This document shows positions 1 through 64,000 of a stretch of DNA of 64,000 bases, one piece after another. The stretch is from IMG/VR virus record IMGVR_UViG_3300025471_000688; one strand, given 5' to 3'. The position numbers and the translations under genes were made by a program. Origin of the DNA: an uncultured virus (IMG/VR IMGVR_UViG_3300025471_000688) (lineage: Duplodnaviria > Heunggongvirae > Uroviricota > Caudoviricetes). The notes below the pieces were generated by a model, which saw only the letters and a list, made by a program, of their open reading frames with translations, was not told the origin of the DNA and ran no database searches. Numbering within the stretch: position 1 is the first letter of the stretch; each line of letters starts with the position of its first letter.

Positions 1-335
1 CGGCGATCACCGTTCACTCGTTCCCTGTCTAGTTGTTCTTTCTCCTCTTCGAGGATCAGCATGGCGTAGAACTCGTCGGCGCGGATCTCATCGAGTGAGA
101 CTCGCACGCCCAGCTTCAGCGCCGCTCGCAGATCGAGCGCGCGGCGGATGAGCAGTCCGGTTTCGCTCGACTGCGCGGCGTCGAGCTTATCGAGCGGACA
201 GTGGTCGCAGCGACCGCCGTCCTCCGGTGCGTCAGGACACAGCCGTGGATCGCACAGCTCCTCGCGCCGAAGGGCCCAGTGGATCAGGAAACGGACGGAA
301 GGCCGCTCCGGCCACTCCCCGTTCAGAAGTTTGGG
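1..335 (-). CDS. Tail assembly chaperone, -1 frameshift extension (gpT-like), partial
   Basis: The -1 frame is open from the slippery heptamer CCCAAAC (335-329) to the window edge (KLLNGEWPERPSVRFLIHWALRREELCDPRLC...CDHC...) and has no ATG near its 5' end. Confidence 0.7.
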
Positions 336-928
336 TCGCGGTCCTCCTGGAAAGCGGCATCGAGCGCATCGATGGCGGCCTTGACCGCCACGGCCTGGTG
401 GATGATCGGGACCTCGCCGGCGTATCCCTCGGCCGATCGCGCGAGCTTCTTGTAGAGCGTGTTCGCGGCTGCCAGGTTGATGGTCAGCTCCTGCTTGTTG
501 AAGGGCAGGTCGAGGATGCGCGCGAACGCGCGGCGGTACTCGAAGACGTCCTTCGCCGAGGGCATCGCAAGCACGTGGACCGCTGTGCCCCCAAGCACAC
601 GGAGCGTAATGCGGAACGCATCGCCGGTTTGGATGACGTCGTCCACTTCGGCCTGGCTCAACTGCTCGATGATGCGGCTGGCCTCGAACGGATCGACCTC
701 GACCGGATCCTGCTCCTCGGCGCGGATCTTCGCGAGTAGGGCGGCGTCCACGTCCTCGGAGTTGGGGACTACGGTTTCGGAGATGCCGCGCCCGAGTTGC
801 TTGATGATCACCTTCCGCCTGCGCTGGCGTTCGGACCACTCCTCGTCAGAGGGAAAGCGCAGACGAACCGTCTTCACGCCTTCCGGAGTCCGCAAGTTCA
901 TTGTGATGGGTTTGGTTGCATCAAACAT
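323..928 (-). CDS. Tail assembly chaperone (gpG-like)
   Basis: 201 aa, directly after the tail tube gene; ends in an in-frame C CCA AAC slippery site. Confidence 0.7.
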   Translation of the reverse strand: MFDATKPITMNLRTPEGVKTVRLRFPSDEEWSERQRRRKVIIKQLGRGISETVVPNSEDVDAALLAKIRAEEQDPVEVDPFEASRIIEQLSQAEVDDVIQTGDAFRITLRVLGGTAVHVLAMPSAKDVFEYRRAFARILDLPFNKQELTINLAAANTLYKKLARSAEGYAGEVPIIHQAVAVKAAIDALDAAFQEDRDPNF

Positions 929-937
929 GGGAGGCTC

Positions 938-1978
938 CTACTGGCAGATGCTGTCCACGCCGCACTTGGCGACGGCCGAGACGATGCCGTTGGTCGCATC
1001 GAACATCGGCAGGCACTCGACGGCGACAGTGACGATGCCGTCGGTCTCGCCAACCTCGGCGGTGGCGAAAGAGACCTTGTGCCAGGTGATCTCGAGCGAG
1101 TTATTGGCATCGTAGGTGAGGGAAATCACCGCCGTACCCGTGGTCTGGTTCTTGAGCTTGGTCAGTTCGGTGGAGCCGCTCTCGAATCGCGCGGTAAAGC
1201 GCAGCGTGCCCTGCCGGTTGCCGAACTCCAACCTGCCGCGGATCGCGCCGCTCGTGGCGTCACCGGCCGTCTGGAAGCCCGAGCCGGGATAGAAGCCCGC
1301 GTCCATACGGATGTTGTTTCTCCAGCCCGTCTCGAGCGACACGATGTTCTTATTCGAGACGTAGTCGACGCCGTCGATGCTCAGCGCGAGCGAGGCCGAA
1401 GGCAGCAGCTTTTCGAGAGTGGCCGCCGGCATCACTACGCCGGAAGGCTCGGTAAACTTGCCGGAACCGGCAAACTCTACCGCGATGCGGCTGTTGGTGC
1501 GCCCCGGCCCGCTGCCGAGCGTGATGGTCCAGCCCTCAACCACGCAGCCGACCGCCATGCGGTCGAGCACCACACCCGCGCCCGGGCGGATCTGCTCGAC
1601 GAAGGAGAAGTAAGGCAGTTCGGCCGGATCACCGTTGGCCGGCATGAGCGGCGTGCAGGTGTAGGTGAAGTTCGGGGCGGCGCCGGATTTGACCACTTTG
1701 CCCAGGCCGAACGCCATCGCCCAGGCCGCGATCTCCGCGCCCAGGTACTTCTCGAGCGTGCCCGAAACGTCCCAGGAGGTCTGGAAGGACTGCGTTGGAA
1801 ACTCGTGGCCCTTGCCGAACTCCTCGGCGTCGTTCTCGGTGTTGAGTCTGGGGTTGACGAGAGCGGCATTGAGCTTGCCGAAGCGCCACATCTCGGCGTC
1901 GGTGTTGGCCGTCGCGATGTCGGTCTGCTTCTGCTTGCCGAAGCAGATCAGAATTTCTTGCAGTCTAGCCGTGGACAT
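938..1978 (-). CDS. Major tail tube protein
   Basis: 346 aa from MSTARLQ; beta-rich, G/T-rich; lies between the tail terminator and chaperone positions. Confidence 0.7.
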   Translation of the reverse strand: MSTARLQEILICFGKQKQTDIATANTDAEMWRFGKLNAALVNPRLNTENDAEEFGKGHEFPTQSFQTSWDVSGTLEKYLGAEIAAWAMAFGLGKVVKSGAAPNFTYTCTPLMPANGDPAELPYFSFVEQIRPGAGVVLDRMAVGCVVEGWTITLGSGPGRTNSRIAVEFAGSGKFTEPSGVVMPAATLEKLLPSASLALSIDGVDYVSNKNIVSLETGWRNNIRMDAGFYPGSGFQTAGDATSGAIRGRLEFGNRQGTLRFTARFESGSTELTKLKNQTTGTAVISLTYDANNSLEITWHKVSFATAEVGETDGIVTVAVECLPMFDATNGIVSAVAKCGVDSICQ

Positions 1979-2123
1979 CTTCCGTTGCCTCCTCCCTTGA
2001 GGCCGGCGGCTCGCATTGTGAATAGCCGGCGACCATGAGGGGTATGAGCACTTCGGGCTTTGCTTCGACCTGTACCGGCTCACCTTGTCCGAAGGGCGGA
2101 CTCATCCAGATAAACTCATTCAT
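1965..2123 (-). CDS. Small hypothetical protein (52 aa)
   Basis: MNEFIWMSPPFGQGEPVQVEAKPEVLIPLMVAGYSQC...; fills the gap and overlaps both neighbours; below the ORF-track cutoff. Confidence 0.5.
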   Translation of the reverse strand: MNEFIWMSPPFGQGEPVQVEAKPEVLIPLMVAGYSQCEPPASREEATEDVHG

Positions 2124-2589
2124 CGCCAATCTCCGTAAACGTGATGGGAACTTCGAAATAATCCAGCCCCTCGGCGTCGGTCTGCCGCTGGATCTGCGGC
2201 AGGTCCATCGGGTAGCAGGAAGGGTGGACCGTGGCGTTCAGCATCGGCACTTCCGATCCGGCCGGCACGCCTTTGGTGATCAGCCGGAACAGCCGGTAGT
2301 ACGCAGCCGGCGGATTGCTCTCGTCCGCCTCCCGCGAACGCAGGTAGAGGGTGACCTGGTGCTTCCAAACATCCACGGTGCCGAACGTGCCGGGCGCGGT
2401 GCCCTGCCATACGGCCATCACCGCCGGGGCCGGCATAGTGTGGATGGCCTGCGCCAGACTTGCCTTCTTCGGGTACTGGTCGTGGTAGGCGTAGATGCGC
2501 TTCGGATCACCATCCATCTCCGCGACAAGATCCGGAATCGACCGCAGCAACGCGACCAAGTTGTCCACGAGTTCGGCGGGATTGATCAT
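2116..2589 (-). CDS. Putative tail terminator / tail completion protein
   Basis: 157 aa; synteny in the neck module. Confidence 0.5.
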   Translation of the reverse strand: MINPAELVDNLVALLRSIPDLVAEMDGDPKRIYAYHDQYPKKASLAQAIHTMPAPAVMAVWQGTAPGTFGTVDVWKHQVTLYLRSREADESNPPAAYYRLFRLITKGVPAGSEVPMLNATVHPSCYPMDLPQIQRQTDAEGLDYFEVPITFTEIGDE

Positions 2590-3041
2590 CGCTGCCTGCC
2601 TCCGAGCGCACGTTCAATCAGAAGCGTGCTTTTCATCTCGTTGAGCACCCGCCGCGCCGCCTCGAGCACGGCGGCCCGGTTCTTCGGCGAGAAGACCACC
2701 CAGGGCTCGATCTTCTGGTTGACCCACGCCTTGATGCGGTCCTTGCGGGTTGAGAGGCCCGCCCGCGCGCGGTTCTCGCTCACCGTCCGGACCATGAAGT
2801 TGCGGAGCATATCGCCGGTCAGCGTAAGATTCCGGCGATTGCCCTTGCCGAGCCTGGTCTTGCGGATCGCGTAGCGCTTGGAGAGCGGCTTCGCCGGCGC
2901 ATCCGACGGCCCGAGCGCGGCGCCCACCCGATGCTTTACGGCCGCGACGCCGACGTTGCCGATCTTGAACATCTGGTGCTGCTTGAAGTTCAGCCGGTCA
3001 AGCCGGATCTGCTTCTTCTGCCAGATGCGCACAGCGGCCAT
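2586..3041 (-). CDS. Putative neck / virion morphogenesis protein
   Basis: 151 aa, basic; LTLTGDMLRN resembles the L-x-x-TG-x-L/M motif of neck proteins; synteny. Confidence 0.55.
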   Translation of the reverse strand: MAAVRIWQKKQIRLDRLNFKQHQMFKIGNVGVAAVKHRVGAALGPSDAPAKPLSKRYAIRKTRLGKGNRRNLTLTGDMLRNFMVRTVSENRARAGLSTRKDRIKAWVNQKIEPWVVFSPKNRAAVLEAARRVLNEMKSTLLIERALGGRQR

Positions 3042-3044
3042 AGG

Positions 3045-3347
3045 TCAGGTCTGACGCAGGCGCAGGATGAGGCCGCCAGCGTGGTCGGCCAGGATGTCGA
3101 ATACCTTGTAGGAGACGCCGTCCACATTCACCTCATCCCCGCGCTTCGGCGGCGCCGCAAGATCCGAGGCGCGAAGAAACACGGCCGCATATACGCCGGG
3201 CGCGTTCTCCTCGGCCTCGCGGGTTTCTTCGAAGATCGCCTTGACCGTCACCTGCTGCCTGGTCTGCGGCGAATACACGACCTCCCGGCCGAACGCACCC
3301 AGCACGCCGGCATTGAGCGCGCCGGCCAGGGAGGTCCAATCGGCCAT
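3045..3347 (-). CDS. Head-tail joining protein (gpFII-like)
   Basis: 100 aa following the capsid gene; PKRGDEVNVDGVSYKV beta-barrel motif. Confidence 0.7.
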   Translation of the reverse strand: MADWTSLAGALNAGVLGAFGREVVYSPQTRQQVTVKAIFEETREAEENAPGVYAAVFLRASDLAAPPKRGDEVNVDGVSYKVFDILADHAGGLILRLRQT

Positions 3348-3350
3348 GGC

Positions 3351-4361
3351 TCAGGCCTTCGTGCCCTTGACCAGCACTTCCGGCCGGAGGCAGATCGGAA
3401 GCGGGTTCGACTGCGTGTGCAGATCGGTGCCACGCCCGAACTTGCGCGGCTCCTGCTTGGCGTACAGCGGCAGGCCGAGCGTGTTCGCCGTCTCGTTGAA
3501 ATCGGCCGGCGCGAAGTACGTCCGGAAGGTGTTGGCGGTCCCCAGCGGGAAGAAATGCGCCTCGTCGTCGGCGATGAACTTCCGCACGTTGCCCGCCGCG
3601 TCGGTCGCCTGGCCCCGGTACTCCTCGAACGTGATCCCGCCGAAGGTGAAGCCGGTGCGGTAGTCGTTGCCGAGTTGCTGGTTGCGCTGGTAGTACTTAA
3701 ACGCATCTTCTACCGAGTCGTGCGTGGTGAAGGCGTCATAAAAGCCCTGCGAGCACAGGCACAAAATGCCGGTCATGAACTCGCCTTTGAGGTTGTCCTC
3801 GATGTGGCGCTTCACTTCGAGCACCTTCAGCAGCACTTCGGTCGTGGCGCTGCCCAGCGCGAAGTTGACCGTCTTCGGCGTGATGCCGAACTCGCTGTAG
3901 AGGTCATAGAGGGTGGAGCCGTCGGCATCCAGGATCACGCCCTTGAGCGCGCCCATGCGCAGGTACTCGAGCGTGATGGCGTGCTTGTTGCGCATGTTCT
4001 GAAGCTTCTGCGCGAGCAGGTTCGCGAGCGCGTCCGTCTCCGTTTCAGAGCCGAACGCGCGGATGCCCTGGACCTCTTCGGGCAGCACGGCGTCGTCGTG
4101 CGGGATGTGCGGGATCACGAACGACCGCACCTTGCGCTTGCCCTGCGTGCCGACCGTGCCGGGCGCGCCCACGGGCTGCGTGGGCAGCAGGTTCAGCACG
4201 CCGCTCATCTCCTCGATGATGATCGTGCGAGTGCGGACGCCCTGCGGCGGCATGAGGTTCAACTGCTCCAGCCGGCCGTAGGTGTTCGGGATCTTGTTGA
4301 TGGCGGCGGTCAGCGCCGCCATATCGAAAGCGTCGGTTGCAAACGGATTGATGATCGGCAT
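3351..4361 (-). CDS. Major capsid protein (lambda gpE family)
   Basis: 336 aa; motifs IPHIPHDDAVLPEEVQGIRAFG, LEYLRMGALKG, QSNPLPICLRP. Confidence 0.92.
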   Translation of the reverse strand: MPIINPFATDAFDMAALTAAINKIPNTYGRLEQLNLMPPQGVRTRTIIIEEMSGVLNLLPTQPVGAPGTVGTQGKRKVRSFVIPHIPHDDAVLPEEVQGIRAFGSETETDALANLLAQKLQNMRNKHAITLEYLRMGALKGVILDADGSTLYDLYSEFGITPKTVNFALGSATTEVLLKVLEVKRHIEDNLKGEFMTGILCLCSQGFYDAFTTHDSVEDAFKYYQRNQQLGNDYRTGFTFGGITFEEYRGQATDAAGNVRKFIADDEAHFFPLGTANTFRTYFAPADFNETANTLGLPLYAKQEPRKFGRGTDLHTQSNPLPICLRPEVLVKGTKA

Positions 4362-4364
4362 GGA

Positions 4365-4739
4365 TTACGCTCCTTCCCGGACGAGAATGCCCAGCTCTTT
4401 CAGCTGCGTGATGGCAGTCGCTTTCTGCGGACCGGTGATGCCCTCGGGCCAAACTAGGGCGTTCTCGGCACAGATCGCGTGGCGCGCGATGATGACGCCG
4501 GGCGCATCGGCGGCGCTTGCGTCCACATCGAGCAGCAGCACGCCCGCGGCTTTCTCAGAGCCGTCGGCGGCGGCCGGTGCGAGCTGTGTCACCTTACTGC
4601 TCGCGGTGATGATACCGACCACAGTGCCGGTCTTGAGGTTCTGGCCTGAAATCACGGTGACCTTGTCGCGGCTGTAGAGGTTGTCCTCTTCGTGCTTCAG
4701 CCAATCGCCCAGGTAGTTACCTTCGGTTTGAACAGGCAT
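4365..4739 (-). CDS. Head decoration protein (gpD-like)
   Basis: 124 aa; SRDKVT...GTVVG...DGSEKAAGVLL; immediately upstream of the capsid gene. Confidence 0.88.
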   Translation of the reverse strand: MPVQTEGNYLGDWLKHEEDNLYSRDKVTVISGQNLKTGTVVGIITASSKVTQLAPAAADGSEKAAGVLLLDVDASAADAPGVIIARHAICAENALVWPEGITGPQKATAITQLKELGILVREGA

Positions 4740-4740
4740 G

Positions 4741-5070
4741 TCAGTTCACCCCTTTCCCGGCCAGGCGTTCGACGGCCTTGATCACCGGGTTGTTGTCGAG
4801 ATTCGCCTTGGCGACGGTTCCGGTCTCCGGCATCACGTGCGAGCGGATCTCAGCGGCGTCCTCGGCGGCGCGGGCCTCCAGCAGGTGCTGGCGCGCTTCG
4901 GCCGCGCTCGCCTGTTTCGCCAGCAGCGCGGCGGCTTTGCCCGGCATGCCCGCCAAGGCGCACAATTCCACGATTTCCCGCGCTTCGGCGTAGCCTTGCC
5001 GGCGAGCCTCGGCGCGGATGGCTTCCACATCCACGGCGGAAGGCTCCGCCGCGTGCTGTTCTTCGTTCAT
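4741..5070 (-). CDS. Nested in-frame scaffolding protein (Nu3-like)
   Basis: Internal ATG (MNEEQHAAE) preceded by AAGGGAG; Ala/Glu-rich helical C-terminus; same arrangement as lambda C/Nu3. Confidence 0.6.
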   Translation of the reverse strand: MNEEQHAAEPSAVDVEAIRAEARRQGYAEAREIVELCALAGMPGKAAALLAKQASAAEARQHLLEARAAEDAAEIRSHVMPETGTVAKANLDNNPVIKAVERLAGKGVN

Positions 5071-5943
5071 GCTGCTTCTCCCTTGAAATTGGATTGAAAC
5101 GGTGCGGGCCGAAATGGCCTCGCGAAGACCGGCCAGGGCGTCCTGGCGGGTTCCGAGTCTGTCGGCGAGTTGTGCCGCGACGGCGTCGCCGCCAAAGTAC
5201 AGCCTGGCTTCGGTGTCGCGGATCGCGGACTCATCCACGCCACGGTTGCGCGCGACCGCGCCGACGAGCAGGCCGTAAGTGCGATCCACCTCGGCTTCGA
5301 GCACCCGGCGCGCCTCTTCACTCAACGGCGTGTGCGGGTTGAAGTCGGCCTTGCGCGCGCCCGCGTGGACGATGGTGTACCTGTAGCCGAGCTTTTCATC
5401 GCTCGCGCTCACGTCGAGGTGCGTGACGATCACCCCGATACTGCCGAGGCCGGACGTGCGGCCTGCATAGATTCGCTCCGCGCCGGATGCCAGCAGGTAA
5501 GCCCCGCTGAATGCATCCGTGTCGGCCACCGCAAAGATCGGCTTGGCGGAGCGCGCGGCGTAGATCGTGTCGGCGGCGTCGAACACACCCGCCACCTCGC
5601 CGCCCGGCGAATCGATATCGAGCAAGATGCCCTTGATCGCTGGATCGGTCGCGGCGTCTTCGATCTCCTCCTGGATGTCCACGTAGGACCGCAGACCAGA
5701 AAGCGCGTCGAGCCCGTACGCCTTGTGAACCAGCGTGCCCTCGATCGGGATCACGGCGATGCCGTCCGGAGTGACTTCATACGGCTTCCGGGCGGGGCGT
5801 TCCGAGGTCGCCGCCGCGGCGGGCGCAGGCACCTCGAGGCCGAGGCGCGGCGCGAGCACGGCGAGAATCACTTCGAGCTTTTGCGGTGCGATCAGCAGTG
5901 GGGTATCAAAGATCCGCGCCGCCAGATGTGGCAGAAGCGTCAT
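4741..5943 (-). CDS. S49 family capsid maturation protease (gpC-like) with C-terminal scaffold
   Basis: 400 aa from MTLLPHL; LDIDSPGGE, AFSGAY, GSIGV motifs. Confidence 0.9.
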   Translation of the reverse strand: MTLLPHLAARIFDTPLLIAPQKLEVILAVLAPRLGLEVPAPAAAATSERPARKPYEVTPDGIAVIPIEGTLVHKAYGLDALSGLRSYVDIQEEIEDAATDPAIKGILLDIDSPGGEVAGVFDAADTIYAARSAKPIFAVADTDAFSGAYLLASGAERIYAGRTSGLGSIGVIVTHLDVSASDEKLGYRYTIVHAGARKADFNPHTPLSEEARRVLEAEVDRTYGLLVGAVARNRGVDESAIRDTEARLYFGGDAVAAQLADRLGTRQDALAGLREAISARTVSIQFQGRSSMNEEQHAAEPSAVDVEAIRAEARRQGYAEAREIVELCALAGMPGKAAALLAKQASAAEARQHLLEARAAEDAAEIRSHVMPETGTVAKANLDNNPVIKAVERLAGKGVN

Positions 5944-7348
5944 TGGTTTCCTTTCGCGGGTCGGAGTCGTATTCCAGGCCGAGTTGGTCGGCCCGCGTGT
6001 TGTCGGCGGCGATCTCTCGGTCGATCTCCTCGGCGTCATAGCCTTGTTCGGAGACCACCTCGGCGCGGCTCTTGAAGCCCGCACGCACCGCCATGATTTG
6101 GGCCTTGATGTCCTTGAGCGGATCGACCCAGGCGAAGCCCGGCGGAATCCACTTCACGTCGTAGTTGCCGTCGCCGGCGGGCAGCGCGCCCGCAAGCACG
6201 GCGGCGTCGATCCAGGCCCGCCAGATCGGCCGGCACATCTGGAAGACGATGACCTGATGTTGAAACTGCTCGCAGCGGCGGCGGAACTCCAGCAGGCCGG
6301 CGCGGATCGACGAGTAGTTGACGCCGGTGAGGTCGCCGGTCAACTGCTCGTATGTGATGCCCATGCCGGCGGCGATCGACCGCAACTGGACGCGCATGAA
6401 CGTCTCGTAGCTGGCACCGACATCGGCGGGATTCGAGAACTTCACATCCTCCCCCGGCAGCAGGACTTGAAGCGTGCCGGGCTCCAGGCCGGTGAGCGCG
6501 GCCCCGTTCGCATCCGCTGCGCCCTCGCCGACCAGCACGTCCTCCGGCGCGTTTTTCGTGACGAAGCCCGCGAACATCGCAGCGGTCTTCTTCCGCACCA
6601 GCTCCGCGTCGTCGTACTGGTCGAGTTCGTAGAGCTTGATCAGAACCTGCGTCAGCCAAGGCTGGCCGCGCAGCTGGCCCGGGCGAATCGGGCGGAAGAG
6701 ATGGAGGACTGACTCGGCGGGCACTCGCACCAGTTCGGTCGAGGCCATCGGGTTGAGAGCGTCGCCGGGATGTTCTCGATAAAGATGATAGGCAACGCGC
6801 TTCCCGATCCCGTTGAACTCGATGCCGGCGCGGATGTAGTTTCCGTTTTCGAGCTTCCGCGTTTCGTTGGTCGGCAGATGCTCGGCCTCGAGCAACTGAA
6901 GCTGCAAGGGAATCGAAAGGCCGTCCTTCGGCAGCCGCGGCCGCAAGCGGATGAAGCACTCACCCGCCTCCATGACCGACCGGCACGCCAGCGCCTGGAG
7001 CCCATAGAAGTCCGTGAGGCCGGTGGCGTCGGCTTCATCGGTCCAGCGCAGCCACAGGGCCTGGATCTGTTCTCGCAGCTTCGCGTCGGTGTGTAGCGAC
7101 TGCGGCTTGATGCCGGTCCCGATGCAGTTTCCGACGAAAGCATCGAGCGCGTTGGTGGCCCAAGGATTGCGCCGCACCATGTCGCGCGAGCGCGACCGCA
7201 GCGTGTCCGCGTTCCGGAAGACGAGCGTGTTGACGTCGCTCGCGGCCGGTGACCAGCCGGTTGTGCGCCGCGTCATAGCAGCCGCTTCGTAATCGGCAGC
7301 GGCTCGCGTGCCCGGCAGCCAGGTTTTCATTCGGCTCCAGAGGCCCAT
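5906..7348 (-). CDS. Portal protein, lambda family
   Basis: 480 aa; LRSRSRDMVRRNPWA, GQLRGQPWL, NYSSIRAGLLEFRR, WVDPLKD. Confidence 0.93.
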   Translation of the reverse strand: MGLWSRMKTWLPGTRAAADYEAAAMTRRTTGWSPAASDVNTLVFRNADTLRSRSRDMVRRNPWATNALDAFVGNCIGTGIKPQSLHTDAKLREQIQALWLRWTDEADATGLTDFYGLQALACRSVMEAGECFIRLRPRLPKDGLSIPLQLQLLEAEHLPTNETRKLENGNYIRAGIEFNGIGKRVAYHLYREHPGDALNPMASTELVRVPAESVLHLFRPIRPGQLRGQPWLTQVLIKLYELDQYDDAELVRKKTAAMFAGFVTKNAPEDVLVGEGAADANGAALTGLEPGTLQVLLPGEDVKFSNPADVGASYETFMRVQLRSIAAGMGITYEQLTGDLTGVNYSSIRAGLLEFRRRCEQFQHQVIVFQMCRPIWRAWIDAAVLAGALPAGDGNYDVKWIPPGFAWVDPLKDIKAQIMAVRAGFKSRAEVVSEQGYDAEEIDREIAADNTRADQLGLEYDSDPRKETNDASATSGGADL

Positions 7349-7349
7349 G

Positions 7350-7553
7350 TCAGAAGCCCTTCTCCGTCGAGACACGGATGTGTCGAGTCACGGGCACTCC
7401 GCTGCTCTTGCTGACATCGGCCTCGGCCGCCGCGATCGCCGCCTTCAATTCGTCGATGGTGCGGTATTCGATTTCGCGGTCGCCGAAACGAACACGGCGC
7501 ACGCCGTTCGCGAGAGCGTCGCGTAGGGCTTGCAATTGCTGTTCGGTGTACAT
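7350..7553 (-). CDS. Head-to-tail joining protein (gpW-like)
   Basis: 67 aa MYTEQQLQALRDALANGVRRVRFGDREIEYRTIDEL; between terL and portal. Confidence 0.85.
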   Translation of the reverse strand: MYTEQQLQALRDALANGVRRVRFGDREIEYRTIDELKAAIAAAEADVSKSSGVPVTRHIRVSTEKGF

Positions 7554-7555
7554 CG

Positions 7556-9460
7556 TCAGCGGTCCAGAAAACGGGAGCGAATGATACGCCGTTGGGGGAG
7601 CGCTCGTGGCTTCGGAAGCGCAGGTGGCTCGCTTTGCTCCACCGGTTCCCTCGAAGCGCTGCCGATCTGCTCTTCGAGCGCCTTCCAGTGACGCTCGCCG
7701 AAGCGATCCATGCCGAACTGCGTGGCGGCCGCGCGGCACAAGACGTACGTGTCGAGCGCCTCATTTCGCTCCCGCGTCTTCACCCACTCGAGCTTCCGGT
7801 AGCCTTTCACCACCTTCGGGACCAGTTGCTCGGCGGTGAGCTGTTTGAAGAACTCCTCGGGCAACTGCGGGAAGTGGCAGTAACCAGGGGGGTAGGGTTT
7901 GCTTTCCTCGGTGGGCCGCTCCAGCTTCAACCAGCCGTACAGCTCGCTTTTGAGCATCCCGGTCGCGACCGGCCATACTTTTACGCCGCGCTTGATCTTC
8001 CGGCCATCAAGAGTCACTTCGACCGCGCTGGGCTGACCGATGGGCGCCGAGCCCGTCTCGTAGCCTTTCGTGACCAACACGCGTCCCGGCCCCTGCTCGC
8101 GGGCCCATGCATAGACCTGCTGCGTAGCGAAGCCGGAGTCGACCGCCATCCGTACGATGCCCAGCCGCGCCCCGCACGCATGCGGGTAGGTCGTATTCAG
8201 CAGATCGGTAAGCCGGTCCCAAACCTCGGGGCGGGAGGTGTCGCCATCCAGGACGACATAATCGGTGAGCCAGTTTTCGCGATTGCGCCCCCAGGCGACC
8301 AGAGCGATTTCGAGGCGATCCCGCTGCACGTCGCAGCCGGCGACCAGGAATAGTGCGCCAGCCGGCACCGTGCCCAGCCGGTAATTCTCACGCCGGTCAT
8401 AGAGCCGCTGCCAGTCGGGCGCATCGCCCGCCTCCGCCCACGTCTCCCCGAGCACGGTGTTGACGAAGACCTGAAGCAGCGTTGGATTCTTGCGCGCCTT
8501 CTCAAACATCTCCGCGGCATCGGCCCAACTGAACCAACCCACGGGACTGTAGAGGCTTGAGAGCCAGAATCCCGCCGTGCGCCCATCGCCCACCGCGCTG
8601 GGCCGCCACTCGCCGCGCGCGAGCATCGTGTGCTTCTGATGATTCTCGAGGCGCGCCGAGCAGTGTTCGCAGACATATACCGCCTGCTTCGGCTTGCCCT
8701 TTGGCCAGGTAAGCTGCGCGAACTTCAGCGTCTGATATTCGCCGCAAACCGGGCAAGGCACCCAGTACCGGCGCTGATCGCTTTCCTCGAACGCGGCCTC
8801 GATGCGGCTCAATCCCGCAATCTTGGGCGTCGATACGAGATAAATCTTCCGCCGCGCGAAGGTCCGCGCACGGGCCGCCACAAGCTGGATCGGATCACCT
8901 TCATCGTCGACGTCGCCCGGGTAGCCGTCGATTTCGTCCAGGAACAGGTAACGCGCCGCCATCGAGCGCAGGCCGACAGCGCTGTTGGCGCCGGTCATCA
9001 CCAGCACTCCGCCGGGGAATTCCTTCGCCAGGACCGTGTTGCCGGAGTCGCGCGACCGTGGATCGCGGACCAGCTTGCGCAGCACCTCGGATTCCTCGAT
9101 CAGCGGATCAATGCGCTGCTTCGAGTTCCGCTTCGCCATTTCCACGGTGGGCTGCACGGCCATCATCGGGCCGGGCGCCTGGTGGATGACGTAGCCGATC
9201 CAGTTGTTGCCGCACTCGGTAGCGCCCACCTGAGCGCCCTTCATAAAGACCACGCGCTCAACGGGAGACGACGGCGACAGGCAGTCCATAATCTCCTTCA
9301 GGTAAGGAGTGCGCTCCGTGCGCCATGGGCCCGGTTCAGCCGAGGCGCGCGTCGAGAGCACGCGATACTGGTCGGCCCATTCCGAGACCGTGAGCAGCGG
9401 ATCGGGACGCGCACCCGCGGCGGCAGCCGCGCGATAGACCTCGTCAACGGTTGGCGCCAT
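7556..9460 (-). CDS. terL: Terminase large subunit (gpA family)
   Basis: 634 aa; MKGAQVGAT, LFLDEID, VSTP, CPVC/CEHC, DVQRDRLE, RNEALD. Confidence 0.95.
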   Translation of the reverse strand: MAPTVDEVYRAAAAAGARPDPLLTVSEWADQYRVLSTRASAEPGPWRTERTPYLKEIMDCLSPSSPVERVVFMKGAQVGATECGNNWIGYVIHQAPGPMMAVQPTVEMAKRNSKQRIDPLIEESEVLRKLVRDPRSRDSGNTVLAKEFPGGVLVMTGANSAVGLRSMAARYLFLDEIDGYPGDVDDEGDPIQLVAARARTFARRKIYLVSTPKIAGLSRIEAAFEESDQRRYWVPCPVCGEYQTLKFAQLTWPKGKPKQAVYVCEHCSARLENHQKHTMLARGEWRPSAVGDGRTAGFWLSSLYSPVGWFSWADAAEMFEKARKNPTLLQVFVNTVLGETWAEAGDAPDWQRLYDRRENYRLGTVPAGALFLVAGCDVQRDRLEIALVAWGRNRENWLTDYVVLDGDTSRPEVWDRLTDLLNTTYPHACGARLGIVRMAVDSGFATQQVYAWAREQGPGRVLVTKGYETGSAPIGQPSAVEVTLDGRKIKRGVKVWPVATGMLKSELYGWLKLERPTEESKPYPPGYCHFPQLPEEFFKQLTAEQLVPKVVKGYRKLEWVKTRERNEALDTYVLCRAAATQFGMDRFGERHWKALEEQIGSASREPVEQSEPPALPKPRALPQRRIIRSRFLDR

Positions 9461-9968
9461 CGGCGAACTCCAGTAAGGCTTTCCGGATCTCGGTTGCGAG
9501 GATCTCGTGAACCCTGGCGGGATCGGATTCCGCAGCCAGGACGGCCGCGACGCGATCCGGGATGTTCAGCATGCCGTCGCGGAACGTGCGGAACTTGTTG
9601 AACGCCGCCACCTGCACCTCGTCGCGGCTGACCAGCTTTCCCGAGCGCTCCTCGAACTCGATCTTGGCGAGGCGCGCCAGATAGTTCTCGCGCACCGCCC
9701 GGGCGCGAGCATAATCGAGCGGGCCGGCCGCGGCGGGTTCCGGCCGTGGCGTTTCGGCGGACGTCTGCGCACGGCGCGGCGCCGGCGATGAAGTGGCGAT
9801 GGTCGCCTGGCGCGGTCCAGTGTTGCGCACCCAGTCGGCGTCGGCCTGATCGACGTCGATCTTGCCGTCGCTCGTGGTCCGAATCCGCCCGGATTGAATC
9901 GCTTTCTGGACGGCCTTCAGAGTCACGCCGCGATGCTTGGCATAAGCGCGCAGACTGACGACGGGCAT
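9444..9968 (-). CDS. terS: Terminase small subunit (Nu1-like)
   Basis: 174 aa; N-terminal wHTH SLRAYAKHRGVTLKAVQKAIQSGRI; coiled-coil and GKLV; overlaps terL. Confidence 0.8.
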   Translation of the reverse strand: MPVVSLRAYAKHRGVTLKAVQKAIQSGRIRTTSDGKIDVDQADADWVRNTGPRQATIATSSPAPRRAQTSAETPRPEPAAAGPLDYARARAVRENYLARLAKIEFEERSGKLVSRDEVQVAAFNKFRTFRDGMLNIPDRVAAVLAAESDPARVHEILATEIRKALLEFADGANR

Positions 9969-10031
9969 CGATTCTTTCTCGCGAGGAACGACTTGCTATT
10001 CCGGCGAACCGAAGCGATGAATGGGTTCGCC

Positions 10032-10262
10032 ATGATCACCAAGGACGAACTGATTGCCTGGGCCACGCGGCAGGGCTGGAAGCTCGACCGCTGGGGCCAC
10101 CTCAAGAAGGAGTTCGACAACGGCACGCACCGGCTCAAGTTGAGCCGCATCGCCGTCCGGCATGAAATCGCAACGCCGATCGGTTGGGCACGTGTGAACA
10201 GCGGCTATTACAAAGACCTCACCATCACCGCCGACGGGAAGCTCGGCGGCCTCAAGTTCTGA
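10032..10262 (+). CDS. Hypothetical protein (76 aa)
   Basis: MITKDELIAWATRQGW...; first gene of a counter-oriented three-gene cassette. Confidence 0.6.
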   Translation: MITKDELIAWATRQGWKLDRWGHLKKEFDNGTHRLKLSRIAVRHEIATPIGWARVNSGYYKDLTITADGKLGGLKF

Positions 10263-10280
10263 GAAAGGAGAAACCGAATC

Positions 10281-10832
10281 ATGCGACTCTTCGCGATAGA
10301 CACCGACAACAACATCACGGCCTTCCCCGCCGCCGAGCAGATTCCGGAAGGCCAGGAACACTTCGCCAGCGAAAAGGAACTGGGCAAGCTCGCCGCCAAC
10401 TGGCCGACCGACCGGCTGGTCCAGGTCTGGAACAGCTTCGCCGGCGTGGCGCCCTTCGACGAGCTGAAGCAGGTCAAGAAGTTCACCGACCGCAAGACGG
10501 CCGTCGCCCGGATCTGGAAGGCCATCCAACGCCTGGACGCCGCCCCCGCGCCACAGGCGGCCGACGTCGCGCCAAAGGCCAAGGAGCCGAGGAAGGCGGC
10601 CAAGCCCGAGGACACCACGCCCACTGCGCGCGAGGGCAGCAAGAAGGCCATCGTTATCGACCTGCTGAAGCGCCCGGATGGCGCGTCCCTCAAGGACATC
10701 ATGCAAGCCACCGCCTGGCAGGCGCACAGCGTGCGCGGCTTCATCTCCGGCAGCCTGACCAAGAAGATGGGCCTCACCGTCGAGTCCTTCAAACGGCCGG
10801 ACGGCGAGCGTGCGTACAGAAACGCCGAATAG
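10281..10832 (+). CDS. DUF3489 domain protein
   Basis: C-terminal REGSKKAIVIDLLKRPDGAS...WQAHSVRGFISG...KKMGL motif; strong RBS AAAGGAG. Confidence 0.85.
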   Translation: MRLFAIDTDNNITAFPAAEQIPEGQEHFASEKELGKLAANWPTDRLVQVWNSFAGVAPFDELKQVKKFTDRKTAVARIWKAIQRLDAAPAPQAADVAPKAKEPRKAAKPEDTTPTAREGSKKAIVIDLLKRPDGASLKDIMQATAWQAHSVRGFISGSLTKKMGLTVESFKRPDGERAYRNAE

Positions 10833-10842
10833 GCCGACCGCC

Positions 10843-11022
10843 ATGATGATCGAGTTCGGAGACCACGGCGAGGAGGAGCGGCGGCTCCTCCTCCGCTACT
10901 TGGAGGCCGCCAAGTCGCAGCCGCCTGCCATCCACACGCCGAGACCAGGTTGCCTCTGGCTCCTGATCGGCCGCCTCTACCTCGCCTACCTGCGCCGGCG
11001 TTACCGCATCAAACCGCAGTAG
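10843..11022 (+). CDS. Small hypothetical protein
   Basis: 59 aa following DUF3489. Confidence 0.4.
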   Translation: MMIEFGDHGEEERRLLLRYLEAAKSQPPAIHTPRPGCLWLLIGRLYLAYLRRRYRIKPQ

Positions 11023-11043
11023 CCTTCCTCCCGCCGTCCGGCA

Positions 11044-11307
11044 TTACGAGCCGGCGGCGTTTCTCTTCCTCAACTCCTCAGCCAGCGTGTCGAACCGCTC
11101 GCGGAGGTGGCTCTCGCGCAGATGACACTCGCTGGCGCGCACAAAGGTTCCGTTGTTAAGTCGGGTGATAATCCGGTTCTCCAGCTCGGCGAGTTCCTTG
11201 CGCACCTCGGCGAGCAACGCACGGTTCTGGAGGCTCACGTACGTCGCGATCAGACCCGAAACAAGACCGATGATTGGGACGAGGAGGCCGACGATGTTTC
11301 CATTCAT
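11044..11307 (-). CDS. Membrane-anchored coiled-coil protein (holin-like?)
   Basis: N-terminal hydrophobic helix IVGLLVPIIGLVSGLIATYVSL followed by a coiled coil. Confidence 0.5.
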   Translation of the reverse strand: MNGNIVGLLVPIIGLVSGLIATYVSLQNRALLAEVRKELAELENRIITRLNNGTFVRASECHLRESHLRERFDTLAEELRKRNAAGS

Positions 11308-11525
11308 GAGTTCGTTCCTTCCAGCGGCAGGTCTCGTTCCTCTCGCTCCAGGATCCTCAGTTCCGCCGACCAGTCCGACAATGCAAGGCACAGGCCCTGC
11401 ACATCGGGGTGCCCGGCCCGCAACAGCCGCTGTGCTTCGGCGATCTCGGCGTGGCAGCGGTCGATTTCACACTGCAACCCTTCCCGCCCGGTAGTTTGGT
11501 CCTCAGGAGCACGGAGCGCGGTCAT
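11304..11525 (-). CDS. Hypothetical protein
   Basis: 73 aa; 4-nt overlaps with both neighbours. Confidence 0.55.
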   Translation of the reverse strand: MTALRAPEDQTTGREGLQCEIDRCHAEIAEAQRLLRAGHPDVQGLCLALSDWSAELRILEREERDLPLEGTNS

Positions 11526-12058
11526 GCGGTTTCAAACAACCTTGGCTGTTCCATAGCAACAAGGCGAGGTGAACTTTGCGGCTGTGCCAGGACCGGCCGC
11601 TTGCTGGTCAGTACGGCCAGGGCTGCCTCAATCGGGAACTGATCGATGTTCCGTCTTCGCTCGGCGCGTGCGTGGTGTTGATAGCCCGGAGGTCGCAAGT
11701 GGATCGTCTGCAGAACGCTCTCAGAGAACGGCAGATAAGCAATCACCCGAATGTCCAGGGCGACCAGAGCGATGATGTCGAATTCGTCATCGGCGTACAC
11801 ACGTCGGCCGCCCTTACCAGCTCTCCGTACCTGGAACAGATATCCTGTGCCGAGCGCGCGCTTCCCCGGCAGTTTTCGGGCTGCGCGAGTCGCCTTCACT
11901 TGCACTCGAAACAGGGAACTGGCGCAATCGAGAACGACGTCGTAAGGAACGCCTTGATCCGTCAGATAGGCGCGATAGCCCGACAGAATCAGATCGGCCA
12001 CGACTAAGTGCTCGGCGGCTTTTCCGATTTCAAAATCGGATAGCGGCTCTGCGGTCAC
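11522..12058 (-). CDS. Free-standing PD-(D/E)XK endonuclease (group I intron-associated type)
   Basis: GKAAEHLVVADL...PYDVVLD...RVQVKAT motif. Confidence 0.75.
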   Translation of the reverse strand: MTAEPLSDFEIGKAAEHLVVADLILSGYRAYLTDQGVPYDVVLDCASSLFRVQVKATRAARKLPGKRALGTGYLFQVRRAGKGGRRVYADDEFDIIALVALDIRVIAYLPFSESVLQTIHLRPPGYQHHARAERRRNIDQFPIEAALAVLTSKRPVLAQPQSSPRLVAMEQPRLFETA

Positions 12059-13311
12059 CCAGCAGTCTTTCTGGCGGCCGATATCTCGTCAAACGTGCGG
12101 CCGTCGCCTTCCAAAATGGGTTGCTTCCCGCCATAGGCGACGTAGCGGCGTGCAATGACATCGCAATACAGCGGCTCTAGCTCGATCAATCGGGCGTAGC
12201 GTCCAGTCCGCTCACACGCGATCAACGTCGATCCGGACCCGGCGAACGGATCGAGAATCGTGTCCTGCGTCTTCGAGGAATTACGGATTGCGCGCTCGAT
12301 CAGCTCGACCGGCTTTTGTGTTGGATGGAGATCGTTCTTGACCGGCTTCTTGACGAACCACACGTCGCCCTGATCGCGGGCACCGCACCAGAAATGGTCC
12401 GTTCCCTCGCGCCAGCCGTAGAGCATCGGCTCATATTGCCGCTGGTAATCGGCGCGCCCCATCGTGAACACGTTCTTCGCCCAGATGATGAACGTCGACC
12501 AGTGGCCACCGGCTTCGGTGAAAGCCGTATGGAGCGTGTGCAGTTCCGAAGACGACATGCAGATGTAAACGGCGCCCTTGGTGACGGCCAGGATGTTGGT
12601 GCAGGCCTCGCGGAGAAACGGCCCAAAATTCGCGCCGAGGTTGTCGTTCAGGATTCTCCGCTTGTTGCCACGGAGCTTATCCTTCATGGTCTGGCCGTAG
12701 TTCACATTGTAGGGAGCATCCGTCCACGCCATGTCAGCCAAATCGCCAGCCAGCACCTTCTCGACAGAGTTGATCTGTGTGGAATCTCCGCAGAGCAGCC
12801 GGTGTTCGCCGAGGATCCAAACATCACCCGGCACCGTGATTGCCGTTTCCGCCGTGTCCGGGACAGCATCTTCGTCCGTGAGGCCGGCAGGCGGCTCGGT
12901 TTCCGGTTCGGCAAGCAGATCACGCAGTTCGTCGTCCGTAAAACCAATCACGTCGAGGTCGAAGTTGTCCTCCCGGATCGACTCCAGCTCAACGCGGAGC
13001 ATTTCCTCGTCCCAGCCGGCATTGAGCGCCAGGCGGTTGTCGGCCAGAACAAGGGCGCGCCGTTGCGTTTCGGTCAAGTGGTCGAGGACGATGACCGGAA
13101 CTTCGGTCATGCCCAGTTTGCGGGCGGCGAGCAGGCGGGCGTGGCCGGCGATGATGATCCCGTCCGACCCGGCCAGAATGGGGTTGGTCCACCCGAACTC
13201 GGCGATCGAGGCCGCGATCTGGGCAACCTGTTCGTCACTATGCGTGCGCGCGTTCCGGGCGTAAGGGATCAGCCTTTCGACCGGCCACGTCACCACCTGC
13301 AAGTCCATCAT
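12055..13311 (-). CDS. ParB-domain fused DNA N6/N4 methyltransferase
   Basis: ParB N-terminus (IIAGHARL); DAPY variant of the catalytic motif; HPTQKP; DPFAGSGST. Confidence 0.88.
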   Translation of the reverse strand: MMDLQVVTWPVERLIPYARNARTHSDEQVAQIAASIAEFGWTNPILAGSDGIIIAGHARLLAARKLGMTEVPVIVLDHLTETQRRALVLADNRLALNAGWDEEMLRVELESIREDNFDLDVIGFTDDELRDLLAEPETEPPAGLTDEDAVPDTAETAITVPGDVWILGEHRLLCGDSTQINSVEKVLAGDLADMAWTDAPYNVNYGQTMKDKLRGNKRRILNDNLGANFGPFLREACTNILAVTKGAVYICMSSSELHTLHTAFTEAGGHWSTFIIWAKNVFTMGRADYQRQYEPMLYGWREGTDHFWCGARDQGDVWFVKKPVKNDLHPTQKPVELIERAIRNSSKTQDTILDPFAGSGSTLIACERTGRYARLIELEPLYCDVIARRYVAYGGKQPILEGDGRTFDEISAARKTAG

Positions 13312-13583
13312 GCTTTGCCCGGCTGAGTGGATTTCTGGAACAGGCCCAGCTCGTTGTGCAGATCGACGATCTTCCCGATCATGGGAATCACGATGGCGAC
13401 CAGTTTGTCCCAGGAGAACTCGGCAGCCAGCGAACTGCTGCCGTCATAGGCGGTCTTGAGAATGTCGAGCACGAGATCGAGCTTCTTTCTGCCCTGACCA
13501 GGCAGCGGGATCGCGTCCTCGACGGCGCGAACGACGCTCAAAATGAGCGGGAACAACTTGAGGACGGTGATTAGCGTTTTCAT
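13308..13583 (-). CDS. Hypothetical amphipathic protein
   Basis: 91 aa; VEDAIPLPGQGRKKLDLV resembles holin-like small proteins. Confidence 0.5.
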   Translation of the reverse strand: MKTLITVLKLFPLILSVVRAVEDAIPLPGQGRKKLDLVLDILKTAYDGSSSLAAEFSWDKLVAIVIPMIGKIVDLHNELGLFQKSTQPGKA

Positions 13584-13648
13584 GGTGGTCGAAGGTTGGG
13601 TGGCGAGCGGCGTGGTGGTTACCAGGCCGCCAGCCGCCGGCGCGTGGG

Positions 13649-14101
13649 CTATACCTTGCGGTTATTGAGGGCCTCGGTAACGGCTGCCACGACGATGGCG
13701 CGGATGCCTTCCTTGAAGGTCTGGTTGCCCAGGATCTCCTCGGCGGTGTAGCCCTGCTCATCCACGTTCCACTGCCGGTCGATGGCGATGTCGGCGTGGC
13801 GCACGGCCTGCTTGCCGGCCAGATTCGCCGTCTCGGCTGACTGCTCGCTAACCTTCTGCGCAACGGCGATGGCGTTTTGCATGATCTGGTTGCCCAGCGT
13901 TTGGGCGTCCAGCACCATCTTGTTAAATAGGGTGCGCTGCTGGCGCGTGGTCTCGAGCGACTCCTGGAGCAGTTCGTCGAAGACGCGCTTGTGGTTGAGG
14001 AACAGCAGTCCCGACTGGGCTTCCGACTGTCCCTTGAAAAACTCGTCCGAACCGGTCTCGAACTCGCGTTCGGCCTGATTCGGCGTGGCAACTTCGGGCA
14101 T
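13649..14101 (-). CDS. Hypothetical helical protein
   Basis: 150 aa; RBS AAGGAG; protein-like composition. Confidence 0.65.
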   Translation of the reverse strand: MPEVATPNQAEREFETGSDEFFKGQSEAQSGLLFLNHKRVFDELLQESLETTRQQRTLFNKMVLDAQTLGNQIMQNAIAVAQKVSEQSAETANLAGKQAVRHADIAIDRQWNVDEQGYTAEEILGNQTFKEGIRAIVVAAVTEALNNRKV

Positions 14102-14131
14102 TGGCGTTGTCTCCTTGTGAGTGGGTTTGGA

Positions 14132-15646
14132 TTACGTCGTGGCCGCGCGCTGCGCGGCGATGTCGCTGAACTTTTCTCCGGACGCGAGCGCCGGCTCAAT
14201 GCCGGTGAGGTGCTCGATGCGGCGCAGAATCACGTCGCAATACGCCGGGCTGATCTCGGTGCCGTAGCCGATCCGATCGAGCACGTGGGCCGCGGCGATG
14301 GTCGTTCCGCTTCCCAGGAACGGATCGAAGATCAGATCGCCGGAATCGGAAAAGGCCTTCACGAAGAACTCGGCCAGGGCCCGCGGGAACGGAGCGGAAT
14401 GCGATCCCTGACTGCTCTCCGTCTTCACCTCGATCACGTTGCTCGGGCGTGCGATTCCGCCGTGCCGGCCCTCGAGGTCATTGGCGTTGCGGCGCGTGGT
14501 CTGCCACGAATCGTGGTTCCTCCCGACGTCCGCCGCGGCGCCGCGCGGCCCGGTGCCGAGCAGACCGCTGCCGGACGTGGACTTCGGGTTATTGGGCGAG
14601 TAGTCGAAGCAGTCCTCCGACCAGTGCCCAACCGCCTTCGGGCGGAATTTGATCTTCTCGTGGCGGCAAAAGTGGAAGACTGGTTCCCATGCGTTCTTGA
14701 AGCGATTGCCCCAACCACCCGGCACTCCATCGTCCGTCTTCCGCCAGCAGAGTTCATCGACGAAGCGCCAGCCCCACTGCTCCACATGCGCAATGGTCAG
14801 CTTCTTGACGTAGAGGTTGCGCTGGCCGCCGTCGGCGTGCTCCTTAATGTTGAGGAAGTACGAGCCGTCATCCGCCAGCACCGCAGCGATGTTCGCGGCC
14901 ACATTGCGGAACCACTCGATGTACTGGTCCGGCGGGACCGGCCGGAAGCCGCTGGAGGGATCGTAGGCGCGCTGGGAAGCGTAAGGCGGCGACGTGATGA
15001 CCACGTTCGCGCGCTTACCATCGAGCAGTTGCTTCACAACCGCGTAATCCCGGCAATCCCCGCAGATCAGGCGGTGCTGACCAATCACCCAGATGTCTCC
15101 GGGCCGCGTGACCGGCTCTTCCGGAGCTTCGGGCACTTCCTCTGGCGCTTTCTCCTTTTCAGAGGCGGCGACCTCGGGTGCGGCCTCGGCGAACAAGGTC
15201 GCCAGTTCGTTCTCATCGAACCCTAACAGCGCGAGGTCAAGATCCGCGTCCTTGAGGTCCGTCAGCTCGGTGCGAAGGATCTCGTCATCCCAACCCGCGT
15301 TCTCGCCGATGCGGTTGTCAGCGAGGACGTAGGCGCGCTTCTGCGTCTCGCTCAGATGATCGAGCACAACGACCGGAACCTGGTCGATCCCGAGCTTCCG
15401 CGCGGCAAGCACCCGGCCATGGCCAGCGATGATGCCGGCGTTCGTATCCACCAGCACAGGGTTGTTGAACCCGAACTCGGCGATGCTCGCGGCGATCTGG
15501 GCGACCTGCTCATCCGAGTGCGTGCGCGCGTTCCTCGCGTACGGAACCAACCGGTCCAGCGGCCACAGTTCGATGCGCTTTGCCATCGCGGGCGCGAGGC
15601 GGCCATCAATCACCGAGGGTTTCGACCTCCTGGATTCGCCTGCCAA
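14132..15646 (-). CDS. ParB-domain fused DNA N4/N6 methyltransferase
   Basis: ParB N-terminus; TSPPY; HSAPFP; DPFLGSGTT. Confidence 0.88.
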   Translation of the reverse strand: MAGESRRSKPSVIDGRLAPAMAKRIELWPLDRLVPYARNARTHSDEQVAQIAASIAEFGFNNPVLVDTNAGIIAGHGRVLAARKLGIDQVPVVVLDHLSETQKRAYVLADNRIGENAGWDDEILRTELTDLKDADLDLALLGFDENELATLFAEAAPEVAASEKEKAPEEVPEAPEEPVTRPGDIWVIGQHRLICGDCRDYAVVKQLLDGKRANVVITSPPYASQRAYDPSSGFRPVPPDQYIEWFRNVAANIAAVLADDGSYFLNIKEHADGGQRNLYVKKLTIAHVEQWGWRFVDELCWRKTDDGVPGGWGNRFKNAWEPVFHFCRHEKIKFRPKAVGHWSEDCFDYSPNNPKSTSGSGLLGTGPRGAAADVGRNHDSWQTTRRNANDLEGRHGGIARPSNVIEVKTESSQGSHSAPFPRALAEFFVKAFSDSGDLIFDPFLGSGTTIAAAHVLDRIGYGTEISPAYCDVILRRIEHLTGIEPALASGEKFSDIAAQRAATT

Positions 15647-17114
15647 TCCAACGCATCACCGGCACCGCCATCGAATTGCCTATGGCCTTGTAGCGCGGAC
15701 CATCCGGAGTGGCCCCCAACTGCCGAGCCTCATCGAGCGGTATGCCGAGGTAGGCAGCCATTTCCGAAACCTCGTCCGCGCGAAGCTTCTTCCGATAATT
15801 CGGAATCAACGTGTAGTCGTCCGGCAGACCTTGAAGCCGCTCGCACTCGCGCGCCGTAAGCCTTCGAACTGCAAACCACGTCGCCAGCAGCGGCGCACCG
15901 TCGCCGCGTCCGGAACCGCCGGACTGCGCCTTGAGCGGTGGCGCGATTACATCGGGAGCGCCGCGTCCGTTGCGCACGAAGCGGGATTCGAAAACCACCG
16001 GCGGCCCGACCGTCCCGCCGTCGCTCGCCAGCACCGGCGGCGCAATCTCGCCCGGCACGAAACCGTCCTGACCGAATCCCCGGAACGCCACTGCGAGCTG
16101 GCCGCCGGCATTCGGATGCGATTCCCGGTGGCCCATCGCGCGCATCGTCGGCGCCACATCTTCCGTCGCGTCCGCGCCCGAGTCCTTGCACGAAAACGCA
16201 ACGGGCAGAATCGGTACGCCGCGGCCGGTGCCGTCCTCGCTCGCATCCATTCCCTCAGCGCGCAGCGTGTGCGCGATCAACGATCCGCACGTGTCCACGC
16301 TCATGCCGGGGAAGCGGTCCCCGCCGGTACGGTTCGCGCCGGCAAGCAGCGGCGGCGCAACCTCCACACAGAACGTTTCGGTTTCGAAGTCCATCCGCAT
16401 GCTGCCGCCGTGGGCGTTGCATGCAGTCGCGATGTCGATCGGCCCGGTCGTGTTATTGCCGCCGAACGGGATCAGGTGACCGGCCTGGGCTTGGTTATCA
16501 TCCGCGCCACATGTTCCAACGCCATCCGCAGTAAGGGCGGCAACGCCCTGGCGCGTTTTGCGGCGCGCCGGAGTATCCCGGCACAGGCCTTGGCGCTCAA
16601 GAAGTACCGCCGCGGCACGGCGCCAGTCTCCAAAATGTCCGACAACGAAGACGCGACGGCGTCGCTGGGGCACTCCGAGGAATTGAGCGTCCAGCACTCG
16701 CCAGGCGCAACCATACCCGAGTTCCGCCAGCGTCCCGAGGATGGCGCCAAAATCCCGTCCGCCGTTCGATGACAGAACACCGGGGACGTTTTCCCAGACG
16801 ACCCAACGGGGCCGAAGGCGGCCAGCAAGCCGGCAAAACTCGATGGCCAGTTGACCACGCGGATCAGCCAGTCCGCCTCGTCTTCCGGCGACGGAGAACG
16901 AGGGACACGGCGTTCCGCCCACAAGCAGGTCGATTGGGCCGGACTCGGCCCGGATCTCTCTGAAGTCGCCAAGGTTGGGAACGCCCGGGTAGCGGTGCGA
17001 CAACAGCGCCGAACAGAACGGATCGATTTCCGCGAACCACGCCGGCCGGAACCCCAGCGGTTCCCAAGCGACCGTGGCTGCTTCAATTCCCGAGCACACG
17101 CTGCCGTAGATCAT
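15606..17114 (-). CDS. DNA cytosine-5 methyltransferase (phage type, long variable region)
   Basis: SVCSGIEA, GGTPCPSFS, WENVPG, QRRRRVF, ECERLQG, YKAIGNS. Confidence 0.9.
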   Translation of the reverse strand: MIYGSVCSGIEAATVAWEPLGFRPAWFAEIDPFCSALLSHRYPGVPNLGDFREIRAESGPIDLLVGGTPCPSFSVAGRRGGLADPRGQLAIEFCRLAGRLRPRWVVWENVPGVLSSNGGRDFGAILGTLAELGYGCAWRVLDAQFLGVPQRRRRVFVVGHFGDWRRAAAVLLERQGLCRDTPARRKTRQGVAALTADGVGTCGADDNQAQAGHLIPFGGNNTTGPIDIATACNAHGGSMRMDFETETFCVEVAPPLLAGANRTGGDRFPGMSVDTCGSLIAHTLRAEGMDASEDGTGRGVPILPVAFSCKDSGADATEDVAPTMRAMGHRESHPNAGGQLAVAFRGFGQDGFVPGEIAPPVLASDGGTVGPPVVFESRFVRNGRGAPDVIAPPLKAQSGGSGRGDGAPLLATWFAVRRLTARECERLQGLPDDYTLIPNYRKKLRADEVSEMAAYLGIPLDEARQLGATPDGPRYKAIGNSMAVPVMRWIGRRIQEVETLGD

Positions 17115-17333
17115 GGGGCCGGGGCTGTCTCGTGTTACTTGAATCCGGGGGGCTGCCAGATCGCCCCCGGTCGCTGTCGCCGGCGTTTACTCCGATGTGG
17201 GTTGGTGGTGCTACTTGAGGCCGTGGCCACGGCAGTTCGTAGCTCCTGCCGCCTGCTGGCTCAGCTTGGTCTCCGGTCTCCCCACTCCCAGCCCACCGGC
17301 ATCTCTTTGGCTAGGGGTATCTCGGGTGCAAGA

Positions 17334-17684
17334 TCACTTCTGGAGCAACCGCGCCACCTGCTGGAAGTCCTCGCGGCTCACCAGGCCCCGGCGCTTCGCC
17401 CACAGGATGAACGCGATGTTCGTGGCCGCGTGCGCCAAGTGCGTTTCGAAGTCCTCGGTCTCCTCCCACGGCGCGTCCATCAAGTGCTGGATGGCATGGG
17501 AGAGGCAATCCACGAAGAACTCTCTATCGCCCTTCTGCCAGTTTCCGGGCGCATACTTCCGGTCGCCTTCCAGCCGGGTCCAGGCCACCGCTTCGAGCAA
17601 CTCCCGCGGCACCAGGAAGAACGGCGCCTTGCGCGAGCAGCGCTGAGCGCCGCCAGTGAACTCTACGGCCTCTGCCGTGCTCAT
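17334..17684 (-). CDS. dATP/dGTP diphosphohydrolase-like (DUF5664-type) protein
   Basis: LVPRELLEAVA...GDRKYAPGNWQKG...HLAHAATNIAFIL signature. Confidence 0.75.
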   Translation of the reverse strand: MSTAEAVEFTGGAQRCSRKAPFFLVPRELLEAVAWTRLEGDRKYAPGNWQKGDREFFVDCLSHAIQHLMDAPWEETEDFETHLAHAATNIAFILWAKRRGLVSREDFQQVARLLQK

Positions 17685-18598
17685 GCCCGAAACGTCACCA
17701 CGACGTCAACGGCGCTGCCGTCGCAGTTGATCTGGACGGCGGCTATGGGTCTCGTAAGTTTCTTTTGACAGTGCTTCAGCGCCGCCATGATTTCGCGACG
17801 GACCAAGTCTTCATCGGAAGGCGTCGGCCGCGTGCGGCGTTTGGATTTGCGCGCCTTTGCTCCCTTGGTCGCCTCGCGCACATTGCGCGCCTTGCCGGAC
17901 CTCACCGCTTCCACCGCCGCCTTCTGCTCCTCGGGTTCCACGGCCGCGAGCGCATCAAGCTCCACGCCTTTGTCCGCGATCTCGGGCATGTCGCGGATGG
18001 CTTCCTTCACGGGCTCGTCGATCGCCTCGGCACGGTGGACAGCGCGCTGGACGTCGCGCTCCGACATGCCGGTCTTTACGGCCGTATCCTTGACAAAACA
18101 GACAGGAGTTGCCAAGTCGCCAATATTGGCGACTTGCCTCTCTCGCTTCTTTCCGCCCGTGTGCTGGTTGCCGTGATCGCCGCCGTGTTTGGTCTCTGGG
18201 TGCTTGAGAAGGTAGAGGACCTTGCGCTGCTTGATGTGCTCTGCCCGTTCCAACTCTGTGAGTTCCGCGCGGATGAGATTCTCGTCAATCTCCCACAGGC
18301 CACGGTCCACGTCGTTCATGTCGAGAACGAACGCCGGAACCTCTTTCCACCCCAACTGCTTGCACGCTTCCAGGCGGTGGTTGCCAGTGGCAACTTGGTA
18401 GTAACAGCCGTGGTGATTGTAGGGAGCATCGGGCGGACACGGAATGGCATGAACCGAGATCGGGCATTGCAGCCCGATCTCGTGGATGCTTTCCGCCAGA
18501 AGCTTGACGTGCTGCGAGTTCAGTTTTCGCAGCGGCCCGCCCTCACGAGGGAAGATCGCGCTAATTGGAACGTTCTGCAGCATCGTCGTCTCCTTCAA
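17681..18598 (-). CDS. ParB N-terminal domain + HTH protein
   Basis: LAESIHEIGLQCPISV, TGNHRLEACKQLGW, EIDENLIRAELT. Confidence 0.8.
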   Translation of the reverse strand: MKETTMLQNVPISAIFPREGGPLRKLNSQHVKLLAESIHEIGLQCPISVHAIPCPPDAPYNHHGCYYQVATGNHRLEACKQLGWKEVPAFVLDMNDVDRGLWEIDENLIRAELTELERAEHIKQRKVLYLLKHPETKHGGDHGNQHTGGKKRERQVANIGDLATPVCFVKDTAVKTGMSERDVQRAVHRAEAIDEPVKEAIRDMPEIADKGVELDALAAVEPEEQKAAVEAVRSGKARNVREATKGAKARKSKRRTRPTPSDEDLVRREIMAALKHCQKKLTRPIAAVQINCDGSAVDVVVTFRA

Positions 18599-20072
18599 GA
18601 TGGACTTCGACTATCGGCGTGCCGGCGATCGTGAAGGGCCTGTCCGGGTTTACCCGAATCCCTTTCATTCGGCGGCCTTCATAGAAAGCGTTCCAGGCGG
18701 CAGCCGCGACGTGCAATTGCATCGGGATCGACTTTTCGCGGACCTGCAGCCTTTTGTACAGGGCGCGCCGCGGATCGCTGCGGTCCAGACCCATGTCTTC
18801 CTCGGCCAGCCTGGCAATCGGGCCCCAGAACTGAGCGGCGTGTTGCGTGTGGAACTTCAACGTCATGAGCGCCACGGCGGCAACGGTCTGGCAGTGCAGC
18901 GCGTCTTTCACCGCGCGTGGCGCGGGAGCGATCAATTCGAAATACCGCTTGGCGAAGGGCGACCAGCGAAGCGCTATCGCATTGCGTTCAGCCGAAGACT
19001 GCATCATCTTGGCCGCTTGCCGCGATTGGGGCAGATGAAAGCCGGCCTGAACAAACGGCACGGTGCGTAACAACACAGCCAGTTCGCGTTTACTCAGTCC
19101 GGTCTTGGGCAACAGCCAGCTGGCGGATTCCACCGGCGTGCGTACGGAACTCGCTGCGTCGAAAATGGAATATAACTGCGCCAGTTCCTTTTCGTTTTCG
19201 ACGGGATGCACGGCAATGAGGAAGCTCTGCCCTTTGCCGCTCTCGATGACAGCCTCCGTGCGATGCTGACCGTCGACGCGGATCAACTTGCCATTCAGCG
19301 AACCGAAGGCCAACAGCGATCCCTGGAAGAACCTGTCGGCAGCCATGTCCCTGACGTGCTGCGCGAGTCGATCCTCCCGCAAAGGACGCTCATGCTCATA
19401 ACGGCACTCCGCGTTGATACGCCGGGCCAATTCCGGAGTCACGAACACTCGCGTTCCGTCCTTGAGGAACTGGTCCAGCGGCGCATCCCCCGGTGTCGCC
19501 CGCAAGGGCGCGAGCGCATCGCCGGCCGTGCGCCCATTCACTGGAGCGGCGGCCGGAGCCGGATGCTGCTGCGCCGGCGGCGGCGTGATGCGTTTCTCGG
19601 CTTCTGGCGCCAGCCGCGAGGCAGCAGGCGAGAAAGCCAAACTGCGTAGCTCCTCTTGGTTACCAACCGGCGTTACACGAATCGGAAACCGCACCGCGAT
19701 CCCGCTGCGGCTGACTGCCGCCAGACGATCCCACCCATTGATGAGGATCAGTCGACCTTCCACCAGAGCAAATGACAGCGGTCGAGTCCATAGCTGACCG
19801 TCCTTGATTTTGGCCGCGAGAAAATCGACGTGCCACTTTCCCGGCGGGGCTTGGTGCTCGCAGCGGCACTCTGTCACAATGCGCTGTGCCAGCGCCGGAG
19901 TAACTTCTACCACGGAGCGATGGCGAAGGATCTGGTTCAAGTCGGTGGGGCCTGCCGGCGACGGCAGGCCGGGGAACTTGGCCGCGGCAGCGGCCTGACT
20001 CGCGGATAGATTTGCGGTAGACAATGCTTTTCTCCAAACAAGGTTTTCTCCAGAACGAATTACCGGGGGCAT
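18561..20072 (-). CDS. Tandem DGQHR/ParB-like domain protein
   Basis: Two homologous units: VTPALAQRI...LINGWDRLAAV and VTPELARRI...RVDGQHRTEAV. Confidence 0.65.
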   Translation of the reverse strand: MPPVIRSGENLVWRKALSTANLSASQAAAAAKFPGLPSPAGPTDLNQILRHRSVVEVTPALAQRIVTECRCEHQAPPGKWHVDFLAAKIKDGQLWTRPLSFALVEGRLILINGWDRLAAVSRSGIAVRFPIRVTPVGNQEELRSLAFSPAASRLAPEAEKRITPPPAQQHPAPAAAPVNGRTAGDALAPLRATPGDAPLDQFLKDGTRVFVTPELARRINAECRYEHERPLREDRLAQHVRDMAADRFFQGSLLAFGSLNGKLIRVDGQHRTEAVIESGKGQSFLIAVHPVENEKELAQLYSIFDAASSVRTPVESASWLLPKTGLSKRELAVLLRTVPFVQAGFHLPQSRQAAKMMQSSAERNAIALRWSPFAKRYFELIAPAPRAVKDALHCQTVAAVALMTLKFHTQHAAQFWGPIARLAEEDMGLDRSDPRRALYKRLQVREKSIPMQLHVAAAAWNAFYEGRRMKGIRVNPDRPFTIAGTPIVEVHLEGDDDAAERSN

Positions 20073-20171
20073 TCACAGGCTGCTGGAGAACCAGCCTGTG
20101 CCTTGAGGGTTGGAGAAGCCCCGCCCCCGGTAAACTTTGAAACTCCGTACGCTCACGCACCGCTGGGGCGC

Positions 20172-20267
20172 GACGACCGCGTGACGACCTGACGACCTCT
20201 TTTCGGTCGTCACGCTGGCGAAATCGTGCCATCCGGACACCGCCGGGCGCGAGGCCCGGGAAGGACC
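20172..20267 (-). other. Candidate cos site (cosQ-cosN-cosB-like)
   Basis: Minus strand GGGTCCT (identical to lambda cosQ) at 20267-20261, then TTTCGC, then four GACGACC units (3 direct, 1 inverted). Confidence 0.55.
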
Positions 20268-20275
20268 CAGAATTG

Positions 20276-20659
20276 CTACAGGTAGCGCGGCCCCTTCGGC
20301 CTGTGGCGGGTCGCGGCGCTTCCCTGGCACGCCTGCCAACTGCGCGGCAGATGCCGGTTCGGGTAGTGCCGCAACGCCTGCCAGATCTCCCGCTTCCGCT
20401 TCGCCGGCAGACTGGCGAAGAGCCTGAGCGCGCCCTTCGCAGGGTCGATGCCCGATCGCTCGCAGATCTGCCGGAAGCTGAAGACGTGGTGCGGATGGCG
20501 GTCGACGAAACACCAGCGCGCGGCATCGAGCATGAGATCGATCGATTCTTCCTGCTCATCCCTGGTCATGCGGAAGCCGTCCGTGCGCAGCCACAAATCG
20601 CGCACGGCCTGCTTCAAGATGGCCAGATCGAGCTTTTGCTGAAGCCGGGGATCGATCAT
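20276..20659 (-). CDS. Hypothetical protein
   Basis: 127 aa from MIDPRLQQ; AILKQAVRDL...ARWCF...FSFRQICE motif typical of phage ORFs. Confidence 0.6.
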   Translation of the reverse strand: MIDPRLQQKLDLAILKQAVRDLWLRTDGFRMTRDEQEESIDLMLDAARWCFVDRHPHHVFSFRQICERSGIDPAKGALRLFASLPAKRKREIWQALRHYPNRHLPRSWQACQGSAATRHRPKGPRYL

Positions 20660-20964
20660 CGCTCGACCAGGCAGTCCGCGACCACTTGAAGAAACAGCGG
20701 CCGCAGTTCGTCGCATTTGCCCAACCGCCGGAGCGACCACGTGATCTTGCCGTTGGCCAGGTGCTCCCGATACGAGTACGCCCTCCCGCGGAAGCGCACG
20801 ACCGGCTCACCGGGACGGCGGTGGAAAATGCATCGAGCGATGTGGCCCTTCGGATGGCGGACGACCTTCGCCAAACCGAGCCGTTCGAGGCGATTGGCTC
20901 TCTGCTCCGAGATCCAATCGCACAGATGCAGATCCGCCGCGTAAAGCGGGATTGGCTTTGCCAT
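20656..20964 (-). CDS. Hypothetical protein
   Basis: 102 aa; 4-nt overlap with the next ORF. Confidence 0.55.
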   Translation of the reverse strand: MAKPIPLYAADLHLCDWISEQRANRLERLGLAKVVRHPKGHIARCIFHRRPGEPVVRFRGRAYSYREHLANGKITWSLRRLGKCDELRPLFLQVVADCLVER

Positions 20965-21089
20965 CGGGGAGACAATCCTGGCTTTGCAAAATGCGGGATG
21001 GAGTTTTACGAGAGTCCCGGCGCTCGCTGAGCTACTTGTGGGAGGGATCTTTCGGAGGGTGCGCTTTGCGCCGGCCTGTCGAACCGAGC

Positions 21090-21129
21090 CTCTGACAATA
21101 GATACTCACGAACCCGTCAAATTGTCCAA
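21090..21129 (-). promoter_or_regulatory. Putative phage promoter, copy 1 (TTGGACA-N12-CGTGAGTATCTATTGTCAGAG)
   Basis: Two conserved blocks with identical spacing recur at 41711-41750; both copies are intergenic and upstream of minus-strand operons. Confidence 0.6.
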
Positions 21130-21152
21130 AAAATGTTGCGGCGCGTGGTCTA

Positions 21153-21848
21153 TCACCGGATTCGCTTTAGCCACGGCTGTTCGACATCGGGATTATAGAA
21201 ATGCTGCCGAACGCCGTCCTTGAGGATGATTTCAACCGCCTGCGCGGTGACCTCGCCGATTCGATCGCCGGGTTTCAGATAGCAAACAAGCCCGCGCCGC
21301 GGATCGAATATGCCACGGCCGCCGGCGCCATAGAGCCGTTCCCTTTTCCAGCCCAGAGACAGCGCGCGTTCGCTGATCGCATCCACCATGGCGACCGCTT
21401 CGGGCGCGACATGACTGCTCTCTCTCGAGCGCGTCGCCGGAACACGCGGGGCGTCGTCCTTGGCCACCGGCGGCTTGTAATCGGCCGCGCGCATCGTCCG
21501 CACGGCTTCGAGCAGCCGCTCCTCCCCGAAATGCTCGAGCGCCCATTCGTGCACGGCGTTGAACCGCACACGCAGGTCTTCGAACGCGGCCGCAGAGAGC
21601 TTCCCGGCCGCCGCCGCTTGTTTGGCCAGCACCATCCGCGACCGCAGCCACGCGTAATACTCGGGATCGAGCCGCCGGTACATCGTGTCGTTGATCTGTA
21701 CGTCGCGGGCGAACCATTCCGGATTCGCTGTCGCCCACGTGTCGAGGGCGGAAGAAACAAAGACGGCGAGACTCGGCCGGCCTTTATCGTTCGTGACCAC
21801 GCGTTCAGTCTCGGCCGCACTTACTGCGGTGTCCTCTACCGCTGTCAT
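21153..21848 (-). CDS. Hypothetical protein
   Basis: 231 aa after the primase; RBS GAGGAGG. Confidence 0.65.
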   Translation of the reverse strand: MTAVEDTAVSAAETERVVTNDKGRPSLAVFVSSALDTWATANPEWFARDVQINDTMYRRLDPEYYAWLRSRMVLAKQAAAAGKLSAAAFEDLRVRFNAVHEWALEHFGEERLLEAVRTMRAADYKPPVAKDDAPRVPATRSRESSHVAPEAVAMVDAISERALSLGWKRERLYGAGGRGIFDPRRGLVCYLKPGDRIGEVTAQAVEIILKDGVRQHFYNPDVEQPWLKRIR

Positions 21849-21898
21849 CGATGTGCCTCCTCAATTGCCAGGGATTTTGATCGCAACTTGGCGATCAG

Positions 21899-24800
21899 CT
21901 ACGGCGGTTCGTCATCGCGACCGCCGCCCGAATCCGGCAACCGGGCCAGGTCGATGGCCGAACCAATGCCGCCATCTGGGGACCTGGGGACCTTGGGGGA
22001 CCTTTTGGGGACCTCAGTGTTCAAGGTCCCCAAATCAGATCTGGTTTGTTTTGTGTCGATTGCAGACGGTTTGGGGACCTTGGGGACCTTGAGGCCGGTT
22101 TCCGCTATACCTGCGTGAGAAAAATTCAAAAATTCTCCCTCACCCGGAATTTCTTCTTTTTTCGAATCTCGCGCGCGAAGATCCCCTCCAAGGTCCCCAA
22201 GGTCCCCAACTTCTCCGAAACTGATTGGATCAATGGGGCTTAGCGTTTGGGGACCTTCAAAACCAAGGTCCCCAAAGGTCCCCAAGGTCCCCAAATCGAC
22301 CGGACCGGTCGGAGTCGGCCGGCCCGGCGCGTTCATCTGGAGGGCGTACATGGCCGCGCCCTTATGCTTGGTCTGCGGATCGACTTTGACAATCCGGTAT
22401 CGATCAAACACCTGATCGCGCCGGTTGTGCAGCGCGTTTCCGAGCCTTGTCTGCTGTGAACGCTCTGAGCGGTCACCCCGCAGATCCAGCATCAGCCCTT
22501 CCCGTTCGCACAACTCGTTCAGCTCCGAAACCTTCTTGGGTTCCGTTTCGAAAGCATCCCACCAGGCTGCGGTGAACCTGCGCCACTCCTGGCCTTCGGA
22601 ATCGGCGGCGTCATAGAGTTCATCGAGGCTCTCCAGAAATCCGGGTATGCCGGCAGCCTGAAGAATGCCGCCGATCGTCGCCGACCACGCCTCATAGGAA
22701 CCGAGCCGAACAGTGTGGATGGGGCGGCCGGCAGCCAGCCACGCCTTCACCAGGACAATCACAGCCTGGACTAGGCGAGGCCGGTTCTCGCGAATCCAGC
22801 CCACCAGATCCGGATGCCGAAACCCGGCGCGCTTCCACGGCCGGTCTATTTTGGGATCGATCCGGATGCGCACGCAGCGGCGCGGCATGTCTCCCGTGAG
22901 TTTCGGGTTGTTCCCCGTCATGAGCCAAAGGGCCAGGTTCGGCACCCGGACGTCCTCGAGGCTGCCCAGCATGCGGTCGCTCCATATCTCGGCCGTAGTG
23001 ATTGCGGCGAGCGCGCGGGAGATGATGGACTTCCGCTCATCAACGTTATCGAGCAGGATTACCGGGCGCGCCTTGAGCAGTTCGGTCGTCAACAGCTTCC
23101 GGATCTCGTCTTCGCTGTCCGGCAGCGTTTTGGTATCGCAGGGGACGCCGTGGGCCACAAGCGAAATGACATTGGCCAGCAATCCTTTTCCGGAGCCTTG
23201 CCGCGGCGCCTCGATCAGGTGGATGGGAGAAGGGCCGCTGAACAGCCGCCGCACGAAGGGAAAGATCATTGCGGCCACGGCGTGCGCGGCATCGGATCGG
23301 CTGACGAACGGGAAATCGCCCAGTAGTTCGTCGAGCAGCAGCGTGCGGGCAGCAGCGATCTCTCTGGTGGAAGGCGCGTCCGGGATCTCGGACAGATCGA
23401 TCGTGTCCAGGGGATTCAGCCAGACCTTCTCGTCGCGGTGGTACCCAGGTTCGGCAACCAACCGGCCATTGCGGCCGAAGACAGGGGTCCGAAGAACAGC
23501 TTCAAGTTGCGGAAGCGCCGGATCGGGAAAATGGCTCATGACCCGGGTGAGGTCGGCCGGGGGATGCACATTGAGGACCGCCTCCTCTGTCACCTTGACC
23601 CAGTTCGCAGCGAGCACGAGGAGCGCGAAAAGCGAGCCCTCGGTCACGGTCTCGATTTCAATGCCCTCCTCCTGACTTCCGCAAAGCCGCACGAGTGAGT
23701 CTTGCCGCCGAAACAGAAAATACGGCAGACGTTCAGGCGAGGTGAGGTCGCCGTTCAGCGCGTGGATGGCTCGCCAGGCATCGGCTGCCACCCGATAGAG
23801 CTGGCGATTGTTGATCTGAATCGCCGGCAGGTTCTCATCCGCTGTGTGCGGCTCGCCGTCGGCAGGCGCTCTCGAACCGCCACGAGCGTGCCGCCGGCGA
23901 GTTGCGGCATTCAGCTCGACAACCTTGAGCTGCTTCCTCAACGTGCCGACCGGGACTTTGCGCTTGCCAACGCGCGCCTGGATCAGCCGGAGATGGCGGT
24001 CCTGCTCAATCGGGTCGAGCCGGCCCACTTCCGTCAGGACCGGCTCAAGCAGTCGGCTGAGTTCTGTATCCGGTACATCAGCACTGAGTTTGGAAATCGC
24101 CAGTTCGAGCGGCGTCTGCGCCGCCGCGAGAATCGCTTCAAAATCGCCCGCCATCTTGCCTGAGGCAAAGAACTCGTTGACGTCGATTTTGGCGTCGGCC
24201 AGGAGCTCTTCGGATTCGGCGGCCCCGGCGGCCAGTTTCTCGCGTGCGGCCCGCTGCTTGTCGCCGAGCGGCAGGATGGCCACCCGCGTCATGATGCCGT
24301 GGCCCGCCAGGATGCGCGCAGTCTTCAAGGCGCCCTGCATCCCGGCCTCGGAGACTTCGTTGTCCTGGCAGACGTAAACAGTCTTGACGCCGCGTAGTTT
24401 CGGCAGCAGCCGTTCCCAATCCGCCACGCGGATCTGGACCGTGACCGGCGAGACTGCCGGAAATCCGTGCTGCATGAGGGAAATGCAATCCGTCACGCCC
24501 TCGGTAATGATCACGCGCTCCGGGCGCGTCAGCAGCACGTCTTCGTTGTAGAGGACGTCGTTTTGGATGCATGGCGCGACGTGCGCGTGGTCGCGCTCAT
24601 TTCGGACCGCCAGTTTCTTGTACTTCGACTTCTCCCAAGCCTGGTCCGGCGTCCACGGCGTGCGGCGCCCAATCATGAACACGACACGGCCGCGGCTCCA
24701 GTAGGGAAACACGATGCGGCCAATGAAGAACGGCACGATGCCGTCCTGCGCCGTCGGCCGGAACGCCGACGTGGCCGTCAATTCACGCATCGTGAACGCG

Positions 24801-25381
24801 CCCGGCCCATCCATCAGCACCCGCGCCACGCTGGGCTCGCCATCGTCTGCGAGACCGATCTTCAGGCGTGAGATCGTTTCATCGCCGATGCCGTATTTTT
24901 TCTGGAACCAGGCGAGGACTTCCGGATTCACCAGAAGCCGCTGGTGGTACAGTTCCGCGAGAGCCGTGAGCGCTTCACGGACACGAATCGCAGTCTGGTA
25001 GGCTGCCTCGGCTTCCTCTGGCTTTCCGGAGGCCAGCTTCGACAGCGGCGGCATGCCAACCCGCGCCGCCAGGAAATCCCGCGCCTGGCGGTGAGATTCG
25101 GGCATGCGCCCGGACTGGCCACGAGTTACGACGCCATGATGGACGAATTCGACGAGGTGGAGGACATCGCCGCCGACACCACAACCCCAGCAGTACCAGC
25201 ATTGTTCGTCGAGCGAGACGTGGAGCGACCGATGCGACTGGCTGGCGTGGTTCGGGCAATCGCAGAACAGCGTCTGCCGCGATTCGTGCGTGATGCGGCT
25301 GCCGAGCAGTTCGCGGGCGATCTCGCCGATGTCCACATCAGTGACCTGCCGGTAGTAGGTTTGTGCGTCGGGCGCATTCAC
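21899..25381 (-). CDS. DNA primase (CHC2 Zn finger + TOPRIM) fused to a P-loop helicase-like domain
   Basis: CPNH...CWGC, ITEGVTD, CQDNE, APRQGSGKG, ILLDNV. Confidence 0.85.
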   Translation of the reverse strand: MNAPDAQTYYRQVTDVDIGEIARELLGSRITHESRQTLFCDCPNHASQSHRSLHVSLDEQCWYCWGCGVGGDVLHLVEFVHHGVVTRGQSGRMPESHRQARDFLAARVGMPPLSKLASGKPEEAEAAYQTAIRVREALTALAELYHQRLLVNPEVLAWFQKKYGIGDETISRLKIGLADDGEPSVARVLMDGPGAFTMRELTATSAFRPTAQDGIVPFFIGRIVFPYWSRGRVVFMIGRRTPWTPDQAWEKSKYKKLAVRNERDHAHVAPCIQNDVLYNEDVLLTRPERVIITEGVTDCISLMQHGFPAVSPVTVQIRVADWERLLPKLRGVKTVYVCQDNEVSEAGMQGALKTARILAGHGIMTRVAILPLGDKQRAAREKLAAGAAESEELLADAKIDVNEFFASGKMAGDFEAILAAAQTPLELAISKLSADVPDTELSRLLEPVLTEVGRLDPIEQDRHLRLIQARVGKRKVPVGTLRKQLKVVELNAATRRRHARGGSRAPADGEPHTADENLPAIQINNRQLYRVAADAWRAIHALNGDLTSPERLPYFLFRRQDSLVRLCGSQEEGIEIETVTEGSLFALLVLAANWVKVTEEAVLNVHPPADLTRVMSHFPDPALPQLEAVLRTPVFGRNGRLVAEPGYHRDEKVWLNPLDTIDLSEIPDAPSTREIAAARTLLLDELLGDFPFVSRSDAAHAVAAMIFPFVRRLFSGPSPIHLIEAPRQGSGKGLLANVISLVAHGVPCDTKTLPDSEDEIRKLLTTELLKARPVILLDNVDERKSIISRALAAITTAEIWSDRMLGSLEDVRVPNLALWLMTGNNPKLTGDMPRRCVRIRIDPKIDRPWKRAGFRHPDLVGWIRENRPRLVQAVIVLVKAWLAAGRPIHTVRLGSYEAWSATIGGILQAAGIPGFLESLDELYDAADSEGQEWRRFTAAWWDAFETEPKKVSELNELCEREGLMLDLRGDRSERSQQTRLGNALHNRRDQVFDRYRIVKVDPQTKHKGAAMYALQMNAPGRPTPTGPVDLGTLGTFGDLGFEGPQTLSPIDPISFGEVGDLGDLGGDLRARDSKKEEIPGEGEFLNFSHAGIAETGLKVPKVPKPSAIDTKQTRSDLGTLNTEVPKRSPKVPRSPDGGIGSAIDLARLPDSGGGRDDEPP
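21978..22292. repeat. Iteron-like cluster of 13 GGGGACC/GGTCCCC units; putative replication origin
   Basis: 7 forward and 6 reverse copies counted by eye, around an A/T-rich core at ~22119-22165. Confidence 0.7.
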
Positions 25382-27570
25382 GGCCGTGCCTCGGGATTGA
25401 GCAGGAAGGAAAGGAACGTGTTGCGGCGATCCACCTGGCGCTTCGCCGCGCAGTTCTCGATGCCCCAGTGGTCGCCCAGCAGGATGACGGATTCCTTGGC
25501 GCGCGTCACCGCCGTGTACAGGAGATTGCGGTGGTGCATGAAGGAGTGCGATTTGTGAGCGATCACCACCGCGCAGGGAAACTCCGATCCCTGCACCTTG
25601 TGGATGGAAGTCGCGTAGGCCAACTGCACGTTGCCGGCGGCATCGGATCCGGCTTCGATTTCGACCGACCGGCCATCGAAGTCGACGGTCAGCCCGCCGT
25701 TTTTCCCGACATCGAGCACCACACCCATGGCGCCGTTCATCACGCCCAGTTCGTAGTCGTTCTTCGTCTGGATGACCTTGTCGCCCGGATACAGCCGGAG
25801 CCGGTGGCCGTGCTCGACATCAGGCACGTCGAATCCGAAAAGCTTCTTCTGCAGCAGCCGCTGGAGTTCGATATTCAGCTCGACGGTACCGAGCGGACCC
25901 CGGTGCGTCGGGGTCAGCACCTGGACGTCGCGGACCAGGTCGTAGCCGAGCCGCTCCTGAAGCACTTCCTCGAACAGAAGCAGCAGCATGCGCTGGACAT
26001 CGCCGGTGTCGGTGAACCGGTCGACGACGTACCATGGCCGCCGCGTGCCGTCCTTCACTTCAGATGTGGGCCGCACCTCACCCGAGAGGATCGCGGTGGA
26101 GTTCTCCTTCAGCACGCCCGCCTGGCGAATGATCCGCGTGAGGACTTTGGTCGGGATCGCCCGCGATTTCACGAGGTCCCGGAGAAGATTCCCTGGACCC
26201 ACGGGCGGCAACTGGTTGTGGTCGCCCACGAGCACGACCGCCGTGCGCCTGAGATCCACTGCCTGGAAAAGCCGCCAGGCAAGCTGCACATCCACCATCG
26301 AGACTTCATCGACGACGAGGATGTCGGCGTCGATTGGATTCAGTGCATCGCGGGAGTAGGTATGGCCGTTGAAGCCGAGCAGCCGGTGGATGGTGCTGGC
26401 CTCGTGGCGAACGACTTGTTCGAGCCGCTTGGCCGCTTTGCCGGTCGGCGCGGCCAGCACGACGCTCTTCTCCAACCGCTCGGCGATCGTCGTGATCGCG
26501 GATACCGCGTACGTCTTTCCGCTCCCGGCGCCGCCGGTCATCAGGGAGATGGAGTAGGTGAGCGCGTTCTTGACGGCTTCCCTCTGTTCCCGGTTCAGCA
26601 ATGCGCCCTCGACATCGAGCAGCCCTTCGAGATCGGTCACCGCGTGCGGACTTCGCGTGTGCGCCGTGGCCAACACGTCCGCCAGTTCCCGCTCCATGCG
26701 GTGGATTTCCGGGTCTGCAACCACCAGCCACTCGAAGGGCCGGGATACAAGCTGCCCCTCCGCGATCATCGCCTCCAGGTGATTTTCGATCACCTCGCGG
26801 CTGTCGAGCGTATCCATCACCAGCAGCGTGTTGGCGCGATCGAGCAGATCCTCGTATTCGACCCAGCAATCGCCGTCATCGAGCGCCGCGAGCACGCAGT
26901 AATGAATGCCGGCGCGAATCCGCGACGGCAGATCCTTGGGCGTGCCCATCTTCCGCGCGATCTTGTCAACGCGCTTGAAACCGAAGCCTGAAATTTCGCG
27001 CATGAGCACGTACGGATCGCGTTCGAGAATCGGAACCACCTGGCTGCCGAACCGCTCCACCAGTGTGGTGACCTGGTGGTGCGTCAGTCCGAACCGCGAG
27101 AGATACGTCATGGCGGCATTGAAATCGCTGTTCGCGATCCAGATCCGCTGTAATTCCAGAATCGACTCCACCGGCGCCTTCGCCACTGCCGCAACGGCCT
27201 CGGGCCGGGTCCGGATCGCGGCATCGAACCCGGCGCCGAAGTGATCCGCGATGAGCCGTGCCTTGGCCGGTCCGATGCCTTTCACGTCCGGATGGTTGGC
27301 GAGGAAATTCGCGAGGCCGTCCGGGTCCATCTCCAGGTCGTAGCCGAGCGCCTCAACCGCGAACTGGCGGCCGTACTTCGGGTGGTGCGTCCACTGGCCT
27401 TCCAGCCGCACCGGATCGCTCGGCTTGACGAACACCTTGCCGGCGAAATTCACCAGCGCGCCTTCGGCCGTCCGCAGCCGCCCGGCCGAAAACGTCGCGC
27501 CGGAGTAGAAGACCGTCTCCACGATGCCCCGCAGGGAGGACCGCGCCTCCGCGGCCGCCGCTTTCGTCAT
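25378..27570 (-). CDS. recD2: RecD2-like SF1B helicase
   Basis: 730 aa; HPKYGRQF, HhH KGIGPAKA, GGAGSGKT, VDEVSMV, GDHNQLPPVGPG, YATSIHKVQGSEF. Confidence 0.92.
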   Translation of the reverse strand: MTKAAAAEARSSLRGIVETVFYSGATFSAGRLRTAEGALVNFAGKVFVKPSDPVRLEGQWTHHPKYGRQFAVEALGYDLEMDPDGLANFLANHPDVKGIGPAKARLIADHFGAGFDAAIRTRPEAVAAVAKAPVESILELQRIWIANSDFNAAMTYLSRFGLTHHQVTTLVERFGSQVVPILERDPYVLMREISGFGFKRVDKIARKMGTPKDLPSRIRAGIHYCVLAALDDGDCWVEYEDLLDRANTLLVMDTLDSREVIENHLEAMIAEGQLVSRPFEWLVVADPEIHRMERELADVLATAHTRSPHAVTDLEGLLDVEGALLNREQREAVKNALTYSISLMTGGAGSGKTYAVSAITTIAERLEKSVVLAAPTGKAAKRLEQVVRHEASTIHRLLGFNGHTYSRDALNPIDADILVVDEVSMVDVQLAWRLFQAVDLRRTAVVLVGDHNQLPPVGPGNLLRDLVKSRAIPTKVLTRIIRQAGVLKENSTAILSGEVRPTSEVKDGTRRPWYVVDRFTDTGDVQRMLLLLFEEVLQERLGYDLVRDVQVLTPTHRGPLGTVELNIELQRLLQKKLFGFDVPDVEHGHRLRLYPGDKVIQTKNDYELGVMNGAMGVVLDVGKNGGLTVDFDGRSVEIEAGSDAAGNVQLAYATSIHKVQGSEFPCAVVIAHKSHSFMHHRNLLYTAVTRAKESVILLGDHWGIENCAAKRQVDRRNTFLSFLLNPEARP

Positions 27571-27983
27571 GAATGCCACCTCGCGTGAGCTGCCAGCAGA
27601 TACGCCTGCACGAACTGGCAGGCGGCCTGCCGGTTGGAACAGAAAAAAACCGGAATGCGGAAATCGAGAATGATCGACAGAGCGCTCCCAAGCACCGCGT
27701 TCGGATGGGCGTCGCCGCGATAGCGGTGGAGCAACACATCGAGAACACCGGCCTCGACCACAATGCACGTGGCGCGGTAGCCCGCGAGCTTCCGCAACTC
27801 ATCTCGAAAGCGCGCGCGGCCGTGGATCACCGTGGAAACGAAATCGTCGAGGGATTTGCGCTCGACTGCTACTTGGTTTTCGAGGCCTTCTATTGAGTAA
27901 TCGCCAGCATCCAGCTTCTTGCGAACTGAGTCGGCAAAGACGTACTCGTCTTTTTCACGCGTGTCGATTACGATACGAGGCAC
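27567..27983 (-). CDS. ERCC4-domain nuclease
   Basis: IDTREK, LDAGDYS, VERKSLDD. Confidence 0.9.
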   Translation of the reverse strand: MPRIVIDTREKDEYVFADSVRKKLDAGDYSIEGLENQVAVERKSLDDFVSTVIHGRARFRDELRKLAGYRATCIVVEAGVLDVLLHRYRGDAHPNAVLGSALSIILDFRIPVFFCSNRQAACQFVQAYLLAAHARWHS

Positions 27984-28495
27984 CGGAGCATCTCCTTGTA
28001 GGGCTCGTATCGCGAGATCCGTCGCCGCGTTTCCAGATACCGTGCTTCGCCTAGTCTTTGGCGCAGCTCGTGTTGGTGTAGCGCGGCATGCTCTTCTGCA
28101 GAGAGCAACTCGAGGTTCTCAATTCGGTTATCAGTTCTGTCGTGGTTGCGGTGGTGGACGTGCTCATCCGCGAGGAGTTTACGACCAAGGGCGCGCTCCA
28201 TAACAAGACGGTGTTCGAATACATACTTGCTGCCGTTCCGTTCAATACGATGCGGATTGAGCACGAGCACGTATCCCTGGGGATCGATGTAGCGCCCGCC
28301 CCGAAAATTCGGATTCAGCGATCCTGCCCGGCCAGCCATGGAATTCCGAACTCGGGAAATGTGGCCGTTGATGTACCGCGGAATCCCGCGGGCGTGATGA
28401 TGCCGTTTGATTTCTATAAGCCCGCCGCATCCGCAATGACATCGATACTTGCCCTGTTGAGTAGCGACCCATGCATTAAGGTCGAAACGCGACAT
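27968..28495 (-). CDS. HNH endonuclease (free-standing, homing type)
   Basis: CHCGCG; EHRLVME...VHHRNHDRTDNRIENLEL. Confidence 0.88.
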   Translation of the reverse strand: MSRFDLNAWVATQQGKYRCHCGCGGLIEIKRHHHARGIPRYINGHISRVRNSMAGRAGSLNPNFRGGRYIDPQGYVLVLNPHRIERNGSKYVFEHRLVMERALGRKLLADEHVHHRNHDRTDNRIENLELLSAEEHAALHQHELRQRLGEARYLETRRRISRYEPYKEMLRCLVS

Positions 28496-28579
28496 ACCTT
28501 TCCTCTCTGGGTTTCCGTATGGTCTTGTGGGAGCGAGCGCTACCGTCCAGGACGGTCCGGTAGCGCTATTCCAGCTGCA

Positions 28580-29044
28580 TTAGAACGGGACAAGGGCGTC
28601 GCCGGCCTCCTCCCGGAACTTCCCCGGCGCGCGGCCGTTCTCGATGCGGCGGTTGAAGAAGATGTTCTCGTTGTCGCCCTTGGTCTTCTTCGTGACCTCG
28701 AGCTTCACGTCCAGCAGCTTCTTCAGGTGCTTCGGCAGATCGGAGAGCTTTTCGAGATCGAGGCCGCACAGATGCAGGTCGGTCTTGACGTACTTCAGCG
28801 TGTTGTGGGTGATGACGCTGTTACGCCACATCAGGCGATTGATGAACTTCGGCGCGATGATGCGGAGCGTCCACTTCAGCATCGGGTTGCCGGAGGACTG
28901 TGCCTCGGTCAACTCCACCTTCTCCACCGTGACCTGATACTTGCCGTCGGGAACGCTCTCGAAATCGCCGCGTTCTTCGGGCTGCTCGGAGCGGAAGTCT
29001 TCGTCGAATTGGGACAGATCAATTGCGTGCTTGCTCATGGTCAT
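28580..29044 (-). CDS. DUF669-like ssDNA-binding protein
   Basis: VPDGKYQVTV...SSGNPMLKW; acidic C-terminus ending in PF. Confidence 0.75.
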   Translation of the reverse strand: MTMSKHAIDLSQFDEDFRSEQPEERGDFESVPDGKYQVTVEKVELTEAQSSGNPMLKWTLRIIAPKFINRLMWRNSVITHNTLKYVKTDLHLCGLDLEKLSDLPKHLKKLLDVKLEVTKKTKGDNENIFFNRRIENGRAPGKFREEAGDALVPF

Positions 29045-29059
29045 CCTCCTGTTGGGAAC

Positions 29060-29797
29060 CTATTTCGCCGCTGCCTTGGCGGGCTGGGCCCTCAGCGTCG
29101 CGACGGCAGCGTTGAAGGCGTCGAGATACTTCCGGAAGTCAAGGTCGATCGTCTCGGGCAATCGGCCGGTGCGGTCGCCGGCCTCGTAGTACAGGCTCGG
29201 CTTGGTGCGGATCACCCGCCGGATGTTCTTGGCGCCATCATCGGCAGTGGTGAGCTCCAGGTCGCAGAACAACACCTGATCCACCATGCCGAGCACGATT
29301 TTGCGGGCCTTGTCGGGCAGTGTCGGCACGATGCGCGTGTACTTGCCCGTGCGGGTGTCGATCTCGATCTCCTTGGCGTGGGAGACCAGAAAAAGGCCGT
29401 AGGGCAGGAAGGCCAGCTTGGTCAGCACGCGCTGGAATTCGTTGTTGACGAGCGCGTAGCCTTTGCCGTAGCCGAGGTCCGATTCGTGCTCGATCTTGCA
29501 CTTCCTGACGATGTAATCCGTGCAGAACTTGTAGGCGTTGTCGATGGTGTCGATGATGACCGTTTTGAACGGGTGCTTCCCCTCGGTGACCTCGGCGCAG
29601 GCGTTGAGCAGATCTTCCCAGGACTGGATGGGGACCTGATACACCTCGAGGGCGTTCAGGCCCGGCTCGGTGGCGAGAAACAGTGCGCCATCGGCCTGCG
29701 AGCAGAACGTGGACTTGCCGATCTTCGTTTGTCCGTACACCAGCACGGTCATGTCGGCGAGGGCTGGCTTGGCTTGTGTCTTTGCGGTTGGCAGCAT
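29060..29797 (-). CDS. AAA_24 / Sak4-like ATPase
   Basis: 245 aa; YGQTKIGKST, VIIDTID, GYGKGY, LVSHAK. Confidence 0.82.
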   Translation of the reverse strand: MLPTAKTQAKPALADMTVLVYGQTKIGKSTFCSQADGALFLATEPGLNALEVYQVPIQSWEDLLNACAEVTEGKHPFKTVIIDTIDNAYKFCTDYIVRKCKIEHESDLGYGKGYALVNNEFQRVLTKLAFLPYGLFLVSHAKEIEIDTRTGKYTRIVPTLPDKARKIVLGMVDQVLFCDLELTTADDGAKNIRRVIRTKPSLYYEAGDRTGRLPETIDLDFRKYLDAFNAAVATLRAQPAKAAAK

Positions 29798-29808
29798 ATG
29801 TCTCCTTT

Positions 29809-31953
29809 TCAAAAAGCTGGCTCCGGCGCGTCGGCGGGCAGCACCCGCAGCTCTTCGTTTGGCGGGACGCGCTGATAGAAGTTCTCGATCACGTTGGGAT
29901 TTCCGTTGGAGCGGCACAACGCGAAGTACGGGCACGGCCGCTGGTAGTTGAAGCAGAAGGCGGTGTTCTGGTAGAAAACCCCGCGCCTGCGCGCGTCCAG
30001 GAAGGCCTGCGTCAGCTCCCACAACTCGCTGCGGAGGATGTCGAAGCGGTCGCGCGAGAGATAGAGCATCTCGCGGTGGAACATCTCTGGATCGGCGTAC
30101 TTCTCCGTGAGGCGCTGCTGGAATTCCTCATCGCTTTCCGGCATGCGGCGCTTCGCCGTGGTTTTGCCGGTCTTCGATTTCGCCAGCAACTCGGCGCGCC
30201 GCGCCTGGAATTCCTCCTCCGTTTCGCCCTTGCTCTGCTGGAGCTTGGCCTTCACCAGGACGTTGTAGAGAATGCCGGTGATGGGGATGCCCATCGTCTG
30301 CTCGATGTAGTGGGCGTAGATGGTGATCTGGAAGTCGGTCCAGAGCTTCTCGAGGTAATCGGCATCGACTTGCGATGCAGTATTGTGTGTGATGACATCG
30401 TCCACAACGAAGTTGTGGAGCTCCGGAACGGTCAGGTTGTACATCAACTGCCTTCCCGAGACGATCACCGCCTCAATCGGGTCCCAGAAGACTTCCGCGT
30501 GCTGAAGCCATTCCGGGAGGCTGGGCGGTTCCATTCGAGGGTCTTCGCCCGGCTTCACAAGTGCCCGGGCACTTTGGATCACTTCGGGGTACTTCAGGAT
30601 GGGGATCGTGCCCGTGATCGCAAGATCGAGGAACCTGCGCTTCGAGCCTCTACCGATCACCCTGGTGTTGAAAACCGCTCTGCGTTCCCCCTGATATGCG
30701 ACCGAGGACCGGGTAACGGACGAATAAACGCCGAGGCGTAACAGAAGTTTCTGGATTCCTAAGCAAAGGGCGTGGGAACGTGAGGCATAGGCGATTCGGA
30801 TTTTCTCGTGAATGCGAGAGCAGTCGGGCCGCTTCTCCTGAAACACGTCCACGCTGCCGTCGGTGCTCCATAGCGCGCCGAGCAGAAGTCCGACCTGAAA
30901 GTCCGTTATCGAGTGGAGAGCGTCCGGGAGGTGCTTCTCATATGCGCTTTCCTCATAGAGGCCAAGCCTTTCCATGAGGAGACGCGCCGGGCTATCGGGC
31001 GCGCGGGACAACCTGACCTGAGGGGTGCGGCCGTCTCGCCGCTGTACGTGGAACCGGATGCCCAAGCGACCAGCCACCGCCACGAAGTCGTCAAGCACAG
31101 CCCCATCGGACTTGCTGAAGGTCAGGCTCGACAGGGTGCCGTCCGCCAGCATGTACCCCGCCAGCTTTACCTCGTCATCGGAGAATGGGCTTTGCTCGTG
31201 ACACGCCCCGGTATTGTGCGGAACTGCTGCCCAGTCGCCTTTCTTCAGCGCGCCCGCGAACACCCAGCCCTTATGAGTGAGGACCGGGTGGTTGTCCGAG
31301 ACTGTGAGCGTGCGGCCTGACTTGAGGACGATTCGGAAGACGTCCCGAACCTTGTCCGGCTGTGGAATGCCTGCTTGGGCTTGCCTGAGCCGGCCACGGT
31401 CATCAATACCGAGAACGACAGGCGCTATTTGGTGCTGGGCCATCTCGCGGACCGTCAGTAGCTCACCCGATGCGTAATCGTAAATTCGGCTGTCGCCTGT
31501 GATGCACTTATGTTCGAGGATGAAGTGATCGCCGCCGATGCGGATGATGCCGTCCACCTTGCCGGCGAGCTTGAAGCTACGCGATGCGGCGCCGGTGGCG
31601 GGATTCACGATCGGGCCTTCGAACGCTTTCTCCAGCGCGATGACCTCGAACTCCTCGGCCGGATACCTGAAGGCGTAGCCCTTCATCATGGCAGTGGCGA
31701 GGTGCCAGTCTCGCCGCTGATCCTCATCCTGCGTCCGGTTTATGCATCGCCTGTCGATAAGATCGAGCACCTCGGCCAGGTCGCGCTGCGCATGCCAGCT
31801 CTGAAGGCACTCGTGGATGAGAGAGCCGAAGTGCAGGTTCCGGTCCCGCTGGAGAGGGACGAGCTGCTGAAGGTAGCGCCATTCCACTGCCTTGCGGCAG
31901 TTCCGGAACAGCGACCACATAGAGTAGGTTGAAACCATCGGCGCCGCGCTCAT
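29809..31953 (-). CDS. RecB/Cas4-like PD-(D/E)XK exonuclease containing an intein
   Basis: FGSLIHECL, GKVDG, EHK|T, QITIY; Cys near the N-terminus plus C-x6-CPY-x3-C near the C-terminus. Confidence 0.88.
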   Translation of the reverse strand: MSAAPMVSTYSMWSLFRNCRKAVEWRYLQQLVPLQRDRNLHFGSLIHECLQSWHAQRDLAEVLDLIDRRCINRTQDEDQRRDWHLATAMMKGYAFRYPAEEFEVIALEKAFEGPIVNPATGAASRSFKLAGKVDGIIRIGGDHFILEHKCITGDSRIYDYASGELLTVREMAQHQIAPVVLGIDDRGRLRQAQAGIPQPDKVRDVFRIVLKSGRTLTVSDNHPVLTHKGWVFAGALKKGDWAAVPHNTGACHEQSPFSDDEVKLAGYMLADGTLSSLTFSKSDGAVLDDFVAVAGRLGIRFHVQRRDGRTPQVRLSRAPDSPARLLMERLGLYEESAYEKHLPDALHSITDFQVGLLLGALWSTDGSVDVFQEKRPDCSRIHEKIRIAYASRSHALCLGIQKLLLRLGVYSSVTRSSVAYQGERRAVFNTRVIGRGSKRRFLDLAITGTIPILKYPEVIQSARALVKPGEDPRMEPPSLPEWLQHAEVFWDPIEAVIVSGRQLMYNLTVPELHNFVVDDVITHNTASQVDADYLEKLWTDFQITIYAHYIEQTMGIPITGILYNVLVKAKLQQSKGETEEEFQARRAELLAKSKTGKTTAKRRMPESDEEFQQRLTEKYADPEMFHREMLYLSRDRFDILRSELWELTQAFLDARRRGVFYQNTAFCFNYQRPCPYFALCRSNGNPNVIENFYQRVPPNEELRVLPADAPEPAF
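30382..31506 (-). mobile_element. Intein (375 aa) with LAGLIDADG homing endonuclease
   Basis: Starts CITGDSRI; block B SDNHPVLT; LAGYMLADG and LGALWSTDG; ends HNFVVDDVITHN followed by Thr. Confidence 0.93.
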
Positions 31954-32486
31954 CGGGCGCCTCCCCGCGACGCGAGGGTCGCCGGTGTGATTCCCGCCTC
32001 AATGAACGCGCGCCGGATCTCGGCGATCCACTGATAAATCCGGGAGCGCGACTTGCCGGTTTCGCGGCAGATCTCCGGCACGCTCATCTCGGTCAACTGG
32101 CGGGCCAGGATTTGAAGGTGACGGGGCAGGCGCTGGAGCACACCCTGGACGTCGAGGCGAACATCGAGCTCCGCGTCCGGCCTGCTGACCGCTGCGGCCT
32201 CAAGCTTGCCGGCCTCCGGCTCGGGCTCTCGATGCGCGCTCGCCCGGCGGCCGCGCACGGCAAGTTTCGCCGCTTCGTTCCGGACGACGCCGAAAATGAA
32301 TCCGCGCATGTCGCCGCGTTCGGAATCGAATTGCGGAAGGCGCTCCAGGCAGTCCAGCAGCAGGTCCTGGCGCAGGTCTTCCCAATCGTCGCGGGTATAT
32401 CCGTATCGGCCGACCATCCGGCTTGCGCGGATCCCGGCCTGTTCCATGGCGAAGGGGTCCAGGACGGAGGTCAAGGCGGCGCTCAT
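31950..32486 (-). CDS. Sigma-70/ECF-like sigma factor
   Basis: EDLRQDLLL...FDSERG..RGFIFGVVRN (region 2); LP...SVPEICRETGKSRSRIY (region 4). Confidence 0.75.
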   Translation of the reverse strand: MSAALTSVLDPFAMEQAGIRASRMVGRYGYTRDDWEDLRQDLLLDCLERLPQFDSERGDMRGFIFGVVRNEAAKLAVRGRRASAHREPEPEAGKLEAAAVSRPDAELDVRLDVQGVLQRLPRHLQILARQLTEMSVPEICRETGKSRSRIYQWIAEIRRAFIEAGITPATLASRGGAR

Positions 32487-32812
32487 GCGTCCACCTCCGC
32501 GGGCGCGGCCTCGACCACCATGCGGAAAGGCAGACCGTGCCGCACGTCAATGCGCTCCACCGTGCCGTCGCTCAGGCGGTGGATCTGCTCGATGAACCGG
32601 TCGACTTGGCTGCGCAGTTCGAACCGGTCGAGCCGGCGTTCCGGCCGCGGACCGTCGGCGGCATCGAGTTTCAGCTCAAGGAAAACGCGCGGTCCCGGGC
32701 TGAACACGGGCTCGCCGTTCCGGATTTCGAGCTCCTCGAGGCGTCCAAAGTTGATGGTCTGGAACAGGCGCAACAAGCGCTGCCAGGCTGGAGAGAGATC
32801 GGCGAACTGCAT
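32483..32812 (-). CDS. Hypothetical protein
   Basis: 109 aa; internal duplication FGRLEELEIRNGEP / GTVERIDVRHGLP. Confidence 0.65.
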   Translation of the reverse strand: MQFADLSPAWQRLLRLFQTINFGRLEELEIRNGEPVFSPGPRVFLELKLDAADGPRPERRLDRFELRSQVDRFIEQIHRLSDGTVERIDVRHGLPFRMVVEAAPAEVDA

Positions 32813-32815
32813 GGC

Positions 32816-33148
32816 CTACTCCCCCATCCCGGCGCGATTGCGCACGAGGAATTCGTCCACGGCGGCGTGAATGCGCGGAGGGCGCGCGCCGCCTGGTTCA
32901 TACTCCTCGCGCGGCGCGAGACCCTTGAGTTCGCGGAGCAGGCGGACGCGGATGCGGTCCAGCCGCTTCATGACCGTCCACACCAGATCGTCATCGAGCT
33001 GGTGCAGGGCGGTGGCGCTGGCGATGACAAGCGCCACGTCGGCCAGCGCCTCGCGGACGAGCGATTCCACATTGACAGGAGGGCCGGCATTGGGAGGTGC
33101 GGCCGCCGGCGGGACCGTTGGGTTCGTAGCAGAGGGTAAGGTGCTCAT
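32816..33148 (-). CDS. Hypothetical protein
   Basis: 110 aa; first gene of the replication operon. Confidence 0.55.
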   Translation of the reverse strand: MSTLPSATNPTVPPAAAPPNAGPPVNVESLVREALADVALVIASATALHQLDDDLVWTVMKRLDRIRVRLLRELKGLAPREEYEPGGARPPRIHAAVDEFLVRNRAGMGE

Positions 33149-33167
33149 CGATTGCCTCGGCCCCGAT

Positions 33168-33292
33168 CCGTGGAAAATTCCGTGGGAAGGCGGCTTTCCG
33201 CCGCCGCGCAACGCTATGTAGTTGAAAACAGGAAGAATTTAGTTTTGAAGAATTTTCGGCGCGCATGCCTGTGGCCGTGGAAAATTCCACGG
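33168..33292. promoter_or_regulatory. Pair of operator-like sites CCGTGGAAAATTCC
   Basis: 14-bp direct repeat at 33168-33181 and 33275-33288; the second extends to the palindrome CCGTGGAA-AA-TTCCACGG; AT-rich spacer. Confidence 0.6.
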
Positions 33293-33308
33293 TGGCTTGC
33301 TGGCTCGC

Positions 33309-34772
33309 TTACCGGCGGCGCTCGGAGGAGCAGTCGAAGGTCGCTGCCCAAACCCTAGTCGTCTCGCTGAACTGTAGAGGATCGCCAGCGAGGCCGGTCT
33401 GATCACGTAGCCACTGGTTGAGTTTCAGAACGGCGATGTCATCACCCCTCCGCGCCAGCCTCCCGCCTGCCTGCAGCAGGTCAACTAAAGCCCGGCCCTC
33501 CGGCAGGAGCCGGTCCACATCCCGCGCGAGCCCCAGATCCACCAGCGAGTACTCATGCCAAAGTGTTTCCTGATGTTCCGCCGCGTTGGTTTCTCCGGTG
33601 CGGGCTTCCCTGGCGCCTCGAAGCCGGTTCGCTTTGACGCCTACCGCAATTCGGCCATCGCCGCGCTCGATGATTTGGTAGCTCATCCACGAGCCGTCCG
33701 ACGGCAGCGGGAGGTTCATGTACCCCGCGCGCCGGATCTTGAAACAGCACGTGTAGGCTCGTTCATCCGCATCCCAGCGGATCGACTCGCCTTCGGCGGC
33801 GAGCAAGTTCCCGAGCCTCTTTCTGAGATTGCTGATCTGCTTGCGAAAACCGTCAGCGCGGGTCTTGGGGTCCTTGACCTTGACCTCTTCCATAGGCAGG
33901 CGGCCGCGGCGTAAGGCGAAGAAGCGCAGGATCTGATACGACTTGTCACTCTCTCCTGTCTTCCGCCGGGAATCGGCAAAGCCCGCGTCTTCGGGATCGA
34001 TTTCCCATGACTGGCCTCGCGCGAAAACTCGCAACGACGACTCGCCGGGCTCCAGCGTGATCTCCGGCCAGGTAATCCCTCCGGGGATGGGCAGGCTGCG
34101 GATCTTATCCTCCTTGATGGCCCGGTCCCTGGGCAGGGCGTCCTCGATGTAGTCGAGATCCACCGTGAGTCCGTCCGCGCCGAGCTCCACCGCTTGCGCC
34201 ACGTCAAACACAGTCAGCCGGTCCAGGCCGTCCTGTTTAGGGAGTTGGACGACGAACAGGATGCCGTCCCTGGTGGTCAGAGAGCGCCCGGCTGCGTCGG
34301 CAATCCTCGCCTCCTCGCCGCTCGCGGCCATCGCCAGGAACACGTCGCGGAACCGGCCTGCCAGGCGTCGCCGCCCGAGTTTCCACATCATGCCAGCCAG
34401 GACCTCTTCGACCGTTCCAGACAGATCCATCGCCGCAGCGAGTCTCTTGGCCATGGCGCTGGCGTCGACAATCCACTGCCACAGACGGATTTCCGGGACA
34501 TGCACCGGGCCCTCTTCCATGCACTGGATATAGGCTCGTTTCCCCAAAGGGTCACGGACGCTCGACTCCCAGCGCACTTGCTCCCAATGGCCTTTCCCGC
34601 ACGCATCGCAGGTGACCTTTTCCGCGAAGGGGCCCACCCGCAAAATCCCCAGCTTCACCAAGTGCTCGAGGCGCTCCCGCGGCCACTCTCGCACCTCATC
34701 GAAGCAGAACACTCGCTCTCTTGAGGCGCATCGGCGCACGACGGCACGCCAGAGTTCAGCCGGCGACCTCAA
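33309..34772 (-). CDS. Hypothetical protein with CxxC and wHTH-like region
   Basis: 487 aa; CDAC..H...C; FRKQISNLRKRL resembles the OmpR-type wHTH recognition helix. Confidence 0.6.
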   Translation of the reverse strand: MRSPAELWRAVVRRCASRERVFCFDEVREWPRERLEHLVKLGILRVGPFAEKVTCDACGKGHWEQVRWESSVRDPLGKRAYIQCMEEGPVHVPEIRLWQWIVDASAMAKRLAAAMDLSGTVEEVLAGMMWKLGRRRLAGRFRDVFLAMAASGEEARIADAAGRSLTTRDGILFVVQLPKQDGLDRLTVFDVAQAVELGADGLTVDLDYIEDALPRDRAIKEDKIRSLPIPGGITWPEITLEPGESSLRVFARGQSWEIDPEDAGFADSRRKTGESDKSYQILRFFALRRGRLPMEEVKVKDPKTRADGFRKQISNLRKRLGNLLAAEGESIRWDADERAYTCCFKIRRAGYMNLPLPSDGSWMSYQIIERGDGRIAVGVKANRLRGAREARTGETNAAEHQETLWHEYSLVDLGLARDVDRLLPEGRALVDLLQAGGRLARRGDDIAVLKLNQWLRDQTGLAGDPLQFSETTRVWAATFDCSSERRR

Positions 34773-35913
34773 TCGTCCACTCCTTGAGGTATCCCCGAAG
34801 AATATCCGCCTCGTCCGAGTCGTCCAGATTGCAGTGTGTCGGCGTGATTTCGAACGTAACCGTGCGCTTGCGTTTGCCGGGCGACTCGAACACTACCTGC
34901 AAGCTCACCTCGCGGATGGTGACGTTCGAGAGCGTTGCCGTCTGCTCGGCCAGGTGCGCCCGGATCAAGTCGTAAACGGGCTTCTGGGAGCGCCCGGTAT
35001 CGACAGTGATCGTCCCGCTATCGGCCCCATGCACATCGAACCGGAGTGCCTTCACGCGGACGGAGGTGATGTGATGTTCGGGCTTCGTCGGCAACTCGAC
35101 ATCGGCCTTCTTGAAGAGATCGAGATTGTATGGCGCCGGCTTCCACGGTTCGGACTCCCGCGCTTCGCCGAATGCGATCTCCGTGAAGATGCCCGTCAAC
35201 TCGTCACGCACCACCCGGCCACCCTGGGCGTAGAGGTCGATAGTCCCCGCCGCTCCGTCATAAATGAAGACCACCTCGAAGGCTTTGCTCCAGGGACGAC
35301 GGCCCAACTCCCCCGATTCGTCATAGCCGAGAACCTCGTCTTCGTAGTCAGCGGGGTAGGCGAAAAACCAGTGGTTACCGTTGTTGCGCTTCTGGTGCTC
35401 GACCTTACACGGCGCGCCGCGGCCGTCGCGGGCGCGGTAATAGTCTCCGATGCGAGGGCCAAGTTGCGCCCTTGTCGTGTCGGGCGCAGCGAGATCCTGC
35501 TTCGGGAACCCGTTGCGCTTCTCCCACGAGGTGCGCCGCAATCCTTCGATGTGATCGAGAATCCGTGCGGCGCTGAATACGCCGGGATGATCGAGATAAC
35601 AGGCGAGCGCACGCTCGTGCGCGTTGCCGAGCGCGGCGAGTTCTTCCGCTAGATCGAGCCCCTGGTCCCGCCCGGCTTCGATCAGCGCCCGCGTGCCCCG
35701 CGGCGTGGCCAGGCAATGGACTTGGCGCAGGACGCGCCCAACAGCGCGAACTTCGTCTTTCTCCATCGCTTGCCAGCGATCGAAGATACGGTCGGTGCTT
35801 CCTTTGGTTCCCGCATCCCAATCAAAGTCCGCGAAGGCAGAGTAGGGAGCAAACAATCGGGCCAGTGTTTCGTTGGGGATGAGCCGGAGAACGGTCTTGG
35901 CGTTGTACTGCAT
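34756..35913 (-). CDS. Conserved-looking hypothetical protein
   Basis: 385 aa from MQYNAKT; overlaps the downstream ORF. Confidence 0.65.
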   Translation of the reverse strand: MQYNAKTVLRLIPNETLARLFAPYSAFADFDWDAGTKGSTDRIFDRWQAMEKDEVRAVGRVLRQVHCLATPRGTRALIEAGRDQGLDLAEELAALGNAHERALACYLDHPGVFSAARILDHIEGLRRTSWEKRNGFPKQDLAAPDTTRAQLGPRIGDYYRARDGRGAPCKVEHQKRNNGNHWFFAYPADYEDEVLGYDESGELGRRPWSKAFEVVFIYDGAAGTIDLYAQGGRVVRDELTGIFTEIAFGEARESEPWKPAPYNLDLFKKADVELPTKPEHHITSVRVKALRFDVHGADSGTITVDTGRSQKPVYDLIRAHLAEQTATLSNVTIREVSLQVVFESPGKRKRTVTFEITPTHCNLDDSDEADILRGYLKEWTIEVAG

Positions 35914-36164
35914 GGGCACGGATACCTCGCTACCATGGGAGGCTCCGCGCTTCAGTTCGGCGGTCAGCAGCCGGGACAACGGTAAGGCGAGGCGAGGCCC
36001 CAAGATGCCGGAGCCAGGAAAACGCTCTACACAAACGCCACTGACTCCACGATTCTACCATGGCGAAGATTAAGCGAAACAAGTCACAATGTAACGGCTT
36101 GATCGGTCGGCAAATCTCAGGCTTGACAGTGTTCGGCTTGTGGATTGTTGTGGAAATCGGACGC

Positions 36165-36187
36165 CGGCTCCGGACAGCCCGTAAGCC
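36165..36187 (+). repeat. 23-bp direct repeat, left copy
   Basis: CGGCTCCGGACAGCCCGTAAGCC; 22/23 identical to 38998-39020. Confidence 0.85.
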
Positions 36188-36221
36188 GTCGGCATTCCAG
36201 GCTGTGTACGACCGTAATTGC

Positions 36222-36632
36222 TTATGCTGATCTTCCGAGAAACCTCCGTAGCGTGCGCCGCAAGCACTCCTGGTCCTTGATCTCACATTCCCACACCACT
36301 AGGCTCTTCCATCCCAAACGTTGCAGCTCGGACTGCGCATTCCTGTCACGCTCCACATTCCGCGCCACCTTCCGCGTCCAATAGTCGCGATTCTGCACGG
36401 GTACGCGCGCGCCCCGGGCGCAATCATGCCCGTGCCAAAAGCAGCCATGCACGAAGATCACCTTGCGCAGTCTCGGAAACGCCAGATCCGGCTTCCCTGG
36501 CAGGTCCTTCCGATGAAGCCGGAAGCGGAAACCCATGCCGTGCGCCAGGCGCCGCACCGCCAGTTCGGGCGTCGTATCGGCGCCCTTGACCGCCCGCATG
36601 ATGCGACTCCGCTGCTCCGGAGTCTCCTTCAT
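36222..36632 (-). CDS. vsr: Very short patch repair endonuclease
   Basis: RSRIMRAVKGADTTPEL, LPGKPD, FVHGCFWHGH, VVWEC. Confidence 0.93.
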   Translation of the reverse strand: MKETPEQRSRIMRAVKGADTTPELAVRRLAHGMGFRFRLHRKDLPGKPDLAFPRLRKVIFVHGCFWHGHDCARGARVPVQNRDYWTRKVARNVERDRNAQSELQRLGWKSLVVWECEIKDQECLRRTLRRFLGRSA

Positions 36633-37564
36633 CGCCGCAATTCGATCCTCAAGCTGGGATCGGTCTCGAACTCGTCGACGATTTCGTTGTATCGCTCTAC
36701 CAGGTCCGCAACGGCCGTCTTGCGTCCTTCGGCGCCGAACTTTCCCCACTCATAGAGATTAAGTGCGACGAACTGCTCGACCTCAAAGATGTCGATCCGA
36801 TCTGCGAGCCCGGCATTGCCAGCAAGGCCCTCGGCAACCGTGAGGCCGCGTTGGAGCGTCACCAACATCGGCCGATAGCCGTCGTTCAGGTTCTCGCGGC
36901 ACTTCTCGATTACCGCTTCGCCCGGCGATGTCGTGACGTGAATGGCCACATCCCCAATCAGGAAATCACCTGCGCGGGAGCCGGGCGCATCCGCCGTCGA
37001 AAAACTGTTGTGCTCGACGGTTCCCTTTCCTAGCGCGCAATCGAGCTTCGCGCCGACCAAGTGCTGAAGCACCGCGCCCGCATAGTACATGCCTGGGGTG
37101 GTCTTCTGACGATCTACAGCCTGGGCGATCACATCGCGAACGACCATGCGTAGGCTGCGCGCTGCGTCCAACTTGATCTTGAACGGTTTCCCCGCGAAGA
37201 ATTCATGGACCCGCTCGATCCAAAACGCCTCCACAGCGTCCAGATCGACCTCGCCTACCCTGGACAGGTTGTTCAGAAAGGCGACGTACTCCCGCATGTT
37301 CTTCAGACTGCCGCGTGACGTGCGCCCCCCTTCGTCAGCCAGGACCCGCGTGACGCCATGCCGCTTCAGAACCGCCTGAACAGCCCCCTTCCCAAGGCCG
37401 AGGACTTGGCCGCCGCCTTCCGTGAGAAGTCGATCCGGGTCCAAGGGAAGTCCCATCGACTTCGCGTGTTGTGTCACCACTAAGGCGACGCAGAGCGGGC
37501 CTTTTCCCCGGAAACGTTTTTCGACCGCGAATGCGGCCAGTTCCTGCTGGTGCGCGCCTGTCAT
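36629..37564 (-). CDS. DUF4928-type putative restriction endonuclease
   Basis: KGPLCVALVVT, EGGRTSRG, GAVLQHLVGAKL, GDF..GDVAIHVT; located between dcm and vsr. Confidence 0.75.
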   Translation of the reverse strand: MTGAHQQELAAFAVEKRFRGKGPLCVALVVTQHAKSMGLPLDPDRLLTEGGGQVLGLGKGAVQAVLKRHGVTRVLADEGGRTSRGSLKNMREYVAFLNNLSRVGEVDLDAVEAFWIERVHEFFAGKPFKIKLDAARSLRMVVRDVIAQAVDRQKTTPGMYYAGAVLQHLVGAKLDCALGKGTVEHNSFSTADAPGSRAGDFLIGDVAIHVTTSPGEAVIEKCRENLNDGYRPMLVTLQRGLTVAEGLAGNAGLADRIDIFEVEQFVALNLYEWGKFGAEGRKTAVADLVERYNEIVDEFETDPSLRIELRR

Positions 37565-37565
37565 C

Positions 37566-38714
37566 TCAGGCCGCTTCCTTCTGGGCGCTCTCCGCTCCTC
37601 CGGCAAGCAGCGGCTCCAGCAGGTGCGCCGCAAGGAACCGGACCACCGGGACGACGACGCCGTCGCCGGCGAGGTGGTAGGCGTCATTGTAGTTCGCCGG
37701 CAACTTGTAGGTTTCGGGAAGCCCCATCAGCCGGGCGGCCTCGCGCGGCGCCAGCAGCCGGGACCGAACCTTCCTCCCTTCGACGATCATGATGATTTGC
37801 CGGCTCGACCCGCCAACTGGCGTTCGCAGGCATCCCGAGACATCGTCGAAGCGGATTTCCGCTCGTTGTACTCGGCTTCCATTCTCATCTTGGCGAGTGC
37901 GTTTGTAGATTCCGCCGACCATCCGCTTCCCGATTCTCATGGCCTGCTCAACTTTCTTGCGGTTGATCGGGCTCATCAGGCTGATGAGGCGTTCGGTCTC
38001 CGCCGCCGTGTGCCAGGACACTCCTTGCGGTTCGTCTTCGATCACATCGGCGAATCTCAACTTGCGCGCAGGAGGCGCCGGCAAGCTCCACCACACCCAA
38101 GCGTCCTTCGACCGCTCGGACAACTTCTCATAGGCGCTCACCAGATTCTCGGGATGCCAAAGAGGGCCGGCCTCGGGCAATGCGAGGTTTGCGGGGACTA
38201 CTTTCTCCTTGCGCAGCGCCACGACGAACAATCGGGGCCGGGACTGCGGCACAAATCGCACCGCATCCATCACCAGCGCGCCGAAACGATAGCCGCCACC
38301 CGCAAGCGCGGCGCCAATCGCCGCGAAGTCCTTTCCTCCATGAGAGGTGAGTGCGCCGCAGACGTTTTCAAGAACGACGATCGTCGGCGCCCGGCCCTCT
38401 TCCACCAGCGCCTCCATGAGCCGCCAGAAGGGCCAGAATGTCCCCGAGCGCTCGCCTTTCAGCCCGGCGTAATCTCCTGCCAGGGACAGATCCTGGCAGG
38501 GAAACGACGCCCATGCCAGATCGGCGCGGCCCGGAAGGTCCGCCGTGGTCAGTTTGCCCACGTCCTCGATCTTGAGGCGCTCGCGCCCCCAGTTCGCCTC
38601 GTAGCTCGCGCCTTTCTTCGTGTCGATATCGTTGGCGAACAGGCACTCCCAGCCGTCGCCGAGCCCGGCTCTCGCCAGGCCGCCGCCTGCGAAGAACTCA
38701 TAGAAGGTCGGCAT
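37566..38714 (-). CDS. dcm: DNA cytosine-5 methyltransferase
   Basis: EFFAGGG, WASFPCQDLS, LENV, QSRPRLF, REAARLMG. Confidence 0.93.
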   Translation of the reverse strand: MPTFYEFFAGGGLARAGLGDGWECLFANDIDTKKGASYEANWGRERLKIEDVGKLTTADLPGRADLAWASFPCQDLSLAGDYAGLKGERSGTFWPFWRLMEALVEEGRAPTIVVLENVCGALTSHGGKDFAAIGAALAGGGYRFGALVMDAVRFVPQSRPRLFVVALRKEKVVPANLALPEAGPLWHPENLVSAYEKLSERSKDAWVWWSLPAPPARKLRFADVIEDEPQGVSWHTAAETERLISLMSPINRKKVEQAMRIGKRMVGGIYKRTRQDENGSRVQRAEIRFDDVSGCLRTPVGGSSRQIIMIVEGRKVRSRLLAPREAARLMGLPETYKLPANYNDAYHLAGDGVVVPVVRFLAAHLLEPLLAGGAESAQKEAA

Positions 38715-38719
38715 GCGCT

Positions 38720-38923
38720 CTACTCCTGCCCTTTGAACAGTGGCCACTTCTGCGCGAGATACTGTTCCGCCGTCTCCCGCACAACCCACGCCAACGAGAC
38801 TTTCTTTTCCTTGGCGATGCCCTCGAGCACCTTGTAGACGTCGGGCGGGAAGCTGATCGACGCACGCACGGCGGCGTTGCTCTGAACCTTCTCTCTCTGC
38901 CGCGCTCCCTCTTTGGTTTTCAT
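38720..38923 (-). CDS. CopG/RHH transcriptional regulator
   Basis: RASISFPPDVYKVLEGIAKEKKVSLAWVVRE. Confidence 0.8.
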   Translation of the reverse strand: MKTKEGARQREKVQSNAAVRASISFPPDVYKVLEGIAKEKKVSLAWVVRETAEQYLAQKWPLFKGQE

Positions 38924-38931
38924 GTCCGAAC

Positions 38932-39408
38932 CTAGCGGTTATCGTTCTTCACCACATTACACCATATCGGTGAATCCGGGAAGTGGCTGTAGGCGGACGG
39001 CTCCGGACAGCCCGCAAGCCTTTGCCACTCCAGCCTTTGTTCGTCCCAACGCACGATCTTGGCGATCCTCCTCAGCGCTGCCTCGCTGAAGGGCGCGCGG
39101 CCGGAGGGCGGCAAACGCAGCACGGCCTTCTGGATGTCCGGCGCGAGCCAGACGAGCATCATGATCTGGCTGATCCGCTCGCGGCTGACACATCCCAGGC
39201 GCGCCAGATCCGCGTAGTCGCGCACCTCGCCGCTGTCGATCATCTCCTGAAACTGAAGCGCCAGCGCCAGCACCTGCGCGGCACGCGGGTAGCGCCCAGT
39301 CCGCCGCACCGCCGTCACCGTGGATTCCGTAGCCCGCTCCGCGCGTTGGATTTCCCGCACGGTTGGCCTCAGCTTGAACCTCACCTCGAACAGGCTGCTC
39401 GCCGCCAT
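38932..39408 (-). CDS. Recombinase-associated HTH protein
   Basis: LALALQFQEMIDSGEVRDYADLARLGCVSRERISQIM..LAPDIQ; a type typically seen next to large serine recombinases. Confidence 0.7.
   Translation of the reverse strand: MAASSLFEVRFKLRPTVREIQRAERATESTVTAVRRTGRYPRAAQVLALALQFQEMIDSGEVRDYADLARLGCVSRERISQIMMLVWLAPDIQKAVLRLPPSGRAPFSEAALRRIAKIVRWDEQRLEWQRLAGCPEPSAYSHFPDSPIWCNVVKNDNR
38998..39020 (+). repeat. 23-bp direct repeat, right copy
   Basis: CGGCTCCGGACAGCCCGCAAGCC. Confidence 0.85.
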
Positions 39409-40967
39409 TACTTTCCTGTGACCTCCATGCAAAGCTGCTTAATCGCCGCGGTCCGGAAGCCAACCGTCACCTCGCCGCTGCGGCCGTCGTACGTCACCTG
39501 CTCGACCAGGGTCTTGACGAACTTCTCCTGCTCGCGCGGCGTCATCTCGGCCCACAATCGGTCAAACTCACGCAGGGTTCTGCGGACGTCGGCCACGTCC
39601 ACCGTCTGGCCCACCCATTCGGCCAACTGGTCGCGAACCTCGCGCAGTTTTCGTTCAAGCACTGCCGCGCGCTCCTGCACCTCGGCCATGCGGTCCACCG
39701 CCAGTTTGCCGCCCGTCCGCACGAGGCCCGCGAGTTCCTGGCTCAGCCGTTCGAGTTCGCGCTCGATCAGCCGCTTCTCGCGTTCCAGGGTTTCGATGTC
39801 GCCCACGCGCTGCTCGCCCAGCGACTCAACAACCCGATCCACGACACTCGGGTTGGCGGCGATGCCGCGGATCTGCTCGATGACCGCCTGTTCGATCGCG
39901 GGCGCCGAGACCGAACGCGTGGGGCACTGGTTGTAGCCTTTCTGGTGTGCGTTCACGCAGACGTAGTAGCGGTAGAGCTTGTTCGGCGTCTTCTGCGTGT
40001 AGGTGTGGACCATGCCCGCATCGCAACTCGCGCAGCGCAGGATGCCCTTGAGCACCGCACCATACTTGTTGCGCACCTGGCGTCCGCCGGTCCTGCCGTT
40101 GTAGCGGAGGCGGTCCTGCACCCGCTGCCAGATTTCGGGATCGACAATGCCCTCGTGCTCGCCGTCGTAGATCTGGCCACCGTATTTGACCTTGCCCACG
40201 TAGACCATGTTCGTCAGCAGGTTGTAGAGCCGGTTCTTGGCAAACGGCTGGCCGCCGGCAACCGACCCTTTGCGCGTGGTCCATTCCTTCATCCGCCAGC
40301 CGCGCCGATTCAGTTCCTGCACCACTGGAATCAGCGAGCCGTGCTCGAGATAGAGATCGAAGATGGCCCGGACGCGCGCGGCTTCGTCTTCGTTCACCAC
40401 CAGTGCGCCACCGCGATCGCTCAAGTCGTAGCCGAGCATCGGAATCCCGCCTACCCAGCGGCCTTTGCGCCGCGCGGCCGACATCTTGTCCCGGGTGCGT
40501 TCGGCGATCATCTCCCGCTCGAACTGGGCGAACGAGAGGAGGATGTTCAGCGTCAGGCGCCCGAGCGAGCTGGTCGTGTTGAATTGCTGGGTGACCGAAA
40601 CGAAGCTGACGCCGTGCTTGTCGAGCACCTCCATGATCCGCGCGAAGTCGAGCAGGGACCGCGTCAGGCGATCTACCTTGTAGGTCATCACGCAGTCGAC
40701 CAGCCCGTCGCGCACGTCCTGAAGCAGCTTCTGCAACGCGGGACGGTCCATGTTGGCGCCGGTGTAGCCGCCATCGTCGTAGTGATCGGGCAGCGCCACC
40801 CATCCTTCGCCGCGCTGGCTGCGGATGAAGGACTCGGCCGCATCTCGCTGCGCGTCGAGGGTGTTGAACTCCTGATCGAGACCTTCCTCGGTCGACTTGC
40901 GCGTGTAAATCGCGCAGCGTACTGTCGAGCGCCGGGGAGTTGCAAGCGAACCGTTACCGTCGGCCAT
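39408..40967 (-). CDS. Large serine recombinase (integrase)
   Basis: CAIYTRKS (catalytic Ser), DRLTRS, AQFERE, recombinase domain, Zn ribbon CASC...YYVC. Confidence 0.95.
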   Translation of the reverse strand: MADGNGSLATPRRSTVRCAIYTRKSTEEGLDQEFNTLDAQRDAAESFIRSQRGEGWVALPDHYDDGGYTGANMDRPALQKLLQDVRDGLVDCVMTYKVDRLTRSLLDFARIMEVLDKHGVSFVSVTQQFNTTSSLGRLTLNILLSFAQFEREMIAERTRDKMSAARRKGRWVGGIPMLGYDLSDRGGALVVNEDEAARVRAIFDLYLEHGSLIPVVQELNRRGWRMKEWTTRKGSVAGGQPFAKNRLYNLLTNMVYVGKVKYGGQIYDGEHEGIVDPEIWQRVQDRLRYNGRTGGRQVRNKYGAVLKGILRCASCDAGMVHTYTQKTPNKLYRYYVCVNAHQKGYNQCPTRSVSAPAIEQAVIEQIRGIAANPSVVDRVVESLGEQRVGDIETLEREKRLIERELERLSQELAGLVRTGGKLAVDRMAEVQERAAVLERKLREVRDQLAEWVGQTVDVADVRRTLREFDRLWAEMTPREQEKFVKTLVEQVTYDGRSGEVTVGFRTAAIKQLCMEVTGK

Positions 40968-41466
40968 TCTTCTTCTCCGTCAGCCCAAAGAAGAGCAGGC
41001 CATTCCACTTGGCGCCCGTGATCTCCTGGGCTATCGCGCTCAGCGACGTGTACCGCCGGTTGTCATACGCGAAGCGCCCGTCGTCGAGGACCTGCACGAC
41101 GTGGGTCCTGCCCTTGTATTGCTTCACGATCACCCCGCCTGGCATGGGCAGCCGCGGATCGTGATCGGGCTGAATCGTCGCAACCGTTGTCTGCTCAGGC
41201 GGGAGGCCAGCGCGGCGCTTGCTGGCGTTGGTGGTCACGCGGTTTCGCAAGGGCGTGTCGCGCGCGATGGCGCGAGCCAGTTCACGAACCTCGTCAGGCT
41301 GCCAGCCCTCTTCTTCGGCCTGCAATCGCCAGGCGATCTTGCGGAAGAGGAACCGCCGGTGCGCGCTCACCGGCTCCTTGCCGAAGACCTTGAGATGCTC
41401 TTCGCGCAACGCCGGCACGTTCATCGCGGCGAGCGCGGCGATCCGATCCCGGAGCGTCTTCTTCAT
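40954..41466 (-). CDS. DUF2924 domain protein
   Basis: LFRKIAWRLQ, PG..IVKQYKG, SLSAIAQEITGAKWNGLLFFGL. Confidence 0.88.
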   Translation of the reverse strand: MKKTLRDRIAALAAMNVPALREEHLKVFGKEPVSAHRRFLFRKIAWRLQAEEEGWQPDEVRELARAIARDTPLRNRVTTNASKRRAGLPPEQTTVATIQPDHDPRLPMPGGVIVKQYKGRTHVVQVLDDGRFAYDNRRYTSLSAIAQEITGAKWNGLLFFGLTEKKNGRR

Positions 41467-41651
41467 GCGTCAACCTCACTGACATGAAGGCTCTCCGGGC
41501 GCGGGTTATCAAGTTCTCCGTTGACGGTTTCGGGCGCATCTTTGGCGGCGGTTTCGATGCGCCGGGCGCGCCGGTAGCGCTGGTAAGCGGTGGCGAGGAG
41601 CTGGGCAATCTCGGCGACAGCTTCGCGCGTTCGTCGGTCTCGGAAATCCAT
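41463..41651 (-). CDS. Small conserved protein of the recombinase cassette
   Basis: EIAQLLATAYQR...LDNPRPESLHV; 4-nt overlap with DUF2924. Confidence 0.6.
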   Translation of the reverse strand: MDFRDRRTREAVAEIAQLLATAYQRYRRARRIETAAKDAPETVNGELDNPRPESLHVSEVDA

Positions 41652-41710
41652 GGGCGCCGGTCCTTCCGGCCCACAACGGCTTCCGCTTTGCGGCCACGCG
41701 CGCTGCCTGG

Positions 41711-41750
41711 CTCTGTCAATAAATACTCACGCGAGTTCGAAAGTGTCCAA
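41711..41750 (-). promoter_or_regulatory. Putative phage promoter, copy 2 (TTGGACA-N12-CGTGAGTATTTATTGACAGAG)
   Basis: Matches 21090-21129. Confidence 0.6.
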
Positions 41751-42000
41751 CCGGGCTACGCTCTCAACCGGCCTGTCAACAAACGCGGACCTGTCAACGG
41801 AGAAAACGGAGAGTTTGAAGGGTTCAGAGAGGCCAACGAACCGAACCATGATGGTTCAGCGCGTGGCCCGCTCGGAGGCGTTTCCAACCGGAGAACCGCG
41901 CCGAAACGCAAATACTGGCGAATGTTTGGGATAACGCGCGGCCGCAAGAGGCGCTGGCGTCAAGCAAAACGGGGCGGCGGGAAGTTACGGTTTTTGGGTG

Positions 42001-42030
42001 TGGCTCCCCGTCGTGGACACGTTTCGAACT
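42001..42030 (-). other. att-like junction carrying a tRNA 3' end (tRNA-Asn-like)
   Basis: Minus strand GT-CCACG-ACGGGGA-G-CCA reads as T-loop end, T-stem, acceptor stem, discriminator G and CCA; no tRNA 5' part upstream; next to the recombinase cassette. Confidence 0.6.
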
Positions 42031-42125
42031 CTGGTGGCTTGCCCGCCGCCGGAGATCGCGGAGGTGTTCCAACAGATGCAAATGCATATGGAGACTTGAG
42101 GTTAAGTTCAGCCTTTCTGAACAGA

Positions 42126-44054
42126 TTAGGCGCCGGAGGAATAAGTAAGCGACGGAACGAATAGTCCAAGACCAAAATGGCAGAACTGCCCGATCGCAAA
42201 AGGTCGCGACGGACGCCGGGACGAAAATCTGATTCTAAGCATCATGCCGGGACCCTTGGCTTGATCATCTTCCGTGCGGATGCGATGGAATGCCAGAGCC
42301 GGCACGAAGCGCTGGCCATTGGAGACATACAAGCCGCGGCTCAGGCCAAGAGGGGACGCTTGGTCCGGGTCTCGCGTGCAGGCACGCGGATAACGGATGG
42401 GATCCATCCCGGTCGCTGGAACGGGGAGGGGAGCATTCAATGAGGCGATCAGGAAGCCGCCGCGCTGTACTACGGTCTCGCCCGAGGGGCCCTGGAGATC
42501 CGTTTGTACGTGTGTAAGAAACTCCTGGCGTGGGTCGGATGCCTTTACGGATCCCAGAGATGACGGGTCGTAGTCGAACACAATCTCGTCAATTTCATCG
42601 GGCGTCGGCAATCCGATTTGTGAAAGAGACTGGCGGATCTGGTCTTTGAGAGAGCGGGCTCTCCCGGACCGCCCTCTAAGATGAACGGGGCAAAAGTAAG
42701 GAGTGGCTGAGATGAACTCCGATGCTGTATCGGCCTCGGCGAGACGAGTGGGGCACTCTTCCCATTTGCCTTCGAAGGCTGGCGTAAGTAGGAGACTAGC
42801 CCGGGAGCCAGCTTGCTCAATGCGATTAAGCGTGAGCAGTGCGGTCAAGTCTCTTTCAGAGAAGCCGTCCTTACATAGCACAATGAGGTGATCGAGGAAG
42901 CCATCGCAATCTTCGTCGACTGGCCACCAAAAGGCGTGCGCCGAGTGGCTGCCGTTTTCGCTCCCGAACTTCACGACCTGTTCGCCATCTGCCTCGGAGA
43001 AAAGCTGATACCGTTGCGCATCGTCACGATATCGCTTTCCCGAGAGTTGCGGCGAACAGAAGCCACCGTTTTGTCGGGCAAAAATCGCCATCGCGGCGGC
43101 ACGGCATCGCTGGGCAATTGCCAGTGTCGCTGTCACTGGCGGCAGAGTCGCACGATGTACAGTGGCGGTATTCAAAACATATCGGACCACCTGCCGCTCG
43201 CGCCTTGGACCCAATTGATTTTCCGCGTTCGCGTTTCGACCAGTAGTCGTCCGAACCGGCAAGCGAAGAACCTGCTTCGGCACCGCGTAATGCAGCCAGC
43301 GTGTCCCCCAGGGTCGATCCCCGGATTTCATAGACTGGGCGGTCGGTTGAAGCAACGCGCGTAAAAGAAGCTCAGGGGCATCAGCGGTTGGCACTTTAAA
43401 CTCCTCTTTCAGAAACGCGCACTCAGCCGGATCCCACCCCAACCGCTTTTCGACGGTATAGTCGCAATGCTCGCGCCACCCGCGGTTTTCGAAATGCTCT
43501 TTGAACGCCCCATCGTCTTCCGTAGCCACACAGGGCCAATGGATTTCCGACTGGAACCCTTCGGTCGCAACATCGGCATTGCACCATGACTCCGCGCGAC
43601 CGAAGTAAAGCAGCCGTGAGACCAACGAGTTCAGATTTTTCGTCTCTTGCTCGTCCAGGTCCACATTCGACCACTCGAAGACAAGGGGATGCTCGGGATC
43701 AACGGCCGCAAATGTGTCGAAAGTCTGCGTGCCGGGCCTTTCGCCAGATTTGATTGCAAAGAAATGGCGGGTATGCCCGATGCCTGTAGCCGGAAGCCAC
43801 ACTACAGGTGGATCGGTCAGCTTGTGCAACAACGCAGCCAATGTCGTGAGCGGAAGAGCGTCTACATGCTTTGCACAAAATTGGTAGCCCGGCTCAGGAA
43901 GGGTGGTTAACCCTCGCCCTGCAACTGCAACAAGGGCCCTCAGCAGGCGCCAAGGCGACGGCGGCCATTCGACGCGACCCTCGTTAGGAGCCGCGTGCCA
44001 AGGGTGCAGATGCGCCCTGCCCGTGAGAAATCGGATGTGGATTGAGGCTGCCAT
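42126..44054 (-). CDS. csb2: Type I-G (I-U) Cas5/Cas6 fusion protein
   Basis: 642 aa; GRAHLHPW..NEGRVEWPPSPWRLLRAL, YFGRAESW, SATPY, C-terminal G-loop GQFCHFGLGLF. Confidence 0.9.
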   Translation of the reverse strand: MAASIHIRFLTGRAHLHPWHAAPNEGRVEWPPSPWRLLRALVAVAGRGLTTLPEPGYQFCAKHVDALPLTTLAALLHKLTDPPVVWLPATGIGHTRHFFAIKSGERPGTQTFDTFAAVDPEHPLVFEWSNVDLDEQETKNLNSLVSRLLYFGRAESWCNADVATEGFQSEIHWPCVATEDDGAFKEHFENRGWREHCDYTVEKRLGWDPAECAFLKEEFKVPTADAPELLLRALLQPTAQSMKSGDRPWGTRWLHYAVPKQVLRLPVRTTTGRNANAENQLGPRRERQVVRYVLNTATVHRATLPPVTATLAIAQRCRAAAMAIFARQNGGFCSPQLSGKRYRDDAQRYQLFSEADGEQVVKFGSENGSHSAHAFWWPVDEDCDGFLDHLIVLCKDGFSERDLTALLTLNRIEQAGSRASLLLTPAFEGKWEECPTRLAEADTASEFISATPYFCPVHLRGRSGRARSLKDQIRQSLSQIGLPTPDEIDEIVFDYDPSSLGSVKASDPRQEFLTHVQTDLQGPSGETVVQRGGFLIASLNAPLPVPATGMDPIRYPRACTRDPDQASPLGLSRGLYVSNGQRFVPALAFHRIRTEDDQAKGPGMMLRIRFSSRRPSRPFAIGQFCHFGLGLFVPSLTYSSGA

Positions 44055-44056
44055 GT

Positions 44057-45070
44057 TCAGGCACGGTCGAGTTCGAACGGCTGAAATCCCCCGGCTCCTC
44101 CCGTCAAAGACGGGGGTAGTTTGTTCGCCTTGGGGAATACCGCTTGTCGTCGATTTTGGGTGAAGGCGGCCTTGATGGTTGTGCGCAAATCGTAGTTGAT
44201 CGTGGGGACGAAATCGGGGTCCAACACGCACGCGGTGCGTAGGCGCGGAAACGACTGGATGAGCTTACGTACCTTGTAGAGCGCGAAAGATGCCAGGAAA
44301 TTCCGCTCTTCGTTATCAAGACCCCACGAGTTCAATGTGTCAGTGTGGAAAGTCAACTGAAGCTTGATATCGCTCGATGCAAAATGCTGGGTGCTATATG
44401 GGATGCTGGCTTCTGAACCCGCGGCCGTGACGTAGCCGCGCATGACACCACCGGCGTTCACGGCTTGAGGCTCCTTGGCTGTAATCGTTGCCGACAGTAG
44501 CCGCGGAAACCGTATGCGCCCATCGAGTCTTTCCAGAAAGACTCCGTGCAGGAGGCAGGCAGGATCGATGTAGAAGAGCCGTTTGGCGATTCTTGGAAGG
44601 TAGACAGGCCGATCTTTGTCTACCTGCAACAGATCTTTAAAAGTTTTTCGGTCTGGGTGCTTGTCATCGCGCCCGACAATCTCATCTGATGCCAACCGAT
44701 GGGGTTCCGTTAACGAGCTTGTCCAGTCCATATTCTTACCATTTACCTTTTTGCGGACGACCACGTATGGGATTCCAGCGCAGTCGTTGTTGTAGCGGCA
44801 TGGATGTTGAGGATCGAGACACAAGGCCTCCATCCAGTTCGCGAGGGACTGCGCCGATTCGACGAGGAGATAATCGGTGACGCCGCCATCATTCATGGCC
44901 TTGTAGAGTGCCGGTCCGAGATTCGGAAAGCCAGTCGGCTGGAATCGCTTGTCAAAACCTTCGGCGACTTTGAGCCGCACCGGCAAGTACCAGCGGCGCG
45001 ACGCGTTCAACAGGGTATCTGGAGTGATTGAACTTGTTTGTGTGTTGTTACTGGATTGCTGTGTGCTCAT
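44057..45070 (-). CDS. csb1: Type I-G Cas7 backbone subunit
   Basis: RFQPTGFPNLGPALY, LLVESAQSLANWME, EPHRLAS, DPACLLHGVF, RFPRLLS, RLRTAC. Confidence 0.9.
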   Translation of the reverse strand: MSTQQSSNNTQTSSITPDTLLNASRRWYLPVRLKVAEGFDKRFQPTGFPNLGPALYKAMNDGGVTDYLLVESAQSLANWMEALCLDPQHPCRYNNDCAGIPYVVVRKKVNGKNMDWTSSLTEPHRLASDEIVGRDDKHPDRKTFKDLLQVDKDRPVYLPRIAKRLFYIDPACLLHGVFLERLDGRIRFPRLLSATITAKEPQAVNAGGVMRGYVTAAGSEASIPYSTQHFASSDIKLQLTFHTDTLNSWGLDNEERNFLASFALYKVRKLIQSFPRLRTACVLDPDFVPTINYDLRTTIKAAFTQNRRQAVFPKANKLPPSLTGGAGGFQPFELDRA

Positions 45071-47744
45071 CATGATCATCCTCTTGAACAGGTTTAATAA
45101 TGAGCCTCGCCAGGTCGGCTGGAAAAGCGATTGGCACGAGGAGAAGCCCGGCGAGGCGAAGGCAGTCCCGCGGACGAATTGCAAAACCGGCTGAGAAGCT
45201 TTGGCTCGTCGCGAACAATGGCGGGTAGCCAATCGCGTGGAGCCGGCGCGCCGCTGCAATGCAGGCATCATTGCATCGTCCGGCCAAAAGCAGATTCAGA
45301 ATATGCAGATTGCCAGGCGCATGCGGCTCCTGGCCCGTACGTCGAGCACCGGGACGGGCCGGCAGTCTGCCGCCCAAGAAGCACAATTTCAGGAGAGTGT
45401 AGGCGCGTGGCAGTTGCGCTGCTACCTCGAAGCGGGAAAGCCAATCTTCTTCACCAGCTTCGAGTGTGTCAGGCTCATTTTCTTCAGCCTCGTCGGCAAC
45501 ATCTTCTCCTTCGATGTCGGCCATTTCACTGCTTCCGCCGGGTTCTGGTTGGACTGCCTTGACCTTGTGCCAAGAACGGATTAAGGCGAAGGCATACAGC
45601 AACTCACTCAATCGCTGGTCATTCACTTCACCGCGCCAGAGTGCAATCACATCTTGCGCGTCAGCTCCGTAGGGCGAAAAGAGCGGCAATCCTTCGCCGG
45701 AACCGGCTTGAGCATCGACTAGGCGCCGGTGCAGCACGGACGCGCAATTGCTCAACGCCTCTCGCCCCCATGTCCAGACGGCGCGGCGGCTTTCCGGTTC
45801 CCAATTCCAGAATGCTCCGCCTTCCGAGCGGACTTGACGAACCAGATTCTCCCGGATCGCGCCCACTGCAGCCGACTCAGTTCGCTTGGAAGTTTCGGGC
45901 TTCCTGCCCCATGGACAAATCGTCCCCAGCGCTCTAGCAAGTCGCCATTCCGGCGTGCCGTCGTCAAACAAATCCGCCCGCTTCGGCGGCACTGCCGGTG
46001 CGACATACTGCAACCGGAGCCAGTCATATGAAAGCGACGGCGCACAGGGGACGTTCGGACCTTCCTCTTTCTTAGGCATCTTTCCTTCGCGATCATGAAT
46101 GCGGCCGTCCGTGACTCCGCATTCGCGATTGAGTGCAGCCGAGGCCACGGCTACTTCCATTAGCTTCGACCGGAAGTCTACCGCTATCTGATCACCTCGC
46201 TCGCCGTGTGATTCGAGACCGAACCTTGAAGCGTTAAAGAGCGCTTCTTCAAAACGGCAACGCGCCAGGATAATCCTGCGCGGCTGTGAATCGCTGTTCA
46301 GGATTGCACGCTGGCCGGAAGCATCGAGCACGTCCTGTTCGTAGTCGAAGAGCTCGTCAAGAAGCGCCAGAACAGAGTTGGCTGCGACGGAGTAGATTCC
46401 GATCGGTACGGCCAGCGTGGTCGTCTGATCCTGGTTGCCGAACGAACCGCTTCGCCGAAGCAGTCCGTATCGCTGGAAGGCGTCGATCCCGCGGTCACAT
46501 CCAAAACGCCCGAGGGCACGGATAAACTGCGTGGCCAACCGGGCCTCACGGCCGTCTATCTGCATACGGCCTTCACTGAAAAGCGCCCGCAGGTCGCGCA
46601 GCGTCGCCGGTTGGGTCCAGATCGGGCACCAGACCTCGCCGGAGGAAATGCTTTTCTTGGATCCTTGGATTTCCGTCGGTCCTCCAGCCGGGTTGCCGCC
46701 CAGGGAGGACGAGCAATAGAAGGGGAAAGCAGGCACGCTCTTCCGCGCGTTCATCCGTCTTGCCATGCTGCCTGCAAACAGCAACACGCCTTCGAATAAG
46801 AGAATTACGTCCCACGCCGCGCCGGTGCGTTTGCTTTCGAAATCCTGACCGCTATTGGGGGTCTCCTTTCGCAAAGGGTAAAAGAGCCCGATCGCGTAAT
46901 CTTCTGACAGATGCCCGCACGTCGAAGCGCCCCACAGCGACGCGCGGAGCCATGACTGGGCGCTCGCTCGCTTTCGCGAAAGGACGTCCGCAAGGGCCAT
47001 CTCAAGGTGCATGATCATGCCGCCGCTGCCCTCAGCGGCCCCCTCCCCGAGCAAGGAAAACCATTCGCGCTCTTTTCCGAACCGGTTCGTAGAGACCTTC
47101 GGATGACCAACAGTGTCCAACCACGTGGTCACCCTGGGATCATTGCATGCATTCCTCGTTCGCTCTATCAAGCGCGCTTGCGCAGCGCTCTTCCTGCCCG
47201 CATTGCGTCCCTGTTCATTCTCGCTATTCAATCCGCGAAACAAATCCGGATCCTCAATCTCTTTCAATGTGTCAACCCATTGCCCCTCGGACGCATTCAG
47301 ATCCAGACCAAATTCTCGTGCAAAGCTTCGAATGGCAGCGCGATATGCCTGCGAGCCGCAAGTACCCGCCCTAACTATGGTGGATAGAGCTTCCTGGCCC
47401 TTCCTGTCGCGATCAATCTTTTTCTGCTTTTTCCTGTCGTAGGGAAGGAAGGCCGTGTTCTTCTGCCACGGAGACAGCAAAGGACTGAACTCACAGGCCT
47501 CGAGCAGAAATGTTTCCAGCCACTCTCGGCGCTCAGATTCTTCGTTTGGGACGGAGCGGCTGTTTTTGCAAGCCTTGTATGAGGCTCCTTCAGGTACCCA
47601 CAAGTGGAAGACGCCGTGGCGCCACCAGCAACGAGCCTGATCGGTAATCTGCTCAGCGACCATCCGGAACACGCCAAGCGCTTTCAGATAATCGCCAAGT
47701 GGCTCAACTGCGCATCCAGGGAGTTGCAGGACGGGCATGATCAC
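45048..47744 (-). CDS. csx17: Type I-G large subunit (Cas8g)
   Basis: LPGCAVEPLGDYLKALGVFRMVAEQ, WDVILLFEG..LFAGS, GEVWCPIW, LFSEGR, RGIDAFQRYG. Confidence 0.88.
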   Translation of the reverse strand: MIMPVLQLPGCAVEPLGDYLKALGVFRMVAEQITDQARCWWRHGVFHLWVPEGASYKACKNSRSVPNEESERREWLETFLLEACEFSPLLSPWQKNTAFLPYDRKKQKKIDRDRKGQEALSTIVRAGTCGSQAYRAAIRSFAREFGLDLNASEGQWVDTLKEIEDPDLFRGLNSENEQGRNAGRKSAAQARLIERTRNACNDPRVTTWLDTVGHPKVSTNRFGKEREWFSLLGEGAAEGSGGMIMHLEMALADVLSRKRASAQSWLRASLWGASTCGHLSEDYAIGLFYPLRKETPNSGQDFESKRTGAAWDVILLFEGVLLFAGSMARRMNARKSVPAFPFYCSSSLGGNPAGGPTEIQGSKKSISSGEVWCPIWTQPATLRDLRALFSEGRMQIDGREARLATQFIRALGRFGCDRGIDAFQRYGLLRRSGSFGNQDQTTTLAVPIGIYSVAANSVLALLDELFDYEQDVLDASGQRAILNSDSQPRRIILARCRFEEALFNASRFGLESHGERGDQIAVDFRSKLMEVAVASAALNRECGVTDGRIHDREGKMPKKEEGPNVPCAPSLSYDWLRLQYVAPAVPPKRADLFDDGTPEWRLARALGTICPWGRKPETSKRTESAAVGAIRENLVRQVRSEGGAFWNWEPESRRAVWTWGREALSNCASVLHRRLVDAQAGSGEGLPLFSPYGADAQDVIALWRGEVNDQRLSELLYAFALIRSWHKVKAVQPEPGGSSEMADIEGEDVADEAEENEPDTLEAGEEDWLSRFEVAAQLPRAYTLLKLCFLGGRLPARPGARRTGQEPHAPGNLHILNLLLAGRCNDACIAAARRLHAIGYPPLFATSQSFSAGFAIRPRDCLRLAGLLLVPIAFPADLARLIIKPVQEDDHDEHTAIQ

Positions 47745-50700
47745 ATCCCTCGTGAGTCTTTCGACGCGCGCTGATCGGCGGCACGAAGCAGCGCCTCCAA
47801 ATAGCCCAGATTAAACGGCCCGAATACTTCAAGCAGCTCAAACATTCGGTCCGACCACGAAGCGCCGTAGCGCGCGGAAAACAGTTCCATCGCGTCAAGA
47901 GACAAGCTGAGGGCCGGCGTCAGAACCGAGCGTTGGGGATCGCTCGGCGCTTCAGGGCATGGCAATCGACACGAAGGGATGATATCTTCATCCTGAACGC
48001 CCTGACATCGCCGAATGTGGCTGGCATCCGGAATAGGGTCCCGCTGGTCAGGATTGTAATCATCTTCCGCGGAGCGCAAGCCAAGCCGAACTTTGCCGTG
48101 ATGACACGCAACCAGAAAGAGGAGCAGGTTGAAGCTCAGCCGGTCAAGTTGGGCGATTTGAGCCACCGCAGCTGCAGCCGCACCACTGTTCTCGAGCACA
48201 GCGTTCTCACCGGCAAGGCCAAGCGCCGCCTTGAGCTCCTCTGCGGCGGCCAAGGCCGGATGTTCGGGGCAACCAAGTCGCAGCAGTTCTAGCAACCCAA
48301 GAGCGCTGGCCAGTTCATGACGAAAGCCTGGACGTCTTTTGAAACAGCGATCTGTTTCCGCTGCATCTTCCTTGTCGTGGAATAAGGATTTCCACGCCGC
48401 TCTTGGAGCTTTTGCGGAGTGATCCGCACGTTCTGGAGCGCTCCACTGGCTACGACCTTCGCTCGTCAGTTTAGCGAAGAATTTTCCGTGGGCTTTCCCC
48501 AAGTCGTGCCACGGTGGCGCATGTCCGAGCGGCGGCCTCAAGCCGGCATTTTCAAGTGCGCTCGAAATCTCATCATCCTCGAGGATCGAATCGAGTTCAG
48601 TCGCCACGCGCACGCTGTGCTTGTGCACGCTCTGCCATTCGGCAACCGCGTTGTCCTCATCGTCCAGACCGCTGTCACCGAAGGCGGCAGGCTCTTCCGG
48701 TTCGCCGTCCTGCAAGACTTGCGCATTTAGTGGTGAGCAAGGCTGAGGAATCGAGTCCGGCTTTCCGGTCCATCCCACCTGTGGGTCATAGCCGCCCACA
48801 TCTTTGTGTAGAAGAAACATCTGGCCGGGATAGACGCGATCAGGATCAGTTAGTTTGACCCACCCTTTGCGCCAGTCGCGGACCCATACGCGGTTACGTA
48901 GTTCGGAACTCAAGCCTTTGAAGAATTCTCGGAACTGCCATGCTGGTACGGCACAGAGCTCGTCGCGTGCCGGCAGAAGCTTCTTGAAAGGACACCCGGC
49001 TCGTGGACCGCTTTTCCATATCTCGCCTGAACCGAGCCCGGAATCGTTATCGCGCCAGAAGACCAGCACATCGAGGTCCTGGCCATCTCGGATGAAGGGG
49101 CTAATGTCGATGTCTGCGCCGGACAGATCCGGCGTTGTATCGAAAAGGTTGAACAAATCGCGCCTCTGAGGGATGAGTCGCGGATCGAATGGGAGCGCAT
49201 CACGAACTTCCTGGCAGTCGGCCAGATTGTCCCGGCCAATAAGACTATTGAGCGCCCGCCCTAAAGACACATCAATGGGCGCCGCGGCGTTTATCAGGGC
49301 TCTTCGAGTCGCGGCAATTTCGCCGGGATCGTAGGGACGTGCGCATTTGATCTGCCGATCTGAAGGGTCGCTACCATCCGATTCGAACACTTCGAAATCT
49401 ATCCAGAACGCCTGGCCAGTTTCGCCGGCGCGCCGGGCGCATCGGCCGAGACGTTGAATTAGCGATGCCAGGGGGCAGAGCTCTGTGTAAAGCACCGAAG
49501 CGGAGATATCCACTCCTGCCTCGATGATCTGAGTGGCCACGATGATACGTGCACCAGAATGCTGCCCTTCGCCCTTCTCAAAAGCCTCGAACTTTTGACG
49601 CCAATTGGCCCGCTCATATCCTCGAAAGCGCGAGTGAAGCAAAAGAAGATGATCCTCATCAAAGAGGCGATCCTCCGAGCCGTTCTTCTTTAGATCCTTG
49701 AGAGCTTTGTAAACCGCGGTGGCGCGCCCCACGGTATTGCAGATGATAAGAGCAAGGATGTCCTCGCTTTCTTCGGTATCTGCGGCCCTCCGCTTTCGTT
49801 TGCGGTTGATCGGCTTGGCCAGGTGCTTTGCGAGAGCACAGGCATACTTCGTTGTTCCGCTGTCATCCGGCGATTCTGGCATGATGACCGAACACCGGCT
49901 CAGCACCTTCGGGATTCGGAACAGGTCTTGGGCTTCGTTCTGCCGATCCAACGTTAAGCGGTCCCGCCATAAGGCGGCTGCTTGACTTCCCATTGCCACG
50001 GATTTCTTGAACCAGTGCTCCGCAGAAGTCGCGCTCATCCACCAACTGTGGGTGGCTAATATCGTTGGTTGACTGTTGCTTAGTTGGTTCTCAAACGGAC
50101 GGCGTTGCAGGGGGAGGTTGGATCGCCACGCCTGAAGCTGGAGGCTGGTTGTGAAGCCGCTGCTCATGAGCTGCACTTCATCCAGTACCCATAGGCAGTC
50201 CGTGTTCAGCAAGCCAAAATGCATTGGCCACCGATACCGGCTCATGCCGTAGCCCCGGTTAAGCGCGCGGGAGAGCAGCATGTCCTGCGTGCCGATGACA
50301 ATCGCTGGTTTCTCCGGATACAGATCCCATTGACGTCGGCACTCATCGAGTTCCTCCCCGCCCATCAGCACAATCGGTGAATATTCTGCGAGCCAGATGA
50401 AATTCGCGGTTGCTGAAGCTGGAAGGAGGTTGAACAGAAAGCCCTCGATTGGGGTTTCGTGCCCGCCGTTCCGGATCGGTGCACGGACCTCTCTTGCCAC
50501 TCTGTCATTGAGCGTCCCCAACAACGCGTCAACTTTGGCCCGTTCCGGCGTATTGTCCTGCGTCGCCGCCAGATTCAAGCGCAGCATCCACGGCAGAATG
50601 TCCTTCTCGACGACCTGGTTCACCAGGGCGCGCATCGGAAGGCAGTAAACTAGGCGCCTGGGCCAACCTTCCATGTTCAAAACCACGCGGTTCCACAACC

Positions 50701-50974
50701 AAGCAAGGACAGTGCCGGCAGTCTTGCCGCAACCGGTTGGGATGTCGATGAGTCGTGATCTGCACTCGTCGCCGGTCTGCAAGGTTTCCGCGCGGGCCGC
50801 TATCGCATCCGTGCCGCACGCGAGGCGAGCCTGCCAGTCCATGGGTTCGAAGCCGGTTGCGACGGCAACGAACGTCCGGAAATTGATTTTATTTTGCAAC
50901 ATCAGAGCGCCGGAAGCCACTTGCCCGGCTTCGTCGTCCAGGTTGGCCGCACCTGGAAGGGTTTGCACAGGCAT
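47741..50974 (-). CDS. cas3: Type I-G Cas3: SF2 helicase with C-terminal HD nuclease
   Basis: PTGCGKT, GTQDMLLSRALNRGY, DEVQLM, SAT, QRLGRCAR; HD motifs HDLGKAH, FRHELAS, HHGKVR, LRAADQRAS; start may be 50902. Confidence 0.93.
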   Translation of the reverse strand: MPVQTLPGAANLDDEAGQVASGALMLQNKINFRTFVAVATGFEPMDWQARLACGTDAIAARAETLQTGDECRSRLIDIPTGCGKTAGTVLAWLWNRVVLNMEGWPRRLVYCLPMRALVNQVVEKDILPWMLRLNLAATQDNTPERAKVDALLGTLNDRVAREVRAPIRNGGHETPIEGFLFNLLPASATANFIWLAEYSPIVLMGGEELDECRRQWDLYPEKPAIVIGTQDMLLSRALNRGYGMSRYRWPMHFGLLNTDCLWVLDEVQLMSSGFTTSLQLQAWRSNLPLQRRPFENQLSNSQPTILATHSWWMSATSAEHWFKKSVAMGSQAAALWRDRLTLDRQNEAQDLFRIPKVLSRCSVIMPESPDDSGTTKYACALAKHLAKPINRKRKRRAADTEESEDILALIICNTVGRATAVYKALKDLKKNGSEDRLFDEDHLLLLHSRFRGYERANWRQKFEAFEKGEGQHSGARIIVATQIIEAGVDISASVLYTELCPLASLIQRLGRCARRAGETGQAFWIDFEVFESDGSDPSDRQIKCARPYDPGEIAATRRALINAAAPIDVSLGRALNSLIGRDNLADCQEVRDALPFDPRLIPQRRDLFNLFDTTPDLSGADIDISPFIRDGQDLDVLVFWRDNDSGLGSGEIWKSGPRAGCPFKKLLPARDELCAVPAWQFREFFKGLSSELRNRVWVRDWRKGWVKLTDPDRVYPGQMFLLHKDVGGYDPQVGWTGKPDSIPQPCSPLNAQVLQDGEPEEPAAFGDSGLDDEDNAVAEWQSVHKHSVRVATELDSILEDDEISSALENAGLRPPLGHAPPWHDLGKAHGKFFAKLTSEGRSQWSAPERADHSAKAPRAAWKSLFHDKEDAAETDRCFKRRPGFRHELASALGLLELLRLGCPEHPALAAAEELKAALGLAGENAVLENSGAAAAAVAQIAQLDRLSFNLLLFLVACHHGKVRLGLRSAEDDYNPDQRDPIPDASHIRRCQGVQDEDIIPSCRLPCPEAPSDPQRSVLTPALSLSLDAMELFSARYGASWSDRMFELLEVFGPFNLGYLEALLRAADQRASKDSRGM

Positions 50975-51026
50975 CTATGAGTCCCTTGCCAATGTTCAGG
51001 ATTCAAGCGTCTGATAATATCACCAA

Positions 51027-51410
51027 TCAAGGCGTTCGCGAGCGGGGTCCGTGGTTGGATTCCAACTGAGATATGTCGGAGAAGAGTGCGTGAATAGTCG
51101 GCTCAAGCCAATGTCGATCGGTTGCGACACCATACCCGTCCCACAGTTGGAGGGCTGCCTTGATGCGCGTGATTTCCGCGTCATTGAACTCGAATTCCTT
51201 CGCCGGAATCGAGAGCGCTGGGTTCCAGACGACACGCTCCTGGCCGGCGACGATCTCCCGCTTCAGTTCGATGGCCCTCTCCTCGTCGGCACTCAGTGCA
51301 AGCCGGTCCTGGATGGCCCAGATCGCGCGGATGGAACCCACGTCTGCCCGCTGCGCGCCCAGGAGCGCGTGCAGGTTCAGACGTTGGGTATGGTCCAGCA
51401 TCAGTTTCAT
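51027..51410 (-). CDS. Small protein after the tail fibre (fibre chaperone?)
   Basis: 127 aa from MKLMLDH; RBS AAAGGA. Confidence 0.55.
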   Translation of the reverse strand: MKLMLDHTQRLNLHALLGAQRADVGSIRAIWAIQDRLALSADEERAIELKREIVAGQERVVWNPALSIPAKEFEFNDAEITRIKAALQLWDGYGVATDRHWLEPTIHALFSDISQLESNHGPRSRTP

Positions 51411-51421
51411 TTCGTCGTCCT

Positions 51422-53710
51422 TTACGGGTTGGAATAGAGCAGAATGTAGCCCGCCGTGACCCCGGCAGGGTTCTTGACCTTGATCACGCCAGACCATCCG
51501 GAGGGATTGCTGGCGCTCATTAATTCCGCGAAGCGGTAGCCGTTGCCGGAGCCGCCGGCGAGGATGAGTTCGCCGCCGGACGTGACTTGCAAGAGCGTGT
51601 GATCGGCGAGGTTCGATCCAGGGCCCGCAACGCGGAAAGGTGTTTCCACATTGTCCTTCGCCGCGACCAGCAGCGGGCCGCATGCAACTCCGGCCGAGAC
51701 CGGCGCCGCCTGGTAGCCCCACGTGCGGGCGTATCCTTTCTTCGGGTCGTTGCCCTCCTGGAGACACGCGCCCCAGAGCAGGATGGAGCCGCTGGTCCAG
51801 TCGTCGCTATTGCCGTCGAACTGGCGCACGACGATCCACAAGCCGGTCTGGCCCGCCGCCAGGGTCCCGGTGATCTTGAAGCGCTGCCACGTGGTCGTGA
51901 GCGTGATCTGCGTCGGGCCGGCGAGGTACGCAACATAGGCATTGTCCACGATGGCGATCGAGACCTTGCGCGTTCCGGACGCCACGCGTGCCCAGATGTA
52001 GAACGTGTACTGGCCACCAGAGACGAGGCCTGCGATCTGCTGCTGGATGATGGGCGTGGCGGTGACAGCGTCGATCTGGTCGGCAGTGGCGTTGCCATCG
52101 GGCGCGGTGGCTGCGTTCGTGGTCACGGCACACGACCCGCCGTTCTTGTCCCAGGTCGCCACCGAGAAGTCCTCGGAGTACTTCGCCATGTTTTCAAAAG
52201 CGCTACCAACAGTCCCATAGGCTCCGCACTCGATGGACTGGAAATGCGAGTCGAGGTATGCCCACAGGTTGTTGGCGGCGGCATAGGCGAAGCTGGCTCC
52301 GCCCGATGCATCGCGCAGCACCACTGTGCTCGCCGTCGCGTTTGGAGTGGCGTCGCCGATTTCCGCCGACGCGTGCGTGTGCGAGGGCAGATCGCTCGCC
52401 TGGAGCGCTGCGACGGTCACGGCCGCCCCTGCGCTCGCCTGCCTCAGAAAGCCCGGGCCGCTTGCCGAAAGATCCGCTCCCGTGCCGCCGCGCGCCAGTG
52501 CCAGCGCGCCGGAAACGACGTCCGATGCGACGTGCGTATGGCTCGCGTTAGCCTTTGCTGCGGATGAGCCGTCCACGAGCACGCAATCACCGCCGTTCCC
52601 GACTGCCGCATCAATCGCTCCCGAGGAGTTGATGACGGCTGTGCGGGAAGGCGCAAAGCCAGGCCCTTTGAGCGGCCGCGCGGCCAGGTCGGTCACGAGG
52701 CCCACCACGTCGGATTCGGCGTGGCTGTGACTGCCGAGAGACAGCACGCCGGCCGCGAGCGACAGGCCGGAGCCGATACTCAACTCGGCGAGCGTGTCCT
52801 GGGAAGGCGAATAAAGTAGCTTGTTCGCCGCGATGGTCGTGAGGCCGGTGCCGCCGCGCGGCACGGCAAAGGCGCCGTTCACGATGTCGCTTGCGACGTG
52901 CGGGTGGGCGGGCAGATCCGATCCCGAAAGCGAAGTGCCGACCGTGACGCGGCCCTTGGCGTCCACGGTCACCTTCGAATAAGTTCCGGGCGTAGCGCCG
53001 GAGTTCGCCAGCGAGATTACGCCGGCGTTCACCGCGATCCCGCCGACCGGATCGACCTGGACGATGCCCTTGCTGGTGGTGGTCGCGTCCGGGTAGGAGA
53101 ACGCCCCGAAGGTCTGGCCGGGGGCGAAGTCGATGATCGCATCGAAGGCGACGTGATCGTTGGCGTTGAGGGCCATGCCGAGGTCGCCCGAGCCGTCGGC
53201 CTTGCGCCACTTGATCGCGCCGGCGTTGGGCAGGCGCACCAGGCCGGTCGCGGCCTTCATGCCCGAGCCGAACTCGGCTCCATCGACGAACGTCTTTACG
53301 CCAGTGATCGTGACGGCGCCGTCGCGCCGCACGTAGTTGCGCGCGGCCACAGTCCCAAGCTCGTTTTCGATTGCGAGCACGGCAGATTGAAGCGCGGTGA
53401 TGAACGCCGAGACCATGTTGGCCTTCACCGCCACGCCCTGCGCGTGTTGCGCCGCCGTGGTGCCGAAGGCCCCGCGCTGGCAGCCCGTGAACTGGGTGGC
53501 GGTTTTGGAGACGTAGACGATCAGCTCGTCGTCAATCGAAAGGATTCCATAGGAGGCCGCGAAGCCGTCCGTCGAGGCAACGCTGATCGTCGTATCGCCC
53601 GCGAGGATCTGCTGCGTGGCCGTGGTTTCGAGCGGACGCGTCGAGAAGGCGTCCACGGGCGAATACAGCGTCGCCGCGCTGTCGATCAAATTCGGATAGC
53701 TGCTACTCAT
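51422..53710 (-). CDS. Tail fibre / receptor-binding protein
   Basis: 762 aa; A/G/T/S-rich; GTYSKVTVDAKGRVT; four HxH repeats; carbohydrate-binding-like C-terminal domain. Confidence 0.75.
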   Translation of the reverse strand: MSSSYPNLIDSAATLYSPVDAFSTRPLETTATQQILAGDTTISVASTDGFAASYGILSIDDELIVYVSKTATQFTGCQRGAFGTTAAQHAQGVAVKANMVSAFITALQSAVLAIENELGTVAARNYVRRDGAVTITGVKTFVDGAEFGSGMKAATGLVRLPNAGAIKWRKADGSGDLGMALNANDHVAFDAIIDFAPGQTFGAFSYPDATTTSKGIVQVDPVGGIAVNAGVISLANSGATPGTYSKVTVDAKGRVTVGTSLSGSDLPAHPHVASDIVNGAFAVPRGGTGLTTIAANKLLYSPSQDTLAELSIGSGLSLAAGVLSLGSHSHAESDVVGLVTDLAARPLKGPGFAPSRTAVINSSGAIDAAVGNGGDCVLVDGSSAAKANASHTHVASDVVSGALALARGGTGADLSASGPGFLRQASAGAAVTVAALQASDLPSHTHASAEIGDATPNATASTVVLRDASGGASFAYAAANNLWAYLDSHFQSIECGAYGTVGSAFENMAKYSEDFSVATWDKNGGSCAVTTNAATAPDGNATADQIDAVTATPIIQQQIAGLVSGGQYTFYIWARVASGTRKVSIAIVDNAYVAYLAGPTQITLTTTWQRFKITGTLAAGQTGLWIVVRQFDGNSDDWTSGSILLWGACLQEGNDPKKGYARTWGYQAAPVSAGVACGPLLVAAKDNVETPFRVAGPGSNLADHTLLQVTSGGELILAGGSGNGYRFAELMSASNPSGWSGVIKVKNPAGVTAGYILLYSNP

Positions 53711-56700
53711 TGAGCCTCCTCGTGTTCGCCCGGAAGCGGTTCAGGGTGCCGCCCGCAGCCACCGCGACGGGCCTGGCAACGACGGCCGGCAGCGCCCGCG
53801 CCGCGCGCGGCTTGTGGTAGGAGGCCGCCGTCGCAACCGCCTGGCTCGCCACCTCGAGCGGCACCGGGCGCGAGTTCAAGCAGAACTGATCGAAGGCCCA
53901 GAAGCAGAACGAGTACAGGCCCTCGCTGCGCCACATGCCGTACGCCTGCGCCATCGGCGGATCCGGCGGCCCGTAGATGCCGGCCAGATACATGCACTCC
54001 TCGGGCGGCCTGCCGAGCGTGCGCGGGAACTCCATTGTCTGCCGCATCCGGACGGCGTTCTTTTGCCATATGTCGTAATCGAAGCCCTCCGCGCGGAAGT
54101 ACTTCACGCCGTACGCGGAGTTCTTCCACTGCTCCGGCAGGTTGACGTGGAAGTTGAGCGCGCGGAACTCGGGCGAAGGCGCGGGCTTGCCCTGGTTGGC
54201 GTCGAGCGGCCACAGGCACTCGAATACCGCCGCCGGATGATACTGCCGCACGTAGGCGATCACCTCCTGGCAGTACTCCCAGATGCGGTCGCGCAGGAAG
54301 TTGGCCGTCTCGATGTCGTCCTCGGGCGAGTCCGTGTTCGCCAGAAACCGGTGCATGGGCCGCCCGTACCGGGCGTCGAAAGCGGCCTCGGTCTCTTCGT
54401 CGTAGAACGGCATGCCGGAGGCGTTCGGAAAATACCACCACTGCGTTTCACCGAACTGGAGCACGATGGGCAGCCTCGCGGCCGCGATCTGGTCGGCGCA
54501 TTCCTTGTACATCTGCTTGAGGTAGTTCCGCACGCGCGCGCCGAAGTGCATCTGCGTCGAGGGCACATCAAGCTCGACCGGCGCGCCGTCCCAGTAGCGC
54601 GCCGCCATCTCGGCCGGCGGCCGGTAGACCTCCATCGAGAAGGCGAACGACGCCGGAATGCCCGCCGCGGCGAACTGGCCGGCGAGATCGCGAATCCACC
54701 GCCGCGCGCCCTCGGTCATCACCGGCGATACCGCATCGATCAGTTCCCAATCGCCTTCGGTGCCAGGCACCCCCAAGTGGTCGTCCATCACCGCCGAGAC
54801 CGATGCCGAGCCGCTGGCGGCATTGTCGAAGAATGTCCACGGCGGCGCCTTCGATTGCACCCGCAGCGTGGTCGAGGTTCCGAAGTTGTCATCTGCCCAG
54901 ACGCCGGCGAACATGCCGTTGATGGCCGCCCGGAAGTGGCTCACGATCTGCTGAAGCGTCTCGCCGTAACCGATGGCGTGGTTGATCGTGGTGCCCGAGA
55001 TCTTCAGCGAGACAACTTCACCGGGCGCGGGGTCGCCCGAGAACTGGATCGTGGCGTAGGGGTAGCTCGCGCCCACGCGCCGCCGCTTGTTGTTCCAGAA
55101 GACGCCCATGTAGACGTCGGCGTGGCCCTTGAAGCCGAGCCGCTCGAGCTGCCACAGGTGCCAGGCGGGCGGCTTGCGGTAGCCGTGGTCGGTGTCGAAG
55201 TCGATGGCGAGCGAGACGTTCGGATACTCTTGCGGCGTTTCTGGAACATCCTGCGGCACAAGCGGCCAGAGATAGTCGAAGTAAAAGTAGTAACCACCCG
55301 AGGCCGGATTGCGGTCGAATAGCGCGGTGATCTCGACAGTATGGTTTCCGGCAGGCACGCCGCTGCGCAGCTTCAGGTTCGCGGTCGTGCCGCCGTACTC
55401 GTTCAGATACAGATCGTGCGTGGTCGCCGGATCGCCGTCCACCGAAACTTCGATCTTGCCGCAGTCGGTCGAGAGGAACGTGCCGAGATAGAGATCGTGC
55501 GCCGACTGCTTGGAGTAGCGAATCGTGACCTTGCGGAGGTCGGAGGGATTGTTGGGCGCGCAGCGCCTGGCATGGCCCATCGACCACCACTGGGTCGGAA
55601 AGCCGCCGCCGTAGGTGTAGTCCTCCCAGTAGCCGGTGTACTTGCAGAGCGCGTCGGATTCCTCGATCCGCGGCGCGCCGCCGCCGACCTTGAGCGAGCG
55701 GTCTCCGGTTACCGCAAGGTTCGAGATCGTGGCTCGCCACTCGATATCCGAAGCGAAGCCGCTGATCGGCGAGACTTTCTTCATCCGCGTGCCCGCCGGC
55801 CACGAACCGGGCGCCGAACCCTCGAAGCCGCGGTCGACGGTAATCTGCGTGGACGAGTCCACGGAGAGCAGACGAACGCGCTCCTCGCTCGTGGGCGTGC
55901 CGATGAAGTACCGCCCTCCGGAGAGCGCCGAGGAATCCTCCACCTGCCAGACCGTGTCGTTTGGACCGGCATCCGCCGTGAGCGTGCAGCCGTCCTCCAG
56001 AGCGCCTTCCACATTCTCGAAGCGTGGCGCGAAGACCATGTAGATCTTGCGCACATCGTGGAGCGGCACGTCGCGGTTGAGCTTGTCCTTCAGGCCCGCG
56101 CCAAAATCGAGATCGATGTGGTACCGGCGCTCATTGTCACCCTTTTGGAACCGGACATTCCGCTTGTTCCAAGCGAAAGCCGATGCGCCGGACCCTGCAT
56201 GCCCGGCAGAGGCGAATACCCGATCGAGATTGCCGAGCGCACCGTAGCAGCCGTCCGGAGGCGGCGCGTTCCGGAACGTGAGCATGATGCGCGCCTCCTG
56301 CAGGTTGCCGCTGCCGATGGCGCTGATCGTTCCGGTCTGGTCGGGGCCGTAGCGGCCGGCGACTTCCTCGCCCGGCGTGTTGATGATCTCGACCAGCTTG
56401 GCGATCATCGCGTCCGCGCCCGGAACGAGCCGCACGGTGCCGCCGGCCTCGTGCGAGAACGAGCACGAGACGATGTAGCGATCGAAGGAGGGATGGGGAT
56501 CGAGCCGGACCAACTCCTCGGTTGCCGCGCCCGGATCGATAACCGCCCAGGCGCCGAACGGAAACGGTGTGCCCTCGGCCAGCCTCAGTTCTCCAGTGGC
56601 GGGGTTGTAGCCCGCGACCAGCGCCTCCACGCGTGCATCGATGTGCGTAACGGTGTAGCGTGTGTCGCGGAAGTAGAGGTGGATGTAATCGATGCCCGGC

Positions 56701-57176
56701 CGATTTACGTCCGCGAGGGCCGCCAGGCTGAGATCGGTCCGGAGCGTGAGTGTGGCGTAGGAGTCGTAGACCTCGCCATCGACCACGGTAGCGTAGTCGC
56801 GGAGGCGCACCTCGTAAGTGTCTTCGGGACCTCCCTTGCCGCACACGAAGGTCATCGAGTCCCAGGAGACGGACGGGTATTTGGCGGCATCGAAGCGCAT
56901 TGCGCCCTCGAGCGCATGGTCGTATTCCAGATCGAACTGCAGCCGGAGGCCGCTCAGGTCGGTCCGCGGCAGCGGCTTCGTGCGCAGGTGGTTGAAGTAA
57001 TCGTAGGCGTTGTAGAGGCAGAGTACGGCGAAATCCTCGGGCGCCTGGAAAATGCCGGAGATGGACAGACCGGTCTCGGTGGCGTCGTGGATGGTGGTTG
57101 TGGCGGCGCGGCCGGAGAAACCTTGAACGTGCATGGTCCGGCGAGGGTCGAAAATACGGAGGGGTTCGGAAGCCAT
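53703..57176 (-). CDS. Large tail-associated protein with possible TIM-barrel (glycoside-hydrolase-like) domain
   Basis: 1157 aa in the tail module; QFGETQWW...PFYD motif recalls tail-associated TIM barrels (from memory). Confidence 0.55.
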   Translation of the reverse strand: MASEPLRIFDPRRTMHVQGFSGRAATTTIHDATETGLSISGIFQAPEDFAVLCLYNAYDYFNHLRTKPLPRTDLSGLRLQFDLEYDHALEGAMRFDAAKYPSVSWDSMTFVCGKGGPEDTYEVRLRDYATVVDGEVYDSYATLTLRTDLSLAALADVNRPGIDYIHLYFRDTRYTVTHIDARVEALVAGYNPATGELRLAEGTPFPFGAWAVIDPGAATEELVRLDPHPSFDRYIVSCSFSHEAGGTVRLVPGADAMIAKLVEIINTPGEEVAGRYGPDQTGTISAIGSGNLQEARIMLTFRNAPPPDGCYGALGNLDRVFASAGHAGSGASAFAWNKRNVRFQKGDNERRYHIDLDFGAGLKDKLNRDVPLHDVRKIYMVFAPRFENVEGALEDGCTLTADAGPNDTVWQVEDSSALSGGRYFIGTPTSEERVRLLSVDSSTQITVDRGFEGSAPGSWPAGTRMKKVSPISGFASDIEWRATISNLAVTGDRSLKVGGGAPRIEESDALCKYTGYWEDYTYGGGFPTQWWSMGHARRCAPNNPSDLRKVTIRYSKQSAHDLYLGTFLSTDCGKIEVSVDGDPATTHDLYLNEYGGTTANLKLRSGVPAGNHTVEITALFDRNPASGGYYFYFDYLWPLVPQDVPETPQEYPNVSLAIDFDTDHGYRKPPAWHLWQLERLGFKGHADVYMGVFWNNKRRRVGASYPYATIQFSGDPAPGEVVSLKISGTTINHAIGYGETLQQIVSHFRAAINGMFAGVWADDNFGTSTTLRVQSKAPPWTFFDNAASGSASVSAVMDDHLGVPGTEGDWELIDAVSPVMTEGARRWIRDLAGQFAAAGIPASFAFSMEVYRPPAEMAARYWDGAPVELDVPSTQMHFGARVRNYLKQMYKECADQIAAARLPIVLQFGETQWWYFPNASGMPFYDEETEAAFDARYGRPMHRFLANTDSPEDDIETANFLRDRIWEYCQEVIAYVRQYHPAAVFECLWPLDANQGKPAPSPEFRALNFHVNLPEQWKNSAYGVKYFRAEGFDYDIWQKNAVRMRQTMEFPRTLGRPPEECMYLAGIYGPPDPPMAQAYGMWRSEGLYSFCFWAFDQFCLNSRPVPLEVASQAVATAASYHKPRAARALPAVVARPVAVAAGGTLNRFRANTRRLNE

Positions 57177-57359
57177 TCAACAGATACGCTCCCTTTCGCA
57201 AGTTGATGGCAACATGGTCTTTGTGACGCATCGGTCCGCTGCCACCAGATGCAATGTGTACCATGCCCTTGGATGGCCTGCCGCGAGCCTACGGTGCTTC
57301 GGACCCGGAAGTGGATCGCCGCTGCTGGATCGGGCGGCACGCCTGAAGAGTAGCCCACC

Positions 57360-58313
57360 TTACCGATCCGCCACGTCCGCGGTATCGGACAGGCATTTGT
57401 CATGGTCGGCTCCGAAACCGTCGCCGGAGCCGTGTGCGCAGTCATCGGAATCCCTTATTCTTTCTCCGGCAGTCCTCGCAAACTCGTGACTCCACTGCTG
57501 GTCCGGCAAGCGCTGAAGGGTCCAGTTCGGGAACAGTGAAGGCTGTGCCTGACGACAGCCCAGCAGTAGATCGGGTATTCGCAAGCGGCGCGCGACGAGT
57601 TGATCCAGCAGAGCTTCCAGTTCTGGCCGCGAACAGTCTATCCACTCAGCCGGAAGTGCTCGATATACTTCGTCAAGGATCTTTTCGGGGAAATACCTGG
57701 CCCGGTCGAGCCAGGGCTGGAAATCATCCAGCGATTTCACCTGCTGATACACGACTGGGGCGAAGGCGTAGAGTCCAGACCGCTGGTCATCATGGAATTT
57801 CCAATCCGGGCCGCCGAATATTCCCCCTTGGTCGATCATGTAAGCCCGAAATCCGGCATTCGAGCGGCAAAACACTGCTTGGCGGTGATCGGTGTTGTCA
57901 ACCCACTTGTCAAAAACCAACGCGCCACAGAAATCCCTCAGATTTACGACCTTCGGCAGCATGCGACTTGGCAGGAAATCATAGACCGCCACGCGCGCCG
58001 GATCACCCGGATATCGAGAGCCGAAGTAGACTCCCGGTTGCATGGGCTTTCGGCCTCGCGCCAGTTCGAAGTATTGGTTTGGCGTCAGGGTTTCCGGAGG
58101 AATGTTTATCAGCGCCAGCTCAGGGGCCAACACGCCCAACTGCCGCAAGACAACGGTCCCGAGCATTTCGTTCACTACCACCCGCGAGTGCTGCGGGTTG
58201 TCGAGGGCTTTGGCGACGAAGAACTCATTGCTATCAGTCCGGACGAGGCAAGATTGAGCACCGCCCCGCATCTTGCGCACGATCTCGCTCGCCTTTACCG
58301 TTCGAATAATCAT
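57360..58313 (-). CDS. HipA-like Ser/Thr kinase
   Basis: MRGGAQS, FVAK, VVNEMLG, FDKWVDNTDHRQ, MIDQG. Confidence 0.82.
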   Translation of the reverse strand: MIIRTVKASEIVRKMRGGAQSCLVRTDSNEFFVAKALDNPQHSRVVVNEMLGTVVLRQLGVLAPELALINIPPETLTPNQYFELARGRKPMQPGVYFGSRYPGDPARVAVYDFLPSRMLPKVVNLRDFCGALVFDKWVDNTDHRQAVFCRSNAGFRAYMIDQGGIFGGPDWKFHDDQRSGLYAFAPVVYQQVKSLDDFQPWLDRARYFPEKILDEVYRALPAEWIDCSRPELEALLDQLVARRLRIPDLLLGCRQAQPSLFPNWTLQRLPDQQWSHEFARTAGERIRDSDDCAHGSGDGFGADHDKCLSDTADVADR

Positions 58314-58455
58314 ACGATAGCGGATAAATCACAAGCCCTCTAATAAATGTCAGTGCGTCCCGCGAACAGGAATTCTTATAATTTTAGAGAACAGTAGCGG
58401 ATATAGTCCTGGTAAGTCCTATTCGGAGCCTTTGTTCGTAAGGGGATATAATGAA

Positions 58456-58527
58456 GCGCAACTGCGTGCGGCTAACCCTGCAAATAGGGGCGATAATATT
58501 ACCCCTTACGCCATGACTATGCTGTGA
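58456..58527 (+). repeat. ~70-bp diverged direct repeat, copy A
   Basis: Blocks GCGCA..TGCG, AAC, AATAGGGG, ATAA, CCATGAC.ATGCT.TGA shared with 61335-61405. Confidence 0.65.
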
Positions 58528-58664
58528 TCAAGCACGAGAAATCAATTAAAATCGTTCAACATATGATGGGCGTATGCCCTTCACAAAGATTATATGGCAT
58601 TGCCAATCGATTTCTGCTGAACAAGCGCAGTGCCGGTAGGCCGACAAAGTCCGGGCGCAGTACC

Positions 58665-59070
58665 CGATTCGATTGCAGCCACGCGGCCCCGATTCGCGAG
58701 GCGCCTTTCACCACCTGCGACGAGACCATCACGATCTTGCGATTCCAGAACGTGGCCGTCCGCTTGATCGCCAGCGACACCGGATCGCCCTCGGTGCCGA
58801 CGCTGGCGGAATAGCGGTCCGCCTCATCCAGCAGCACGTAGCGGATCGGCCGGGCGGCAAGTGCCGCCGCCGAATTGGCGCCCGCGATGGTGATATGGCC
58901 GCTGGGAAACCGTTTGCGGAGCGTCGTGTTGTTAGCGTCGCGCGAGCGGACGTCCGCCACCTTGCCGCGAAGGCATGGTGCTCGGCGGACGCCTCGGACG
59001 CCAGGCGGCGGTTTTGGTCAGCCCACTCAGAGACCGTCTGGCGTGGCGGCGGCTTGTTCTCCACCCCGCC
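58665..59070 (-). pseudogene. Terminase large subunit (gpA) remnant
   Basis: PPPRQTVSEWADQNRRLASEASAE, then after a deletion and frame change RSRDANNTTLRKRFPSG...GANSAAAL...LLDEADRY...GDPVSLA; truncated. Confidence 0.8.
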
Positions 59071-59246
59071 CCCTTCCGCACCTCCCATGCCGTGCATTCG
59101 GCAGCGAGATTTGTAGTGGAGAACAAGATGGGCAAACCGCGTGATTCACTCGTCCTCCTTGGCGAGGAGGCCGATGCCGATGTAATACCGGGCCGGCACG
59201 CCGCTTACGGTCCTCTGGCGGTCGTCCACAGTGGGGCGCAGCTTCT

Positions 59247-60420
59247 TCATCGCGCGGCCGAACGCCCTCTTGCTGATGGTGGGCGTCCGGCGTCGAAGCA
59301 GGCAAGCAGGCTCGGGGTGTACTCCTGGTAGAGCTGGTCCTGTGGAATCACCGCGTCGGGGCGCAGGACGGTCTGCCGGTCGAGCCAGACGGCCAGCGGA
59401 TCCGTGGCCTTGCGGAACTCGTCCATGGCCCAGCGGGTCAAGTTGCTCTCGCTCAAACTGCGGTGCGGATCGCGGCGATGGCCTCCAGCACCTTGTTGGG
59501 CAGGCCGCTCAACTCGGCCAGGTTCGGCGAGCATCGGGTCCAGCTGATCGCGCGGGATCGTGCCGGGTGCGCCGTCCGCGAATGTGCGCTCGGACGGCAC
59601 GACGAGCCACCGCCGGAAGAATGTCGGCGAGGCATCCTGGCTCTTGGGCGGATGGTTGGCCGAGAAAATCAGGCGCGCATATGGGATAAACTCGAAGGAG
59701 TCTTTGAAGTTGTACTCGGCCATCAGCGGGTCGCCGCCGGTGATCGTCTTCACGGACGTGCTGACCAGGTCGGTGGTGGGCAGATCCGGGCAGATGTTCG
59801 CCAGCTGGCCCATCAGCCGCGCCGCCGAGAAGCGGTCGCTCTCCAGCTTGTGCAGGCTGAGCACGGAGGCGTTGTGCTTGCCGATGAACGACAGAACCGC
59901 ACTTCCCGTTCGCGCCGTCGCCGGTGAGCAGGATCGCCTTCTGAATCGAGGTATCTGGCGTCATCAGTCCGGCCCGGATCTCCCACGCGATGGCCTCCGT
60001 GTCTTCGGGAAAGACCTCGGTGCTGAACTTGTCCCAGGCGGGGCAGCGAGCCTCTGGGTCATACTCCGCCGGGATTTGGACGGGCGACAGGAAGCTGGGC
60101 GAGTGCGGCGCCAGCACGCGCGTCCGCACGTCCATCAGACCGTTCTGGACGTTCCACGTTCGCGTCGGGGCGGTTTCAAAGCTCGGGAGCATCCACGGCA
60201 ATGTATTTGACGACCTCCTAGGCCTTACGGCTGGTCCACTGCGGCGGAACGTTCATTGCGCCGAGGGCGCTCTTCACGCGCCGCTTGACGTAGCTCTCGC
60301 CGGTGGGCTTGTAGACGCCGTTCTGGAACACATACAGCTTCCCCCCCGAGTCCACCGCAAAGTGGTGATTCCGCGGTGATCATGTCGGCCAGCCTGTTGG
60401 TGCTCAGGCGCTCATCGTCC
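59247..60420 (-). pseudogene. P4/D5-family primase-helicase remnant
   Basis: NVQNGLMD, YDPEARCPAW, LTGDGANGK, LMGQLANI, KTITGGD, LIFSANHPP split across frames. Confidence 0.8.
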
Positions 60421-60470
60421 TCGCTCGAAAAGCGCCCGGCCTACGGTTCGACCGAGCTCGGGGGCGGCGT

Positions 60471-60866
60471 TCATGAGTTCTCCTCGCCGGTCTTGATTGG
60501 CAGATCGGAATCCGCTGCCGCTCCGCCAAAGCGCCTGGCGCTACTGCGCTCAATTCTATACGAATACCCCAGCGTCAACGGGCACCGGCGCTTCGGTATC
60601 TCGCTATCTTGCCGCATACGAAGAGTCAGCGGAGCGTCGCAGAGTTCAGGTATTATATCATACACCCGACGGAGTGCCGCTTTCTGGTCCGGGTATTTCT
60701 TCCTGTGCGTGGTCGCTAGGAGCGCATCGCCAATGTGCAGTACGGCACCCGCATATGTTCCAATGCGGCAAACCCCGTTCGCTTCGACTGAAATAAACCT
60801 GCCGCTTTCACCGCCAAGGTAGAAGAAGTAAGTGTCGCTTCTAATATACTGGACCAGATCCTGCAT
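60471..60866 (-). CDS. Hypothetical protein
   Basis: MQDLVQYIRSDTYFFYLGG...; protein-like core, uncertain ends. Confidence 0.35.
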   Translation of the reverse strand: MQDLVQYIRSDTYFFYLGGESGRFISVEANGVCRIGTYAGAVLHIGDALLATTHRKKYPDQKAALRRVYDIIPELCDAPLTLRMRQDSEIPKRRCPLTLGYSYRIERSSARRFGGAAADSDLPIKTGEENS

Positions 60867-61334
60867 CCACCGCCCTTTGACTTTCACGGGGTGGGTGTTC
60901 TCACTATATGACTCAGGGCAAGACTCTTGTAGCATCATGTGTGAAACCCTCCTAGCTACTAACAACAGCATTACACCCTTCTGCGACCACGATGAACCGC
61001 AAGTGCGGGTGACTTCTTTCACGGCTATCGTAGAACGTGCGACTCTGCTAGTCAAGATACTGATGTTTCCCCTTAGTTCTACTTACGCTCTTTTTGTCGT
61101 ACCAGTACAACCAGTACACCATTAGTTAGTTAGGAATGGACCCAGTACGCAGTTGGTTTTTTGCGAACCGGTCAGCAGCGCACCTCGACTTCAATAATCA
61201 TCGCGCCCGGGTGGGCTACTTCGAAACCAGCATCCAGTTGTTCGCCGATGCTTCCACGATTTGAGTCAGCCCCTCAGGGCCACCTCGGTCTCAGCCTTGA
61301 CAAACCGCGCTCGAATTATTTATGGCACCGGTGG

Positions 61335-61405
61335 GCGCAGATGCGGGGAGCCAACTCCGCGAATAGGGGTTATAACATCCACATAGTCCCATGACCATGC
61401 TATGA
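61335..61405 (+). repeat. ~70-bp diverged direct repeat, copy B
   Basis: See copy A. Confidence 0.65.
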
Positions 61406-61501
61406 CTGAGTACTAAGTTCATTAACATTGTTTAACATTAACATTGTTTCAAATATGTTGACTGAATATTTTGCCATCAGCTACATCAGCTATAGTCCTC
61501 C

Positions 61502-61837
61502 ATGAATGATTGTCGAATGAATGAATCCATCATCCTTGGTAATGTAACCGCAGATTCAGACGCTTCATTCAGCGGCGTACGCACAACTCTGAAGCGATTG
61601 GATACTGATACAGTTACGATCTGCACGATCAAGGAGATCTCGGGAGTGTGGATCACCATCGCCCCAGATGCCGAGCTTCCGCAGGGGGCGCTTGTGCAGA
61701 TTGAATTCAATGGATGTATGGGACTGGGCGAGGTTCTTCAACTCACTAAGCAACACTGCCGAATCCAGCTTAAGCACATTGTCAGATCTGAGGACATAGG
61801 TAGGTTTTGGAATAATAGCGACCAAGAGGTTCCCTAG
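61502..61837 (+). CDS. PilZ-like beta-barrel protein (degenerate)
   Basis: IKEISG, GALVQIEF...LGEV...IQLKH pattern; no RxxxR motif. Confidence 0.5.
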   Translation: MNDCRMNESIILGNVTADSDASFSGVRTTLKRLDTDTVTICTIKEISGVWITIAPDAELPQGALVQIEFNGCMGLGEVLQLTKQHCRIQLKHIVRSEDIGRFWNNSDQEVP

Positions 61838-61844
61838 CTGCTGG

Positions 61845-62105
61845 GTGCCATCTGCTGAATATATGCGCATAAGATTAGCGATCATCACGGCTGCTATGGC
61901 CGCCGGAGCGTTGTTCCAGGCGCATTGCCGCGATCCGTTTTTGGGGGAGCCGAGCACGTTCCTATTGGCCGTTTCTGGCTTAGTTGTATTCGTTCTTCTC
62001 AGGGGAGGACCTGCTGTGGGCGCGGTGCCAGCGCGACAAACTGATCTCCGCCTCGAACACCAGTTCACAGACGGACTGGCCTCCGGCAAAAGAGATTACA
62101 GGTGA
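61845..62105 (+). CDS. Small membrane protein with a PEP-CTERM-like segment
   Basis: Signal-like N-terminus, then GEPSTFLLAVSGLVVFVLLR. Confidence 0.45.
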   Translation: MPSAEYMRIRLAIITAAMAAGALFQAHCRDPFLGEPSTFLLAVSGLVVFVLLRGGPAVGAVPARQTDLRLEHQFTDGLASGKRDYR

Positions 62106-62336
62106 AAGACGTTCCGGCCTGAGTCATGCTCGACGCATTCGGCGAGTCCGGCCGCTGAGTCTTTTCTTACCCTCCGCCACTGTCGCTAGCGCTCGCGAAT
62201 GGCTTCTGCATTCCCGTCTCCGATATTCGCGAGCACGATGAATATACGACTCCGGATTTGCGGCGTACCGCCGCCGGACGCAAGGCATTTTGGTGTTTGA
62301 TGTCCTTTTCGGTCAGTCTCGGCCAGCCCCCCGAGG

Positions 62337-64000
62337 CTAGGTCTGGATCACCACAGTCAGATCCGCTCCCGGATCCGGCGATGCCACGGCGAGTATGTCG
62401 AACGCCAGGTCGTCGCCCTCATTCAGGATGGGCGTCGGCCAGACGGTCGGGCGGACCGTCGCGCCCAAGGGATGGTCCTTCGTGAAGATCGCCGTGAACG
62501 TCTGGTTGTCCGGGTTGGCCGCGAGCACCTCGACGTACTCCTCGTCGGCTTGCCCCAGGTTGATGTGCACGAACTCGCCGACATCGAAGCCAAGCCGGTT
62601 CGCGCCGTAGGAGGCGGTCGCGACCGTTTGCGGGTCTGGACCAGCGGTCACCGCCTGATAGAGAAAAATGCCGAAGTCGTTGTAGGGCAGCCGTCGCGTT
62701 TCCGGCCGCCCATACCCTCGCTCCACCTGGAAATCGTAGGTGGTCTTAAACGGTATGGGTGGAATGACCCGCTGCGCAATCCCCATGTACTCGAGCGGCT
62801 CCCAGGTCGCGCCGCCGTCCCGGCTGATCTTGACCAGATAGGCGGACTGCCCGTCCGACGTGCCCCGCTGCACGTAGGCGTAGATGCAGCGGATCGAAGC
62901 CGGGTCCTGCACTTTCATCGGAATCGCCACCGTGTCTGCGACCGCGAGCGGGCCGGGAATTTGGAACGTGTAGGCGCCGCCCGAGCACGTCCGGTCGCCC
63001 GGCATGAACGGCTCGTTGTGGTGCGAGAGCGGCCAAACGGTGAACGGCCCGAAGCCGAAATGGTTCGCCACGCCCACGAGCATCGCAACCACGCACGCCG
63101 AGGGGAGCTTCGCCTCAACGCGCGCCGGGATGCCAGGGGTCCGGAAGAAGCCTTTCTTCACCGAGTAGGTGAAGATCTTGTAGTCGAGCTTGAAGAACCG
63201 GATGCCCTTCGCGTGAGCGCAGCGGAACGTGCCGAACGTGGCGAAGCCGGGATCGACGCCGGGCCAGGCGCGCTGTATCACAAAGTTGCCCGAAGGCACC
63301 ACGTCGCCCTCGTTGCCGGGGCCGACTATCTGCGCGCACTCATACGACCTCCGGCCCGGATGGTCCGGGTCCGTCGCCTCATCGTTGAAGACCACGAAGT
63401 CGCCCACGCGGAAAACGCGCGCGGTATCCGGGTTCACCCTGCAGGAGACGGTCACCGGGTCCGTGTCCTTGTCGATAGGAGCTTCGAGGCGGGCCCAAAG
63501 ATCGGTCGCCAGCTCATCCACGTAGTACAGCGCCATCGCGACCTGGTGTGCGCCGGCGATGTTCATGTTGCCGGAAGCGTCCGGCTGCACCTGGATGTCG
63601 TCGAGCGCGATGGTGCCGTAATCGCCCAGCTTCGGCGTGCCCACCACGATGCCAGGAACACCGGTGTCGTGCAGGATTTCCTCCGGCACGGGCGATGGTT
63701 CGACGTCGGCGGGCTTGGGGCCGGCGACCAGGTCGTACATGCTGTCGGTGGTCGTGCGGCCCTGGATGTCGATCGAGAAGTCCTTGTTCAGCCGCCAGGA
63801 TGTGACGCGGAACTCGCCGCTCGCGCCAGGCATGTCCGGATGCGTCATCGAGCAGACCATGCCCGGCTCGGTGTTGAGCGCGAGCACGGTGGTCTTGAAT
63901 GAGACCTGGCGCGCCTTCTTCCATTCCGTCGCGCTCGTTCCGCCCAACTCCTCGCGGAGCCGCACGCTCACGATGCGCGCCGCCTGCGACTTGGTCGAGG
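62337..64000 (-). CDS. Tail tip / host-specificity protein, 5' partial
   Basis: Frame open to the window edge (STKSQAARIVSVRL...); VSFKTTVLAL..EPGMVCSMTHP resembles the tail-tip hub motif. Confidence 0.6.
   Translation of the reverse strand, partial: STKSQAARIVSVRLREELGGTSATEWKKARQVSFKTTVLALNTEPGMVCSMTHPDMPGASGEFRVTSWRLNKDFSIDIQGRTTTDSMYDLVAGPKPADVEPSPVPEEILHDTGVPGIVVGTPKLGDYGTIALDDIQVQPDASGNMNIAGAHQVAMALYYVDELATDLWARLEAPIDKDTDPVTVSCRVNPDTARVFRVGDFVVFNDEATDPDHPGRRSYECAQIVGPGNEGDVVPSGNFVIQRAWPGVDPGFATFGTFRCAHAKGIRFFKLDYKIFTYSVKKGFFRTPGIPARVEAKLPSACVVAMLVGVANHFGFGPFTVWPLSHHNEPFMPGDRTCSGGAYTFQIPGPLAVADTVAIPMKVQDPASIRCIYAYVQRGTSDGQSAYLVKISRDGGATWEPLEYMGIAQRVIPPIPFKTTYDFQVERGYGRPETRRLPYNDFGIFLYQAVTAGPDPQTVATASYGANRLGFDVGEFVHINLGQADEEYVEVLAANPDNQTFTAIFTKDHPLGATVRPTVWPTPILNEGDDLAFDILAVASPDPGADLTVVIQT

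Follow-up and report, generated by a model that had tools for sequence, protein, structure and literature searches.

A type I-G CRISPR interference cassette without array or adaptation genes, best read as terminal prophage cargo that may draw on host crRNAs

Four genes of a type I-G effector

Four co-directional ORFs on the minus strand (positions 42126-50974) of the window, by which we mean the whole 64-kb stretch of viral DNA analysed here, encode Cas3g, Cas8g1/Csx17, Cas7g/Csb1 and Csb2 (Table 1). All four proteins score above the NCBIfam curated cut-offs, with concordant Pfam and PADLOC matches. Cas3g reaches 597.8 bits against TIGR02621 (cut-off 400; residues 31-1072) and 624.4 bits against PADLOC Cas3g, and Cas8g1/Csx17 335.2 bits against TIGR04113 (cut-off 150). 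Cas7g scores 60.4 bits against TIGR02570 (cut-off 38) and 89.7 bits against Pfam Cas_GSU0053 (PF09617; cut-off 25), and Csb2 90 bits against TIGR02165 (cut-off 45) and 289.7 bits against PADLOC Cas56g. Cas3g, Cas8g1 and Cas7g, each expected of the Cas8g1/Csx17 variant of type I-G, are all present, and the families are assigned at equivalog level.

Table 1. Coordinates of the cassette genes and neighbouring features in the 64-kb window
Feature	Position	Strand	Remarks
62-aa ORF, DUF2924 protein and large serine recombinase, integrase end of prophage A	39408..41651	-	Pfam; 62-aa ORF at 41651-41463
Non-coding spacer between csb2 and recombinase operon	41652..42125	.	474 bp; no CRISPR-like repeat
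csb2, Cas5-Cas6 fusion, pre-crRNA processing subunit	42126..44054	-	642 aa, likely ATG 44054; ORF open to 44231
cas7g/csb1, backbone subunit	44057..45079	-	ORF open to 45271
cas8g1/csx17, large subunit	45048..47738	-	896 aa from ATG 47738; ORF open from 47744
cas3g	47741..50974	-	1077 aa; SF2 helicase followed by HD nuclease
Leader upstream of cas3, travels with the cassette	50975..51024	-	50 bp; DNA homology to relatives
127-aa ORF, last gene of the prophage B tail-fibre module	51027..51410	-	No family match
Pair of tail-fibre-like genes, prophage B (762 aa, 1157 aa)	51422..57176	-	PHROG and domain matches

In Cas3g, helicase motifs I, II, III, V and VI (residues 79-514) precede a C-terminal HD motif (residues 823-824). 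Motif II reads DEVQ, as in 19 of 20 aligned relatives (DELQ in L062). These motifs and the family scores bear out the preliminary description of the locus, which had reported an intact cas3-csx17-csb1-csb2 set on phage DNA with the Cas3 helicase and HD motifs retained. Cas8g1 is 100% identical to a database protein of 896 aa (P0001) and has 76 homologues, several of which carry the source annotation Csx17. Translation of cas7g likely starts at ATG 45079 or 45070, after AAGAGG.

In the chromosomal type I-G system of Thioalkalivibrio sulfidiphilus, Csb2 is described as processing pre-crRNA through a catalytic C-terminal histidine and remaining on the 3' hairpin, with Cas3 a stable subunit held through Cas8g (PMC9638904, in the passages drawn on here). 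The cassette Csb2 keeps three histidines in its C-terminal half (H373, H389, H626) that 14-15 of 15 array-bearing relatives share; these are candidate counterparts of H503 of the studied protein. A phmmer search found no solved chain matching Csb2.

At columns at least 90% conserved in array-bearing relatives, the cassette keeps 85-90% of the residues (Cas3g 200/221, Cas8g1 125/147, Cas7g 39/45, Csb2 118/139). The 21 conserved Csb2 columns altered in the cassette lineage include several Arg and Asp positions and an N-terminal histidine invariant in 15 of 15 array-bearing relatives. RNA recognition by Csb2 could have shifted, given these changed columns. Compared with six close relatives, the four genes have dN/dS of 0.11-0.33, apart from 0.48 in one partial comparison of 114 codons and one other in which dS was saturated. 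The cassette genes are intact and under purifying, not relaxed, selection, which answers the check on dN/dS that had been proposed for the locus.

The 8.9-kb cassette has a GC content of 57-58%, against 60-67% for most of the window. A promoter and terminator scan gave no more matches than shuffled sequence. Exact matches to the cassette occur among RNA-library contigs of two runs, both from one study; because their depth is only 2-6 and the tail-fibre genes are covered too, they cannot be used as evidence of transcription and may be DNA carry-over.

A cassette between two tandem prophages

The cassette begins 3 bp after the stop of the last ORF of the tail module of a prophage that we call B, and its end lies about 120-200 bp short of another prophage, A, which is arranged in tandem and has its integrase end on this side. 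The two tail-fibre-like genes of prophage B have PHROG tail fibre/baseplate matches (1e-11 to 1e-14) and CBM_4_9 and TIM-barrel_NCTSP domains. From there, tail, head, terminase and replication genes extend rightward to the prophage's own serine recombinase at the far end. On the other side, the recombinase operon of prophage A matches Pfam DUF2924 (129.9 bits), Resolvase, Recombinase and Zn_ribbon_recom.

The nearest relative, L042, is homologous at the DNA level from 51024 down to the end of its contig, at 43889; homology to L061-L064 covers the operon only, stopping at 42145-42192, 20-70 bp before the csb2 stop. Homology (88%) to a related prophage in the near-identical genome G001 (contig C2; G001 is 100% identical over window positions 38001-58000) stops at 51079, inside the 127-aa ORF, and the same slot in that prophage holds different, low-GC cargo. 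As expected of prophage cargo, the block is thus enclosed in phage DNA, in a slot whose content differs from one related phage to another.

Prophages B and A probably meet in the non-coding spacer after csb2, in which an imperfect palindrome of 26 nt lies at 41824-41876 and several GTTGACAG-like words lie at ~41720-41800. Contigs from other metagenomes track the cassette to ~42004 (run X4) or 41921 (run X3) and then diverge. A match of the spacer region to G001 contig C110 (69%) was not reproduced with blastn.

These borders modify the earlier picture of a cassette wedged between tail-fibre genes and an att-like site. The tail-fibre side stands, as does the upstream gap of about 50 bp (52 bp from the ORF stop at 51027 to the cas3 ATG). 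The att-like site belongs to the junction with prophage A, there being two prophages in tandem. The downstream gap is not ~95 bp: it measures 474 bp to the 62-aa ORF and 659 bp to the DUF2924 gene. The locus thus does offer 474-659 bp of non-coding DNA, contrary to the statement that an array would find no room, though this DNA is free of repeats.

It is very unlikely that the cassette is not phage cargo at all but a chromosomal islet trapped between the two prophages, or a part of prophage A. Serine integrases leave behind no long direct repeats by which the prophage ends could have been mapped, and because the public virus record G002 covers part of each prophage, its borders are unreliable. 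Moreover, in locus L118 a DUF2924/serine-recombinase pair (63% identical) likewise adjoins a distant array-less I-G module. Set against this are the 3-bp distance to the tail module and the alternative cargo in the same slot on G001 contig C2. In addition, one contig of run X4 spans both the tail-module ORF and the cassette, and in that run the recombinase stretch has a depth of 0.07-3.5 versus ~25 for the cassette. Linkage of the 127-aa ORF to the cassette is seen on a 9324-nt contig from an independent rhizosphere run, with 64 differing letters. Nor is the cassette a conserved locus of the family. We therefore best read it as the terminal cargo of a temperate tailed prophage, without guides or spacer-acquisition genes of its own.

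Near-identical copies of the cassette occur in runs of several studies. In soil run X3 its depth is 10-29, whereas that of the neighbouring tail-fibre genes is ~950-4200; most related phages in that run therefore lack it.

Arrays and adaptation genes in phage and host

TRF and other repeat finders detected no array-like repeats in the 64-kb window, a k-mer array scan of the same DNA returned nothing, and no two-copy 28-mers occurred at 50-90 nt spacing, while a positive control was recovered. Rfam gave 0 matches. The best window match to a covariance model of I-G repeats (12.4 bits, E 0.29) lies within a coding region; the same model detects a solitary repeat in locus L047 at 35.8 bits. Cas4g/Cas1g and Cas2 queries reached an E value of only 0.16 at best by tblastn against the window, and G002 contains no Cas1. 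The absence of cas1, cas2, cas4 and array from the 64 kb, first noted by eye, is confirmed by these searches. A cognate array in the unseen part of the element had been named as the finding that would make this an ordinary split locus; in the remaining ~40 kb of prophage B, reconstructed from G002 and G001 contig C30, no array, cas1, cas2 or cas4 was found. Prophage A, which extends about 11 kb further left, was covered as far as it lies in the window.

The genome is another matter. The G001 chromosome encodes its own type I-G system, with a different Cas8g variant, cas2, cas4g/cas1g and at least two arrays, so that the phage is array-less, as first described, but the genome that carries it is not. 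The adaptation module typical of type I-G (a Cas4-Cas1 fusion and Cas2), absent from the phage, is present on contig C93 (cas2 and cas4g/cas1g; NF049935, 765.8 bits), with an array at the contig end. The C93 repeat recurs at the start of C32 and a variant occurs on C83, giving 45 model matches in all, and the arrays are flanked by housekeeping genes. Arrays of the kind expected for type I-G, with ~36-nt repeats, a stem-loop and a ATTGAAGC-like tail, are therefore absent from the window and prophage B and present on the host chromosome. A host repeat inside the phage was considered and rejected, as its best match (22/36) was equalled by five shuffles.

We also rejected a split locus, in which the insertion of prophage A would have severed the operon from cas4/cas1, cas2 and an array. 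The 659 bp after csb2 hold no remnant of any of these. Ahead of the C93 module lie ordinary chromosomal genes (DUF362, transporter, TonB receptor), and the module matches the family's native short-Cas8g I-G variant, elsewhere ordered cas8short-cas2-cas4/cas1-array.

The host repeats and those of nine array-bearing Csx17-type loci from several phyla have in common an 8-bp stem and a CC.CATTGAAGC tail, and the same repeat family is found in arrays adjoining five of seven fetched loci of the host's own I-G variant. The effector proteins are far apart: the cassette Cas3 is 26% identical to the host I-G Cas3, in the helicase only, motif II of the host Cas3g reads DEAH versus DEVQ in the cassette, and BLASTP hardly aligns Csb2 and Cas7 to the host I-G proteins, if at all. 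Because the proteins are so distant, it is through the similarity of the repeats alone that cassette and host appear compatible.

A close cassette occurs in 2 of 201 family genomes (G001 and G188). Both also hold the native I-G variant, which is present in 35 of the 201; the co-occurrence thus comprises two genomes, which are mutually related. G188 showed no assembled I-G array; its only two model matches fall within a duplicated HigA-like gene. For 24 host I-G spacers examined, comparison with 92 kb of both prophages and 72 kb of related prophage contigs gave only chance matches of 11-20 nt, and 450 spacers from 12 other I-G arrays matched over at most 20 nt.

Relatives, rival explanations and proposed mode of action

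In a Cas8g tree of 43 rows, the cassette falls within a clade of seven (100% SH-aLRT support), none of which shows adaptation genes or arrays; nor was any I-G repeat found in 10 close-clade loci. The three members with usable flanks are all array-less and on mobile elements: this phage, a Tn7-like transposon (L063), and a region where the cassette lies beside a tyrosine integrase and IS21. In L063, tnsA/B-like, tniB/tnsC-like and tniQ genes lie directly upstream of an intact cas3, no array is seen, and the unit is flanked by a 16-nt word that occurs eight times, where 0.01 occurrences would be expected. Relative to L066 the cassette is a mosaic, with cas8 98%, cas7 85% and csb2 65% identical. 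Cas8g found no match among 50,697 GenBank phage records or PLSDB plasmids, and scans of IMG/VR returned solely the record of the same element.

Array-bearing Csx17-type loci from Verrucomicrobiota, Planctomycetota, Halobacteria and others (L043-L056, L076, L083, L084, L115 and more) have the same order, cas3-cas8g1-cas7g-csb2. Their Cas8g is 30-41% identical to that of the cassette and their Cas3 has the same motifs, DEVQ included. Unlike the window clade, they add cas4/cas1, cas2 and arrays of 4-46 repeats, down- or upstream. The T. sulfidiphilus Cas8g1-variant system has the same four subunits as the cassette, a likeness drawn from its description. Its repeats are 36 nt long with a stem-loop. 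It is, by that account, chromosomal with an array and has Cas4-1 a few genes beyond csb2, whereas the cassette lacks these and lies in a prophage (PMC9638904, as above).

Array-less cas clusters in prophages are on record: a survey counted seven in 26,987 prophages, and the use of arrays in trans has been proposed for separated cas and CRISPR loci (PMC7145637). Those orphan clusters resemble the cassette in being prophage cas genes without an array; I-G, then I-U, is not named in the passages of that survey considered here. A four-gene I-G set on a virus contig has also been recorded, in 2022: the siphovirus-like contig 'Ignimbrite_2ct2' from Atacama endoliths has consecutive Csx17, Cas3, Csb1 and Csb2, with no array reported (PMC9500819). 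In the relevant part of that paper it is tabulated as a host clue only, without analysis of array, host system, lineage or selection. The present cassette is a new variant within this rare, already recorded phenomenon.

Two further systems invite comparison. Vibrio phage ICP1, like the phage studied here, encodes a type I system that includes a Cas3-type nuclease; the ICP1 system is of type I-F and is described as serving conflicts between mobile elements. ICP1, a lytic phage, has arrays and adaptation genes of its own; the present element is temperate and has neither. The second comparison is with CRISPR-associated Tn7-like transposons, given the transposition genes beside the same cassette in L063. 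The RNA-guided transposons known so far have short arrays but no Cas3; in L063, Cas3 is intact and no array is seen. None of the 48 window ORFs scanned is a Tn7 gene and the cassette Cas3 is intact, so that the phage locus itself is not a CRISPR-associated transposon. The I-G type was not found in the guided-transposon literature searched, nor by term count in a 2024 review (PMC11406308).

The L063 element also bears on an explanation that we regard as quite unlikely, namely that the element encodes a non-canonical or solitary guide, unlike known I-G repeats, for inter-element warfare or Tn7-like target choice. The 474 bp of unexplained non-coding DNA after csb2, the conserved 50-bp leader that moves with the operon, the L063 transposition genes with their bracketing words and the lineage-specific substitutions at conserved Csb2 positions could all be accommodated in this way. 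However, close-relative homology ends before the csb2 stop and does not reach the downstream spacer, none of the flanks yielded a direct repeat pair, and no hairpin-plus-handle element rises above noise. The intact Cas3 of L063, unlike known RNA-guided transposons, also argues against it.

The cassette might instead be a mobile defence unit in transit, newly landed and idle, whose Csb2 and Cascade reject host crRNAs. Its low GC content, the confinement of homology to the operon, its sporadic occurrence in the family, the mosaic relationship to L066, the great divergence from the host effector and the X3 depths, with most related phages lacking it, are all compatible with such an arrival. Yet the four genes are open with catalytic motifs kept, and near-identical copies recur across runs of several studies. 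Furthermore, because dN/dS is 0.11-0.33 in a lineage showing no array anywhere, selection has had time to act on the array-less state. We consider a cassette idle in this way unlikely.

Weighing these observations, we slightly favour the explanation that this interference-only type I-G cassette, carried as terminal prophage cargo, loads host crRNAs in trans. Such loading had been suggested at the outset, and it gains circumstantial support from the cas2, cas4g/cas1g and arrays of G001 and from a repeat family common to array-bearing relatives; the loading, the activity of the complex and its benefit are what we infer from sequence. The cassette Csb2 would cut pre-crRNA from the host's chromosomal type I-G arrays, Cas7g and Cas8g1 would assemble on host crRNAs, and Cas3g, an integral subunit in subtype I-G, would degrade matching DNA, with new spacers supplied by host Cas4g/Cas1g-Cas2. 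The lysogen would gain a second, very divergent effector sharing one immune memory, and the prophage would benefit by excluding competing phages and plasmids. The cassette comes from a lineage that passes, array-less, from one mobile element to another.

Guide loading of this kind could also serve counter-defence, the phage Cascade soaking up host crRNAs and so weakening host I-G immunity, and the host's complete I-G system, with its other Cas8g variant, would indeed compete for the same crRNAs. This sequestration, also among the initial suggestions, fits poorly with an intact Cas3g: because a nuclease with all its motifs would cut the same targets, loading host guides would add to immunity. 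Loss of the nuclease is what one would expect of a decoy, and the cassette lies in a prophage, whose interest is that of the lysogen. We hold counter-defence to be extremely unlikely.

More broadly, and only tentatively, the clade may represent a dedicated guide-less I-G Cascade-Cas3 lineage that has lost its own array and adaptation genes, resides on mobile elements (a temperate phage, a Tn7-like transposon, integrative elements) and turns the pirated CRISPR memory of I-G hosts on competing elements; in the Tn7-like relative, such a module might guide target choice. With its four genes the cassette is a compact I-G module, from a phylum that has been little studied, and its comparison brings to notice a Tn7-like element carrying the same module. 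If it does run on host crRNAs, the cassette would be a natural, portable, nuclease-competent type I effector that plugs into resident CRISPR memory. It would then offer a direct measure of the tolerance of I-G Csb2 and Cascade to foreign repeats, and would bear both on phage lysogenic conversion used against competitors and on why divergent effectors of the same subtype co-exist in one genome.

The prophage setting of the cassette

Nearly all genes of the window lie on the minus strand, and the window contains two tandem, partly related prophages. Prophage B, with its integrase at the far right and its tail fibres at 57176-51422, is followed by the cassette and then by prophage A, which starts with an integrase operon. 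A 29-kb contig of the near-identical host genome, G001, matches window 38001-58000 at 100% identity. Contig C30 of this genome prolongs prophage B: it adds AbiU, regulators and the restriction-modification set once more, with a further serine recombinase at the distal end of the phage. A public virus record, G002 (59,790 bp), comprises window 32613-64000 and 28.4 kb beyond it, an extension encoding a J-like tail protein, a tape measure, a head closure protein, a protease-capsid fusion, a portal, both terminase subunits, a ParB-methylase, a primase and a helicase. Because this record straddles both prophages, its borders are unreliable; rated 100% complete, it in fact joins most of one prophage to the end of the other that carries the integrase and restriction-modification genes.

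Features of the window (bit scores are followed by the NCBIfam cut-off)
Feature	Position	Strand	Remarks
Clusters of a 9-11-nt word, TTGGGGACC and its complement CCAAGGTCCCC	21977-22295	both orientations	3' end of 1160-aa primase gene
PD-(D/E)XK nuclease gene split by an intein with LAGLIDADG homing-endonuclease domain	29809-31953		Pfam Intein_splicing, LAGLIDADG_3
Terminase gpA, portal, S49 protease, E-type capsid			left of cassette
Replication genes and several methylases			left of cassette
Restriction-modification set: C5 methylase, DUF4928, Vsr	36222-38789 (C5 methylase, DUF4928)		left of cassette
62-aa ORF, DUF2924 protein, large serine recombinase	41651-39408		left of cassette, end of prophage A
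Imperfect palindrome, 26-nt	41824-41876		near B/A junction
Csb2		minus	TIGR02165, 90 (45); probable start ATG 44054
Cas7g/Csb1	44057-45271 (open frame)	minus	TIGR02570, 60.4 (38); probable start ATG 45079 or 45070, 3' of AAGAGG
Cas8g1/Csx17		minus	TIGR04113, 335.2 (150); probable start ATG 47738
Cas3g		minus	TIGR02621, 597.8 (400)
127-aa ORF and two tail-fibre-like genes			right of cassette
HipA-like kinase, 134-aa gpA terminase fragment, 205-aa DUF5906 primase fragment, 54% GC stretch	57360-62336		between tail J-like gene and fibre genes of B

DNA homology between the window and its closest relatives runs from 51024 down to 42145-42192, covering the operon and its 50-bp leader and nothing more, and the stop of the neighboring 127-aa ORF lies at 51027. 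GC content is 57-58% in the cassette block and 60-67% across most of the window. A related prophage on contig C2 of the host genome is 88-92% identical across the tail and fibre genes; its homology ends at 51079, inside the 127-aa ORF, and its slot is filled by a different, low-GC cargo of VWA proteins and an HTH_17 protein. In a rhizosphere run (X4), a 9324-nt contig spans 42004-51214 with 64 differing letters, and read depth is ~25 over the cassette versus 0.07-3.5 over the recombinase stretch of prophage A. In a soil run (X3), a contig tracks the cassette as far as 41921 and then diverges. Together these observations tie the cassette to the fibre side and place the B/A junction ~120-200 bp beyond csb2. 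The cassette appears to be cargo of prophage B; that it is not phage cargo at all is highly improbable.

Both prophages carry other genes of this kind. The set of C5 methylase and DUF4928 restriction enzyme occurs in A and in B (G001:C30, L058:2933-8039) at 88% identity, with Vsr seen only in A, and prophage B additionally encodes AbiU and a PDC-S36 candidate defence gene. These phages are therefore rich in defence cargo besides the cas cassette. The word clusters in the primase gene are iteron-like, and so may be a candidate phage replication origin, and the stretch with the terminase and primase fragments looks like the remains of another element inserted into the tail module.

Integrity of the four-gene cassette

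The cassette (42126-50974) is a compact run of four ORFs, all read from the minus strand. All four proteins pass the NCBIfam cut-offs, and Pfam and PADLOC give the same assignments. The preliminary description of a phage-borne type I-G Cascade-Cas3 had reported a real locus and read its core correctly. The long ORFs of cas7 and csb2 run into the genes before them. The cas7 frame stays open for ~65 codons 5' of its probable start, overlapping the end of cas8g, and does so in all close relatives (tblastn matches span residues 4-404); this may reflect the overlapped cas8 frame, or the protein may really extend further.

Where 14-16 array-bearing relatives conserve a column at ≥90%, the window agrees with them in 200/221 columns in Cas3, 125/147 in Cas8g, 39/45 in Cas7g and 118/139 in Csb2. 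Helicase motifs I, II, III, V and VI and the HD motif are all kept in Cas3g. Its motif II reads DEVQ, as in 19 of the 20 aligned relatives (DELQ in locus L062); since array-bearing relatives share it, DEVQ is not a defect. The conserved histidines in the C-terminal half of Csb2 are retained, and an N-terminal histidine that is invariant in 15/15 array-bearing relatives is Ala or Val throughout the close clade. In the solved I-G effector, pre-crRNA is cut by Csb2 via a C-terminal histidine, Csb2 remains on the hairpin, and Cas8g anchors Cas3 as a stable subunit (PMC9638904). With a Cas3g that has all its motifs, a crRNA sponge seems scarcely plausible.

We compared the window by the Nei-Gojobori method with L042 and L061-L064 for all four genes and with L066 for cas8, cas7 and csb2, all of them close relatives of the cassette. 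The dN/dS ratio, proposed earlier as a check for relaxed selection, was 0.11-0.33 in all four genes, with 0.48 in a partial csb2 comparison of 114 codons and saturated dS in one comparison, indicating purifying selection. Given these values, it is unlikely that the cassette is idle and in transit.

Absence of arrays on the element and in its lineage

No array was found in the 64 kb. Tandem and direct repeat finders and a k-mer array scan of the window returned nothing array-like, nor did a search for 28-mer pairs (≤5 mismatches, 50-90 nt apart) that recovered a control array, and Rfam gave 0 matches. A covariance model of the I-G repeat, built from the repeats of 9 array-bearing relatives and 2 host arrays, had a top match of 12.4 bits (E 0.29) within a coding region when run on the window with filters off; the same model detects a solitary repeat in locus L047 at 35.8 bits. 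It gave no match in the remainder of prophage B, nor in 10 close-relative loci. For the adaptation genes, tblastn of Cas4g/Cas1g and Cas2 against the window reached a best E of 0.16. The absence of array, cas1, cas2 and cas4-cas1 from the window, first noted by eye, is thus upheld, as is the upstream gap of ~50 bp. The downstream gap had been put at ~95 bp, leaving no room for an array; it is in fact 474 bp of non-coding DNA to the 62-aa ORF, or 659 bp to the DUF2924 gene, so space is present downstream of csb2, yet the array is absent. A guide of an unrecognised kind encoded on the element, for which that stretch would offer space, is improbable in view of the empty scans.

We collected 76 database homologues of Cas8g and examined the surroundings of loci in genomes (15) and metagenomes (62). 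At 30-41% identity, the distant relatives (Verrucomicrobiota, Planctomycetota, Halobacteria and others) mostly have a canonical cas3-cas8g1-cas7g-csb2 order with cas4/cas1, cas2 and arrays after or before; an 8-bp stem and a tail of the form CC.CATTGAAGC are common to their repeats and the host repeat. In the close relatives, 54-98% identical (9 loci and contig C690 of a second family genome, G188), no available flank contains Cas4/Cas1, Cas2, an array or a repeat-model match; the only substantial flanks are those of L063 (6.8 kb on the upstream side, 2.1 kb on the downstream side) and L064 (5.8 and 4.9 kb). The Cas8g tree (43 rows) places the window in a clade of 7 with 100% SH-aLRT and a long stem, with array-bearing loci among the neighboring clades; other array-less loci (L117/L119, L118) are dispersed among array-bearing ones.

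Mobile-element genes flank some of the relatives. In L063, which comes from a metagenome and shares 78% Cas8g identity with the window, a tnsA/B-like fusion (923 aa), a TniB/TnsC-like ATPase and TniQ lie directly upstream of cas3 (422-6149), and clusters of a 16-nt word stand on both sides (348-393, 16292-16491; 8 copies versus 0.01 expected). We interpret L063 as a Tn7-like element with an array-less, nuclease-competent I-G module. L064 is flanked upstream by a tyrosine integrase and an HTH_17 protein, and downstream by IS21. In L118, a DUF2924 and serine-recombinase pair (4342-6848) adjoins cas3 of a distant array-less I-G module (Cas8g ~31% identical); this recombinase and its counterpart next to the window cassette share 63% identity, a recurring neighborhood.

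Host type I-G arrays and the proposed source of guides

The host is not array-less. Contig C14 of G001 encodes a second Cas3g (784.6 bits) in the order cas7g-csb2-cas3g-short Cas8g (NF049934; PADLOC Cas8g PDLC01514). The end of C93 holds cas2, cas4g/cas1g (NF049935, 765.8 bits) and an array whose repeat reads ATTTCCGCGGTTGATCAACCGCGGCCCCATTGAAGC, C32 begins with the same repeat, and C83 holds a 26-repeat array of a loop variant. The I-G repeat model gives 45 matches across G001, whose I-G arrays are flanked by housekeeping genes. This system is split: its effector genes lie among housekeeping genes on C14, apart from the adaptation genes and arrays (C93/C32/C83). Upstream of the host cas7g, a 960-bp gap contains a weak solitary repeat-like match (27.9 bits) on the opposite strand (C14, L022:8327-8363). 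A HigA-like antitoxin ORF on contig C769 of G188 carries at its 5' end a single 36-nt I-G-repeat-like sequence (35.4 bits; L135:1501-1536, L136:1501-1536), and this contig has a repeat period of 2.9 kb.

Within the bacterial family, the usual I-G system is the short-Cas8g variant, found in 35/201 genomes searched; an array is present in 5 of the 7 loci fetched, in the order ...cas8short-cas2-cas4/cas1-array or a near variant, with the same repeat family. The close cassette occurs in 2 of the 201, and both also have the native I-G variant. The phage and host proteins are very divergent: Cas3 identity is 26% and confined to the helicase, and Csb2 and Cas7 align poorly or not at all. The host I-G repeats belong to the same family as those of the array-bearing relatives of the cassette. 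On balance, the cassette looks like a working interference module that would be supplied by crRNAs of the host I-G arrays. It would depend on crRNAs from elsewhere, and these arrays, the only source visible, would provide them.

A survey of 26,987 prophages counted 212 CRISPRs, 27 complete systems and 7 clusters of cas genes, and discussed in-trans use (PMC7145637). A siphovirus contig with Csx17, Cas3, Csb1 and Csb2 appears in a table of a virome paper from 2022, with no further analysis in the text available (PMC9500819). Among the matches listed, literature searches gave no phage-borne I-G for type I-G CRISPR and prophages, and no I-G transposon for type I-G and Tn7-like or CRISPR-associated transposons. 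Cas8g had no match in 50,697 GenBank phage records or 72,556 plasmids, and its sole match in IMG/VR was this same element. A guide-less phage-borne I-G cassette is rare, not unprecedented. What is new is the carriage on different mobile elements, together with an apparent loss of arrays at the level of the lineage while the nuclease is retained, purifying selection on the cassette, and a host with putatively compatible arrays.
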